A DNA stretch of 32,000 bases from Halomicronema hongdechloris C2206 (GTDB lineage: Bacteria; Cyanobacteriota; Cyanobacteriia; Phormidesmidales; Phormidesmidaceae). Every line of letters begins with the position of its first letter. Within the stretch, counting starts at the first letter, position 1. Where the stretch lies: positions 4,950,001 through 4,982,000 of the forward strand of contig NZ_CP021983.2 in assembly GCF_002075285.3 (NCBI RefSeq), read 5' to 3'. This document shows positions 1 through 32,000 of the stretch, piece by piece. Under the pieces are notes generated by a model, which saw nothing but the letters and a program-made list of their open reading frames with translations, did not search any database and was not told where the DNA came from. Both the position numbers and the translations under genes were made by a program.

Positions 1-724
1 GCACTACCCAAATCCCCCAGCCGGCCTGCAAGAAGCCATTGATGCAGTTGATTTGGCGTTTATTCAAAGTGATTTGCCGAAGTTACTGCAATCTATGCAG
101 GTGGGCTCTGATCGCATCAATGAGATTGTCCGCTCCCTGCGAACGTTTTCCCGCCTGGAAGAGGGGGACTTTAAGCCTGCTGACATCCACGACGGGATTG
201 ACAGCACGCTGATGATTTTGAAGCATCGCCTGAAGATGGCCACTGGCAACGGCATCCAGGTGGTCAAACACTACGCTCCCCTAGATCCTATCGATTGCCG
301 CCTGGGGCAACTGAATCAGGTGTTCATGAATATTCTCACCAATGCCATCGACGCCTTGCAGGACCAAGAGGCGGCGCCGTCGAGCCCGTCTCAGCAGCCT
401 CCCACCATTGAGATTCGCACCCGATCCCTGTCTCCCGACTGGATCGCTATTCATATTTTCAACAACGGCCCCAGTATCGACACCGAGATTCACTCCAAGC
501 TGTTCGATCCTTTCTTCACCACGAAATCGGTTGGGCAAGGGACCGGCCTGGGGCTCTCCATTAGCTACCAAATCGTGACTGAGCATCACCGGGGGCGCCT
601 CTATTGCCATTCCAAGGCTAATTGGGGAACCGAATTCATCCTCGAGTTGCCCACCCATCATCCCGACGAGACCATGCCGGACTTGGCGGCAGCAGATCGC
701 TGAGCGGCCTCGACCCAGGGCTGG
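1..724. repeat. Copy A of a ~720-bp near-identical direct duplication (partner 12280..13003)
   Basis: Hand alignment at offset 12279. Coding mismatches occur only at 369 (A vs G, Glu/Gly) and 699 (G vs A, Arg/His). There are 2 more mismatches in the 21 nt after the stop codon, and similarity is lost after ~724/13003. The left limit is unknown because copy A runs off the window. Confidence 0.95.
2..703 (+). CDS. Sensor histidine kinase, C-terminal portion (5' end lies outside the window)
   Basis: The frame of ORF 53..703 stays open back to the window edge. The translation shows N-box NILTNAIDAL, G1 FDPFFTTK and G2 GTGLGLSISYQIV of an HATPase_c domain. Nucleotides 1..703 match 12280..12982 with 2 mismatches. 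Confidence 0.85.
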   Translation, partial: HYPNPPAGLQEAIDAVDLAFIQSDLPKLLQSMQVGSDRINEIVRSLRTFSRLEEGDFKPADIHDGIDSTLMILKHRLKMATGNGIQVVKHYAPLDPIDCRLGQLNQVFMNILTNAIDALQDQEAAPSSPSQQPPTIEIRTRSLSPDWIAIHIFNNGPSIDTEIHSKLFDPFFTTKSVGQGTGLGLSISYQIVTEHHRGRLYCHSKANWGTEFILELPTHHPDETMPDLAAADR

Positions 725-900
725 GATACTGGCTATGGGGCTAGCCGGCTGGTCTGCAACGGCGCCCAGCTTGGTGGCGGCTATAGAAGGCAGAAGGCGA
801 TTGTCTGGGATTGATAAAGTACCGAAAAATTATCGAGTCGCTGTTGGTGAAGGGCTGAGCATTCTGAGACTGACCATATCTTAGTCGTGAGGTATATCCC

Positions 901-1374
901 ATGGTCACGAATAGAGTAAGCGCCACCTTAGACTCCAGCGAGCTACAGACGATGATGGCTGCGATCGCAACCATTCCAGAGAAGCTGTCATTCTTTGCCG
1001 GGCTGACGCCAGAGGAGCGCAAGTCCCTGCTCAAGATGGCCGATACCAATGAAGCCTTTGCCCGCCGCGCCCTGGAAGTGGCCACCCAGACCCCAGATTT
1101 TCTGCCCTGCTCCTTTGACCTGGAAGAGATGCAGCGAGACCTGACCCTGTTTACCTCGCTGCAGCCGGTGATTCTAGCCGTAACCCAACTGCAGGAGATG
1201 CTGACGTATACGGCCACAGCCGCAGGCAACGAGGCCTACACGGCCGCCTTGGAGGTGTATCGCTACGCCAAGGCCAATGGCACCATGGCCGGCCTGGATG
1301 ATCTAGTGGAGAAGCTGGGGGAATGGTTCACCAAGCGGGCCAACCCCAAAGGCAGCCAGCCGGTCACCGAATAA
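901..1374 (+). CDS. Hypothetical protein (helical, Ala/Leu/Glu-rich; no motif I can name)
   Basis: 157-aa ATG-initiated ORF with coding-like composition. The longer antisense ORF 741..1229 is Arg/Ser-rich and looks like a shadow frame. Confidence 0.6.
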   Translation: MVTNRVSATLDSSELQTMMAAIATIPEKLSFFAGLTPEERKSLLKMADTNEAFARRALEVATQTPDFLPCSFDLEEMQRDLTLFTSLQPVILAVTQLQEMLTYTATAAGNEAYTAALEVYRYAKANGTMAGLDDLVEKLGEWFTKRANPKGSQPVTE

Positions 1375-1419
1375 TCCCAGCCCCGGCTGAAGTTACGTTT
1401 CTACAGCGTTATCGATCAC

Positions 1420-1600
1420 AGTTCGGGTCGCACTGCGTTTGCCCGGAATGACAGGACTTATTTTCGCGGTTAGTTTGCTGTCTAAGAAGACCCCATTACC
1501 GTCATTCCCGCGGCGGCGGGAATCCAGAGAACCAACCTCGGCATCGACCCAGAGGGCTCTGCCCGGATTCCAAGCCTACCCGCAATAACCGTACTGCCAG
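1420..1600. repeat. Dispersed hairpin-repeat module (GTCATTCCCGC-loop-GCGGGAATCC type)
   Basis: 1433..1545 equals the reverse complement of 23233..23345 with 4 mismatches in 113 nt. It contains a perfect 8-bp stem, ATTCCCGC (1504..1511) / GCGGGAAT (1516..1523). Weaker similarity to the partner continues on both sides. Confidence 0.9.
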
Positions 1601-1602
1601 TC

Positions 1603-1850
1603 CACCCTTCTGCTGCTCCCGACCACCTTTGTGCTGCTCCCGCTCACCCTGGTGGTGCATCAGAGCACCCTTTTGCTGCTCTCGACCACCCTGATGATGC
1701 TCCCGATCGCCTTCGTGGTGCTCCCGACCACCCTGGTTGGTGCACCCACTCACCTTTTTCGTGTATCCGACCACCCTGGTGGTGCACCCGAGCACCTTTT
1801 TGCTGCTCCTGACCACCTCTTTGGTGCATCCACCCACCTCTGTCGTGGAC
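1603..1850. repeat. 21-nt minisatellite, ~11.8 units, with alternating A/B subtypes (42-nt higher-order period)
   Basis: Unit boundaries read off at 1603, 1624, 1645, 1666, 1687, 1708, 1729, 1751, 1772, 1793, 1814 and 1835. Type A is roughly CACCCTTTTGCTGCTCCCGAC and type B roughly CACCCTGGTGGTGCACCCGAG. The last unit is cut by the IS630 end at 1851. About 5 units occur in reverse complement at 23061..23163. Confidence 0.9.
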
Positions 1851-3143
1851 TAGTACCCGATGACAGAAGTAAGCGAGCTATTTATGCGGTGAGAGGCTTG
1901 CCTGTATAGTTCCACTTGAAGGGCTTGGCCATCGTGCGATTGAAGTAATCAACAAAGTCCAAAATCTTGGCCCTGAGTTCAGCTTGACTCTTAAAACTGG
2001 AGCGTCGGAGCAACTTCCGCACCAAAATACTAAACCAAATTCCAATTTGATTGAGCCAGGAACAATGCTTCGGGGTGAAATGCACCACCAGACGATGTGC
2101 CGCGTTGGTCAAGAACGCGGCACGGGTCGCCATCGATTGCAGAATGCCGGACTTGCCTTTGACGCCTAATGCCAGGGGTTCAGGTTCGAGCTCAGCCGCC
2201 AAACGCACCAGGGACTCGGACTGGTGTGTGTTGAGACAGTCCATGACCAAGTGAATTTTGGGTGCCTCCGGGGACTGCGCGAGCAAGGCTCTCAGATGAG
2301 TGTCTAAATCCTGCTCAGTGCGGGTATCGCCCACCGTTGCCTGGTCGATGCGTCCGGTGGCCACATTCAAGGAGGCAATGAGAGCTTGGGTGCCATGGCG
2401 AATGTATTCAAATTCGACTCGAACACAGCGCCCCGGCTTCATGGCAATATCCGGCATCGTTCGCTCCAGGGCTTGAATCCCAGTCATTTCATCGAGACTA
2501 ACGGTCAACTCACCCTGCTCGGCTGGTGCGGCCGCTTGTTGATAAACCTCACAGATGTCTTCAACTTTGGCTTTGAACGCTGGGTCGGGAGGGGATTTAA
2601 CCAGTAGCGGCTCTGGTGCGGTTTGAGTTCGGCTTCCGCCAAGAGGCGACCCACATGTCGCACACTGATGCTATCGACGATCTGTTGCTGGATTAATTCA
2701 TCGGCCAGTTCTTGGGGCGTCCATTGACTAATCGGACGGCCATATTGCTCCGGTGGCGAACAGGCCAAAGCATACAGTTCGGTGATTTGCTCCAGTGTAA
2801 AGGTGGGTGGCGTCCCGGAGCGATAGGCATCTTGCAACCGCTCGGCGACGGGCACCTCGCGGGAACTGAGTGACAATCAGCGCGTTCGCCAGCACCGACT
2901 CATCGCTTTGCCAATGCCTAAGTCACGGGCAATCGCACCGTGGCTGTCGCCCTGAGCCGCTCGCAGGATGATTTTCGCCCGCAAAGCGATTTACTGAGGG
3001 GTGCTGGGACGCTTCGCGAGCTGCTTTAACTCATGAAGTTCCGACTCGCTCAAGGTGATGGATGGGGCGGGTAGACGGGGCATAACTGGGATGTCCTGAG
3101 AGGGGTTCCTAAAGGATACTCCCATTTCTGCCATTCAGTACTA
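1851..3143 (-). mobile_element. IS630-family insertion sequence, decayed
   Basis: The transposase reading frames are of IS630 type. The imperfect terminal inverted repeats are GTACCCGATGACAGAAGT (left, from 1853) and the reverse complement of TTCTGCCATTCAGTAC (right, ending 3141), about 14/21 matching. Both ends are flanked by TA (1851-1852 and 3142-3143), as expected for the TA target duplication of this family. Confidence 0.8.
1882..3083 (-). pseudogene. IS630-family transposase, disrupted by two in-frame stops and one frameshift
   Basis: From ATG 3083..3081 the HTH-like N-terminus MPRLPAPSITLSESELHELKQLAKRPSTPQ runs into TAA at 2993..2991 and then TGA at 2879..2877. ORF 2876..2505 (..KPHQSRYWLN) needs a frameshift near 2585-2595 to continue as PDPAFKAKVEDICEVYQQAAAPAEQGELTVSLDEMTG, which is ORF 2508..1882. 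The catalytic-core motifs LVMDCLNTHQS and HCSWLNQIGIWFSIL are present. From memory, the G in WLNQIG sits where I would expect a catalytic E. Confidence 0.8.
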
Positions 3144-3438
3144 GCAGCAGATGAACTGTGAGACAGTGTTTTGAACAGAGCTCTTGCACCAGTCCGTTTA
3201 TATCCTGCCTTAGCCTCGTTCGGCTGAGCTCACGTCGACGCCTAAATCCCCTGCAAGATGTGAGTTGAAGTGAGAATGATGACCCGCGAGGTGAGTTGTG
3301 CCGCGCCGGATTGCGATCGCTCAACCGATGAACAATCACTGCGTCCGTTCCGTTCTATTTGCTGGCGTGAGGCAGATCACCACCTTGACTACGAATTCTG
3401 TACTAAGTTTAGATCTTAATTTCATGTGTTCTCGGTAT

Positions 3439-3538
3439 TCCTTTGGCGGGGTATTGGGATGAGGGTATTCCGGACAATTCAGCATACCTCAGTCCTGACT
3501 TCTGTCTAATCAATCAGCTACAGGTAGACTTGTCAACT
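3439..3538. repeat. Conserved ~95-nt non-coding element, copy 1 (partner 11408..11501)
   Basis: Hand alignment gives shared blocks TTGG.(A/G)GGG.ATTGGGAT, ATACCT(C/T)AGTCCTG, CTGTC, TCAAT.AGCTACAG and TTGTCAACT in the same order and orientation. I estimate roughly 75-80% identity. Confidence 0.7.
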
Positions 3539-3656
3539 ACGTGAAAATCACTCACAGCAAGCCCTCCAGGGAGAAGAATTAGCACAAGATCGCTAACCCC
3601 TTGTGAAACTATTTAAGATTCCCTTTACCAATCAGTTCTCAGCAAGGCTACCTAAC

Positions 3657-6600
3657 ATGTTAGACACCCTACTGTTGATTCCCCACGGGCACTGCTATCT
3701 TTGGAAACCCAATCTAGTCGGATTACATGTGGTTTCAGATGCGCTGATTGGCATCGCCTACTACTCCATTCCCTTGACCTTGCTCTATTTTGTTCAGAAG
3801 CGCAAGGATGTTCCGTTTGACTGGATTTTCTTACTGTTTTCCGCGTTTATTGCGTTTTGCGGCACCACCCACTTAATGTCCATTTGGACACTGTGGCATC
3901 CGGCTTATTGGGTCTCGGGCACCATCAAAGCACTCACGGCAGCGATTTCGGTCTACACCGCGATTCAACTCATTCCGATTGTCCCCAAAGCGCTCGATTT
4001 GCCCAGTCCAGCCCAGCTAGAAGCGATCAACCATCAGCTTCAGCAGCACGTTGCTAAGCGTGAGCAGGCAGAACGACATCTGCGCCAGTTGTCTGCTCGC
4101 CTGAATCTGGCAGTGAAGTCTGCGGCTATCGGCATTTGGGATTGGGACATGACCCAAGACATCCTCACCTGGGATAAACGGATGTATGAGCTCTATGGCC
4201 TCATCCCCGAGTGTTTTACCCCTGCCTATGGAGCATGGTCGAGCTGTTTGCATCCCGACGATCGCAGGGCAGCAGAAATGGCTGCTCAGCAAGCCCTGCA
4301 AGGCGAGAAAGACTTTGACCAAGACTTTCGAGTGGTTCATCCCGATGGCAGCATCCACTACATCAAAGCCAATGCGCTGGTGCAGCGCGATCCCCACGGT
4401 GACCCTCAACGGATGATCGGGGTTAGCTATGACATTACTGATCGCAAGCAGGCTGAGCAACAACTCCAGCAACTCAATCAAGCGCTAGAAGCCAAAGTCG
4501 AAGAGCGCACCCGAGAACTGCAAGCCCTGGCCAGACGGGAGCAATTGAGTGCCAACATCGCCACTCAGATCCGATCATCGCTAGATTTACAGGTGATTCT
4601 GGAGACGGCGGTGCGGGAGATTCGATCGCTGCTACAGTGCGCTCGCGTGAATATCTGGCGATTTGACGCCGATGGGCAAACCATGGTCGTGGCCGAGTCC
4701 ACCGACTCCTCCCTGTCGCTGGTGGGGGAACGGGTCAACGACACCTGCCTGCAAGACTACACCGCACTTTATCGCCAGGGGCGGGTGCGCATCGTGCCGG
4801 ATATCTACACTACCGACATGTCAGCCTGTCACCGGGAGCTACTGATCCGCTCCCAGATACGCGCCAAAATCTTGGTGCCGCTGCTGTGTGGGGATGAGTT
4901 GTGGGGCTTGCTCCATGTCAGCGAGAGCCAACACCCCCGCGACTGGCAACCGGAAGAAGTGGAGCTGCTGCAGGCGTTATCGGTGCAACTGGGGATCGCC
5001 CTTCAACAGGCCACCATCCATCAGCAATTACAGGCGGAACTGAACGAGCGACAGCAAACGGAAGCTCGCCTGCGAGCCAGTGAACAACGTTATATCACCC
5101 TGGCAGCAGCGGTTCCCGTGGGGATTTATCGCACCGACGCGGCGGGTAACTGCCTCTACGTCAACGATCGCTTGGGTCAGATCACGGGGCTCGCCCCAGA
5201 AGCGACAATGGGACAGGGATGGCGGCAAGGACTGCACCCGGATGATCGGGACCGGGTCGTGACTGAATGGTATCAATCTGCCCAGGAAAATCGTCCCTTC
5301 CAGCTCGAATATCGGTTTCAACACCCTGACGGGACGGTGAGGTGGGTCTATGGACAATCCGTCGCCGAGTGGGATGCCGATGGGCAAGTGATTGGCTATG
5401 TCGGCACCATCACGGATATCAGCGAGAGAAAGCGGCTGGAAGCCGAACGCAAACAGGTCGAAGCCGAGCGCCTGCAAGCTAAGCAGACTCGTAAAGAGTT
5501 AACGTTACTGGAGCAGATTCTGGACATCATTCTCGCGGGCTATTGGGATTGGGATATTCCCGGCAATCAAGAATACCTTAGCCTTGGCTTCAAACAAATG
5601 TTTGGCTACGCCGATCACGAACTGCCCAACACCCCTGAAACCTGGCAAAATCTAATCTTTCCACAAGATTTACCCGGGGTATTGGAGTGTTTCAACCGCC
5701 ATGTCCAGAGCCGAGGGGAAGTGCCCTACGTCAACGAAGTCCGCTATCGCCATAAAGATGGATCGACGGTCTGGGTGATCTGCTCCAGTAAGGTGATTGA
5801 GTGGGATGAGGCGGGTAACCCGCTGCGGATGATTGGCTGTCACATTGATATTAGCGATCGCAAACGGGCAGAAGCCGCCCTGATTAGCAGTGAAGCCCGA
5901 CTACAATACCTGGTCTCCTCCAGCCCCGTCGTCATTTTTAGCTGCAAACCCAATGGCGACTATGGGGCCACCTTTATCAGCGAAAACGTCGAAGCGTTAT
6001 TGGGCTGGAATGCTCAGGATTTTCTGGCAGACTCTGAATTTTGGCTCAACCATCTCCATCCCGACGATGCTGAGCGGGTTCTGGCCGGGCTGGCAAATTT
6101 ATTCACCGGTGACTTTTATGCGCACGAGTACCGCCTCCGTAAAGGCGATGATACCTACTGTTGGTGCCTGGCCCAGTTACGGTTGATTCGCGATCAGGCC
6201 GGTAACCCCCTCGAGATGCTGGGATATTTGATTGATATTAGCGATCGCAAACACACCGAAGCAGCCCTGCGGGACAGCGAAGCCCGACTGCAACTGATTA
6301 CCGACTCTATTCCGGGCTGCATTTCCTACACGGATGCCTCCCAGCACTATCGGTTTGTCAACCACACCTATGAAGAGTGGTTTGGCTGTCGGAAGGAAGA
6401 TATCCTGGAGCGCAGCATTGCCGAGGTGCTTGGCGCTGAAGCGTACCAGCGTGCCCGACAGCATATTGAGCGTGTGCTGTCTGGCGAAACCGTGACCTAT
6501 GAAAACGAGTTGCCCTATCAGGGGAGACAACCCCGCTATGTCTCTGGGAAATTGGTGCCAGAGATTGACTCACAGGGCCGGGTTCACGGCTACTATGCGC

Positions 6601-8477
6601 TGATTACCGACATTAGCGATCTCAAACAGGCCGAAGCCGCACTCAAGGCCAGCCGGGCTTACTATCAGGGCATCGTCTCTGACCAGACAGAACTGATCTG
6701 CCGCTTCTTGCCCGACGGCATCCTCACCTTTGTCAACGATGCCTACTGCCAGTTTTTCCAGAAGTCGCCGGAAGACCTCTTGGGCCGTAGCTTTACCCCC
6801 CTCATACCTGCCGAGGACAAAGAGATTGCCTTACAAACCTTCAACAGCCTGTCCGTAGACAACCCGGTCGTCACCTGTGAACATCGCGTGATTGCGCCGG
6901 ATGGCTCCATCCGCTGGCAACAGTGGACCGATCGCGCCCTAGTTGACCCAGACGGCAACTTCATTGAATTCCAGGCAGTCGGTCGAGACATTACTGCCCT
7001 GAAAGAAGCAGAAGCCGACATCAAGCGCCATCTCACCGCGATTGAGGCTGCCATCGACGGCATCAGCATTTTGCGAGATGGCCATTATAGTTATCTGAAC
7101 CAGTCCCAGTTAACCCTATTCGGTTATTCCCAAGCCGAGGATCTGTTGGGCCAATCCTGGCAGGTGCTCTACCCCGCTCAGGAAGTTCGCCGGTTCCAAA
7201 AAGAGGTGCTGCCCCAGGTGAAGCAACACGGGTTCTGGCACGGTGAAGCCACAGGGAAACGACGGGACAACACCCTTTTCCCCGTGGAGGTATCGCTGAC
7301 CCTGACCCCTACCGGCGATATCATCCGAGTTTGTCGGGATATCAGCGATCGCAAGCAGGCAGAAGATCATCTCCGCCAGATGTCTGTTCGTTTGAATCTG
7401 GCGGTGAAGTCTGCGGCCATGGGCATCTGGGATTGGGATGTTACCCACAACATCCTCACCTGGGATCAACAAATGTATGAACTCTATGGCATTACCCCCG
7501 AGCAGTTTACCAATGTCTATGAAGCCTGGTCTAGTAGTGTCCATCCCGACGATCTCGCGGCGGCAGAAACGGCGGTTCAGCAAGCCCTGCGCGGTGAAAA
7601 AGACTTTGACCAAGACTTTCGAGTGATTCATCCCGATGGCACCATCCGCTTCATCAAAGCTAATGCCCTGGTGCAGCGCAATCGCCACGGTGACCCTGAA
7701 TGGATGATCGGGATTAACTATGACATTACCGCTCGCAAACGCACTGAAGCCCAAATCCAAGAGTATGCCACCCAACTAGAGTCCTCTAACCGAGAATTGG
7801 AAGCCTTTGCCTACTCGGTTTCCCATGACCTGCGGGCTCCTCTGCGGGCGATCGATGGCTTTAGCAAAGCCTTACTCGAAGATTACGGAGACACTTTCGA
7901 TGAAGAGGGCCAAGATTACTTCGATCGGATTCGCAAAAATGTCACCCGCATGGGCATGTTAATCGATGATTTGCTGAGCTTATCGCGGGTCTCTCGCTAC
8001 GAAATCCGGCATACCACGGTCAACCTCAGTACCCTGGCTCAAGAGCTGATGGCTGAATTGCAAGCATCGGAGCCAGAGCGGCCCGTCGAGGTTGGGATTG
8101 CCCCCGACGCGATCGTCTCCGCCGATGCCACCCTGATGCGGGTGGTCCTGACGAACCTGTTGCAAAATGCCTGGAAATTTACCAGCCACCATCCCACAGC
8201 CCGAATTGAATTTGGCATGATTTACCCAGACGGACAGCCGGTCTATTTTGTCCGAGACGATGGCGCTGGCTTTGATATGGCCTACTCCAACATGCTGTTT
8301 GGCGTCTTCCAACGATTGCATAATATCCATGAATTTCCCGGCACAGGAATTGGGTTAGCGACGGTTCAAAGAGCGATTCATCGCCATGGGGGACGCGTTT
8401 GGGCAGAGGCAACCGTCGAGCAGGGCGCAACCTTTTATTTCACCCTTCCCAGTACACCGCTCGAGCTAGGAGCATAG
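3657..8477 (+). CDS. Multi-sensor histidine kinase: ethylene-binding-domain-like 3-TM N-terminus, PAS, bilin-type (CBCR-like) GAF, seven further PAS/PAC, HisKA, HATPase_c
   Basis: The ORF is open from GTG 3603; I prefer ATG 3657 (MLDTLLLIPHGHCYLW). The N-terminus aligns by eye to Arabidopsis ETR1 helices 1-3: VVSDALIGIAYYSIPLTLLYFV, WIFLLFSAFIAFCGTTHLMSIWT and TIKALTAAISVYTA. The GAF has ..NDTCLQDY.. and ..DIYTTDMSACHRELL..ILVPLL..LWGLL. Repeated PAS/PAC ends read DI(S/T)(D/E)RK. The H-box is FAYSVSHDLRAPLRAI, and the N/G boxes are LLQNAWKF, DDGAGFD and GTGIGLATV. Confidence 0.93.
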   Translation: MLDTLLLIPHGHCYLWKPNLVGLHVVSDALIGIAYYSIPLTLLYFVQKRKDVPFDWIFLLFSAFIAFCGTTHLMSIWTLWHPAYWVSGTIKALTAAISVYTAIQLIPIVPKALDLPSPAQLEAINHQLQQHVAKREQAERHLRQLSARLNLAVKSAAIGIWDWDMTQDILTWDKRMYELYGLIPECFTPAYGAWSSCLHPDDRRAAEMAAQQALQGEKDFDQDFRVVHPDGSIHYIKANALVQRDPHGDPQRMIGVSYDITDRKQAEQQLQQLNQALEAKVEERTRELQALARREQLSANIATQIRSSLDLQVILETAVREIRSLLQCARVNIWRFDADGQTMVVAESTDSSLSLVGERVNDTCLQDYTALYRQGRVRIVPDIYTTDMSACHRELLIRSQIRAKILVPLLCGDELWGLLHVSESQHPRDWQPEEVELLQALSVQLGIALQQATIHQQLQAELNERQQTEARLRASEQRYITLAAAVPVGIYRTDAAGNCLYVNDRLGQITGLAPEATMGQGWRQGLHPDDRDRVVTEWYQSAQENRPFQLEYRFQHPDGTVRWVYGQSVAEWDADGQVIGYVGTITDISERKRLEAERKQVEAERLQAKQTRKELTLLEQILDIILAGYWDWDIPGNQEYLSLGFKQMFGYADHELPNTPETWQNLIFPQDLPGVLECFNRHVQSRGEVPYVNEVRYRHKDGSTVWVICSSKVIEWDEAGNPLRMIGCHIDISDRKRAEAALISSEARLQYLVSSSPVVIFSCKPNGDYGATFISENVEALLGWNAQDFLADSEFWLNHLHPDDAERVLAGLANLFTGDFYAHEYRLRKGDDTYCWCLAQLRLIRDQAGNPLEMLGYLIDISDRKHTEAALRDSEARLQLITDSIPGCISYTDASQHYRFVNHTYEEWFGCRKEDILERSIAEVLGAEAYQRARQHIERVLSGETVTYENELPYQGRQPRYVSGKLVPEIDSQGRVHGYYALITDISDLKQAEAALKASRAYYQGIVSDQTELICRFLPDGILTFVNDAYCQFFQKSPEDLLGRSFTPLIPAEDKEIALQTFNSLSVDNPVVTCEHRVIAPDGSIRWQQWTDRALVDPDGNFIEFQAVGRDITALKEAEADIKRHLTAIEAAIDGISILRDGHYSYLNQSQLTLFGYSQAEDLLGQSWQVLYPAQEVRRFQKEVLPQVKQHGFWHGEATGKRRDNTLFPVEVSLTLTPTGDIIRVCRDISDRKQAEDHLRQMSVRLNLAVKSAAMGIWDWDVTHNILTWDQQMYELYGITPEQFTNVYEAWSSSVHPDDLAAAETAVQQALRGEKDFDQDFRVIHPDGTIRFIKANALVQRNRHGDPEWMIGINYDITARKRTEAQIQEYATQLESSNRELEAFAYSVSHDLRAPLRAIDGFSKALLEDYGDTFDEEGQDYFDRIRKNVTRMGMLIDDLLSLSRVSRYEIRHTTVNLSTLAQELMAELQASEPERPVEVGIAPDAIVSADATLMRVVLTNLLQNAWKFTSHHPTARIEFGMIYPDGQPVYFVRDDGAGFDMAYSNMLFGVFQRLHNIHEFPGTGIGLATVQRAIHRHGGRVWAEATVEQGATFYFTLPSTPLELGA

Positions 8478-8480
8478 GCG

Positions 8481-8903
8481 ATGGCAACCCCTCGTCCCAT
8501 CTTGTTGGTTGAAGATAACCCCGACGATGAACGACTGACCCTGCGGGCACTACGACAGGGTAAGGTGACAAACCCCATTCAGGTTGCTAGGAATGGTGAA
8601 GAGGCATTGACAGTGCTATTTTCGGCTGATCCGCTACCCACTGTCGTGTTGCTGGACTTAAAGCTCCCCAAAATTGATGGATTGGAGGTTTTGCGACGCA
8701 TCCGAGGCCATGACCGCACTCGACTGCTGCCGGTGGTTGTGCTCACCTCCTCCAGCGAAGAGCGGGACATTGTTGAAAGCTATAGCCTGGGGGCCAATAG
8801 TTATGTGCGGAAGCCGGTTGATTTTGATCAATTCACCAACGCCATCTCTCAACTCGGGTTGTATTGGGTGCTGATTAATGAGCCATTACCGGAAAGCTTG
8901 TAA
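8481..8903 (+). CDS. Single-domain CheY-like response regulator (Rcp1-like)
   Basis: ILLVEDNPDDERLTL.., VVLLDLKLPKIDGLEVL, VVVLTSSSEE and YVRKPVDFDQF are REC-domain hallmarks. The start lies 3 nt after the kinase stop. Confidence 0.92.
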   Translation: MATPRPILLVEDNPDDERLTLRALRQGKVTNPIQVARNGEEALTVLFSADPLPTVVLLDLKLPKIDGLEVLRRIRGHDRTRLLPVVVLTSSSEERDIVESYSLGANSYVRKPVDFDQFTNAISQLGLYWVLINEPLPESL

Positions 8904-8905
8904 TC

Positions 8906-10996
8906 ATGAGTGACTCACTCCGTGTTCTGATCGTGGAAGATGCAGAGGACGATGCGCTGCTAGTGTTGCGAGAATTACGTCGTGGTAATTTCGATCTGGT
9001 TTGGGAACGGGTGCAAACAGCTGAGTCGCTCCGCACCCTGCTGACGACCCGGGCCTGGGACGTGATCATTTCAGATTACCGCTTACCCGGATTTGACGCC
9101 CCTGCGGCCCTGGAAATTGTCAAACAAAGCCAACTCGACATTCCCTTCATTATGGTTTCGGGCACCATTGGTGAGCGCTCGGCGGTGGAAATCATGAAGG
9201 CCGGTGCCCACGATTACCTGATGAAGGACAACTTAGTCCGATTACCCGAGGCGGTGCGGCGCGAATTGCGGGATGCTCAAATTCGGGCAGAGCGCAAACA
9301 AGCTGAAGTTGCCCTGAGACGGCAACTGGCGGCGATCGAGGCGGCGATCGATGGCATCGGTATTCTGCAAGGAGACACGTATCTCTATCTCAACCAAGCC
9401 TATCTCAACCTCTTTGGCTACGACCACGCTGAAGAGCTGGTGGGCAAAACCTGGAGACTGTGTTATTCCCAAGTGGAGATAGACCGGTTTGAGCAGGAAG
9501 TCTTTCCAGTGCTGGATCGCGATCGCGCCTGGCAGGGAGAAGCGATCGCCACTCGCAAAGATGGCTCTACCTTTGCCCAGGGCGTGTCCCTCACCCTCAC
9601 CGAGGATGGATTATTGATTTCTGTCTGTCGTGATATTAGCGACCTCAAACAGGCCCAGGAGATGCTGATCTATATCGCGTTGCACGATCCCCTGACCGGG
9701 TTACCGAACCGAAAACTATTGATAGAGCGACTTGAATTGGCCATTAACCGAGCCAGGCGTCTTGAGAACTACCATTATGCGGTCTTATTTCTGGATCTAG
9801 ATCGATTCAAAGTGATCAATGATAGTTTGGGGCACTCGGTTGGCGACCAGCTCCTGATCGCCATTGCCCAACGACTAAAAGTGCATGTAAGAGACATTGA
9901 CTTAGTGGCTCGACTGGGGGGTGACGAGTTTGTGATTCTGCTAGAGGAGATCAGTGGTCCTGAAGACGTGATTCAAATTTCCGAACGTATCCTGGCAGAT
10001 TTTCAAACGCCGTTCATCATCCATGACTATGAAATCTTTACCAGTTTCAGTATTGGTATTGTTCTGGGAACCCAGGATTACCATCAGACTTCCGATTTAA
10101 TGCGCGATGCCGACATTGCCATGTATCGAGCTAAGGCACAACAGAACAACTCGTATAAGTTTTTCGATGCAGCGATGCATACTCAAGCGCTGAACCGCCT
10201 CACCCTCGAAACGGATCTGCGCAAAGCGCTCAACCAACAAGAATTTGTGGTTTACTATCAACCCATTTTTGATTTGTTCAATCATCGACTGTTTGGATTT
10301 GAGGCTTTAGTTCGCTGGCAACACCCGACGCGTGGGTTCATTTCTCCAGATGAATTTATTTCTATTGCCGAAGAGACGGGGTTCATTGTACCCCTGGATA
10401 ATTGGGTGCTTTATAACGCTTGCCAGCAAATAGCCAGTTGGGAAAACCAATTTGCCAATGGGTCCTCCTTCAAAATCAGTATCAACCTTTCTGCACAAGA
10501 TCTTCGCAAGGTGAATTTGATTCAGGATGTTGATGACATATTGGCTGATACTGGATTAGCGGGTCACTCGCTCACCTTAGAGATTACCGAGAGTCTGTTG
10601 ATTGAGAACATCGATCAGACCATTGATTTATTAGTTCAGTTGGCGTCGAGAAACATTCAGATCAGCATTGATGACTTTGGCACAGGGTATTCCTCCCTGG
10701 GTTATCTACACCGTTTTCCAGTGAATAACCTGAAAATCGATCGCTCTTTTGTGGATCAAATTCAATCAGAAAGTCGCGAATATCATGTCGTCGATACGAT
10801 TATTGCCCTCGGTCAGCACCTCGGTCTATCGGTGATTGCAGAAGGCGTTGAAACAACTCAACAGCTTGAATGGCTACAACAACTCCGTTGCGAGTTTGGG
10901 CAAGGCTATCTATTTTCTAAACCCCTAGCAGCAGCTGAAATTGAAAGACGTTATCTCGCCAGACTAGAGGAAACGTATAACTCAAATGAGGGATAA
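8906..10996 (+). CDS. Response regulator with REC-PAS-GGDEF-EAL architecture (c-di-GMP synthesis/hydrolysis)
   Basis: REC: VLIVEDAEDD, DVIISDYRLPG, DYLMK. The PAS domain spans aa 141-251. GGDEF: RLGGDEFVILL, with RDID five residues upstream (an RxxD I-site). EAL: FEALVRW, EITES, DDFGTGYSSL, KIDRSF, EGVET, QGYLFSKP. The start lies 2 nt after the upstream stop. Confidence 0.93.
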   Translation: MSDSLRVLIVEDAEDDALLVLRELRRGNFDLVWERVQTAESLRTLLTTRAWDVIISDYRLPGFDAPAALEIVKQSQLDIPFIMVSGTIGERSAVEIMKAGAHDYLMKDNLVRLPEAVRRELRDAQIRAERKQAEVALRRQLAAIEAAIDGIGILQGDTYLYLNQAYLNLFGYDHAEELVGKTWRLCYSQVEIDRFEQEVFPVLDRDRAWQGEAIATRKDGSTFAQGVSLTLTEDGLLISVCRDISDLKQAQEMLIYIALHDPLTGLPNRKLLIERLELAINRARRLENYHYAVLFLDLDRFKVINDSLGHSVGDQLLIAIAQRLKVHVRDIDLVARLGGDEFVILLEEISGPEDVIQISERILADFQTPFIIHDYEIFTSFSIGIVLGTQDYHQTSDLMRDADIAMYRAKAQQNNSYKFFDAAMHTQALNRLTLETDLRKALNQQEFVVYYQPIFDLFNHRLFGFEALVRWQHPTRGFISPDEFISIAEETGFIVPLDNWVLYNACQQIASWENQFANGSSFKISINLSAQDLRKVNLIQDVDDILADTGLAGHSLTLEITESLLIENIDQTIDLLVQLASRNIQISIDDFGTGYSSLGYLHRFPVNNLKIDRSFVDQIQSESREYHVVDTIIALGQHLGLSVIAEGVETTQQLEWLQQLRCEFGQGYLFSKPLAAAEIERRYLARLEETYNSNEG

Positions 10997-11062
10997 GAGG
11001 GGCGTATCCACGAGGTAGGGGAGTACAAATGTCACCCGGCATTATCCAGTCCGCTCCTCGAT

Positions 11063-11222
11063 GTCATTCCCGTACTCGCTTAGCGTGGCCGGAGGCCGTA
11101 AAACGGGAATCCACTGACCGATAGGTTGCCGCTCTGGATTCCCGCCGGCGCGGGAATGACTCCTCACTTCTCACTTCTCCCTCCTCCCTTCTCCCCTGGA
11201 CTCCCGCCGGCGCGGGAATGAC
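11063..11222. repeat. Cluster of three hairpin-repeat units of the GTCATTCCCG..CGGGAAT family plus a pyrimidine-rich tract
   Basis: Stems are ATTCCCGT (11066..11073) / ACGGGAAT (11103..11110), ATTCCCGC (11138..11145) / GCGGGAAT (11150..11157), and a third unit GGACTCCCGCCGGCGCGGGAATGAC (11198..11222). TCCTCACTTCTCACTTCTCCCTCCTCCC lies between the second and third units. Confidence 0.85.
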
Positions 11223-11407
11223 ACCGGGATCATTTTTGTTCGCGAGCCCCTTAATTCTCACACCTGTCATGTCGTCTGTCTTTCAGACAAGCTGTGCCCT
11301 AGCATCAGCCATGCCCCTTGGGCTATACGCGTCAGCGGCTCCAGAGGAACAACGAAGCGGATGAGCAACGCCACACCCAGGCTTTGCAATCTACTGATTT
11401 TCGATAT

Positions 11408-11501
11408 TACCTTGGTAGGGATTGGGATAGTCCAGGCGGTCAAGAATACCTTAGTCCTGGCTGCTGTCCAGTCAATGAGCTACAGAGGGGATTTGTCAAC
11501 T
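11408..11501. repeat. Conserved ~95-nt non-coding element, copy 2 (partner 3439..3538)
   Basis: See copy 1: same block order and orientation. Confidence 0.7.
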
Positions 11502-11513
11502 GGTTGGAAGTAG

Positions 11514-11650
11514 GTAGGGTGGGCAAAATCAGGATAGATAACCCTCGCTGGTGCCTGTAAGCTTTGTTTGCCCACCAATTTTTTCAGCGGTGGGCATTGT
11601 AGCTTGAGTGCGGGTTAGCAAAGATTTCGGACAAGAAATGCCCACCCTAC
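11514..11650. repeat. MITE-like structured element: two tandem long hairpins with GGTGGGCA(A/T)(A/T) stems, bounded by a 12-bp inverted repeat
   Basis: GTAGGGTGGGCA (11514..11525) is the reverse complement of TGCCCACCCTAC (11639..11650). Hairpin 1 pairs GGTGGGCAAA (11518..11527) with TTTGCCCACC (11567..11576). Hairpin 2 pairs GGTGGGCATT (11589..11598) with AATGCCCACC (11637..11646). Confidence 0.7.
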
Positions 11651-11887
11651 GAACTGCTCATCAACAGTGAGCCAACGGTCTTTATCTGGCAATCTCAACA
11701 GCTCGTCGCCGGCCGCGCCATCATTGCTGGGGAGCAGAGACTAGGCGCAGTCAGTATTGGCCTCTCAACCGCTCCGCTACAGCAGAAAGTTGCTAGGGTC
11801 CGCAACCAAGGCATCGTCATCGCGCTGATTGCAGGGGGGTTAGGGGCGAGTATTGCCGTAGTACTCAGCCGCTCGATCACAACCCCA

Positions 11888-12982
11888 TTGCAGGCTCTCG
11901 TGGTGGCCACCCGCAAGATTGCCCAAGGGGATCTAAATCAGCAGGTGCCGATTCAGAGCCATGATGAGCTGGCCGTCTTGGCCCAGTCCTTTAACGAGAT
12001 GACCAGCCGCTTGCAGCAAACCCTATCCCTACTCCAAGCCCACAAAGACGAGTTAGAGCAGCGGGTACAGGAACGCACCCAAGCGCTGTCCGAGGCCATT
12101 CAGCACCTGCAGCAGACGCAGACCCAATTGGTTCAAAGCGAGAAAATGTCTAGTCTGGGCCAATTAGTCGCTGGTGTCGCCCACGAAATCAACAATCCAG
12201 CTAGTTTCATCCACGGCAATCTCACCTACGCCTCTACCTACATCCAAGATCTGCTGGATATTATCACCCTTTACCAACAGCACTACCCAAATCCCCCAGC
12301 CGGCCTGCAAGAAGCCATTGATGCAGTTGATTTGGCGTTTATTCAAAGTGATTTGCCGAAGTTACTGCAATCTATGCAGGTGGGCTCTGATCGCATCAAT
12401 GAGATTGTCCGCTCCCTGCGAACGTTTTCCCGCCTGGAAGAGGGGGACTTTAAGCCTGCTGACATCCACGACGGGATTGACAGCACGCTGATGATTTTGA
12501 AGCATCGCCTGAAGATGGCCACTGGCAACGGCATCCAGGTGGTCAAACACTACGCTCCCCTAGATCCTATCGATTGCCGCCTGGGGCAACTGAATCAGGT
12601 GTTCATGAATATTCTCACCAATGCCATCGACGCCTTGCAGGACCAAGGGGCGGCGCCGTCGAGCCCGTCTCAGCAGCCTCCCACCATTGAGATTCGCACC
12701 CGATCCCTGTCTCCCGACTGGATCGCTATTCATATTTTCAACAACGGCCCCAGTATCGACACCGAGATTCACTCCAAGCTGTTCGATCCTTTCTTCACCA
12801 CGAAATCGGTTGGGCAAGGGACCGGCCTGGGGCTCTCCATTAGCTACCAAATCGTGACTGAGCATCACCGGGGGCGCCTCTATTGCCATTCCAAGGCTAA
12901 TTGGGGAACCGAATTCATCCTCGAGTTGCCCACCCATCATCCCGACGAGACCATGCCGGACTTGGCGGCAGCAGATCACTGA
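11888..12982 (+). CDS. Histidine kinase (HAMP remnant-HisKA-HATPase_c) lacking its N-terminal sensor/TM1 region; possibly a pseudogene
   Basis: H-box LVAGVAHEINNPASF; the N/G boxes are as in copy A. The frame is open from 11603 and encodes a sensor-domain end plus TM2 (..GAVSIGLSTAPLQQKVARVRNQGIVIALIAGGLGASIAVVLSRSITTPLQ). There is no ATG/GTG/TTG before TTG 11888, which lies inside the HAMP region. Confidence 0.65.
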   Translation: MQALVVATRKIAQGDLNQQVPIQSHDELAVLAQSFNEMTSRLQQTLSLLQAHKDELEQRVQERTQALSEAIQHLQQTQTQLVQSEKMSSLGQLVAGVAHEINNPASFIHGNLTYASTYIQDLLDIITLYQQHYPNPPAGLQEAIDAVDLAFIQSDLPKLLQSMQVGSDRINEIVRSLRTFSRLEEGDFKPADIHDGIDSTLMILKHRLKMATGNGIQVVKHYAPLDPIDCRLGQLNQVFMNILTNAIDALQDQGAAPSSPSQQPPTIEIRTRSLSPDWIAIHIFNNGPSIDTEIHSKLFDPFFTTKSVGQGTGLGLSISYQIVTEHHRGRLYCHSKANWGTEFILELPTHHPDETMPDLAAADH

Positions 12983-13003
12983 GCGGCCGCGACTCAGGGC
13001 TGG
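12280..13003. repeat. Copy B of the ~720-bp near-identical duplication (partner 1..724)
   Basis: See copy A. Confidence 0.95.
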
Positions 13004-13088
13004 ATGGAAGCCTTTACGACAAGCTCACGATGAGCAGTTCATCTAGAATAGAGCCTTGCCATAATCGTCCCAGCAGTCTCCCAGGCAC

Positions 13089-15422
13089 CTAGGAATGCAG
13101 CCGCTGCACATGATAGGTGGGAAAGGTGCCGTAATGCTTGGCCCAAGGCATCCGTCCCACATAACTGCAGGTAAACGATTGCTGGCCCTCGGAGGTGGCG
13201 ATGGCGGCAAAGGCCTGGCTGGCATAGACTTTGCCCGGCGGTGTGATCGGCTCGATGCGGGCGGCATGGTTAACATGGGTACCCATGTAGTTGACCTGAT
13301 TGGTAATGGGGTCAACATTGCGCAACACCGGCCCGGCATGGAGAGCGATGCGAATGGTGAGATCGGCAGGTAACCCTTGTTGCTGCCAGTCGATGGACTG
13401 CATCAGATCGCCGAGATCGAGGGCGAAGAGGCCGGCCTCCTGCACCGTGGGAAACACATAGTAGAGGGCATCTCCCCAGGTATTCTTGGTCAGGGGCTGA
13501 TACCGGGGCTGATTGGATAAGGCCGCTACCGCCTCCAGAAAATGCCGCATGAAGATGCACAGCTGGTCTTCCAGCAGTTGGGTGTACTGCACCACATCGG
13601 CAAACAGCAGGGCGCGAATCTCCCGCTGCTGTTGTTCTAGAGCCGCCGTAGGCGTGGACCTCGGCTCAGACTCGGTGTCATACCCTGCTGCCGCCAGTAA
13701 AGCAGCACTGTCAATGATCTCCACCTGGTGGCTCCACTGCTGCCAGTAGGCCACCGTGCTGGCGGTGCCGCCGGGACCATCGCCGGGCTGACCATTCCAG
13801 ACGGCCAAGGGCACTAAATCGGTGTAGAGTTGCTCGGCCCGGATTTTAGCCAGCCCATGCAACAAGCGGTTGGAATACTCGTAGGAGACATCGTCTGCCT
13901 GGGGTTTGCAGTCGGAGGCGACCACCACCTCTCGGGCTTGGGATAAGACCCGGTCGAAGCGGGCCACCCAATCCCCTGCCGTCGCCGTGCTTACCGAGTC
14001 TTGAATGAACTGGTCCCGGTTATAGGGCAGCACGATATTGCACTCTCCCCCCAGCTCCAGCAGGGCTTCCAGGAACAAAATATCGCTGCCACAGGCGGCC
14101 GAGGCATAGCCCACCCGCCCGTTCAGCTGTTGCAGTCGGGTATGAATGGCGTCGTACACGGAGTCCTCCAGCACTGGCGGCAACCGTGGCTGGGGTCGAT
14201 TGGCGGCATCCATGCGATGGCCACAGAAGACGATCACCCGGGGCATCTGAAACCACTCTCGCAGGGGGTCTAGGCCCTGGCCCAGGTGCTGCATCAACAG
14301 GGCCGCATTGCGATAGCTGGAACCCAGATCGCCGAATCGTCCCTGGCCCACCTGAACCGCCTGAGTGTAGTAGGCAGCGGCTTGGTCATAGCGGCCCAGT
14401 ACTAATTCGGCCTCCCCTAGGGTGGCTAAGATCCAGTAGGTGTCCTGGCCGGTCTTGGTGGCTTGCTCTAGGGCCTGTCGAGCGGTTTCGGCCACGGCGG
14501 TGGCCAGCTGGCGGGCCTGGCCGCGGTTCCCTTGGAGTAGGCTCAGGGTGGCAGCGTTGATGCCGGGCCAGAGGCTACCACTGCGGCGATAGGCTTCTAG
14601 ATAGCGGTCTGCGGCCAGCTTTAAGTGATGCGATCGCATCTGGTCAGGCCCTGCCTGGCGCCAGAGGTCCTTGTGGGTGCGGGCCAGCAAGCTTAGGGTT
14701 TCATCGTCATCCTGCCCTGCCGCCATCAGTTGACCCAACACCTCATTAGCGGCATGGGTGGCGCCGCTGCGGGCCAGGGCCAGGGCCAATAACTGCTGCA
14801 ACCGCAAATGCTGAGGCCACTGCTTCAGACCATCCGCCAGCACATCATAGGCCATTAGGGTTTCCCCCAACTGCAGCATCATTTCCCCCAAAGAGCAGTG
14901 TAGATCGGGGGTGCGGGGCCGCAGGGTGACAATTTCCCGTCGCAGCGCCAGCAGTGGGGCCAACTGCCGCGGCATGGCCCCAGCCCCGATACGCAGAGTC
15001 GCCGTGGCAGCCTCAGCGGTCCCCAACTTGATGCGAGGGGGCGCCACCGGTTGCGCCTCAATCCGATAGCCCAGGGCCACGGCCGTCTTGAGATTGTCGA
15101 GGTAGACCTGTAATTGCTGTTCTTGAACGGCTTCCGGTAGCTGCTCGAAAGGACAGAGATAGGGATGAGTGCGCTCGGCGGCATTGAGCCGAGTGCCATA
15201 GCGCCAACCTAGCCCGAGTAATGCTTGGGCCCAATGGTCATGACTGTTTTCAGCCAACCGCTCTGCCAGATATAAGTACTCCGCCGTCAGCGTTGCCTGA
15301 GACGTATCGATGGGCTGTGGTTGGTACACGGGTTGTTCTTGTCCCCTGCAGCGTTTACCCGAGCGTTGAGGGTCTCCCTCGCTTTTCCTCCATTGTGGGG
15401 TGACAACGGCAGAAGCATCCAC
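13089..15422 (-). CDS. Multidomain signalling protein: RyR domain, TPR / TRAF-binding-like helical repeat region, SLOG-like Rossmann domain, class III adenylate/guanylate cyclase domain
   Basis: RyR-like: AENSHDHWAQALLGLGWRYGTRLNAAERTHPYLCPFEQLPEAVQEQ..ALGYRI. Helical repeat: ETLSLLARTHKDLW..YLEAYRRSGSLWPGINAATL. SLOG-like: VIVFCGHRMD..GYASAACGSDILFLEALLELGGECNIVLPY..LAVWNGQPGDGPGGTA. Cyclase: LLFADVVQYTQL, TWGDALYYVF, IRIALHAGPV, GTHVNHAARIE. Confidence 0.88.
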   Translation of the reverse strand: MDASAVVTPQWRKSEGDPQRSGKRCRGQEQPVYQPQPIDTSQATLTAEYLYLAERLAENSHDHWAQALLGLGWRYGTRLNAAERTHPYLCPFEQLPEAVQEQQLQVYLDNLKTAVALGYRIEAQPVAPPRIKLGTAEAATATLRIGAGAMPRQLAPLLALRREIVTLRPRTPDLHCSLGEMMLQLGETLMAYDVLADGLKQWPQHLRLQQLLALALARSGATHAANEVLGQLMAAGQDDDETLSLLARTHKDLWRQAGPDQMRSHHLKLAADRYLEAYRRSGSLWPGINAATLSLLQGNRGQARQLATAVAETARQALEQATKTGQDTYWILATLGEAELVLGRYDQAAAYYTQAVQVGQGRFGDLGSSYRNAALLMQHLGQGLDPLREWFQMPRVIVFCGHRMDAANRPQPRLPPVLEDSVYDAIHTRLQQLNGRVGYASAACGSDILFLEALLELGGECNIVLPYNRDQFIQDSVSTATAGDWVARFDRVLSQAREVVVASDCKPQADDVSYEYSNRLLHGLAKIRAEQLYTDLVPLAVWNGQPGDGPGGTASTVAYWQQWSHQVEIIDSAALLAAAGYDTESEPRSTPTAALEQQQREIRALLFADVVQYTQLLEDQLCIFMRHFLEAVAALSNQPRYQPLTKNTWGDALYYVFPTVQEAGLFALDLGDLMQSIDWQQQGLPADLTIRIALHAGPVLRNVDPITNQVNYMGTHVNHAARIEPITPPGKVYASQAFAAIATSEGQQSFTCSYVGRMPWAKHYGTFPTYHVQRLHS

Positions 15423-15623
15423 CTAAATTTCCCCGGGTATCTTCCCCAGGCTGCCACGCTGGGAGCAATTGTCAGGACCGCCAGGACAGCTATTCCCCAC
15501 CAGGAAAATTTATGTCGAAAAGGTTTGCAAATCCTGGCCTGGGAATCCGGAGAACGATCTAAGCTAAGGAGCAGCGCCTAGGGCCATAGTCTGTGTGGGC
15601 GCGTTGAATAGGGAGATGCGGAG

Positions 15624-16799
15624 ATGCCCAGCCTGACAATTGCAGATCGAGTCAATCGTGTCACCCCGTCCATGACCCTGGCGATCTCGGCCAAGGCCAA
15701 GGCGATGAAAGCCGAGGGCCTGGATGTCTGTAGTTTCAGCGCTGGGGAGCCAGATTTCGACACCCCCGATCACATCAAGGCGGCGGCAAAACAGGCCCTG
15801 GATCAGGGCAAGACCCGCTATGGTCCTGCCGCCGGGGAGCCGGCCTTGCGGCGGGCCATCGCCCAGAAGCTGCAGCAGGACAATGATCTCTGCTATGGCC
15901 CCGAAAATATCATCGTCACCAATGGCGGCAAACACAGCCTCTACAACCTGATGATGACCCTGATTGGGCCTGGGGATGAGGTAATTATCCCGGCCCCTTA
16001 CTGGGTTAGCTATCCGGAGATGGTGACCCTAGCCGGTGGCACGCCGGTGATTGTGCCCACCGATTTAGCGGGAGGCTATAAGATCACCCCGGAGCAACTG
16101 CGCCGCCATATCACGCCTCAGACCCGCCTCTTCATCCTCAATTCCCCCAGCAATCCCACCGGCACCGTCTATAGTCCAGAGGAGATCAAGGCCTTAGCAG
16201 AGGTGGTCATAGAGGCGGATATTTGGGTGGTCTCCGATGAAATCTACGAAAAGATCCGCTACGACGACGTCCCTCACCTCAGCATCGGCGCTATTGGCCC
16301 AGAAGCCTATCAGCGCACCCTGCTCAGTAACGGCTTTGCCAAGGCCTATGCCATGACCGGTTGGCGCATTGGTTACTTGGCCGGGCCGGTGGAGTTGATT
16401 CGGGCCATGAATACTCTGCAGAGCCACAGTACTTCTAATGTCTGCACCTTTGCCCAGTACGGTGCGATCGCAGCTCTGGAAGGCCCCCAAGACTGTATCG
16501 CCACCATGGGCCATGCCTTTGCCCAACGGCGACAGGTGATGCTGAAGGCCATCCATAGCATTCCCGGCCTCAGCTGTGCCACCCCCCAGGGAGCCTTTTA
16601 CCTCTACGTGGATATCAGCGCCCTCGCGGTTCCGTCCCTGGACTTCTGCAGTCAACTCCTAGAGGAAAAATACGTCGCCACTATCCCCGGAGTCGCCTTT
16701 GGGGCCGAGGGCTCTATCCGTCTCTCCTATGCTACCGATCTGGAAACCATCGAGCGCGGCCTCGAGCGTCTAGCCGCCTTCGTGCGGTCGCGGTCCTAA
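15624..16799 (+). CDS. Aspartate/aromatic aminotransferase, PLP-dependent class I
   Basis: [36 protein letters not shown] and [14 protein letters not shown] (PLP-Lys region) are typical AspC-family motifs. Confidence 0.9.
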
Positions 16800-16802
16800 G
16801 GG

Positions 16803-17411
16803 TTACTTCAACTTCTGCTTGATAAAGGCCAGCATCTTGGCCAGTTGCCCCTTGAGTTGGTTCACCTCGGCTTGTAGGTGATTCACCTTAGCCACCAGTG
16901 CTTGATAATCGGCTGGATCGATGCCGCCAGCAGCAGCCTCCCCTGGCGGAGCCTCGGCGGCAGGGGCAGCCGCCTGGGCCGGGCGAGCCTTGCGGGCCTT
17001 GGCCATGGCCCCCTTAATGGCGCCAATCAATTCTTTCTGGTCGAAGGGTTTCTGAATGAACTCAAAATACTCGAAGGGTTCTTGAATCTTCTCAGTCACC
17101 TCTTCCTTGCGGCCCGACATCAGCACCAGCGGAATATGCTGCAGGTCGGGGCGAGCCTGAATTTCTTGAAAGACTTCCCAACCGCTTTTACGGGGCAGCA
17201 AAAAGTCCAACATGATCAGATTGGGCCGCTGATCTTGAATGGCACTCATGCCCTCCACCCCATCTTGGGCTTCGATCACCTCAAAATTGCCCTGAGGTAA
17301 CATATCGCGAACCCGCATGCGGATGACACGGCTGTCGTCAATGACCAGAATTTTGTGACTTGCCACGGCTGATTCCTCTTGGCGGTAGCGCAGTGATGGG
17401 TTGCTGCCCAT
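16803..17411 (-). CDS. Response regulator: REC domain plus Ala/Pro linker and C-terminal coiled coil
   Basis: KILVIDDSRVIR, NLIMLDFLLPRKSG, LVLMSGR and FIQKPFD. The tail DYQALVAKVNHLQAEVNQLKGQLAKML is heptad-like. Confidence 0.88.
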   Translation of the reverse strand: MGSNPSLRYRQEESAVASHKILVIDDSRVIRMRVRDMLPQGNFEVIEAQDGVEGMSAIQDQRPNLIMLDFLLPRKSGWEVFQEIQARPDLQHIPLVLMSGRKEEVTEKIQEPFEYFEFIQKPFDQKELIGAIKGAMAKARKARPAQAAAPAAEAPPGEAAAGGIDPADYQALVAKVNHLQAEVNQLKGQLAKMLAFIKQKLK

Positions 17412-17563
17412 CGATAGCAGTGACCAGATAGCTGCATGATCTGCTTAGAGCCTCAGCCATCCGGCACCCAACCGCTCCAGGCTGACTGGCGGTTGCGATC
17501 GCTGACTCAACTATAGTAGGCCAGATAATTGCATGCAGGGGTATCCTCGTAGAATTCGGCAGC

Positions 17564-17790
17564 AGGGAGGGAGTGAAGGGTGAAGGGTGGATGGGTGATG
17601 GGGAGGGCGGAGGAAAGTGATGAGTTTTGAGTTTTGAGTTTTGAATCCCCGCCTTGCTCCTGTGGAGCCGCCTTGCGAACACCACAAGCGGTTCGCCCTG
17701 GTCGTCGGAGTCCGAGGGGAACATAGGGGGAAGGAAGAAGGCAAAGGGCAAAAGGCAGAAGGCTTCAATTCAAAATTCAAAATTTATTGC
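17564..17790. repeat. Composite intergenic repeat: purine-rich tract, GAGTTTT x3, module X, AG-rich tract, TTCAAAA repeats
   Basis: 17680..17722 matches the reverse complement of 23502..23544 at 40/43 positions. GAGTGAAGGGTGAAGGGTGGATGGGTGATGGGGAGG mirrors the pyrimidine-rich tract at 23811..23885. Confidence 0.8.
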
Positions 17791-17887
17791 TACCTTGCCG
17801 AGGCGACGCGAGCCGCCGCCGCCAACCCACAAGCTCTTCCGTGCATGGATCTACAATAGCCAAGAGTCCTTCCTTACCGAAAGATGC

Positions 17888-18787
17888 ATGTCACCCCAGC
17901 CCCAGTCCTCTCCCGCCCCCGAGCTGACCCAGCTACCTACTTGGTTGAAGCGCCCCATCGGTAAAGCCAGCGAGCTCTCCAGGGTGCAAAAGATCATCAA
18001 GCAGCGTCAGATTCACACCATCTGCGAGGAGGGGCGCTGCCCTAACCGGGGCGAGTGCTACGCCCAGGGCACGGCCACCTTTCTCTTGATGGGGCCCACC
18101 TGCACCCGCTCCTGCGCCTTTTGCCAGGTGGATAAGGGCCATGCGCCCATGGCCCTGGATCCAGAAGAACCGCGCAAGGTGGCGGAGTCGGTGCAACTGC
18201 TGGGGCTGCGCTATGTGGTGTTGACCTCGGTGGCTCGCGATGATCTGCCCGACCAAGGGGCGGCATGGTTCGTGCAGACCATGGCTGCCATTCGGGCCAT
18301 CTGCCCCGAGACCCAGATCGAGGTGCTGACCCCCGACTTTTGGGGGGGCCCGGAGCCCCAACGACAGCAGTATCAGCGCCTTGCCACGGTGGTAGGGGCG
18401 GGTCCGGCTTGCTTTAACCACAACATCGAGACGGTGCAACGGTTGCAGGGGCCGGTGCGGCGGGGGGCCAAGTATGAGCGCAGCCTGGATGTGCTGCGAC
18501 AGGTGAAGGCGATTGATTCGTCAGTGCCGACGAAATCGGGGCTGATGCTGGGCCATGGCGAAACCGAGGCAGAGGTGATCGAGGCCCTGGCGGATCTGCG
18601 GGCGGTGGCATGCGATCGCATCACCCTGGGCCAATACATGCGCCCCTCCCTGGCCCATCGCCCGGTGCAGCACTACTGGACTCCCGAGGCCTTCGAGCGC
18701 CTGGGGGCCATGGCCACAACCATGGGCTTTGCCCACGTGCGCTCGGGGCCGCTGGTGCGCAGCTCCTACCACGCCGGCGAGGCATAA
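17888..18787 (+). CDS. lipA: Lipoyl synthase
   Basis: [12 protein letters not shown] plus the radical-SAM motif CTRSCAFC. The ORF is open from 17654, but that extension translates the repeat tract, so I prefer ATG 17888 (MSPQPQSS..). Confidence 0.92.
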
Positions 18788-18887
18788 AGAATCATTACGG
18801 GCCATCTCCGTGCCGGAGCGGGTTTCATGGTTAAATGTGCCATGAAATACAACCATCGCCGTTTACCGCCGCCGGGCTAATCGCCAT

Positions 18888-20003
18888 ATGAAACGCCGAC
18901 ACATCATTCGCTACGGGGCCGGAGCCGCTGGAGTCGCCGCCTTGGCCGCCTGCAACGCCAATACCGATACCGCCTCTGCTCCCACCAGCACCACCGGCAG
19001 CGATCTGCCCCAGGTGCGCTGGCGCATGGCCACCAGCTGGCCCCAGTCCCTCGATACCATCTTCGGCGGGGCCCAGACCGTTTGCGATCGCGTCAGTGCC
19101 CTCAGCGGCGGTCGCTTCACCATCGAACCCTACGCCGCCGGGGAAATCGTGCCCGGCTTGCAAGTGCTAGATGCGGTCCAATCCGGCACGGTGGAATGCG
19201 GTCACAGCGCCAGCTATTACTACGTCGGCAAGAACCCGGCCCTGGCCTTCGGTACCACCGTCCCCTTCGGCCTCAACGCCCAGCAACAAAATGCCTGGTT
19301 CTACCACGGCGGCGGCCTCGACACCATGCATCGCCTCTATGCCGACTTCGGCGTCATCAACTTCCCGGCCGGTAACACCGGCACCCAGATGGGCGGCTGG
19401 TTCAAACAGCCCATCAACAGCGTCAGCGACCTGCAGGGACTGAAAATGCGGATTCCCGGCCTGGGCGGCGAAGTCATGTCGCGGCTGGGGGTGAATGTGC
19501 AGGTGCTGCCGGGGGGTGAAATCTTCCTGGCCTTAGATCGGGGGGCCATCGACGCCGCCGAATGGGTCGGTCCCTACGACGACGAGAAGCTCGGTCTCAA
19601 CGACGCCGCCCAATACTACTACTACCCCGGCTGGTGGGAACCCGGCGCCACCCTAGAAGCCCAGGTGAATCTGCAGGCCTGGGAAAGTCTGCCCCAGGAG
19701 TACCAGGAGATCTTCAAAACCGCCGCCTACGAGGCCAACATCAACATGCTGGCCCAATACGACTCCCTCAACGGTGCCGCCCTACAGCGGCTCATGGACG
19801 GCGGCACCCAGCTCACCCCCTACAGCGACGAGATCATGGCCGCGGCCGAGGCAGCCTCTCTGGAGTTCTACGAGGAAAACGCCAACCAAGACGCCACCTT
19901 CAAAGAGGTCTACGAACAGTGGCGCACCTTCCGCCAGGAGGTCTACGCCTGGAACCGCGTCAACGAACTCAGCTTCGCCCGCTTTAGCAACCGCGAGAGT
20001 TGA
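18888..20003 (+). CDS. TRAP-transporter solute-binding protein (DctP family), Tat-like signal with lipobox
   Basis: The N-terminus is [22 protein letters not shown]. The body shows [51 protein letters not shown] and [17 protein letters not shown], typical of the DctP-like family. Confidence 0.85.
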
Positions 20004-20079
20004 GTTCGGAGCCGGGTACTCGGCCTCAACCTAGGTGCCTTTTACAATAGAACTACCCCTGGCTCAAACGGAGTTGTCT

Positions 20080-20832
20080 ATGGTTGACCAGCTTGCCATC
20101 AGCGAAGAGGTTGCATTCCCAGACGCCAGCCAACTCGTCACCGAGGATGACACTCCGGTGGATAATTTTGCCTCTGCTAAACAACAACGGCTCTTAGTGA
20201 GCTCTCTCTACAGCGCCCTATTAGGACAAGTTTTCCTGGCCGAAGCCAACGTCGGCATCTATCACATCTTTAGCCAACCGCCGATTGTGCCGGATGTCTT
20301 CGTCAGCTTCAACGTTCAGGTTCCCCAGGATTGGTGGGAAAAGCAAAACCGCTGTTACCTGGTGTGGAACTTCGGCAAACCTCCGGAGATTGTCATCGAA
20401 GTCGTCTCCAACCAAGTCGGCAATGAGCTCACCGATAAGTTCGCCACCTACGAGCACATGCGGGTCAGCTACTACGCAGTTTACGACCCCAGTTTGCAGC
20501 TGAGCGAGACTCCCTTGCGCCTGTTTGAACTGCGAGGCATGCACTACACCGAAATGACAGAACCCTGGCTGGAACAGGTCGGCCTGGGTCTGACGACCTG
20601 GCAGGGAGACTTTGAAGGCCGACAAGATACCTGGCTGCGCTGGTGTAATGCCGAGGGGGCCATGTTGCTAACGGGGGATGAGCAAGCAGCCCAAGCGCGA
20701 CAGCAGGCCGAGCAAGAGCGCCAGCGGGCGGAGCAGGAACGGCAACGGGCGGAGCAAGAGCGCCAGCGGGCCGATCGCTTAGCAGACCTTCTCAGAGCCC
20801 AGGGCATTGATCCGGATCAGTTGCCGCAATAG
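20080..20832 (+). CDS. Uma2 (DUF820) family putative endonuclease with C-terminal AEQERQR x3 repeat
   Basis: ..PDVFVSF.., GKPPEIVIEVVSN and YEHMRVSYYAVYDP match the PD-(D/E)xK-like Uma2 pattern. GGAG lies 7 nt upstream of ATG 20080. The ORF is open from 20035. Confidence 0.85.
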   Translation: MVDQLAISEEVAFPDASQLVTEDDTPVDNFASAKQQRLLVSSLYSALLGQVFLAEANVGIYHIFSQPPIVPDVFVSFNVQVPQDWWEKQNRCYLVWNFGKPPEIVIEVVSNQVGNELTDKFATYEHMRVSYYAVYDPSLQLSETPLRLFELRGMHYTEMTEPWLEQVGLGLTTWQGDFEGRQDTWLRWCNAEGAMLLTGDEQAAQARQQAEQERQRAEQERQRAEQERQRADRLADLLRAQGIDPDQLPQ

Positions 20833-20984
20833 TCGATTGAATTTTTTGGATTCTATCAAATCCGCTAAGATGACCAACATTACGATGATTTATAACAACT
20901 GCAGTATGTCATTCTGGGTGGGAACCCAGGCGGCTATCGCGGGGCTCTCCCGACCGTCGGTAGGACTGATGACACCCTTGCAAC

Positions 20985-21650
20985 CTACGCCAAAGACTGA
21001 CTCCAGTGCCGCACGGAGCGCATCACCTGGTTTTCGCTTTGAGATTGGCGCTGCTCTAGAAAGCCATTCAAGTCAGCCGCGGTTACCTGGGGGAAGGCCA
21101 AACTCACCGCTGATGCTGCATACCCGGTTGGCGTCAGCTGGTAGATCACCAAGCCCTGCCGCTTGCTGTAGCGCCACACCTCTGGTACTTCCAGCGCTGC
21201 GTAGATGTGCAGTCGTTGAGTTGAGGGACTGGTAATACCGACTGCAATCACCAAATCAGGAGGCAGCTTCTCGGGAATCACCGGATCGAGCCCTTCCAGC
21301 TGAGGCGCGTGTTGAATATAGAACCCCGTATCGGGCTCTGCTCCCTGCTGTAAATCCGGACGGTTCAGGGTCATTGAGCCCACATTAAGCACCTCTAGCC
21401 CCAGAACTTCCGTCAAGGTGGTGACAATCTGTCCTAGCAGGCGATTGATAATTTCATGCAGCTTAGACGGCATCTTCAGAGTCAGAACCCCCTGGTTATA
21501 GGCGATGCGAGTCGCTCGATGATCGCCTAGATCTGCCAGCATGGCCCGATAGGTCTGCCAACTGATATTCGACAGCACAACCGTTTGGGTCAACTGTCCG
21601 TCAAAATTATCTAGGTCTAGCTCGCTGATCTGGGTAGATATCAACACCAC
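20985..21650 (-). CDS. Uma2 (DUF820) family putative endonuclease
   Basis: ISWQTYRAML, RIAYNQGVLTLKMPSKLHE, AEPDTGFYI, PPDLVIAVGITS and YAALEVPEVWRY. GTG start. Confidence 0.82.
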   Translation of the reverse strand: MVLISTQISELDLDNFDGQLTQTVVLSNISWQTYRAMLADLGDHRATRIAYNQGVLTLKMPSKLHEIINRLLGQIVTTLTEVLGLEVLNVGSMTLNRPDLQQGAEPDTGFYIQHAPQLEGLDPVIPEKLPPDLVIAVGITSPSTQRLHIYAALEVPEVWRYSKRQGLVIYQLTPTGYAASAVSLAFPQVTAADLNGFLEQRQSQSENQVMRSVRHWSQSLA

Positions 21651-21728
21651 GGCACGAACACCATTGCCAGTGACCTCATTTTATAAGCTGGGACTAGCCG
21701 CTGAGATCACTGCAGAGCATATCGAAGC

Positions 21729-21995
21729 ATGGCAGAGACTATCGAGCAGGTAACTATGCAGGCCTATAAAGTAGCAGCGACTGTTTCCGAAAACGGCACC
21801 CTAGTGCTTCGAGGACTTCCCTTTCAAGCAGGAAGAGTGGTCGAGGTGATCGTACTGGAACAAATCTCTGTGGCCCCAGCTGAGCACTCTCCTCAAGAGC
21901 AGACCTCCTTAGACCATGACTATTTATTGGGTGTGGAAACTCAGATGAGCGAGTGGGCGTCCGCTGAAGATGAGGCTGCCTATCATGACCTATGA
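21729..21995 (+). CDS. Putative antitoxin (AbrB/SpoVT-like N-terminus) of a MazEF-type pair
   Basis: An 88-aa ORF overlapping the toxin start. ENGTLVLRGLPFQAGRVVEVIVLE resembles swapped-hairpin antitoxin cores, and the C-terminus is acidic. Confidence 0.65.
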   Translation: MAETIEQVTMQAYKVAATVSENGTLVLRGLPFQAGRVVEVIVLEQISVAPAEHSPQEQTSLDHDYLLGVETQMSEWASAEDEAAYHDL

Positions 21996-22317
21996 GCAGT
22001 TTGATGTGATCGTGGTTCCGTTTCCCTTCACTGATACTGATACCGCAAAGCGCAGGCCTGCGCTTGTTTTATCTAATGCCCAGAGGTTCAATGTAGTTGT
22101 AGGCCATAGTGTTATGGCGATGATTACGACTGCTTCCCATTCATCCTGGGCCCTAGATGTTCCTTTGAATGACCTAGAGCCTGCTGGACTAGCTGTACCG
22201 TCTATTGTGCGAATGAAATTATTTACGCTTGACCATACCCTAGTCCTGAAGCGCATTGGATATTTGAGTGCACCTGATCAATCTGCGGTGAGTGACTCTC
22301 TTGCTAGCTTGTTCTGA
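21970..22317 (+). CDS. PemK/MazF-family toxin (mRNA interferase)
   Basis: FDVIVVPFPFTDTDTAKRRPALVLS.. and ..MITT.. match the PemK/MazF signature. The more likely start is ATG 21985 (MTYEQFD), which overlaps the antitoxin stop by 11 nt. Confidence 0.85.
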   Translation: MRLPIMTYEQFDVIVVPFPFTDTDTAKRRPALVLSNAQRFNVVVGHSVMAMITTASHSSWALDVPLNDLEPAGLAVPSIVRMKLFTLDHTLVLKRIGYLSAPDQSAVSDSLASLF

Positions 22318-22404
22318 GTTCTAGCGGATGCAATAGGCTTCCCCGACGAGCTGAGACGGATGAAGACTTTGAGCATGATTAGCCGGCTTGAAATGCCCTG
22401 AGTA

Positions 22405-23050
22405 ATGCAGGCTATTGCGCGACAGGCCGCTGAAAATGCCCGGCAGCTGCAGAGAGAAGCTGACGCCTAGGCAGACCAAGCTCGTCTGGAACAATCCATT
22501 GCCCGCCAGGGGGGGGCAATGCCCTGATACGTTTACAGCCTGCTAGGTTTGAAGAAATTGTCGCTCTGATGAAAGCCATTGAGATCGGGGAAGACCTGAA
22601 AGCCCTATTGACCCAGGCCGATTTGCCCAGCTCTAACTCAACCCTGACTCAATATCCCGCTATCAGTCCACTGCTAGCTCTACGCGTGGCTGTGAATGTA
22701 GTGTCGCAGCGTACCGCCATGGCTGGCGAGTTTCTAGGCTTCAGTGAGGATGGCCAACGGTTACTCATACATCCTTTGATGAGGATATCAGCCGTATCTA
22801 TAGCCTTGATGGGGCGTTACTGGCTGAATATCCGGGCAGCACCTTTAGCGACAAACGGCTTTTCTCAGGCTCTCTCGGGTTCAGCCCCGATGGCGAGCAT
22901 CTGATGACTCTTTCCAGCGATGGCTATGTCAGGTTGTTTCGCCTGGATAATGGCTTGGATGATCTGCTGGCCCGGGGCTGTGCCTGGTTGCAGGATTATT
23001 TCAATGCTAATCCTGAGAAACAGGCAGAAGCCGGTATTTGTCTGGAGTAG
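22405..23050 (+). pseudogene. Remnant of a WD40-repeat protein gene (C-terminal end), with stops and frameshifts
   Basis: The frame ending at TAG 23048..23050 reads ..FSPDGEHLMTLSSDGYVRLFRLDNGLDDLLARGCAWLQDYFNANPE, a typical cyanobacterial WD40 C-terminus. Upstream pieces (GFSEDGQRLL; ALMKAIEIGEDLKALL; MQAIARQAAENARQLQREADA-stop) lie in other frames. A G8 run sits at 22509..22516. Confidence 0.55.
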
Positions 23051-23060
23051 CTATCACTGG

Positions 23061-23163
23061 GGCAGTTCCAGCAAAAGGGGCTCGGGAGCAGCAAAAAGGT
23101 CTCGGGAGCAGCACTAGGGTGGTCGGGTGCACTACCAAGGTGAGTGAGCGCACCACAAGGGTG
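23061..23163. repeat. About 5 units of the 21-nt minisatellite, reverse complement of the 1603..1850 array
   Basis: CTCGGGAGCAGCAAAAAGGT, CTCGGGAGCAGCACTAGGGTG and GTCGGGTGCACTACCAAGGTG are reverse complements of type A/B units. Confidence 0.85.
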
Positions 23164-23164
23164 G

Positions 23165-23400
23165 GCTAACGGGCTGCGGTTGTTCTGGGTAGGGGCAGCA
23201 CTGCTTGGAAGTTAGGCGGAGTCTTGTGAGCTGATGCCGAGGTTGGTTCTCTGGATTCCCGCCGCCGCGGGAATGACGGTAATGGGGTCTTCTTAGACAG
23301 CAAACTAACCGCGAAAGCAAGTCCCGTCATTCCGGGCAAGCGCAGCGCGCGCGACCCGGAATCCAGGCAGGGGTCTATGGGGGTGGCAGATAGTCTGTGG
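23165..23400. repeat. Hairpin-repeat module, inverted copy of 1420..1600
   Basis: 23233..23345 matches the reverse complement of 1433..1545 at 109/113 positions. Degenerate similarity continues in the flanks. Confidence 0.9.
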
Positions 23401-23532
23401 GCGGGGAGACGCCGCCTGGGATGGGCTTGTCGATCAGTCCCGAGACCTCGGTAAGGCCGCACTTAATGGCATAGCTCGGGGTGCTCACCCGAGGGGATTT
23501 CGTTCCCCTCGGACTCCCACGACCAGGGCAAA

Positions 23533-23628
23533 CCGCTTGTAGTGAGCGGAGTCGAACTGCTTGTAGTGAGCGGAGTCGAACTGCTTGTAGTGAGCGAAGT
23601 CGAACTGCTTGTAGTGAGCGGAGTCGAA
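23533..23628. repeat. Perfectly phased 24-nt tandem repeat, 4 units
   Basis: The unit C(C/T)GCTTGTAGTGAGCG(G/A)AGTCGAA occurs at 23533, 23557, 23581 and 23605. Units abut directly with no spacers. Confidence 0.95.
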
Positions 23629-23734
23629 CTACTGCCCTGGCCCTACGGACGGGCTGATCTGTGATGTGGTCTAGATCGCGTCGCATCGGTGCAGTAGCGA
23701 GGGCTTTTCTGCATTGGGCGCGGCAACCACGCCC

Positions 23735-23885
23735 CTAGCCTATTCCCTTTTCCGTTCTCCGCTCTCCCTTCGACTACGCTCAGGGCAAGCCGTTCTCCGT
23801 TTTCCTTTCCCCATCTACCCTTCACCCTTCACTCTTCACTCTCCACTCTTCACTCTTCACTTTCCCTTCCTCCCCATCACCCCTG
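23735..23885. repeat. Pyrimidine-rich low-complexity tract (TTCAC(T/C)CTTCAC type)
   Basis: CCCTTCACCCTTCACTCTTCACTCTCCACTCTTCACTCTTCAC.. mirrors 17571..17612 and resembles 11161..11197. Confidence 0.8.
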
Positions 23886-23924
23886 CCCCTCGGGGTCGAT
23901 AAGCATAGCTCAATGCCTAAGCTA

Positions 23925-24767
23925 TCAATCCTGCTGGTGAGAGAACTGATAGGCTCCTACTGCGGCGAGTGCGATCGCAACCGCTAGGAGCACTGGAAAG
24001 CTATACCAGGGAAACTCCGCCAGGGGCCGATAGGCGGCTGCCCGTAGGCCGATGGTGGTGTAAGTCAGCGGCAGCACATAGACGATGCCCTTCAGCACCA
24101 TGGGTAAGCTGGCCGGGTCAAAGAAGGTGCCCCCCAGAAATGACATGGGCACGATCAAGAAATTATTGAACAGGCCTACACTCTCCAAGGACTTGACATT
24201 CAGCCCCACGATCACGCCCAGTCCGGCAAACACGGCACAGTTGAGCACCAGCAGCAGCAAAAACAGAGGGTGCAAGAAGCTGCCCGGCTGCCCGGTAAAC
24301 ACCACCGCCACCAGAATCACCGACCCCGCCGTTAGCATGCCCCGCACCACACCTGCCATCATCTTGCCCAGATACAAGGCCAGGGGATGGACGGGGTACA
24401 GCAGCATCTCCTCGAAGGTCTTGGTGAATAGGCGGTCGCCACAGATGGAGAAGGTGGTGCCGCCAAAGCTAATCACCATGGAGGACAATGCCACCATGCC
24501 GGGCAGGATGAACTCCAGATAGCTATCACCGGCACTGGGGGTGCTCACCCGGTCGATGGCATTGCCCAGGCCCAGACCAAAGGCCAGGATGTAAATCAAG
24601 GGCGACACCAACCCAGAAGCCGCCACTTGGGGAATCCGCACCCGCAGCTCTAGCCAGTCTCCCCAAAACACCGTGAGGCTGTCGCGCCAGAGGGTCTGTA
24701 GAGGAGTCCTAATGGTCCGGCGATGGCGGCCAGGGCGGACCAGGCGGTGTTCGGCATCCACGGTCAT
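23925..24767 (-). CDS. ABC-2 type transporter permease (ycf38-like)
   Basis: A six-TM-like hydrophobic profile. LEFILPGMVALSSMVISFGGTTFSICGDRLFTKTFEEMLLYP is typical of ABC-2 permeases. Confidence 0.8.
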   Translation of the reverse strand: MTVDAEHRLVRPGRHRRTIRTPLQTLWRDSLTVFWGDWLELRVRIPQVAASGLVSPLIYILAFGLGLGNAIDRVSTPSAGDSYLEFILPGMVALSSMVISFGGTTFSICGDRLFTKTFEEMLLYPVHPLALYLGKMMAGVVRGMLTAGSVILVAVVFTGQPGSFLHPLFLLLLVLNCAVFAGLGVIVGLNVKSLESVGLFNNFLIVPMSFLGGTFFDPASLPMVLKGIVYVLPLTYTTIGLRAAAYRPLAEFPWYSFPVLLAVAIALAAVGAYQFSHQQD

Positions 24768-24973
24768 AATTTGTAATCTTTGTTCATCTTTAAATGTACT
24801 GTAACTGTACAGTAATCACGGCAGGGGTGAGTAGTGTAGCTGGGCGGTAGATGTGAGCTGGGGGCATGCCCTAACCTCGGCGGGGGATGGGTAGAGGCAT
24901 AGGCCGGTGTGGAGCCGGTGGCTGAGAGCTGCCATACTAAGGATAATCACGATCGATATAAAGGGGGCTGGGC

Positions 24974-25450
24974 ATGAAAACCGGATCGCGCCCTACTAAC
25001 AATTGGCGTCGACTGCTGATGGCGAGTATGCCGCTCATCGCGGGCGTGCTAAGTGGGGCCACCCTGCCCCCATCAGCTGCTGAGCCGGTGCAGCCCCAGT
25101 TGCGGGCGGATATTATTATCAATGCGCCGATTATTGTCCATCCCAGAGACCGGCTACCGCAGCAGCGGGTGCGGGTCCAATTCGTCGCCCTAGGCGATGA
25201 TTGGGGGGCTGTCTATTTAGATAATCGGTTACTCTATCGACCGGGTAATTTCGATCGACGGCAAGAATTTTGGTTAGAGCCCGGCAGCTATCGCCTAGAG
25301 ATCACCGGGATCACTCGCTTCGAAGTCTGGGATTCGGGCTACCTCGATGTGGGCCGCGATGATGCCCACGTGCTGGTGGTGACGTTTTCGAAGCAAGCCG
25401 GGGTGGTGCGAGTGGCCGGGGATGCGGCGGCGTGGATCCCGGATCAATAG
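24974..25450 (+). CDS. Hypothetical secreted protein (signal peptide, PEGA-like beta-rich body)
   Basis: The N-terminus RRLLMASMPLIAGVLSGATLPPSAA looks like a signal peptide. No catalytic motif recognised. Confidence 0.6.
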   Translation: MKTGSRPTNNWRRLLMASMPLIAGVLSGATLPPSAAEPVQPQLRADIIINAPIIVHPRDRLPQQRVRVQFVALGDDWGAVYLDNRLLYRPGNFDRRQEFWLEPGSYRLEITGITRFEVWDSGYLDVGRDDAHVLVVTFSKQAGVVRVAGDAAAWIPDQ

Positions 25451-25487
25451 CCCGGCTCAATAGTAGACCATACTGACTGACTATCGT

Positions 25488-26681
25488 ATGGGGACTCCTT
25501 ACGCCTGGCTGGAGAAGGCGCTGGCAACCATCCATCGGGCTGACTGGTATCGCTCGCTGCGTCCTATCGAGGGTAAACCCGGCCCCGTGGTCCAGCGCGA
25601 TGGGCGGGCGGTGATTAATTTCGCCAGCAATGATTACTTGGGGTTGGCGGCAGATCCGCGCCTGGCGGCAGCGGCGATCGCCGCCATTCATGACTATGGT
25701 ACCGGCAGCACTGGCTCTCGGTTGCTCAGTGGCCATCGCCCGTTGCATCGGCAGCTGGAAGCTGCGATCGCAACCTTAAAACAGACAGACGATGCCCTGG
25801 TGTTCAGCTCTGGCTATTTGGCCAACCTAGGCACCATCACCGCCTTGGTGGGCCAGCGGGATCTGATCATGGCCGACCAATATAATCACTCCAGCCTGAA
25901 ACAAGGAGCCCGCCTCAGTGGTGCCACCGTCATCGACTATGGCCACAACGACACAGCCGCCCTACAGCATCACCTCAACCACCATCGGCAGCACCATCGG
26001 CGCTGCCTCATTCTCACCGACAGCGTGTTCAGCATGGATGGAGACATTTGTCCCCTGCCAGCCCTGCTCGACCTGGCGGCAACCTATGACAGCATGGTGA
26101 TGATAGATGAGGCCCACGGTACTGGAGTGCTCGGTCCCAGGGGGGCTGGCGTCGTGGATCATTTTGGCTGTACCGGGGCGCCCCTAATTCAGATGGGCAC
26201 CTTGAGCAAGGCCCTGGGTAGCCTGGGGGGCTATGTGGCCGGCTCGGCTTCCCTAATAGACTTTCTCCGCAATCGAGCCGCTAGTTGGATTTACACCACC
26301 GGCCTCACCCCAGCCGATACGGCGGCAGCCCTAGCCGCCCTCGATATCGTGGCGGCAGAACCAGAGCGGCGGCAGCAACTCTGGCGGAATGTTGACTATC
26401 TAAAGCAACGTCTGGGGCAACAGGTGGTCGATGGGCCAGAGGCTGGGGTGGGCATGCAACTGCTGCCGTCGGACTCACCGATTCTTTGCCTAACTGTACC
26501 CGATGCTGCTACGGCAGTTGCTCTGGCTGCAGAGTTGCAAACCCATGGCTGCTATGTCTCAGCGGTGCGTCCTCCCACCGCCCCAACCAGTCGGTTGCGA
26601 CTGACGGTCATGGCCAGCCACGCGTTGCCTCAACTGGAGCACCTGGTTCAGGCCTTGAGTCACTGCTGGTTACAGCACTGA
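25488..26681 (+). CDS. bioF: 8-amino-7-oxononanoate synthase
   Basis: [42 protein letters not shown] and [13 protein letters not shown] (PLP-Lys). Confidence 0.9.
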
Positions 26682-26695
26682 TGACATCGCCAGGG

Positions 26696-26905
26696 TTAGT
26701 AATCCTCTGGCAAGACCCATTTGGGTGGCGTCGTGGCCCGCTCCATCATCTTCTTGCGCACGGCTTCGTCAGCCATGGCCAGCATGTCTTCTAGGGGAGT
26801 ATCATCGATAAACTTAGTGGCTTGCTCGGTGTACTTCAGGTTGGGGCACTTATCCCCTAGCACACAGCCATTCACACAGGCTTCGGCGCAGTTGATCGAC
26901 TCCAT
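26696..26905 (-). CDS. Small Cys-rich protein (C-x3-C-x3-C-x5-C), function unknown
   Basis: A 69-aa ORF, MESINCAEACVNGCVLGDKCPN.., with coding-like composition, lying downstream of the glycosyltransferase on the same strand. Confidence 0.65.
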   Translation of the reverse strand: MESINCAEACVNGCVLGDKCPNLKYTEQATKFIDDTPLEDMLAMADEAVRKKMMERATTPPKWVLPEDY

Positions 26906-27024
26906 GGTGTTCTCTCCCTACTGCATCGACAGGGTAGACTCGAACCCAGTGTGTGGAATTGCCTGTCGAGCCTGTCCCTCTGGGATTGTAACAAGTGGGG
27001 CTGCCTCGCAGCTGCAGCTGGGGC

Positions 27025-28017
27025 TCATAGACCCTGCAGCCGCTGTTGCAGCTTGGCCAGGGTACGCTGCCACCGTAATCGCAGGAGACGTCTGGCCGTG
27101 AGGGGAGCAATGGTGAGGGAGTAATGGCCGTCGAAAAAGTGGTTGATGTCTTGGAGAATCACCTCTAACCGGTGTACTAGCGCCTGGAAGCGGTAGGGGG
27201 CTAGGTCTGTTTCGGTTAATCCCAACCGGGTGGGGCTGGTTAGGGCCTGCCGGATGCGGGCCACATCGTAGTCGACGGAGCAGCCAGCGATTTTGTAGCT
27301 ATTGAAGCCAGGATCGAGATAGTCGGCCAGGGAGCTATTCACGCTAGAAAAGACCTGACAGCCGCAGGCCATGGCTTCTAGGGGAGGCAGGCCGAAGCCT
27401 TCAGTCAATCGAGCCTGGGCCCAGTACTCGGCGGAGTCATACAGGTACAGGTGACTGCGGTTGAAGAGGTCGGCTAGATCGGCCACATAGCCATCCAGCA
27501 GCACCAGGTTGCACTGATCCTGTAGGGCCGGTACCAACTGCTTCAGCAGGTATTCTGAGGACTTACGGACCTGCACCAGCACATCAATGTCACGCGGTTG
27601 GTGGCGATTCTGGAACTCATGGGAAATTAGGTTGGGCAGGTAATATAGCAGTGCCTGGGGAGACTGCTGTCCCCAATAGCCCAGGGTGTTGCGACTGACG
27701 GTGATGATGGGTACAGTGGCCGGCAGTCGAAAGCCGTAGCCCGTACTGTGGGCATGGTAGATGGTGTGATGCGATCGCAACTGTCGGGCCAATTTAGGCA
27801 CGTCAAAGCCCCAGCTGAGCACAAAAATCACGTCTTCCAGCTCAGATCTAGCCAGCACATCCTCTAAAAAGAGCGTATCCTTCTCCCGTTGGCGATAGGT
27901 AACCACCGCTGCCGTGCAAATCTGCTGGGCCAGGTTCAACGTCTTGAGTTCGGCCCAGAGTCCACCACAGGCGAAGCGACCGTAGGTACCAGGCAACAGA
28001 AAATACAGGGTTCTCAT
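27025..28017 (-). CDS. Glycosyltransferase (GT-B fold, GT1/GT4-like)
   Basis: The C-terminal motif TEGFGLPPLEAMACGCQVF is the E-x7-E-type nucleotide-sugar-binding region of GT4-like enzymes. Confidence 0.75.
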   Translation of the reverse strand: MRTLYFLLPGTYGRFACGGLWAELKTLNLAQQICTAAVVTYRQREKDTLFLEDVLARSELEDVIFVLSWGFDVPKLARQLRSHHTIYHAHSTGYGFRLPATVPIITVSRNTLGYWGQQSPQALLYYLPNLISHEFQNRHQPRDIDVLVQVRKSSEYLLKQLVPALQDQCNLVLLDGYVADLADLFNRSHLYLYDSAEYWAQARLTEGFGLPPLEAMACGCQVFSSVNSSLADYLDPGFNSYKIAGCSVDYDVARIRQALTSPTRLGLTETDLAPYRFQALVHRLEVILQDINHFFDGHYSLTIAPLTARRLLRLRWQRTLAKLQQRLQGL

Positions 28018-28046
28018 AGAGCCATGCCAGTCTGACTGTAAGCATC

Positions 28047-28952
28047 TTAGACGGCTTGTTGTTGATTCAAATCATTCGTCTCCTTGAGGGCATCTAAAAA
28101 GGCATAAACAGCCGGCGTGTGCAGGGCATCTCGCAGCAGCGAGGCCCCAATGGGTCGATAGACCGGCAACGGCAAGCGACAGACTTGCACGCCCTCTGGC
28201 ACCGGTTCAGCCGCTAGCCGCGGCAGGATCGCAATGCCCAATCCCTGTTTCACCATGCTGGTCATGGTAGAGTCTTGACGAATGCGATAGCACACCTTCA
28301 GAGTATTCTCCATCTTCTGCAACTGTTCTTGGATGCGGGAATAGCAACTGTTGTGGGTAGAGGCAATCAAGGGAAGTCCCCTCAGGGTTTCCAGGGTGAG
28401 TTGGGCATCCCGCAGGCCCGAGTCAGGCGGTAACAGGGCCACATATTCGTCCTCGAGAATATGAACCGTCTCAAACTCGTCACCGCAGAGCATCTCTGCC
28501 ACACAGATGTCGACATGCCCTTGCTGTAAGTGTCGTCGCAGTTGGTAAAGCTCGTCTAGTTCCGTAATCGTGACCGTGATATTCGGGTAGCGACTGTGGA
28601 GACGGGCGATGGCCACGGGCAATAGATGGGTGGCAACGCTGCGAAAGGCGGCGATACGAACAGTGCCCCCTTGCAGACCCTTAGAGTGGTCGGCTTCACT
28701 GACAATGCTGTCGAGTAACTTCAGCACCTGTTGGGCATGGGCAGTAATATTAGCCCCCACTGGCGTCAGCTGAGCCCCATGGCGGCCTCGCTGCAGCAAC
28801 ACCACCCCTAACTCGTCTTCCAGGGTCGAGATGGCGTGGCTCACCGTCGACTGTGTTATCTCTAACCGTAGGGCAGCCTCGCTGAAATTTCCTGCCTCGG
28901 CGACGGCAACTAACGCTCGTAACTGAGACAGCTTGAGCTTAGTAGGCAGCAT
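28047..28952 (-). CDS. LysR-family transcriptional regulator
   Basis: The N-terminal wHTH is LSQLRALVAVAEAGNFSEAALRLEITQSTVSHAISTLEDELGVVLLQRG. A LysR substrate-binding-like C-terminal domain follows. Confidence 0.9.
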   Translation of the reverse strand: MLPTKLKLSQLRALVAVAEAGNFSEAALRLEITQSTVSHAISTLEDELGVVLLQRGRHGAQLTPVGANITAHAQQVLKLLDSIVSEADHSKGLQGGTVRIAAFRSVATHLLPVAIARLHSRYPNITVTITELDELYQLRRHLQQGHVDICVAEMLCGDEFETVHILEDEYVALLPPDSGLRDAQLTLETLRGLPLIASTHNSCYSRIQEQLQKMENTLKVCYRIRQDSTMTSMVKQGLGIAILPRLAAEPVPEGVQVCRLPLPVYRPIGASLLRDALHTPAVYAFLDALKETNDLNQQQAV

Positions 28953-29192
28953 AGATAGTCCCCAAATAATGACAGCGGCAAAGACCTTGACTGACCTATG
29001 AAGGGCATCGATGCTCCAGCCATCTCAGCTGTTGTGCTGTGGTCCTTTACCGCAGTGAACTGTGATCCGGAGATACCCTATCAATTCACCTTTGTAAACG
29101 CCTTCAGACTATCGTATCGGTTAGCGCAGAATACATCGATTTCTTGCATAGTTGCCATGCACGCCATGCGTAGGCACCGGCGTCACGTCTAG

Positions 29193-29207
29193 CTAGATTG
29201 AATCTAG
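29193..29207. promoter_or_regulatory. Perfect 15-nt palindrome CTAGATTGAATCTAG containing a T-N11-A dyad (candidate LysR box)
   Basis: The arms CTAGATT / AATCTAG flank a central G. It lies in the 400-nt divergent region between the LysR gene (start 28952) and small ORF 29352..29510. Confidence 0.3.
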
Positions 29208-29351
29208 AACACCACCAGCTGTTTCTCTGCGTCTGATTTCTCTGAGATCTATGGAAAGCAGCTGCCCGAGTGTCTCCTCTAGAGTCACTTTAGAGGGGTT
29301 GTGTGGTTCCCCGTGATTTACCGAAGACACACCACTGTAGGAGAGTGCATC

Positions 29352-29510
29352 ATGAATAGACTACTGGATGCTAACGAGCTGCGCATTTGGAGCCGTCAAC
29401 ACGCTGGGTTACAAGTCTGGCATGCTTACGACCCTGTCACCGGTAAGCATCGCCGCTTCGCCTCCGAAGCAGACCTGAGAGACTGGATCGACCGCCGCTA
29501 CTACGAGTAA
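29352..29510 (+). CDS. Small hypothetical protein (52 aa)
   Basis: AGGAG lies 8 nt upstream of ATG 29352. The sequence is MNRLLDANELRIWSRQHAGLQVWHAYDPVTGKHRRFASEADLRDWIDRRYYE, and a strong hairpin follows. The ORF is open from GTG 29301. Confidence 0.5.
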   Translation: MNRLLDANELRIWSRQHAGLQVWHAYDPVTGKHRRFASEADLRDWIDRRYYE

Positions 29511-29612
29511 GCTCAGGAACTCATCCGACAGGAGAGAACTCCCTAGGCACCTGATATCCTTTCCCTGACTCAGGACAACTGGAGGCCCCATCAGTGAACC
29601 CACTGACTATCT

Positions 29613-29639
29613 GAAGGAGACGCATGATGCGTCTCCTTC
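29613..29639. terminator. Perfect 12-bp stem / 3-nt loop hairpin between convergent genes
   Basis: GAAGGAGACGCA-TGA-TGCGTCTCCTTC. It is located between the stop at 29510 (+) and the stop at 29656 (-). Confidence 0.6.
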
Positions 29640-29655
29640 ACTGTTTAGTGCTGCT

Positions 29656-30315
29656 TTAGTGCTGTTTGGGATGTGGCCAGGGGGTATCTAGGGTATTGCC
29701 CACCTTGTCGGCTAAGCCCTCAATCCAGCGTTCATCCTGTTTGGTATAGCTGCGGGGAGCATTGGCAGCCAAAATCATCACGCCTCGTCCCATGGGTTGA
29801 CAGATGACGCCTTGGCTATTGGGTGGTAGGTAATCAAACTCCACCCGGCCCGGATATAGAGCCAGATTCACTAGATAAACGGCCTTGCCCGTCTGCAGTA
29901 CCCGCTGCACGATAGAGCCTGGGGATACCTCCGCTTTGGGGCCTAAAATTCCTCGCCGCATCAGTACTTGGCCCTCGTAGTAGATCACCACTGACCGGGT
30001 CACCGTGTTGGTTAGGAGTAGGTGAGAGGCCCAAGCTAACTCGGTCTTGATGGCATCAGGTAGCTCCTGCCTCAACTCGAAGCCCTCCTCTCCCTGTAGT
30101 ACAACCCTGTCTGGTGGCACCGGTTGCACCCGTTGCCAGAGTAATCCAGTCAAGATCAAGACGGCGCTAAGAATGATCCCGACGACGTCAGAGCGGGCTT
30201 GCGACGCCGTTAGTGTTGGCGTAGATAGACGATTCAAGAGCAGTAATGAACTGCCCAAAATTCCCACGCCGAAAGGCAGATACCGGAGAACACGATTGGG
30301 ATCAGGAGAGGCCAT
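29656..30315 (-). CDS. Membrane protein with GAF-like soluble domain, CCB2/CCB4-like (DUF2930)
   Basis: Two N-terminal TM segments (LPFGVGILGSSLLLL; VVGIILSAVLILTGLLW). AVYLVNLALYPGRVEFDYLPPNSQGVICQP matches my memory of this cyanobacterial/plastid family. Confidence 0.65.
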   Translation of the reverse strand: MASPDPNRVLRYLPFGVGILGSSLLLLNRLSTPTLTASQARSDVVGIILSAVLILTGLLWQRVQPVPPDRVVLQGEEGFELRQELPDAIKTELAWASHLLLTNTVTRSVVIYYEGQVLMRRGILGPKAEVSPGSIVQRVLQTGKAVYLVNLALYPGRVEFDYLPPNSQGVICQPMGRGVMILAANAPRSYTKQDERWIEGLADKVGNTLDTPWPHPKQH

Positions 30316-30632
30316 GACCGGTCTGGCAATGTCGTTTGCAAGGTTGCTATAGTCAAGGCGCGCGCTTGCCCTGGGATAGGGATAGGGCCTTCCCAGACAA
30401 TGGTCTGATGAATGACTACCGACTGACGCATTGAGTCATTGGTATCAGCGTCAGGTCAAGGGGGGACCAACTTACTAGTAAGCGGCACGCCGTTTCATCT
30501 AGTCTATCGTTGTCCAATGCTGCTATCCGTCCGGAAGGCTGAGCCTCCATGGTCTTAGGCAGGCGTATCCTCTGCATCCCAGGTTTCTGCTGGAACCGCT
30601 GTCTTCATAGTCTGCATTCGGTTGAGTCGCCC

Positions 30633-31970
30633 ATGGTATCGCGTCGTGTTTGGGACAACCCCGTCTTCAACGTAGGACTAGTGTCATTACTGTTTGGCAA
30701 TGTCTCTGCCCAGCCGTTGCGGCCTACTCGGCTGACCAGCGTTGAGCTAGTGCCACCCTGGCAGCAGTCTGCTTGGGTTGCCCGGTTAACGGCACCGGAT
30801 CCGGCTGTGGAAGCTCTGGTGCAGTCCCATGTGGACCAATGGATAGCCCAGGGGTTGTCGGCGTCAGCCCAGGGCATTTGGATTCAAACCGGTGATACGG
30901 TGATTGCCCAGCATCAGGGGCATGTTCCCCTGGCGGCGGCGTCCCTGACCAAGTTGGCAACGACCCTAGCGGCCCTAACGACCTGGGACCCCACTCATGG
31001 CTTTACAACCCGCATCGGCTGGACGGGGCCGGTGGAAAATGGGGTGTTACGAGGAGATTTAATCATTCAGGCCGGGGGAGATCCCCTGTTTGTCTGGGAA
31101 GAGGCCTTTGCCCTGGGCAACACCATGGCTGAGATGGGGATTCGACGGATTGCTGGTGACCTGCGGATTCAAGGAAATTTTTCCATGAATTTTACGGCCG
31201 ATGCCAGTCGGTCGGGACAATTGCTGCGGCAGGCCTGGATGCCATCCCAGTGGCCAGCGGAGGCTCGCCAGCAGTTTGCCACCTTGCCAGCTGGGACCGC
31301 CAAGCCTGCCATTCCCATCCAGGGTGATGTCCGAGTCGAGTCCATGGGCCAGGGTGATGCTGCTGACCTCTGGAGACTCTCCCATCGCTCGCTCCCCCTG
31401 GTGGCTCTGTTGAAGGCCATGAATATCTACAGCAATAATGTCATGGCTGACCAGATGGCGACAGCGGTTGGTGGGCCCCAGGCGCTGCAGCAAGCAGTGG
31501 TGGCCCACGCCGGGGTTCCAGCGGCGGAGGTGCGCTTGGTCAATGGCTCTGGCTTGGGGGAGGCTAATCAGCTGTCGGCCCGAGCTGTGGTGGCAATTTT
31601 GCAGGCGATTCAGGACCAGCTCCAGGCCGATGGCTTTGCCCTGCCAGATGTGTTGCCGATGGCAGGGCAAGATCAGGGTACGTTGTCCGGGCGGCAATTG
31701 CCCGGGGATGCTGCTGTGAAAACGGGGAGTTTGGCTCAGGTGAGTTCCCTGGCTGGGATATTTTCCAGTCAGCGGCGCGGGTGGGTATGGTTTGCCATTC
31801 TCAATCGAGGTAGTGATTTGGAAACCCTGCGGCAGCAACAGGATCAGCTGGTGTTGGATGTGCAGGCCCAGTGGGGGCAAGTTCCAGCAGGCGTTGCTGG
31901 CCAAGAGCGGGTGAGATTAAATCAAGATCCCTATAGACTGGGAGACCCCCGGCGGATTCAGCCGCTGTGA
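30633..31970 (+). CDS. D-alanyl-D-alanine carboxypeptidase/endopeptidase (PBP4, peptidase S13)
   Basis: SxxK (ASLTK), SxN (YSNN) and KTG (KTGSL) appear in the correct order. The ORF is open from ATG 30549, but a signal-peptide-like segment follows ATG 30633 (MVSRRVWDNPVFNVGLVSLLFGNVSA). Confidence 0.85.
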   Translation: MVSRRVWDNPVFNVGLVSLLFGNVSAQPLRPTRLTSVELVPPWQQSAWVARLTAPDPAVEALVQSHVDQWIAQGLSASAQGIWIQTGDTVIAQHQGHVPLAAASLTKLATTLAALTTWDPTHGFTTRIGWTGPVENGVLRGDLIIQAGGDPLFVWEEAFALGNTMAEMGIRRIAGDLRIQGNFSMNFTADASRSGQLLRQAWMPSQWPAEARQQFATLPAGTAKPAIPIQGDVRVESMGQGDAADLWRLSHRSLPLVALLKAMNIYSNNVMADQMATAVGGPQALQQAVVAHAGVPAAEVRLVNGSGLGEANQLSARAVVAILQAIQDQLQADGFALPDVLPMAGQDQGTLSGRQLPGDAAVKTGSLAQVSSLAGIFSSQRRGWVWFAILNRGSDLETLRQQQDQLVLDVQAQWGQVPAGVAGQERVRLNQDPYRLGDPRRIQPL

Positions 31971-32000
31971 TGGCTGGAGACTGAGTTTAATGAGGGCTAG

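Follow-up and report, generated by a model that had tools for sequence, protein, structure and literature searches.

A kinase with ethylene-binding and bilin-type domains beside a CheY and a REC-PAS-GGDEF-EAL regulator in Halomicronema hongdechloris: a putative gas-and-light input to c-di-GMP

Three closely spaced genes

Three genes on the forward strand fill positions 3657-10996 of the window, the 32,000-nucleotide stretch of the Halomicronema hongdechloris C2206 genome that was analysed, and encode a sensor histidine kinase (K) and two response regulators (C and D; ASC73740-ASC73742; Table 1). The frame of K can be read from a GTG at 3603 or from an ATG at 3657 to 8477, and the ATG is the annotated start of the public record (ASC73740.1, 1606 aa) and fits the N-termini of homologues (MLDTLL..); the other frames span 8481-8903 and 8906-10996. 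The gaps of 3 nt (8478-8480) and 2 nt (8904-8905) bear out the tight same-strand operon described in an earlier note on this DNA, made from the sequence alone, and, with a Shine-Dalgarno-like AGGAG within the end of K, we infer that the genes are co-transcribed. A scan of positions 2800-12000 found no terminator-like site at either junction; over this interval both terminator-like (8 found, 8.2 expected from shuffling) and promoter-like matches (7 found, 7.3 expected) were at chance level. A 9/12 promoter-like match that might be genuine lies within the CheY gene C (8773-8801). In the leader no promoter was located and no Rfam family matched. The repeat pair downstream of D is a candidate end of the transcription unit, proposed with caution since the terminator scan gave no call there.

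Table 1. Features of the locus (positions in the window)
Feature	Position	Strand	Basis or detail
Leader/promoter region, non-coding, 780 nt	2877..3656	+	space separating K from a divergent IS630-type transposase
Sensor histidine kinase K, 1606 aa	3657..8477	+	ORF; Pfam + NCBIfam; exact match ASC73740.1 / WP_080805565.1
Ethylene-binding domain (EBD), aa 1-125, three hydrophobic helices	3657..4031	+	PF25487 ETR1_N
PAS1 of K, aa 147-264	4095..4448	+	repeat family D3; linker motif
CBCR-type GAF, aa 310-449	4584..5003	+	Pfam GAF; PDB sequence search
PAS2-PAS4 of K	5079-5432, 5511-5864, 5898-6251	+	Pfam, TIGR00229, linker motifs
PAS5-PAS8 of K	6273-6626, 6651-7004, 7002-7355, 7386-7739	+	Pfam, TIGR00229, linker motifs
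Transmitter core, HisKA + HATPase_c	7800..8456	+	Pfam; phospho-His1390 at 7824-7826
Junction K/C	8465..8483	+	AGGAG within K 3' end, TAG stop, 3 nt, ATG; direct sequence reading
Single-domain response regulator C, 140 aa, phytochrome-partner (BRR/Rcp1) type	8481..8903	+	Pfam REC
Junction C/D	8901..8908	+	TAA stop, 2 nt, ATG; direct sequence reading
Response regulator D, 696 aa, REC-PAS-GGDEF-EAL	8906..10996	+	Pfam, NCBIfam; 100% identical to ASC73742.1
D REC	8924-9253	+	Asp57 at 9074-9076
D PAS	9296-9649	+	Pfam/NCBIfam
D GGDEF	9677-10150	+	E 1.8e-49; I-site RDID 9890-9901; GGDEF motif 9917-9931
D EAL	10214-10924	+	E 3.5e-77; EAL motif 10301-10309; DDFGTG, EGVE, KID, QGY present
Hairpin repeat (C)TGGAYTCCCGCCGGCGCGGGAATGAC x2, second copy then ATTTTTGTT	11123..11245	+	repeat analysis

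The domain architecture first read for the three proteins was upheld by HMM searches (Pfam, NCBIfam), with E-values well outside what chance would give. K is an uninterrupted 4.8-kb frame with the order EBD, PAS, CBCR-type GAF, seven PAS, HisKA and HATPase, in which Pfam places ETR1_N at aa 20-115, GAF at 310-449, HisKA at 1382-1445 and HATPase_c at 1490-1600. TIGR00229 marks eight PAS stretches, and eight D-I-S/T-x-R/L-K linker motifs occur (aa 259, 587, 731, 860, 985, 1111, 1228 and 1356), with one PAS ahead of the GAF and seven behind it, in agreement with the seven extra domains counted previously. PAS1 and PAS8 are 74% identical in amino acids and 83% in nucleotides, and PAS7 shares 52% identity with the PAS of D. 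The copper/ethylene, bilin-cysteine, phospho-acceptor and catalytic residues are all present: the H-box of K, the acceptor Asp/Thr(Ser)/Lys sets of C and D, and the GGDEF, RxxD and all EAL motifs of D are intact.

C carries the acceptor Asp59 (8655-8657), T89 and K111, and its PDB matches (5brj, 1.3e-40; 5ic5, 1.2e-38; RcpB, 1e-21; Rcp1, 4e-19) confirm the Rcp1-like CheY proposed earlier. D was rightly taken for a dual GGDEF-EAL enzyme, with a GGDEF-EAL region that matches MorA (4rnh, 7e-110) and 5m3c (1.4e-109); its PAS lacks the motif NCRFL and so does not belong to the LOV domains. C and D resemble each other in the alpha-1 region (DDERLTLRALRQG vs DDALLVLRELRRG), with an overall identity of just 30%.

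The sensor end of the kinase

The ETR1_N profile matches K over its full length (E 1.7e-42, profile 2-97 of 97), and hydrophobic 19-aa windows are restricted to aa ~20-110. The key residues, D28 (3738-3740), Y35, I38, P39, I65, C68 (3858-3860), H72 (3870-3872) and K91, comprise the seven ethylene-binding residues of ETR1 and the Lys partner (K91) of Asp25, are invariant in alignment A1 and were also checked by position; their roles in ETR1 have been described (PMC10266040, PMC6682694). K would thus be expected to bind ethylene, a property directly shown for few bacterial proteins (SynEtr1, AzoEtr1; PMC11819568).

The best PDB relatives of the GAF are bilin-binding CBCRs throughout (PPHK 6oap, 1.5e-38; NpR6012g4 6bhn, 2.4e-30; TePixJ, AnPixJg2 and Slr1393g3); the closest of these, PPHK, is likewise a kinase (PMC11480761). 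Cys391-His392 (4827-4832) aligns with the canonical Cys-His pair, and the second cysteine, C364 in DTCL (4746-4748), meets the DXCF cysteine, DTCL falling opposite DPCF in an alignment with GAFs linked to an EBD. The bilin-type, light-sensing GAF that had been claimed is therefore supported by its CBCR relatives and both cysteines, but DTCL is not the canonical DXCF, and colour and bilin binding are unpredictable from sequence; because the His commonly found in LWGLL-x-A-H is also replaced by Ser, the bilin chemistry is uncertain, and the domain is best described as a putative bilin binder.

Relatives, neighbours and origin

The co-inherited unit is the kinase transmitter core together with CheY and REC-PAS-GGDEF-EAL, at 70-84% identity in relatives, whose cassette kinases bear CBS-GAF, GAF-PAS or multi-PAS sensor ends. 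The core of K is 77-84% identical to kinase cores preceding CheY/D orthologues (loci L083, L084, L086, L055). L086 has a core of 84%, CheY of 84% and D of 70-78% identity with identical 3/2-nt gaps; L083 has 77%, 82% and 73%; L055 has EBD 74%, core 82%, CheY 72%, D-REC 81% and D-PAS 72%; L085, L169 and L170 show a like pattern. Both gaps recur in L085 and L086, and the 2-nt C/D gap is kept in L055, L085, L086 and L169. The expected conservation of adjacency thus applies to core, CheY and D but hardly to the EBD kinase, as the only loci that combine an EBD with the cassette are the present one, L083 (where the kinase is degraded, the EBD gene having lost the HisKA region) and L055 (where a contig end truncates the third gene). 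Most D orthologues sit behind non-EBD kinases (L084, L086, L088, L169, L170), and the cassette does not require an EBD. Some lack CheY or have unrelated kinases (L084, L087, L088), such as the divergent Ser/Thr-kinase-HK of N. punctiforme (L087). L085 holds three kinase cores 77-78% identical to that of K, so several kinases may feed C and D.

Second-messenger genes fused to or adjoining an EBD were surveyed in 160 cyanobacterial EBD loci with a neighbour limit of 1.5 kb. GGDEF/EAL domains were fused to the EBD in 6/160 loci, and a same-strand second-messenger gene followed the EBD in 12/160 further loci; 8 of the 12 encode a REC-class-III cyclase and 4 GGDEF/EAL. Counting both strands, 13 such ORFs lay inside the 1.5-kb limit, where the density >3 kb away would predict 0.7; this local enrichment of ~18-fold comes from a statistic that ignores phylogeny and the general clustering of two-component genes.

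No full-length orthologue of K was found in 5.8 billion proteins, and K, C and D are all singleton clusters. The nearest relatives of the EBD are EBD-PAS(-HK) proteins lacking a GAF (81-83% identity), and those of the GAF are a non-EBD GAF-GAF-CBS protein (P0015, 73%) and the CBS-GAF kinase of L083, whereas GAFs of EBD-PAS-GAF-HK proteins are only 38-42% identical. K aligns co-linearly with kinases of two separate types and seems to be a mosaic specific to its lineage: its EBD-PAS head would come from a short kinase of the EBD-PAS-HK type, and its GAF-multiPAS-transmitter body from a CBS-GAF kinase like those that adjoin the same regulators in relatives. A near-identical 724-nt direct repeat (2 mismatches) brackets the region, a divergent IS630 transposase lies upstream of K, and transposases also precede the cassette in L169 and L170. 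PAS-like relics occur in both flanks. For a singleton mosaic between such repeats and beside an IS630 element, the sensor combination may be recent and not yet tuned.

A branched route to c-di-GMP and its alternatives

Several known systems share parts of this arrangement. SynEtr1/UirS (Slr1212) of Synechocystis PCC 6803, which senses both ethylene and light (PMC6682694, PMC5812497), has like K a three-helix EBD, PAS, two-Cys CBCR GAF and histidine kinase. The comparison with UirS made earlier therefore stands for domain order and not for orthology, which was rejected given the separate nearest relatives of EBD and GAF; K also has seven extra PAS domains and DTCL in place of DXCF. UirS signals to the DNA-binding UirR, which induces the PATAN-CheY LsiR, whereas partners of the UirR/LsiR type are, as had been noted, absent here, the neighbours being a stand-alone CheY and REC-PAS-GGDEF-EAL. 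The gene of GeiEtr2, an EBD-PAS-GAF kinase of Geitlerinema PCC 7105, whose cells respond to ethylene, was grouped with a diguanylate-cyclase-domain gene (Allen et al. 2019, PMC6682694), a passing mention of a neighbour whose function was never tested. Unlike K, GeiEtr2 (1025 aa) is a hybrid kinase that ends in a receiver, and the description of its locus includes neither a CheY nor a dual GGDEF-EAL regulator. EBD-PAS-GGDEF(-EAL) fusions of Nostoc, Chroococcopsis and metagenomes (L003, L013, L031, L061, L074, L123; P0010, P0109) would also couple EBD input to c-di-GMP enzymes, but are one-component proteins lacking phosphorelay and CBCR GAF, with GGDEF-EAL regions only ~29% identical to D. SesA/B/C are CBCR-GGDEF/EAL photoreceptors; in these and in Cph2 the enzyme itself carries the GAF, whereas the present locus adds an EBD and would interpose a phosphorelay. 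Control of c-di-GMP by light through CBCR GAFs is established in cyanobacteria; Cph2 is among the photoreceptors of this kind (PMC5812497). In Cph1-Rcp1 and bacteriophytochrome pairs (PDB 1i3c, 5brj, 5ic5), as is proposed for K/C, a bilin kinase precedes a small regulator of the same subfamily, but the sensors are PAS-GAF-PHY and their operons lack an EBD or c-di-GMP enzyme. Legionella Lpl0330/Lpl0329 exemplifies a kinase-controlled REC-GGDEF-EAL regulator. REC-LOV-GGDEF dual-input cyclases (PMC13501900) resemble D in having a second sensor domain between REC and GGDEF; in both types receiver phosphorylation tunes a dual or sensor-coupled c-di-GMP enzyme, although their sensors differ from those of the window.

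Given the observed gene order, spacing, domains, key residues and co-inheritance of core, C and D, we lean towards a branched two-component route from ethylene and light to c-di-GMP encoded in one transcription unit. K would be a membrane-anchored dimeric HisKA kinase whose activity is set jointly by an ethylene-binding domain that depends on Cu(I), by a CBCR GAF that has two cysteines and binds a bilin, of unpredictable colour but probably at the short-wavelength end, and by eight PAS domains. Phospho-His1390 would supply Asp59 of C and Asp57 of D; phosphorylation of the D receiver, with its own PAS, would shift the balance between the GGDEF cyclase, product-inhibited via the RDID I-site, and the EAL phosphodiesterase, and altered cellular c-di-GMP would probably affect motility, aggregation or mat formation. 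C may compete for phosphate, serving as a sink or timer, or may provide a second output by binding a protein. Expectations for phosphotransfer to C and D, for the direction of the c-di-GMP change and for phenotype are all drawn from the sequence.

It is possible, though we think it unlikely, that K signals mainly or only to C, as Cph1 does to Rcp1, while D is controlled chiefly by further kinases whose transmitter cores are nearly the same, or by the PAS of D itself; D would then be a multi-input c-di-GMP enzyme with no dedicated ethylene/light route. The phytochrome-partner type of C, the PAS of D, the D orthologues lacking CheY or having unrelated kinases and the three similar cores of L085 are consistent with this; the retained 2-nt C/D gap, the co-travel of core, CheY and D and the complete acceptor pocket of the D receiver argue against it, and the alpha-1 likeness of C and D, at 30% overall identity, is suggestive at most. 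Somewhat improbable, too, is that the sensor end reports no ethylene and/or light, the EBD serving to anchor K in the membrane, to dimerise it or to sense a different Cu(I) ligand, the GAF being a CBCR relative without photoactivity, and K working as a common multi-PAS kinase upstream of a c-di-GMP regulator. The scarcity of bacterial proteins with directly shown ethylene binding, DTCL, the missing LWGLL-region His and the uncharacterised nearest GAF relatives (P0015 and the L083 kinase) point that way, against conservation of all seven ETR1 residues and K91, of both bilin cysteines with the Cys-adjacent His, and the match to a PCB-binding CBCR structure (PMC11480761).

We regard as very doubtful that recombination and IS activity among paralogous kinases produced the locus recently and perhaps neutrally, its domain combination having no selected integrated function, or that it is partly an assembly artefact of repeats. 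The nucleotide identity of PAS1 and PAS8, the co-linearity of K with two kinase types, the 724-nt repeat, the transposases, the flanking relics and the singleton status of all three proteins would fit such an origin; however, the long frame keeps every catalytic and ligand residue, PAS1 and PAS8 have diverged to an amino acid identity indicating that the join is not brand new, and the record is a finished 5.58-Mb contig.

The wiring had been thought undescribed, and indeed no experimentally described EBD-to-c-di-GMP pathway was found in the searchable literature, but the GeiEtr2 neighbour and the EBD-GGDEF(-EAL) fusions are known. The novel part is the lineage-specific combination of component parts that are already known, which, on the branched reading that we favour, makes a route by which gas and light would together control biofilm formation and motility plausible in this cyanobacterium.

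A three-gene operon for a multi-sensor kinase and two regulators

The sensor histidine kinase (K), the CheY-type regulator (C) and the REC-PAS-GGDEF-EAL regulator (D) each match an annotated protein exactly, and a cluster look-up found each of them to be the only member of its own 90% cluster. By the ORF call all three are on the plus strand, with gaps of 3 nt between K and C and 2 nt between C and D, which agrees with the tight operon of the earlier note; neither junction has room for a promoter or terminator. An AGGAG is read within the end of the K gene, 9-13 nt ahead of the ATG of C. Consensus promoter and terminator scans of 2800-12000 gave counts equal to shuffle expectation and were uninformative, and Rfam returned 0 matches for the entire window, so the 780-nt leader before K contains no known riboswitch.

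Features of the operon and its flanks, by position in the window
Feature	Position	Strand	Remarks
Kinase-gene direct repeat, copy A	1-724		2 mismatches in ~700 nt; spacing to copy B 12,279 nt; cut by window edge
HAMP-HisKA-HATPase kinase gene, copy A	53-703		3' end within repeat; proteins of the two copies 99% identical
GC-rich palindromic repeat, inverted	1501-1538		~9.6 kb upstream of the 3' copies
Tandem array	1602-1841		21-nt units (42-nt super-period), ~10.7 copies, ~70% match
IS630-type transposase	1882-2876	-	DDE_3 ORF 1882-2508, HTH_32 ORF 2505-2876; divergent from K
~100-nt element, 5' of K	3445-3545		~75-80% like the 3' element
K	3657-8477	+	ASC73740.1, 1606 aa, 'multi-sensor signal transduction histidine kinase'
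PAS1 of K	4095-4448
PAS3 coding piece of K	5545-5589		WDWDIPGNQEYLSLG
PAS7 of K	7002-7355
PAS8 of K	7386-7739
C	8481-8903	+	ASC73741.1, 'response regulator'
D	8906-10996	+	ASC73742.1, 'two-component system response regulator'
PAS of D	9296-9649
GC fall within D	9600-10950
GC-rich palindromic repeats	11134-11163, 11196-11225		just 3' of operon; GTCATTCCCGC..GCGGGAATGAC
~100-nt element, 3' of operon	11405-11505
HAMP-HisKA-HATPase kinase gene, copy B	11888-12982		seemingly 5'-truncated, HAMP from aa 3
Kinase-gene direct repeat, copy B	12280-13003
RyR-domain / TPR-sensor / class III nucleotide cyclase	13089-15422	-	777 aa; just past repeat copy B
REC protein	16803-17411	-	near RyR/cyclase gene

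K belongs to the ethylene-binding domain (EBD) family both by profile match (Pfam ETR1_N, PF25487, aa 20-115, E 1.7e-42, profile positions 2-97 of 97) and by its N-terminal three-helix layout, the hydrophobic windows being confined to aa ~20-44, 52-77 and 90-110, i.e., the first ~110 residues. Ethylene binding by AtETR1 needs the seven residues D25, Y32, I35, P36, I62, C65 and H69, and Lys91 partners Asp25 (PMC6682694, PMC10266040). The EBD of K carries D28, Y35, I38, P39, I65, C68, H72 and K91, all invariant in our alignment of EBD sequences. We take these to be the AtETR1 seven plus Lys91, and by this correspondence the predicted ethylene-site residues are all retained. Pfam also places a GAF domain at aa 310-449, HisKA at 1382-1445 (E 1.2e-13) and HATPase_c at 1490-1600 (E 1.1e-17), and the H-box SHDLRAPL with H1390 is that of a HisKA-type sensor kinase. 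The multi-PAS architecture proposed earlier was recovered in full, with eight PAS domains counted both by TIGR00229 (8 stretches) and by the D-I-S/T-x-R/L-K linkers that close every one of them (aa 259, 587, 731, 860, 985, 1111, 1228 and 1356).

The top 20 PDB matches of the GAF of K are all cyanobacteriochromes (CBCRs; E 1.5e-38 to 1e-17), the best, all bilin-binding, being PPHK of Leptolyngbya JSC-1 (6oap, E 1.5e-38) and, after it, NpR6012g4, miRFP670nano, TePixJ, AnPixJg2 and Slr1393g3. PPHK binds PCB and has a Pg state at 562 nm (PMC11480761). The pair C391-H392 of K aligns with the canonical Cys-His (CH) of PPHK and NpR6012g4, and D362-T-C364-L ('NDTCL') falls on 'DPCF' in the alignment with the GAFs of EBD-PAS-GAF-HK proteins, which leaves Asp and the second Cys in place but puts Leu where those GAFs have Phe; the D-T-C-L motif is shared by P0015, the protein with the nearest relative of this GAF. 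Judged by sequence, the domain is thus a CBCR whose second-Cys motif departs from D-X-C-F by Leu for Phe, and the colour of the predicted light sensor cannot be predicted.

C is a stand-alone receiver with E11/D12, D59, T89 and K111 in place. Its nearest PDB matches are bacteriophytochrome response regulators (5brj, 1.3e-40; 5ic5, 1.2e-38), followed by RcpB, Rcp1 and RcpA at 1e-21 to 7.5e-19 (1k66, 1e-21; 1i3c, 4e-19), and the label 'Rcp1-like' is therefore apt, as both these matches and the acceptor pocket put C among the phytochrome-associated Rcp1/RcpA/RcpB/BRR regulators. D has the order REC, PAS, GGDEF, EAL, with receiver residues D57, S85 and K107; the RDID I-site (aa 329) stands five residues ahead of the GGDEF motif (aa 338). 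Its EAL motifs are complete (EAL 466, NLS 527, EITE 559, DDFGTG 589, KID 610, EGVE 646, QGY 666) and the GGDEF-EAL part matches MorA (4rnh) at 7e-110, in keeping with the dual enzyme that had been proposed; since the GGDEF, I-site and EAL motifs are all present, both predicted activities, cyclase and phosphodiesterase, are possible. The PAS of D was considered as a LOV domain and rejected, as it is without the NCRFL motif. GC content falls sharply within the D ORF, where the GGDEF-EAL half has 45% (GC3 47%) versus 55% (GC3 60%) for the REC-PAS half and 55% for K; the same fall, to 42-45%, occurs in three D orthologues (L083, L084 and L086) from genomes differing in GC.

Conservation of the cassette and origin of the kinase

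A protein search placed D in a large orthologue family of Leptolyngbya-like and heterocystous cyanobacteria, whose members are 60-77% identical, and the gene neighborhood of D was compared in ten contexts, namely the window and nine fetched loci, to which a Caldora locus found from the EBD side was added.

Loci homologous to the operon (percentages, identity to the counterpart in K, C or D; core, HisKA-HATPase transmitter; kinase, for L086 to L083 the one upstream)
Locus	Kinase	CheY	D orthologue	Gaps
L086	multi-PAS, core 84%	84%	present	3/2 nt, identical to window
L169	CBS-GAF-PAS, upstream	present	present
L170	GAF-PAS, upstream	present	present
L085	upstream HATPase fragment only	81%	present	as in window
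L084	CBS-GAF-PAS, core 78%	none	present
L088	REC-GAF-HK	79%	present
L087 (N. punctiforme)	divergent Ser/Thr-kinase-HK as sole kinase		present
L171	cut by contig start	present	present
L083 (TARA scaffold)	EBD (83%)-PAS1 gene without HisKA; 58-aa HATPase fragment at end	82%	73%
L055 (Caldora)	EBD 74%-PAS1-PAS2-PAS3-core 82%	72%	REC 81%-PAS 72%-PAS, D-like, cut by contig end

The core, CheY and D are retained together in L083, L085, L086, L055, L169 and L170. Because the kinase contexts vary while these parts persist, the co-inherited unit is the transmitter core plus CheY plus REC-PAS-GGDEF-EAL regulator, and from these comparisons the sensor end of the cassette is interchangeable. In L085 a CBS-GAF-multiPAS kinase comes after the cassette. 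In L083 (1928-3158), the closest syntenic relative, the EBD gene runs through PAS1 and just into a GAF-like stretch, beyond which comes the HATPase-end fragment, and an intact PAS kinase with an orthologous core lies directly upstream, overlapping the start of the EBD gene, its C-terminus being 73% identical to aa 1233-1602 of K. An EBD sits on the cassette in the window, L055 and L083 among the loci compared. Conserved adjacency, on which the earlier note had made its proposal depend, is thus found for the core, CheY and D across relatives, but the EBD is not part of the co-inherited unit.

No full-length orthologue of K was found in the protein collection, the best match covering 67% of the N-terminal 470 aa at 66% identity. 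The EBD shares 81-83% identity with those of the GAF-less P0001 (EBD-PAS-HK, 566 aa) and P0003 and 60-73% with those of EBD-PAS-GAF-HK proteins. For the GAF the identity is 73% with P0015 (GAF-GAF-CBS, no EBD), 64% with the CBS-GAF kinase of L083 and only 38-42% with the GAFs of EBD-PAS-GAF-HK proteins. As EBD and GAF are nearest to different architectures, their pairing in K is presumably a separate mosaic and not of UirS-type descent. The simple addition of an EBD to a multi-PAS kinase of the L086 type was rejected, K being only 40% identical to that kinase. K is also co-linear with L055 (EBD-PAS1, PAS2-3 at 70%, and core) and, over aa 280-1604, with the CBS-GAF-multiPAS kinase of L085 (40%), which points to a history more complex than one fusion. 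By sequence PAS1 and PAS8 are a recent internal duplicate (74% identical in amino acids, 83% in nucleotides), and PAS7 is 52% identical to the PAS of D, against 25-39% for the other PAS pairs. The likeness between PAS7 and D-type PAS domains, which recurs in orthologous loci (47-54%), suggests a shared ligand or a PAS-PAS contact between K and D.

With regard to the flanks, the IS element and all of the EBD operon lie between the two kinase-gene repeats, which reflect a segmental duplication/insertion or else a problem of the assembly. The tandem array separates copy A of this repeat from the IS element, for which a search for terminal inverted repeats gave nothing convincing (14-15-nt arms only). 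The palindromic repeat could represent a REP/MITE-like element or form a terminator hairpin, and the ~100-nt elements, the core of both being 87% identical over 45 nt to the PAS3 coding piece, look like relics of PAS-kinase genes. No evidence ties the RyR/cyclase gene or the nearby REC gene to the operon. In L169 and L170 the orthologous cassette likewise has transposases (DDE_Tnp_1, IS66) immediately upstream, on the opposite strand, and their presence beside the cassette there and in the window hints at sensor-head swapping in IS-prone spots.

EBD proteins and second-messenger enzymes

Our survey, made by phmmer with the window's own domains and Pfam spot checks, comprised 160 EBD loci (80 from GTDB genomes and 80 from metagenomes; all named organisms were cyanobacteria), a sample biased by scan order and not a census, with H. 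hongdechloris and its closest EBD relatives outside it. Among the 160 loci listed, the EBD is fused to GGDEF(-EAL) in at least six (L003, L013, L031, L061, L074, L123), and at least four (L009, L050, L132, L147) have a same-strand GGDEF/EAL gene within 1.5 kb of the EBD; in L009 and L050 a REC-GGDEF gene overlaps the preceding EBD-PASn-HK-REC kinase. The next gene encodes a REC-(GAF)-class III cyclase in at least eight of the 160 (L020, L037, L110, L120, L126, L131, L144, L162), of which six were checked with Pfam and gave Guanylate_cyc at E ~1e-64 to 1e-68, while L120 and L126 were assigned by phmmer only. REC-class-III cyclases are a second recurrent, and apparently undescribed, second-messenger partner of EBD kinases. 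A separate EBD-only ORF also lies 5' of the EBD-PAS-GAF-HK-REC gene in L126, L131, L144 and L162. The density of ORFs of these enzyme types is 3.2 per 100 kb up to 1.5 kb from EBD genes and 0.18 per 100 kb beyond 3 kb (13 observed versus 0.7 expected, a comparison that ignores the kinship of loci and the general clustering of two-component genes), and we regard the enrichment as a lead, not proof. For GeiEtr2, grouping with a gene for a diguanylate cyclase domain had been reported before (Allen et al. 2019; PMC6682694), and no experimental EBD-to-c-di-GMP pathway was found in the searchable literature, in agreement with the earlier note.

A putative branched phosphorelay and its meaning

To our knowledge, UirS-UirR-LsiR is the sole mapped bacterial ethylene pathway, and it is transcriptional. 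The view that K starts like UirS stands for the resemblance at the input end but not for orthology: the nearest relatives of EBD and GAF differ in architecture, so that the two do not point to joint inheritance as in a UirS/SynEtr1 orthologue (architecture-matched homologues stood in for Slr1212), and UirR-type DNA-binding and PATAN-CheY LsiR-type neighbors are absent. Instead, as the earlier note has it, K is followed by other partners, which Pfam resolves as REC-only and REC-PAS-GGDEF-EAL proteins. One output of the system, the small CheY, resembles Cph1-Rcp1 and the other resembles kinase-controlled REC-GGDEF-EAL regulators. The parts and the logic are familiar, and among the databases searched this exact combination occurs only here.

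A branched phosphorelay is the best-supported reading of K, C and D, and we hold it, by a modest preference, to be probable. K would combine the EBD ligand with light sensed by the GAF and with PAS inputs, and would phosphorylate both C and D; the cyclase/phosphodiesterase balance of D would then set c-di-GMP, with C serving as sink or second output. We infer all of these signalling steps from sequence. A rival explanation is that D is served mainly by other kinases with near-identical cores; against it can be set the 2-nt gap between C and D. The EBD and/or GAF of K might, alternatively, not be ethylene or light sensors, an explanation to be weighed with the Leu of the second-Cys motif on one side and, on the other, the retained ethylene-site residues and canonical Cys-His. 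The combination might also have arisen by recent and possibly neutral recombination, in a region that is rich in IS elements and bracketed by repeats; the mosaic ancestry of K fits such an origin, against which stand the intact motifs of K. The locus illustrates how sensor heads are exchanged on a fixed transmitter-plus-regulator unit.

Ethylene arises photochemically from organic matter, and in Synechocystis and Geitlerinema it alters both phototaxis and the forming of biofilms. Cyanobacteria signal motility and aggregation mainly through c-di-GMP and cAMP, and H. hongdechloris is a mat-forming chlorophyll-f producer. We offer, only tentatively and as a doubtful generalization, that cyanobacterial EBD sensors as a class are coupled by preference to enzymes of nucleotide second messengers, with fusions or shared operons leading to c-di-GMP and REC-class-III cyclases leading to cAMP/cGMP; ethylene, or another Cu(I)-site signal, would then be a general input to the second-messenger network of motility and biofilms, and the H. 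hongdechloris kinase would integrate gas with bilin-sensed light and relay both by phosphotransfer to a bifunctional c-di-GMP enzyme. If this is true, the simple EBD-PAS-GGDEF-EAL one-component proteins would allow ethylene control of an enzyme to be measured, and the operon in the window is one testable example that adds a light input within the same protein. A single operon of this kind would not surprise a specialist, and the recurrent coupling of EBDs to c-di-GMP and cyclase enzymes is a useful, testable generalization: should it be common for EBD kinases to feed such enzymes, an environmental gas would act on behavior through a direct biochemical route.

Follow-up and report, generated by a model that had tools for sequence, protein, structure and literature searches.

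Ethylene-binding domains (EBDs) have been known in cyanobacteria since 1999 and are thought to be ancestral to the plant receptors; only a handful have been studied. SynEtr1 of Synechocystis sp. PCC 6803 (slr1212; also UirS, PixA or Hik44) serves light and ethylene sensing in one protein: its EBD alone binds ethylene, and it influences both phototaxis and the formation of biofilms through its outputs. AzoEtr1 of Azospirillum brasilense, a bacterial EBD kinase, likewise binds ethylene and controls biofilm formation. As isolated domains, SynEtr1[1-130] and AzoEtr1[1-130] bind 14C-ethylene saturably. Geitlerinema sp. PCC 7105, the source of GeiEtr2, binds ethylene as an organism, and its phototaxis changes with ethylene. 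In Arabidopsis ETR1, C65 and H69 chelate Cu(I); D25 has a polarising effect on H69 and also forms a bridge with K91 (PMC10266040; PMC11971883). Asn at the D25 position is a low-affinity variant (PMC10266040), and I35, P36 and I62 are needed for ethylene binding (PMC6586836). ETR1 also has two N-terminal cysteines, Cys6 being one of them, that form dimer disulfides, whereas cyanobacterial receptors have one Cys there. Y32, too, was reportedly placed by Wang et al. 2006 among the residues required for ethylene binding.

Here, we analysed a stretch of 32,000 nucleotides from Halomicronema hongdechloris C2206 (the window), which encodes a sensor histidine kinase with an N-terminal domain of this family (Table 1). 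We conclude that residues 1-113 of the kinase probably constitute a three-helix, copper-loaded EBD of the ETR1/SynEtr1 family that acts as the membrane input of a multi-sensor histidine kinase. The EBD is a long-known and abundant cyanobacterial domain, and the core finding is not novel: GTDB species genomes contain at least 594 EBD loci, counted with a pattern that demands Ala at the position of kinase Gly32 and thus leaves the source gene outside, and the nearest 80 are all cyanobacterial. The locus adds one more well-preserved example to this set and leaves existing knowledge unchanged in that respect.

Table 1. Features of the window, with positions counted from its first letter
Feature	Positions	Strand	Evidence and details
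Left direct-repeat copy, 3' end of HAMP histidine-kinase gene	1..724	+	99.4% identical to 12280-13003
IS630-like transposase, two ORFs (HTH_32, DDE_3)	1882..2876	-	Inside strain-specific block, upstream of receptor gene
Sensor histidine kinase gene, 1606 aa, membrane	3657..8477	+	ORF; Pfam domains; identical to database gene call P0186
EBD homologue, kinase residues 1-113	3657..3995	+	Pfam ETR1_N; residue mapping; identity to GeiEtr2 (60%) and ETR1 (42%)
Cys13 in PHGHCYLW, single N-terminal Cys	3693..3695	+	Aligned with ETR1 C6; Cys in 118/120 cyanobacterial homologues
Helix 1, residues 18-48	3708..3800	+	AlphaFold pLDDT about 90; hydropathy peak 29-38; alignment; Asp28 (3738-3740), Tyr35, Ile38, Pro39
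Helix 2, residues 55-80, predicted Cu(I)/ethylene site	3819..3896	+	Alignment; hydropathy; AlphaFold; Ile65, Cys68 (3858-3860), Thr71, His72 (3870-3872)
Helix 3, residues 84-113, predicted signal-output helix	3906..3995	+	Alignment; AlphaFold; Lys91 (3927-3929), Ala102, Pro110
PAS1	4104..4481	+	Pfam; internal duplication with last PAS
Cyanobacteriochrome-type GAF, residues 296-465	4542..5051	+	Best solved relatives all cyanobacteriochromes
PAS array, PAS2 to PAS8	5064..7781	+	Pfam PAS_3 x7, PAS_9 x6, PAS x5; NCBIfam sensory_box x8
HisKA (His1390 at 7824-7826, H-box HDLRAP) and HATPase_c catalytic domain	7800..8456	+	Pfam
Receiver-only response regulator, 140 aa	8481..8903	+	Pfam Response_reg 1.4e-21; start 4 nt past kinase stop codon
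REC-PAS-GGDEF-EAL protein, 696 aa	8906..10996	+	GGDEF, EAL, DDFG and EGVE motifs intact
Right copy of HAMP histidine-kinase gene, 5' end truncated	11680..13003	+	Repeat comparison

An ETR1-like domain at the N-terminus

The mechanical open reading frame begins at GTG 3603, 18 codons upstream of ATG 3657, which is the start in the database's own call. Homologues start 7-13 residues ahead of the PHGHCYLW motif, in agreement with the ATG. A sequence-only reading of this DNA had proposed that 3657-3995 encodes an ETR1-like N-terminal three-helix domain, and this proposal was borne out. The strings on which it was built, VVSDALIGIAYYSIPLTLLYFV, FSAFIAFCGTTHLMSIWT and TIKALTA, all occur in the translation of 3657-8477(+). 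In a profile search, residues 20-115 (3714-4001) match positions 2-97 of the 97 in Pfam ETR1_N (PF25487) with E=2.2e-44 and 150.1 bits, the curated cut-off being 27 bits, which places the domain in the ETR1-like ethylene-binding family and not in an unrelated transmembrane family. In BLASTP, the identity to the ETR1 N-terminus extends over 101 residues (E=2e-25); the ETR1 reference sequence was checked indirectly, in that, used as query, it matched plant 'ethylene receptor' proteins at 85-90% identity. Judged from these alignments, the resemblance to ETR1 is well above chance level.

Hydropathy and structure prediction agree on three helices. Kyte-Doolittle peaks are centred at residues 29-38, 59-68 and 99-104, with none past residue 130, and the AlphaFold model, a monomer without copper, has helices at 18-48, 55-80 and 84-113 (mean pLDDT 85; helices 84-95). 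Comparison with solved structures returned no relative of the EBD by sequence (best E=0.82, irrelevant) and none by fold (no match with E below 1), and gave no support for its membership in another transmembrane fold family.

We then asked which functional positions are kept, using a MAFFT alignment that took in 185 database homologues and counting conservation over the 120 cyanobacterial ones. ETR1 C65 and H69 correspond to kinase C68 and H72, so that both copper ligands named in the sequence-only reading are retained, as are its helix-1 Asp, Tyr and Ile-Pro (ETR1 D25/Y32/I35/P36, kinase D28/Y35/I38/P39) and its helix-3 Lys (K91 in both proteins). Beyond the residues it had listed, the equivalents of Ile62 and Thr68 are likewise kept (I65 and T71), and A102 and P110 carry the same residue and number in ETR1 and the kinase. 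Among the cyanobacterial homologues, these positions are close to invariant: Asp at the D25 position in 118/120, Tyr at Y32 and Ile at I35 in 120/120 each, Pro at P36 in 117/120, Ile at I62 in 120/120, Cys and His at the ligand positions in 119/120 each, and Lys in 105/120. Such near-invariance is more than a mere anchor would need. The kinase has Asp at the D25 position rather than the low-affinity Asn, and both partners of the Asp25-Lys91 polar pair are present, as D28 and K91. The positions aligned with ETR1 A31, I62, C65 and A102, the sites of the classic insensitive alleles, are conserved as well. There are also differences: residue 32 is a Gly in place of the Ala of most homologues, the loop between helices 2 and 3 is three residues shorter than in ETR1, and the N-terminus has one cysteine (C13) instead of the two of ETR1, one being the usual cyanobacterial state.

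The domain could bind Cu(I) as ETR1 does and yet respond to a signal other than ethylene, such as a different small unsaturated or pi-acid ligand (other alkenes, CO, isocyanides), or the state of the membrane with respect to copper or redox. Ethylene data are limited to three systems from bacteria or cyanobacteria. The many EBD loci feed very diverse outputs, and many genomes hold several EBD copies (two in Tolypothrix PCC 7101, for example), so that specificities may have diverged. The PHGHC motif, near-invariant in bacteria and missing in plants, would moreover supply extra potential metal ligands. Nevertheless, we consider a non-ethylene signal unlikely: the ETR1 residues tested for ethylene binding are all kept, beyond those that hold the metal, and every bacterial EBD tested to date binds ethylene, the same residues being present in SynEtr1 and AzoEtr1.

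Cyanobacteriochrome, PAS array and kinase

Downstream of the EBD, the kinase has a coiled-coil linker (residues about 114-150), a PAS domain, a cyanobacteriochrome-type GAF, a further 6-7 PAS domains, HisKA and HATPase, giving 7-8 PAS domains in total and no fused receiver. HisKA (1.2e-13) and HATPase_c (1.1e-17) identify the protein as a two-component histidine kinase. Motifs for ATP binding (N, G1, F and G2) can be recognised within residues 1500-1590, the ATP-lid motifs are intact, and the reading frame is unbroken over 4.8 kb with all catalytic and ligand motifs intact.

The best solved relative of the GAF domain is 6OAP at 1.5e-38, followed by NpR6012g4, AnPixJg2, TePixJ and Slr1393g3, all of them cyanobacteriochromes. 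The canonical cysteine is present as Cys391-His392 ('SACH'; Cys at 4827-4829), and the DXCF position, in the sense of PMC11284453, reads Asp362-Thr-Cys364-Leu (DTCL; Cys at 4746-4748), the nearest database GAFs having DTCF plus CH. By its sequence, the GAF belongs to the DXCF lineage of cyanobacteriochromes and is a predicted bilin-binding photoreceptor; an ETR1-like GAF of the non-chromophore type was rejected in view of its solved relatives and of the presence of both cysteines. Because the GAF is of this lineage, the kinase probably joins the sensing of light to that of ethylene, in the manner of SynEtr1.

Among the closest known systems is SynEtr1, with which the kinase shares EBD, PAS, two-Cys DXCF-lineage GAF and histidine kinase, and thus the dual-receptor arrangement of EBD, bilin-type GAF and kinase in one polypeptide. 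It is about twice as long, however, has 6-7 extra PAS domains and differs in its second-Cys motif, DTCL. The downstream pathway is also not of the SynEtr1 type, REC and REC-PAS-GGDEF-EAL neighbours standing in place of the slr1213 and slr1214 regulators. GeiEtr2 has the same order of EBD, PAS, phytochrome-like GAF and kinase, and a diguanylate-cyclase gene adjoins it. By contrast, GeiEtr2 is 1025 amino acids long and has a fused receiver, and its GAF has DTYL at the DXCF position and Cys-Tyr at the canonical site (as given in machine-read text), as against DTCL and Cys-His here. AzoEtr1 resembles the kinase in its seven binding residues and its adjacent response-regulator gene, but is a 525-amino-acid proteobacterial protein without a photosensory GAF. 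With ETR1, a plant subfamily 1 receptor, the kinase has in common the D25-K91 pair and all binding residues that were tested, followed by a GAF and a functional-looking histidine kinase downstream. It lacks the ETR1/ERS1-type plant architecture, having a single N-terminal Cys, a bilin-type cyanobacteriochrome GAF and a long array of PAS domains while lacking a fused receiver, and its signalling is predicted to run through bacterial phosphotransfer rather than CTR1/EIN2.

With about nine potential sensor domains in the cytoplasmic part, the three helices might serve for membrane anchoring and dimerisation only, leaving all sensing to the PAS and cyanobacteriochrome domains. Close relatives of the cytoplasmic body work with a soluble CBS N-terminus, showing that the body needs no EBD. 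Yet an anchor would not require the buried polar and metal-binding D, C, H and K that are conserved between plants and cyanobacteria, nor a match to a ligand-binding family at E=2e-44, and we judge this explanation quite improbable. The suggestion of the sequence-only reading that the domain is a functional gas- or copper-dependent sensor rather than a generic anchor instead gains support from its homology to the proven binders SynEtr1 and AzoEtr1, by analogy with which it would bind its ligand.

Operon layout and predicted signal flow

The kinase gene heads an operon-like unit with the receiver-only regulator and the REC-PAS-GGDEF-EAL gene, the three being separated by gaps of 3-4 nt. The REC-PAS-GGDEF-EAL protein has a PAS domain that shares 51% identity with kinase PAS7. 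Scans for promoters and terminators found sites no commoner than in shuffled sequence.

This layout, together with the residue mapping, suggests how a signal might travel. The kinase would act as a homodimer, possibly linked through Cys13, in which each subunit holds Cu(I) by Cys68 and His72 of helix 2, with Asp28 of helix 1 orienting His72. Ethylene would enter the membrane and then bind the copper, and the change could reach helix 3 by way of a polar bridge between Asp28 and Lys91 and continue into the coiled-coil linker. From there, the signal may cross the array of PAS and GAF domains, arrive at DHp/CA and alter, in one direction or the other, autophosphorylation of His1390. Along this path, ethylene would probably be integrated with short-wavelength light via the cyanobacteriochrome GAF, much as in SynEtr1. 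Phosphate is then predicted to pass to the co-transcribed receiver-only regulator, to the REC-PAS-GGDEF-EAL protein, or to both. The pathway would probably act on the turnover of c-di-GMP and, in this way, on behaviour at surfaces, for instance motility or the formation of biofilms.

A different output is conceivable in light of a 2025 preprint that describes ETR1 of plants and charophytes as permeable to Ca2+ and suggests testing SynEtr1; with a comparable claim made for plant ETR1 and ERS1, the EBD could be chiefly an ion conductor with ethylene as a modulator. We hold this to be very improbable, as the claim comes from a preprint that covers no bacterium, and the fusion of the EBD to a kinase that is complete and has cognate regulators speaks for two-component signalling as the output. 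The locus is of modest value as a test case, because a single operon unites an Asp-type (high-affinity) EBD with a cyanobacteriochrome of the two-Cys kind and with an enzyme of c-di-GMP metabolism, and so offers a compact system for the question of how gas and light signals are integrated.

Mosaic origin and genomic setting

The best database relative of the kinase is 52% identical over 54% of its length, and there is no full-length ortholog; a cluster look-up at 90% identity or above found no relative of the kinase, the regulator or the GGDEF-EAL protein. For these reasons, function could not be transferred from an ortholog. Different parts of the kinase point to different relatives. P0189, from an uncultured cyanobacterium (ENA contig), is 73% identical over kinase residues 1-275 (EBD plus PAS1) and has the same C-terminal organisation but, unlike the kinase, no GAF. 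CBS-PAS-GAF-PAS kinases such as P0187, P0190 and P0288 share 65-69% identity with the kinase in the segment of GAF plus PAS2 and have the soluble CBS N-terminus where the kinase has its EBD. On these identities, the kinase is a domain mosaic of two lineages. Given this make-up and the lack of a full-length ortholog, orthology with slr1212 is unlikely. We also rejected orthology with the common 717-amino-acid EBD-PAS-HK-REC proteins of Nostocales, with which it shares, beyond the EBD, only generic PAS and kinase similarity. Within the kinase, PAS1 and the last PAS (about 7350-7780) are 67% identical as protein and form DNA repeat D3 at 83%, indicating an internal duplication.

The receptor operon lies within a strain-specific block of roughly 11 kb that carries the IS630-like transposase and is flanked by the two HAMP-kinase copies. 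Base composition does not mark the block as clearly foreign (GC 0.50-0.56, against 0.54-0.64 nearby). That the gene is a recent, non-functional chimera left by rearrangement in a mobile block would fit its two-lineage make-up with an internal PAS duplication, its place beside a transposase and a truncated kinase gene, and the isolation of all three proteins in the databases, but deserves very little credence in view of the uninterrupted frame, the intact catalytic and ligand motifs and the tight spacing to two intact partner genes.

A re-assembly is a possibility that we put forward tentatively, and that we think somewhat doubtful. The kinase would then be an independent and recent re-creation of the SynEtr1-type pairing of ethylene and light, in which a P0189-like EBD-PAS segment was fused with a DXCF cyanobacteriochrome-PAS-kinase body, one that in other proteins has a CBS N-terminus, and the product was wired to a dedicated REC-PAS-GGDEF-EAL enzyme on the strain-specific, IS-carrying block. 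If this were true, cyanobacteria would be using the EBD as a mobile, plug-in module for gas input and recombining it with photoreceptors to gate c-di-GMP, and the locus would be an example caught in the act. The mosaic make-up and the strain-specific, IS-associated setting also illustrate how freely the EBD input module is shuffled.

The predicted N-terminal ethylene-binding domain

The domain of interest (EBD) is encoded by the first 113 codons of a single long plus-strand ORF ending at 8477. Opened mechanically, this ORF starts at a GTG (position 3603), and the database gene call (P0186) starts at the ATG at 3657, giving a sensor histidine kinase of 1606 amino acids. The ATG fits, because homologues begin 7–13 residues ahead of a PHGHCYLW motif. 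All three peptide strings quoted in the sequence-only reading occur in the translation.

The Pfam profile ETR1_N (PF25487, 'Ethylene receptor 1-like, N-terminal domain') matches residues 20–115 over nearly its full model (150 bits against a cut-off of 27, E=2e-44), the outcome anticipated when a profile search was proposed; among NCBIfam profiles, no model covers this part of the kinase. With a sequence for the ETR1 N-terminus that was checked indirectly, by its retrieval of plant proteins named 'ethylene receptor' at source with 85–90% identity, BLASTP aligned 101 residues at 42% identity (E=2e-25). We then mapped residues in an alignment that joined the EBD and ETR1 to 120 homologues from cyanobacteria and 65 mostly from plants. 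ETR1 D25, Y32, I35, P36, I62, C65, T68 and H69 correspond to kinase D28, Y35, I38, P39, I65, C68, T71 and H72, K91, A102 and P110 keep their numbers, and Cys13 pairs with ETR1 Cys6. Thus, the copper-ligand Cys and His, the helix-1 Asp, Tyr and Ile-Pro, and the helix-3 Lys that had been picked out by eye are all in place. Across the 120 cyanobacterial sequences these positions hardly vary: D in 118 (Asn in the other two), Y in 120, I in 120, P in 117, I(62) in 120, C and H in 119 each, and K in 105. Hydropathy gives three hydrophobic segments and no further one beyond residue 130, and an AlphaFold2 model (32-sequence alignment; mean pLDDT 85) places helices at 18–48, 55–80 and 84–113. Judged by alignment and profile, the likeness to ETR1 is real.

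In ETR1, the Cu(I) that binds ethylene is chelated by C65 and H69; D25 hydrogen-bonds to H69 (or serves as a third ligand) and, through a polar bridge, connects to helix-3 K91, an outward signal route, and the D25N exchange, a natural variant in some cyanobacteria, lowers ethylene affinity about 100-fold (PMC10266040; PMC11971883). The kinase carries Asp here, the high-affinity form. Residues essential for binding include I35, P36 and I62 (PMC6586836), and bacterial receptors are predicted to be functional by the presence of seven residues that ETR1 requires (PMC6682694; PMC11819568). Isolated EBDs of SynEtr1 (Synechocystis) and AzoEtr1 (Azospirillum brasilense) show saturable 14C-ethylene binding, and whole Geitlerinema cells both bind and respond to ethylene (PMC6682694; PMC11819568); the EBD of GeiEtr2 from Geitlerinema is 60% identical to the one described here. 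Cu(I)-dependent sensing of ethylene, with output to a two-component and c-di-GMP pathway, is the probable role of the kinase. An alternative, a copper site that suits a ligand other than ethylene, is unlikely. A domain serving as membrane anchor only is more improbable still: the profile match and the residue conservation, which goes beyond what an anchor would need, favor the earlier proposal of a sensor, by homology. Ion conduction, a role that a preprint claims for plant ETR1, seems very improbable for the EBD.

The PHGHCYLW motif is near-invariant in cyanobacterial EBDs, and a gammaproteobacterial EBD has a similar PHGYCFLW; plant receptors lack it and have CxC in its place. Its His and Cys could form an extra metal site or a dimer disulfide. 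Helix 1 contains Gly32, where most homologues and ETR1 (Ala29) have Ala; P0189, an EBD kinase from an uncultured cyanobacterium, also has Gly.

Features of the window and their coordinates
Feature	Position (strand)	Description
Direct repeats	1-724 / 12280-13003	99.4% identity, 12,279 nt apart
Strain-specific block (putative)	715-11679	about 11 kb; unknown ORFs, 21-nt tandem repeats, IS630-like transposase, receptor operon, ORF-poor stretch
Inverted repeat	1429-1575 / 23203-23349	147 nt, 89% complementary, arms 21.6 kb apart
Tandem array	1590-1847	21-nt period; six overlapping copies of 110-nt unit, 62-71% identity
EBD	3657-3995 (+)	codons 1-113
PHGHCYLW motif	3678-3707 (+)	
Gly32 codon	3750-3752 (+)	
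PAS1	4063-4362 (+)	first PAS; the DNA duplicated at 7354-7653
GAF	4542-5051 (+)	
PAS7	6999-7376 (+)	
Last PAS	7354-7653 (+)	
Receiver-only regulator	8481-8903	starts 4 nt past kinase stop codon
REC-PAS-GGDEF-EAL protein	8906-10996	starts 3 nt past regulator gene
PAS of the latter	9299-9679	
ORF-poor stretch	10997-11887	about 890-900 nt; no ORF >80 codons on either strand; lowest GC (0.50)
Inverted segment	13070-22323	about 9 kb; L081 4209-13323
RyR-TPR-cyclase gene	13089-15422 (-)	777 aa
Uma2-family genes (two), PemK/MazF-type toxin gene	20035-20832, 20985-21650, 21970-22317	

Predicted light input and output

Behind the EBD, Pfam domains follow in the order PAS, GAF (residues 310–450), six or seven further PAS, HisKA and HATPase_c. 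The best solved relatives of the GAF are all cyanobacteriochromes, which rules out an ETR1-like GAF: the dual-sensor kinase 6OAP ranks first (E=1.5e-38), followed by NpR6012g4, the NpR3784-derived miRFP670nano, AnPixJg2, TePixJ, Slr1393g3 and RcaE. The canonical bilin-attachment Cys-His is retained (SACH, Cys391-His). In place of the W-x-D-x-x-L of red/green cyanobacteriochromes and the D-x-C-F of DXCF types (PMC11284453), this GAF reads V-N-D-T-C-L, an alignment that puts Cys364 at the 'second Cys' position. The nearest database GAFs (up to 73% identity) have DTCF or DTCL, plus CH. On sequence grounds the GAF belongs to the two-Cys cyanobacteriochromes of the DXCF lineage, and the kinase would therefore join an ethylene-type input to a predicted light input, as SynEtr1/UirS likewise does within one protein. 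This probable light input did not feature in the sequence-only reading.

The kinase is followed by a receiver-only regulator and a REC-PAS-GGDEF-EAL protein that retains intact GGDEF, EAL, DDFG and EGVE motifs. Most simply, the kinase would transfer phosphate to one or both receivers and in this way control c-di-GMP; GeiEtr2, too, has a diguanylate-cyclase neighbor (PMC6682694). At 51% identity, the PAS of the GGDEF-EAL protein resembles PAS7 in the kinase, which suggests a ligand in common or PAS-PAS contact between the two proteins.

Mosaic make-up and relatives of the kinase

Among 5.8 billion proteins there is no full-length relative of the kinase, the best match reaching 52% identity over 54% of the query. 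Residues 1–275 (EBD and PAS1) share 73% identity with P0189, which has an EBD-PAS...HK layout and lacks a GAF, and residues 277–604 (GAF and PAS2) are 65–69% identical to kinases in which N-terminal CBS domains replace the EBD. Such matches mark the kinase as a mosaic across 3657–5470. PAS1 and the last PAS, at 67% protein and 83% DNA identity, are an internal duplication. That the whole is a non-functional chimera is very improbable; the kinase core motifs, H-box HDLRAP (His1390) and ATP-lid, are intact.

When one genome per GTDB species was scanned, at least 594 loci turned out to encode an EBD relative, a count outside which the source genome falls because the search pattern did not cover Gly in place of Ala at position 32. 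The best 80 of these loci are all cyanobacterial (64–77% identity), several genomes having more than one copy. By a crude typing (phmmer with the window protein's own domains), the commonest type among the 80 was EBD-PAS-HK-REC of about 717 aa (25), and the others included EBD-HK, EBD-HK-REC, EBD-PAS-GGDEF-EAL and giant PAS arrays. The EBD is therefore an input module in wide use that recombines freely. The family and its occurrence in cyanobacteria are already published, as is its combination with a cyanobacteriochrome, and this kinase adds another member.

Genomic setting of the operon

Each direct repeat corresponds to the 3' part of a HAMP-HisKA-HATPase kinase gene. The left copy runs past the window edge; the right one is homologous from about 11680 and truncated at its 5' end, the ORF-poor stretch lying between it and the GGDEF-EAL gene. 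A related metagenomic contig (L081), 82–97% identical in nucleotides across 13070–27439, has one complete 576-aa copy only, and the 21-kb stretch compared holds no counterpart of the block. Clustered at 90%, the regulator and the GGDEF-EAL protein each stand alone, whereas close relatives of several flanking genes exist elsewhere; for the kinase no close relative was found (best database match 52% identity). The missing counterpart and the singleton genes place the operon in what is apparently a recent insertion or rearrangement specific to this strain.

The tandem array lies within a 111-aa minus-strand ORF without Pfam match. One arm of the inverted repeat is inside the block, the other near the right breakpoint of a segment that, relative to its flanks, is inverted against L081 from the RyR-TPR-cyclase gene to the PemK toxin. 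The former encodes an unusual signaling architecture, combining RyR, a TPR-S sensor, a MAP3K_TRAF_bd-like region and an adenylate/guanylate cyclase domain; the latter stands in a cluster with two genes for putative endonucleases.

What the first reader, a model, noticed from the sequence alone, without database searches (positions are those of the whole stretch)
13089..15422. Unusual four-module signalling protein: RyR domain + TRAF-binding-like TPR + SLOG-like nucleotide-sensor fold + class III cyclase
One 777-aa ORF appears to hold four modules. (1) nt 15057..15290: a bacterial RyR-type domain (GWRYG..HPYLCPFEQLPE..ALGYRI). (2) nt ~14268..14930: a helical repeat region resembling the MAP3K TRAF-binding/DUF4071 type (ETLSLLARTHKDLW, WPGINAATL). 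(3) nt ~13743..14243: a Rossmann-like segment (VIVFCGH..ASAACGSDILFLEALLELGGECNIVLPY..GDGPGGTA) whose GxD/helix pattern resembles the SLOG (Smf/DprA-LOG) superfamily. SLOG domains were proposed in comparative-genomics work to bind nucleotide-derived ligands. (4) nt 13098..13625: a cyclase domain with both metal Asp (FAD, GDA) and the transition-state Asn/Arg (VNHAAR) retained. The base-specifying positions are atypical (TKNTWGDA). A nucleotide-sensing module fused to a nucleotide cyclase suggests feed-forward or relay second-messenger signalling of unknown specificity. No effector gene is adjacent.
Basis: partly seen in the sequence, partly recalled or inferred. Interest (0 to 1): 0.72.

Follow-up and report, generated by a model that had tools for sequence, protein, structure and literature searches.

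The report
TIR-linked RyR–TPR–SLOG sensor cyclase
This cyanobacterial gene encodes a nucleotide cyclase preceded by three modules that are each known or proposed to recognise ADP-ribose-type immune signals, and its relatives in other phyla often sit next to the TIR enzymes that make such signals, so it looks like an undescribed branch of Thoeris-like signalling that answers one messenger by making another.

Summary
Pfam finds RyR, TPR-S/MAP3K_TRAF_bd and a class III cyclase. The unannotated middle segment folds confidently (pLDDT 93) into a SLOG Rossmannoid whose best PDB matches are YpsA, DprA, ShosA, Moco-carrier and LOG. The cyclase keeps its metal, phosphate and transition-state residues but has an Asn/Asn pair at the base-specifying positions. 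The protein is Halomicronema hongdechloris XM38_047160, and the real start is probably the GTG at 15329 (746 aa). The TPR-S–SLOG–cyclase core, with or without RyR, occurs in at least 559 species genomes across about ten phyla. In 24 of 55 loci with enough flank, a TIR-domain gene lies within 2.5 kb, and TIR density is 15–75 times higher within 500 nt than beyond 2 kb. The RyR domain keeps three of the four ADPR-contacting residues of phage RyDEP (His, Trp, His); the catalytic Asp is Gln here. Best reading: a TIR-signal-activated cyclase, that is, a Thoeris-like effector with second-messenger output. In this genome it is an orphan: there is no TIR gene and no cNMP reader in 32 kb. I found no description in the papers I could read; two key comparative-genomics papers were unavailable.

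The parts
13089..15329 (-). Most likely coding sequence (746 aa plus stop). GTG start at 15329; the maximal ORF extends to the GTG at 15422 (777 aa).
   Evidence: ORF list. The database protein P0001 is 746 aa and 100% identical. The homologue consensus starts MxYxPxPIDTS. The sequence at 15329 reads gtg tac caa cca cag.
15057..15326 (-). RyR (R12-type) domain, a single repeat, residues 33-122 in 777-aa numbering. H61, W64 and H86 correspond to RyDEP H75, W78 and H100. Q103 sits at the position of the catalytic D117.
   Evidence: Pfam PF02026 E 7e-24. Alignment to DyoEdafos gp78. Residue roles are taken from PMC13232231.
14967..15053 (-). Disordered linker between RyR and the TPR region (residues 124-152).
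   Evidence: pLDDT below 50 for residues 93-121 of the 746-aa model.
14250..14963 (-). All-helical TPR-S / MAP3K_TRAF_bd-type repeat region (residues 154-391), with invariant LARTHKDLW and GINAAT motifs.
   Evidence: Pfam TPR-S E 1e-21 and MAP3K_TRAF_bd E 3e-9. Helices 123-360 in the full-length model. Invariant columns.
13686..14249 (-). SLOG-fold domain (residues 392-579). Motifs: GH402..D405..R409..PRLP; invariant G445-S-D447 (the GxD signature), F450, E452; W542; G551-G552-T553.
   Evidence: AF2 pLDDT 93.3. Foldseek: YpsA 2nx2 E 1.5e-6, TM 0.63/0.70, then DprA, ShosA, Moco carrier, LOG. Conservation. Weak YpsA Pfam hits in distant stand-alone relatives.
13632..13667 (-). Disordered linker between SLOG and the cyclase (residues 586-597).
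   Evidence: pLDDT below 50 for residues 555-566 of the 746-aa model.
13092..13631 (-). Class III nucleotidyl cyclase catalytic domain (residues 598-777). Metal Asp D609 and D651; phosphate Arg R691; transition-state N718 and R722; specificity positions N647 (K646 one residue earlier) and N711.
   Evidence: Pfam PF00211 at 40 bits. Foldseek TMt 0.72-0.81 to RhGC, CyaB, Rv1900c and CyaC. Residue census over 120 homologues. Profile alignments to 5oyh and 3mr7.

Best explanation
The gene encodes a soluble, probably homodimeric class III nucleotidyl cyclase. Its activity is most likely switched on when its N-terminal modules bind an NAD+-derived, ADP-ribose-type nucleotide made by TIR-domain enzymes. 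Shown: the four-domain anatomy; the intact catalytic core; the SLOG fold; conservation of three RyDEP ligand-contact residues in the RyR domain; and the strong, cross-phylum adjacency of family members to TIR genes. Inferred: ligand binding to SLOG and/or TPR-S and/or RyR changes the dimer or oligomer geometry so that two cyclase domains form active sites and make a cyclic nucleotide. The identity of that nucleotide cannot be predicted, because the specificity pair is Asn/Asn. The product then either acts on a reader encoded elsewhere or drains the NTP pool. In relatives with the full His-Trp-His-Asp set, the RyR domain may also hydrolyse the signal and so act as a built-in off-switch. In this protein that Asp is Gln, so binding without cleavage is expected. 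In Halomicronema the gene is an orphan: it would work with a TIR protein encoded elsewhere, or it has been domesticated to sense endogenous ADPR-like metabolites.
For: Domains. Catalytic residues across 120 homologues: D609, D651, R691 and R722 are invariant and N718 is present here; alignments to solved cyclases. TIR linkage: 40 of 80 genome loci carry a TIR ORF; 24 of 55 loci with at least 2.5 kb of flank on both sides have one within 2.5 kb; density is 3.85 per 10 kb at 0-500 nt against 0.05-0.27 per 10 kb beyond 2 kb. The TIR partners come from different families (TIR-TPR, TIR-Sel1, TIR-membrane, TIR-WD40, TIRx3-CHASE2, TIR-DUF4062) and different phyla, confirmed by Pfam or by N-terminal motif, and they keep the catalytic-Glu motif. 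Fusion variants join the same core to nSTAND1, NB-ARC, trypsin, CHAT and TIR. A stand-alone SLOG relative lies in a ThsB_TIR-caspase-SLOG operon. Literature: the SLOG domain of ThsA binds 3'cADPR, and the TPR-containing effector ThsI of type VIII Thoeris responds to cADPR. PF02026 RyR-domain proteins bind or cleave 2'/3'cADPR through H75, W78, H100 and D117. The window protein has H61, W64 and H86; the family has H 101, W 101 and H 98 of about 104.
Against: The window has no TIR ORF in 32 kb. Only 2 of 25 cyanobacterial loci with enough flank have a TIR gene within 2.5 kb. No cNMP-binding or other reader gene recurs near the family or in the window. Flanking genes are mostly housekeeping, not defence islands. 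No PADLOC defence model matches apart from generic TPR. Sequence-only searches do not connect the middle domain to any solved SLOG protein, so that assignment rests on the predicted fold plus motifs. The Acidobacteriota loci that dominate the TIR counts are related to one another, so the counts are not independent events. No ligand binding or enzyme activity has been measured.
Confidence: 0.55

Rival explanations
1. It is a housekeeping signal-transduction cyclase. It makes cAMP or cGMP in response to an endogenous metabolite (NAD+/ADPR status or another nucleotide) or to a protein partner bound by the TPR region, and it has no role in immunity. The TIR-linked relatives would then be a derived or separate use of the same scaffold.
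For: The gene stands alone among two-component and c-di-GMP signalling genes and metabolic genes. Most cyanobacterial orthologues lack a TIR neighbour. Variants fused to GAF or to a receiver domain exist. The loss of the RyR Asp in this sub-clade coincides with the absence of TIR neighbours. There is no PADLOC hit.
Against: All three N-terminal modules belong to families so far tied to TIR/ADPR signalling. The ligand-contact residues of RyR and the SLOG motifs remain conserved in the orphan clade. Even within cyanobacteria, several members have a TIR gene as the very next gene (L003, L055, L012, L029, L034).
Confidence: 0.25
2. The SLOG domain is an enzyme, not a sensor. It would process a nucleotide in the manner of LOG phosphoribohydrolases, for example modifying or degrading the TIR signal or the cyclase product, so the protein would be a two-enzyme nucleotide-processing machine.
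For: LOG and related SLOG members are enzymes and appear among the fold matches. This clade has an unusual, nearly invariant polar loop after strand 1 (GH..D..R..PRFP), plus E452, that could form an active site.
Against: The LOG catalytic motif PGGxGTxxE is not reproduced: the sequence here is PGGTAS. The best structural match is YpsA, not LOG. In characterised TIR systems SLOG is the sensor.
Confidence: 0.1
3. The cyclase domain is not a signalling enzyme. It would be a catalytically weak or dead nucleotide-binding or dimerisation module, or a terminal effector that kills by exhausting NTPs, with no downstream reader.
For: No reader gene is linked. The Pfam score is low and some family members fall below detection. 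The transition-state Asn is Ser in 47 of 120 homologues. Inactive cyclase domains are reported in other conflict systems.
Against: Both metal Asp residues and both Arg residues are invariant in 120 of 120 homologues, and the window protein keeps the Asn, which argues against a dead domain. NTP depletion remains possible and is compatible with the best explanation.
Confidence: 0.1

Closest known systems
Type I Thoeris effector ThsA (SIR2-SLOG) with the TIR protein ThsB
   Same: A SLOG-fold domain sits in the same polypeptide as an enzymatic output domain. Family members are encoded next to TIR genes, some of which match the ThsB_TIR model.
   Different: The output is a class III cyclase, not a SIR2 NADase. 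The SLOG here resembles YpsA and DprA more than any ThsA chain: no ThsA appears in the top 50 fold matches. Two further candidate sensor modules (RyR, TPR-S) are present. This window has no adjacent TIR gene.
Type VIII Thoeris effector ThsI (TPR plus CMP-hydrolase), activated by canonical cADPR (preprint 10.64898/2025.12.03.692087)
   Same: It carries a TPR module of the kind that Aravind and colleagues predicted to take part in TIR signalling. Pfam labels the module here TPR-S.
   Different: The ThsI output is a nucleotide hydrolase. ThsI is not reported to have SLOG, RyR or a cyclase. No ThsI sequence was available, so homology of the two TPR regions was not tested directly.
Phage RyDEP (mycobacteriophage DyoEdafos gp78) and other PF02026 R12/RyR-domain proteins (PMC13232231)
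   Same: It belongs to the same Pfam family. The H..W and HP motifs align with identical spacing to H75, W78 and H100, which contact ADPR.
   Different: RyDEP is a small stand-alone viral anti-defence protein. Here the domain is the N-terminus of a host multidomain cyclase. The catalytic D117 is Gln in this protein, though it is Asp in 54 of about 104 family members.
Class III adenylyl/guanylyl cyclases with non-canonical specificity residues (e.g. M. tuberculosis Rv1900c), and Pycsar pyrimidine cyclases
   Same: It has the same catalytic fold and metal and transition-state residues. Rv1900c is among the best structural matches (TMt 0.78-0.81).
   Different: The regulatory modules are unrelated. 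No PADLOC Pycsar model matches and no cNMP-binding effector is adjacent. The Asn647/Asn711 pair matches neither the AC Lys/Asp pattern nor the GC Glu/Cys pattern. That Rv1900c uses Asn/Asp at these positions is from my own knowledge.
Metazoan ASK (MAP3K5/6/15) TRAF-binding TPR region
   Same: The Pfam MAP3K_TRAF_bd model matches above its cut-off. Aravind-lab papers state that ASK-signalosome components originate from bacterial conflict systems.
   Different: There is no kinase and no PH domain, and the context is bacterial. Only part of the Pfam model is covered (positions 169-318 of 371).

Membership tests
Class III nucleotidyl cyclase (PF00211) | Pfam model above its gathering score, and the cyclase fold | tested here: met
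   40.1 bits against a cut-off of 21.9. Foldseek TMt 0.72-0.81 and rmsd about 3.2 A to 5oyh, 3r5g, 1ybt and 1wc1.
Class III nucleotidyl cyclase (PF00211) | Two metal-binding Asp, a phosphate Arg, and a transition-state Asn and Arg | tested here: met
   D609, D651, R691, N718 and R722. D, D, R and R are 120/120 in homologues; N718 is Asn in 68 and Ser in 47.
Class III nucleotidyl cyclase (PF00211) | Canonical base-specifying pair (Lys/Asp for ATP, Glu/Cys-type for GTP) | tested here: not met
   N647 (invariant; K646 lies one residue earlier) and N711 (N77, S21, D11 in the family). The substrate cannot be predicted.
Class III nucleotidyl cyclase (PF00211) | Cyclase activity | not testable with these tools
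   Needs an enzyme assay.
SLOG (Smf/DprA-LOG) superfamily | SLOG-type Rossmannoid fold | tested here: met
   AF2 pLDDT 93.3. The best PDB matches are dominated by SLOG proteins (8 of the top 10): YpsA, DprA, ShosA and Moco carrier lead the list, with LOG and TM1055 further down. Best match E 1.5e-6, probability 1.0.
SLOG (Smf/DprA-LOG) superfamily | Conserved GxD/E signature and a Gly-rich loop at the predicted ligand site | tested here: met
   G445-S-D447 is invariant and G551-G552-T553 nearly invariant. The motif definition comes from PMC6459960.
SLOG (Smf/DprA-LOG) superfamily | Sequence-level match to a curated SLOG family | tested here: inconclusive
   The window domain has no Pfam hit. 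Distant stand-alone relatives hit YpsA at 7.7e-4 and DprA at 0.19, both below cut-off. Single-sequence and profile searches of PDB sequences find nothing.
RyR / R12 domain (PF02026), RyDEP-like | Pfam model above its gathering score | tested here: met
   84.3 bits against 27.4.
RyR / R12 domain (PF02026), RyDEP-like | Ligand-contact residues H75, W78 and H100 | tested here: met
   H61, W64 and H86 align without gaps. The family has 101, 101 and 98 of about 104.
RyR / R12 domain (PF02026), RyDEP-like | Catalytic acid D117 (glycosidase type) | tested here: not met
   Q103 in this protein. The family has D54, K23, R14 and Q9. This predicts a binder, not a hydrolase.
TPR-S / MAP3K_TRAF_bd | Pfam models above their gathering scores | tested here: met
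   TPR-S 77.4 bits against 27.6; MAP3K_TRAF_bd 36.8 bits against 24.1.
Thoeris-type TIR signalling system | A TIR-domain gene adjacent to the effector gene | tested here: not met
   No TIR ORF anywhere in the 32-kb window. At family level the feature is met in 24 of 55 loci: 17/19 Acidobacteriota, 5/11 other phyla, 2/25 cyanobacteria.
Thoeris-type TIR signalling system | An effector carrying a domain that senses the TIR product | tested here: inconclusive
   SLOG, TPR-S and RyR are each implicated in other systems, but binding has not been measured for this protein.
Thoeris-type TIR signalling system | Protection against phage | not testable with these tools
   Needs phage challenge assays.
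Pycsar (cyclase plus cNMP-activated effector) | A PycC-type cyclase model and an adjacent effector | tested here: not met
   PADLOC returns only a weak generic TPR hit. No effector lies in the window or recurs in related loci.

The most novel reading that the evidence does not exclude
The family is an undescribed Thoeris type that works as a two-tier messenger relay. A TIR enzyme makes a cyclic-ADPR-type signal. A host protein reads it with up to three sensor modules and answers by synthesising a second, possibly non-canonical, cyclic nucleotide. In His-Trp-His-Asp members, the host-encoded RyR domain also cleaves the first signal and serves as a built-in timer. That would make the RyR domain an ancestral cADPR receptor on the host side as well as in phage counter-defence.
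Probability: 0.35. Interest if true: 0.85.

Novelty: new variant of a known kind. Interest (0 to 1): 0.7.

Why it matters
If correct, it adds a new output to TIR/Thoeris-type signalling: synthesis of a second messenger, where known effectors destroy NAD+, membranes, proteins or nucleotides. It would be a bacterial example of one nucleotide signal being converted into another. It also places RyR-type domains with RyDEP's ADPR-contacting residues inside host proteins that are genetically linked to TIR enzymes. That gives a tractable bacterial model for the old question of whether cyclic ADP-ribose is read directly by RyR-type domains. The family is large (at least 559 species genomes) and includes orphan members like this one, so it offers natural contrasts for experiments: members with and without a TIR neighbour, and members with Asp or with Lys/Arg/Gln at the RyR catalytic position.

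Tried and rejected
1. Sequence-only identification of the middle domain failed. There was no Pfam, NCBIfam or PADLOC hit. phmmer and a profile search against PDB sequences gave only chance-level matches.
2. Pycsar or another known defence-system assignment was rejected, because PADLOC has no relevant hit.
3. I looked for a conserved cNMP-binding or other reader gene near the family and found none. Beyond TIR and STAND/WD40 genes, the neighbour clusters were housekeeping genes or antisense ORF artefacts.
4. I looked for TIR or cNMP-binding genes in the window and found none.
5. The contexts of five stand-alone SLOG relatives were mixed. Only one was clearly TIR-linked. The others were SLOG-patatin, SLOG near an S8 peptidase, HTH-SLOG beside a prophage, and one uninformative case.
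6. Literature: Burroughs et al. 2015 (NAR), Burroughs and Aravind 2020 (J Bacteriol) and van den Berg et al. 2024 are not held, so prior in-silico mention of this architecture cannot be excluded. Searches for TPR-S, SLOG, TIR and cyclase together returned only three papers, none describing it. The Thoeris types I-XI preprint lists no cyclase effector in its text or held tables, and two of those tables were truncated.
7. Rfam and tRNA scans of the window found nothing. The promoter and terminator scans were at chance level.
8. My first regular expression for the RyR motif used the wrong spacing and returned nothing. It was corrected.
Full report
**The observation.** The window holds the ORF 13089..15422 on the minus strand, 777 aa from a GTG. 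It is 100% identical to Halomicronema hongdechloris C2206 protein XM38_047160, which is annotated as 746 aa. The in-frame GTG at 15329 gives MYQPQPIDTS..., which matches the N-termini of homologues, so the real gene is most likely 13089..15329. Residue numbers below follow the 777-aa ORF.

**The three modules Pfam recognises.**
- RyR, residues 33-122: E 7e-24.
- TPR-S ('Tetratricopeptide Repeats-Sensor'), residues 192-294: E 1e-21. It overlaps MAP3K_TRAF_bd, residues 201-347: E 3e-9.
- Guanylate_cyc, residues 598-759: E 4e-10.

All three exceed the curated cut-offs. NCBIfam and PADLOC add nothing specific.

**The middle module.** Residues about 392-579 match no Pfam family and no solved structure by sequence. 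Across homologues this segment carries strongly conserved motifs: GH.D..R..PRFP after the first strand, AAcGsDILFLEa..lGGe..vLP, and VW.g.pGDGpGGTa. An AlphaFold2 model built from 47 sequences is confident (pLDDT 93.3, pTM 0.90) and has alternating strand-helix topology.

Foldseek against the PDB returns mostly SLOG-superfamily members among the significant matches:
- YpsA 2nx2: E 1.5e-6, TM 0.63/0.70.
- DprA: 3uqz, 5mll, 4ljk.
- ShosA: 8zva.
- Moco-carrier protein: 2iz7, 6y01.
- LOG (5zbl, 5its) and TM1055.

The invariant G445-x-D447 corresponds to the GxD/E signature described for this superfamily. Two distant stand-alone relatives give sub-threshold Pfam hits to YpsA (7.7e-4) and DprA (0.19). 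This is a divergent clade without a curated model. A profile of it finds 11,216 representative proteins at E<=1e-3.

**The cyclase.** The full-length model (pLDDT 84.6, pTM 0.78) has disordered linkers only between RyR and TPR and between SLOG and cyclase. Its C-terminal domain superposes on class III cyclases with target-normalised TM-scores of 0.72-0.81 (RhGC, CyaB, Rv1900c, CyaC).

In 120 homologues the two metal-binding Asp residues (D609, D651) and the two Arg residues (R691, R722) are invariant. The transition-state Asn718 is Asn in 68 homologues and Ser in 47.

Profile alignment to RhGC places the invariant Asn647 at the Lys/Glu specificity position, with Lys646 one residue earlier. It places Asn711 (N77, S21, D11 in the family) at the Asp/Cys position. 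One alignment (3mr7) instead introduces a gap so that Lys646 matches the Lys, so this point needs a structure. The domain looks catalytically competent, but its substrate cannot be read from sequence.

**Distribution and architecture.** More than 900 homologues were recovered. A scan of one genome per species found at least 559 genomes encoding a relative. They span Cyanobacteriota, Acidobacteriota, Chloroflexota, Desulfobacterota, Armatimonadota, Poribacteria, Planctomycetota, Verrucomicrobiota, Elusimicrobiota and Bipolaricaulia.

Among the 146 best representatives of the SLOG profile:
- 84 are TPR-S-SLOG-cyclase.
- About 31 add an N-terminal RyR domain.

So RyR is an optional accessory to a three-domain core.

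Rare variants fuse the same core to other domains: an nSTAND1 NTPase; a second cyclase plus NB-ARC; trypsin; CHAT; GAF; a receiver domain; or, weakly, TIR.

**Context in the window.** The gene is monocistronic. It lies convergent with a HAMP histidine kinase gene and divergent from an aminotransferase gene. The other neighbours are a large PAS/GAF kinase, a REC-PAS-GGDEF-EAL protein, a receiver protein, LipA, a DctP-type binding protein and two Uma2 genes. The remaining window ORFs are unrelated. There is no TIR gene and no cNMP-binding gene in the 32 kb. Rfam and tRNA scans are empty.

**Context in relatives: the main new result.** I clustered the neighbours of 80 related genome loci. This showed recurrent adjacent genes whose products begin with TIR motifs. 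Pfam confirms TIR_2, TIR and ThsB_TIR in these partners:
- TIR-TPR in Desulfobacterota and other Deltaproteobacteria.
- TIR-Sel1 and TIR-DUF4062 in Acidobacteriota.
- TIR with a membrane domain in Chloroflexota.
- Triple-TIR-WD40 and triple-TIR-CHASE2 in Okeania, Dapis and Microcoleaceae.

For TIR-WD40 proteins in Calothrix, Tolypothrix, Bipolaricaulia and Poribacteria, the TIR hit lies in the first 140 residues and shows the canonical motifs.

The numbers:
- 40 of 80 loci carry a TIR ORF.
- 24 of 55 loci with at least 2.5 kb of flank on both sides have one within 2.5 kb.
- In 14 of those, the TIR ORF is on the same strand within 500 nt.
- TIR ORF density is 3.85 per 10 kb within 500 nt of the gene, against 0.05-0.27 per 10 kb beyond 2 kb.

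The neighbouring TIR domains retain a Glu in the S.[WY]C..E-type motif. From my own knowledge, that motif holds the catalytic Glu of NADase TIRs.

The association is uneven across phyla:
- Acidobacteriota: 17 of 19.
- Other phyla: 5 of 11.
- Cyanobacteria: 2 of 25.

The Acidobacteriota loci are related to one another, so the strongest argument is not the raw count. It is that TIR families with different domain partners are adjacent in different phyla. In some Acidobacteriota an nSTAND1-TPR gene follows the TIR gene, which mirrors the nSTAND1 fusion variant. No cNMP-binding reader recurs.

**What the literature adds.**
- In type I Thoeris, a SLOG domain binds the TIR product 3'cADPR and activates SIR2.
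- A December 2025 preprint defines Thoeris types I-XI. [quoted passage not shown]
- The tested and listed effectors in that preprint include SLOG-patatin, SLOG-4TM and TIR-SLOG, but no nucleotide cyclase.
- A May 2026 preprint shows that phage PF02026 RyR-domain proteins bind 2'cADPR and 3'cADPR. The founding member, RyDEP, is a glycosidase. H75 and D117 form its catalytic dyad, W78 stacks on adenine and H100 binds the phosphates. Most homologues tested are non-catalytic sponges.

**The RyR domain compared with RyDEP.** I retrieved RyDEP (DyoEdafos gp78) and aligned it. The window protein has H61, W64 and H86 at exactly the spacing of H75, W78 and H100, and Q103 at the position of D117. Across about 104 RyR-bearing homologues these positions are H 101, W 101 and H 98. 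The fourth position is Asp in 54, Lys in 23, Arg in 14 and Gln in 9.

In the genome loci, all 22 scored TIR-adjacent members have the full His-Trp-His-Asp set. The seven non-Asp members with adequate flanks have no TIR neighbour (Fisher p = 0.009, not corrected for phylogeny). The window protein belongs to this non-Asp, TIR-less sub-clade.

**Mechanism.** Each of the three N-terminal modules is independently connected to TIR-made ADPR-type nucleotides, and the family is physically linked to TIR genes. The best-supported reading is a TIR-signal-activated cyclase.

*Shown:* the anatomy, the conserved catalytic and ligand-contact residues, and the genomic linkage.

*Inferred:* which module or modules bind the signal. 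Also inferred is that binding reorganises a homodimer so that the cyclase active sites form. Class III cyclases need a dimer, and RyDEP, which has a single RyR repeat like this protein, is a homodimer. The nature of the product and whatever reads it are also inferred.

The RyR domain with the full tetrad may clear the signal. This would be analogous to self-limiting CARF effectors that degrade their own activator (my own knowledge). With Gln103, the window protein would be expected to bind the signal without cleaving it.

For this genome, two options remain open. The protein may work with a TIR protein encoded elsewhere. Or it may have been domesticated as a sensor of endogenous NAD+/ADPR metabolites feeding cyclic-nucleotide signalling.

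**Comparison and novelty.** It works like a Thoeris effector: a sensor domain plus an enzymatic output, partnered with a TIR protein. It differs in its output (a class III cyclase), in stacking three candidate sensor modules, and, in this window, in lacking the adjacent TIR gene that defines such systems. It is a bona fide class III cyclase by fold and catalytic residues, but not by specificity residues. It is not a Pycsar system.

I found no description of this architecture in the papers I could read. The two comparative-genomics papers most likely to mention it could not be read. I therefore rate it a new variant of a known kind. The functional model carries moderate confidence. The anatomy and the family-level TIR linkage carry high confidence.

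Noticed in passing
window 3603-8477 (+): A 1624-aa sensor histidine kinase with an N-terminal ethylene-receptor-like ETR1_N domain, followed by GAF, many PAS domains and HisKA/HATPase.
   Followed up: no
window 10997-12982 (+): In the histidine kinase ORF 11888-12982, the HAMP match begins at profile position 12 at residue 3. The 890 nt upstream hold no ORF longer than 80 aa. The gene looks 5'-truncated or disrupted. GC content also dips to 0.44 in 10001-11000.
   Followed up: partly
window 20035-20832 (+) and 20985-21650 (-); 1882-2508 (-): Two convergent Uma2-family (putative endonuclease) genes, and a DDE_3 transposase fragment.
   Followed up: no
L006 1193-3169: An Acidobacteriota operon of ThsB-type TIR, Peptidase_C14 (caspase-like) and a stand-alone SLOG protein (P0149) distantly related to the window's middle domain. 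It resembles type IV Thoeris with an extra SLOG gene.
   Followed up: partly
L089 1608-3988: An unknown 201-aa gene, a stand-alone SLOG relative (P0146) and a patatin gene in one apparent operon. This is a split version of the 'SLOG Patatin' candidate effector listed in the Thoeris preprint.
   Followed up: partly
L051 9935-16731; also L048 3579-8141: In Acidobacteriota the core gene is followed by a TIR/DUF4062 gene and then an nSTAND1-TPR NTPase gene whose start overlaps the TIR stop. The fusion protein P0184 joins nSTAND1 directly to TPR-S-SLOG-cyclase.
   Followed up: partly
L003 340-6346: Upstream of the Calothrix NIES-2098 homologue lie EAD8-trypsin and EAD8 genes and a 1408-aa protein. 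These are typical of the effector-associated-domain conflict systems described by Kaur et al. 2020. The gene immediately downstream is a TIR-WD40 protein.
   Followed up: no
window 13269-13271 (residue N718), family-wide: The transition-state Asn of the cyclase is replaced by Ser in 47 of 120 homologues, while all other catalytic residues stay invariant. The consequence for activity is unknown.
   Followed up: no
L005 5546-7486: In Streptomyces, a 161-aa stand-alone SLOG relative follows a 481-aa HTH_31 protein. The pair lies directly beside prophage tail and lysis genes.
   Followed up: no
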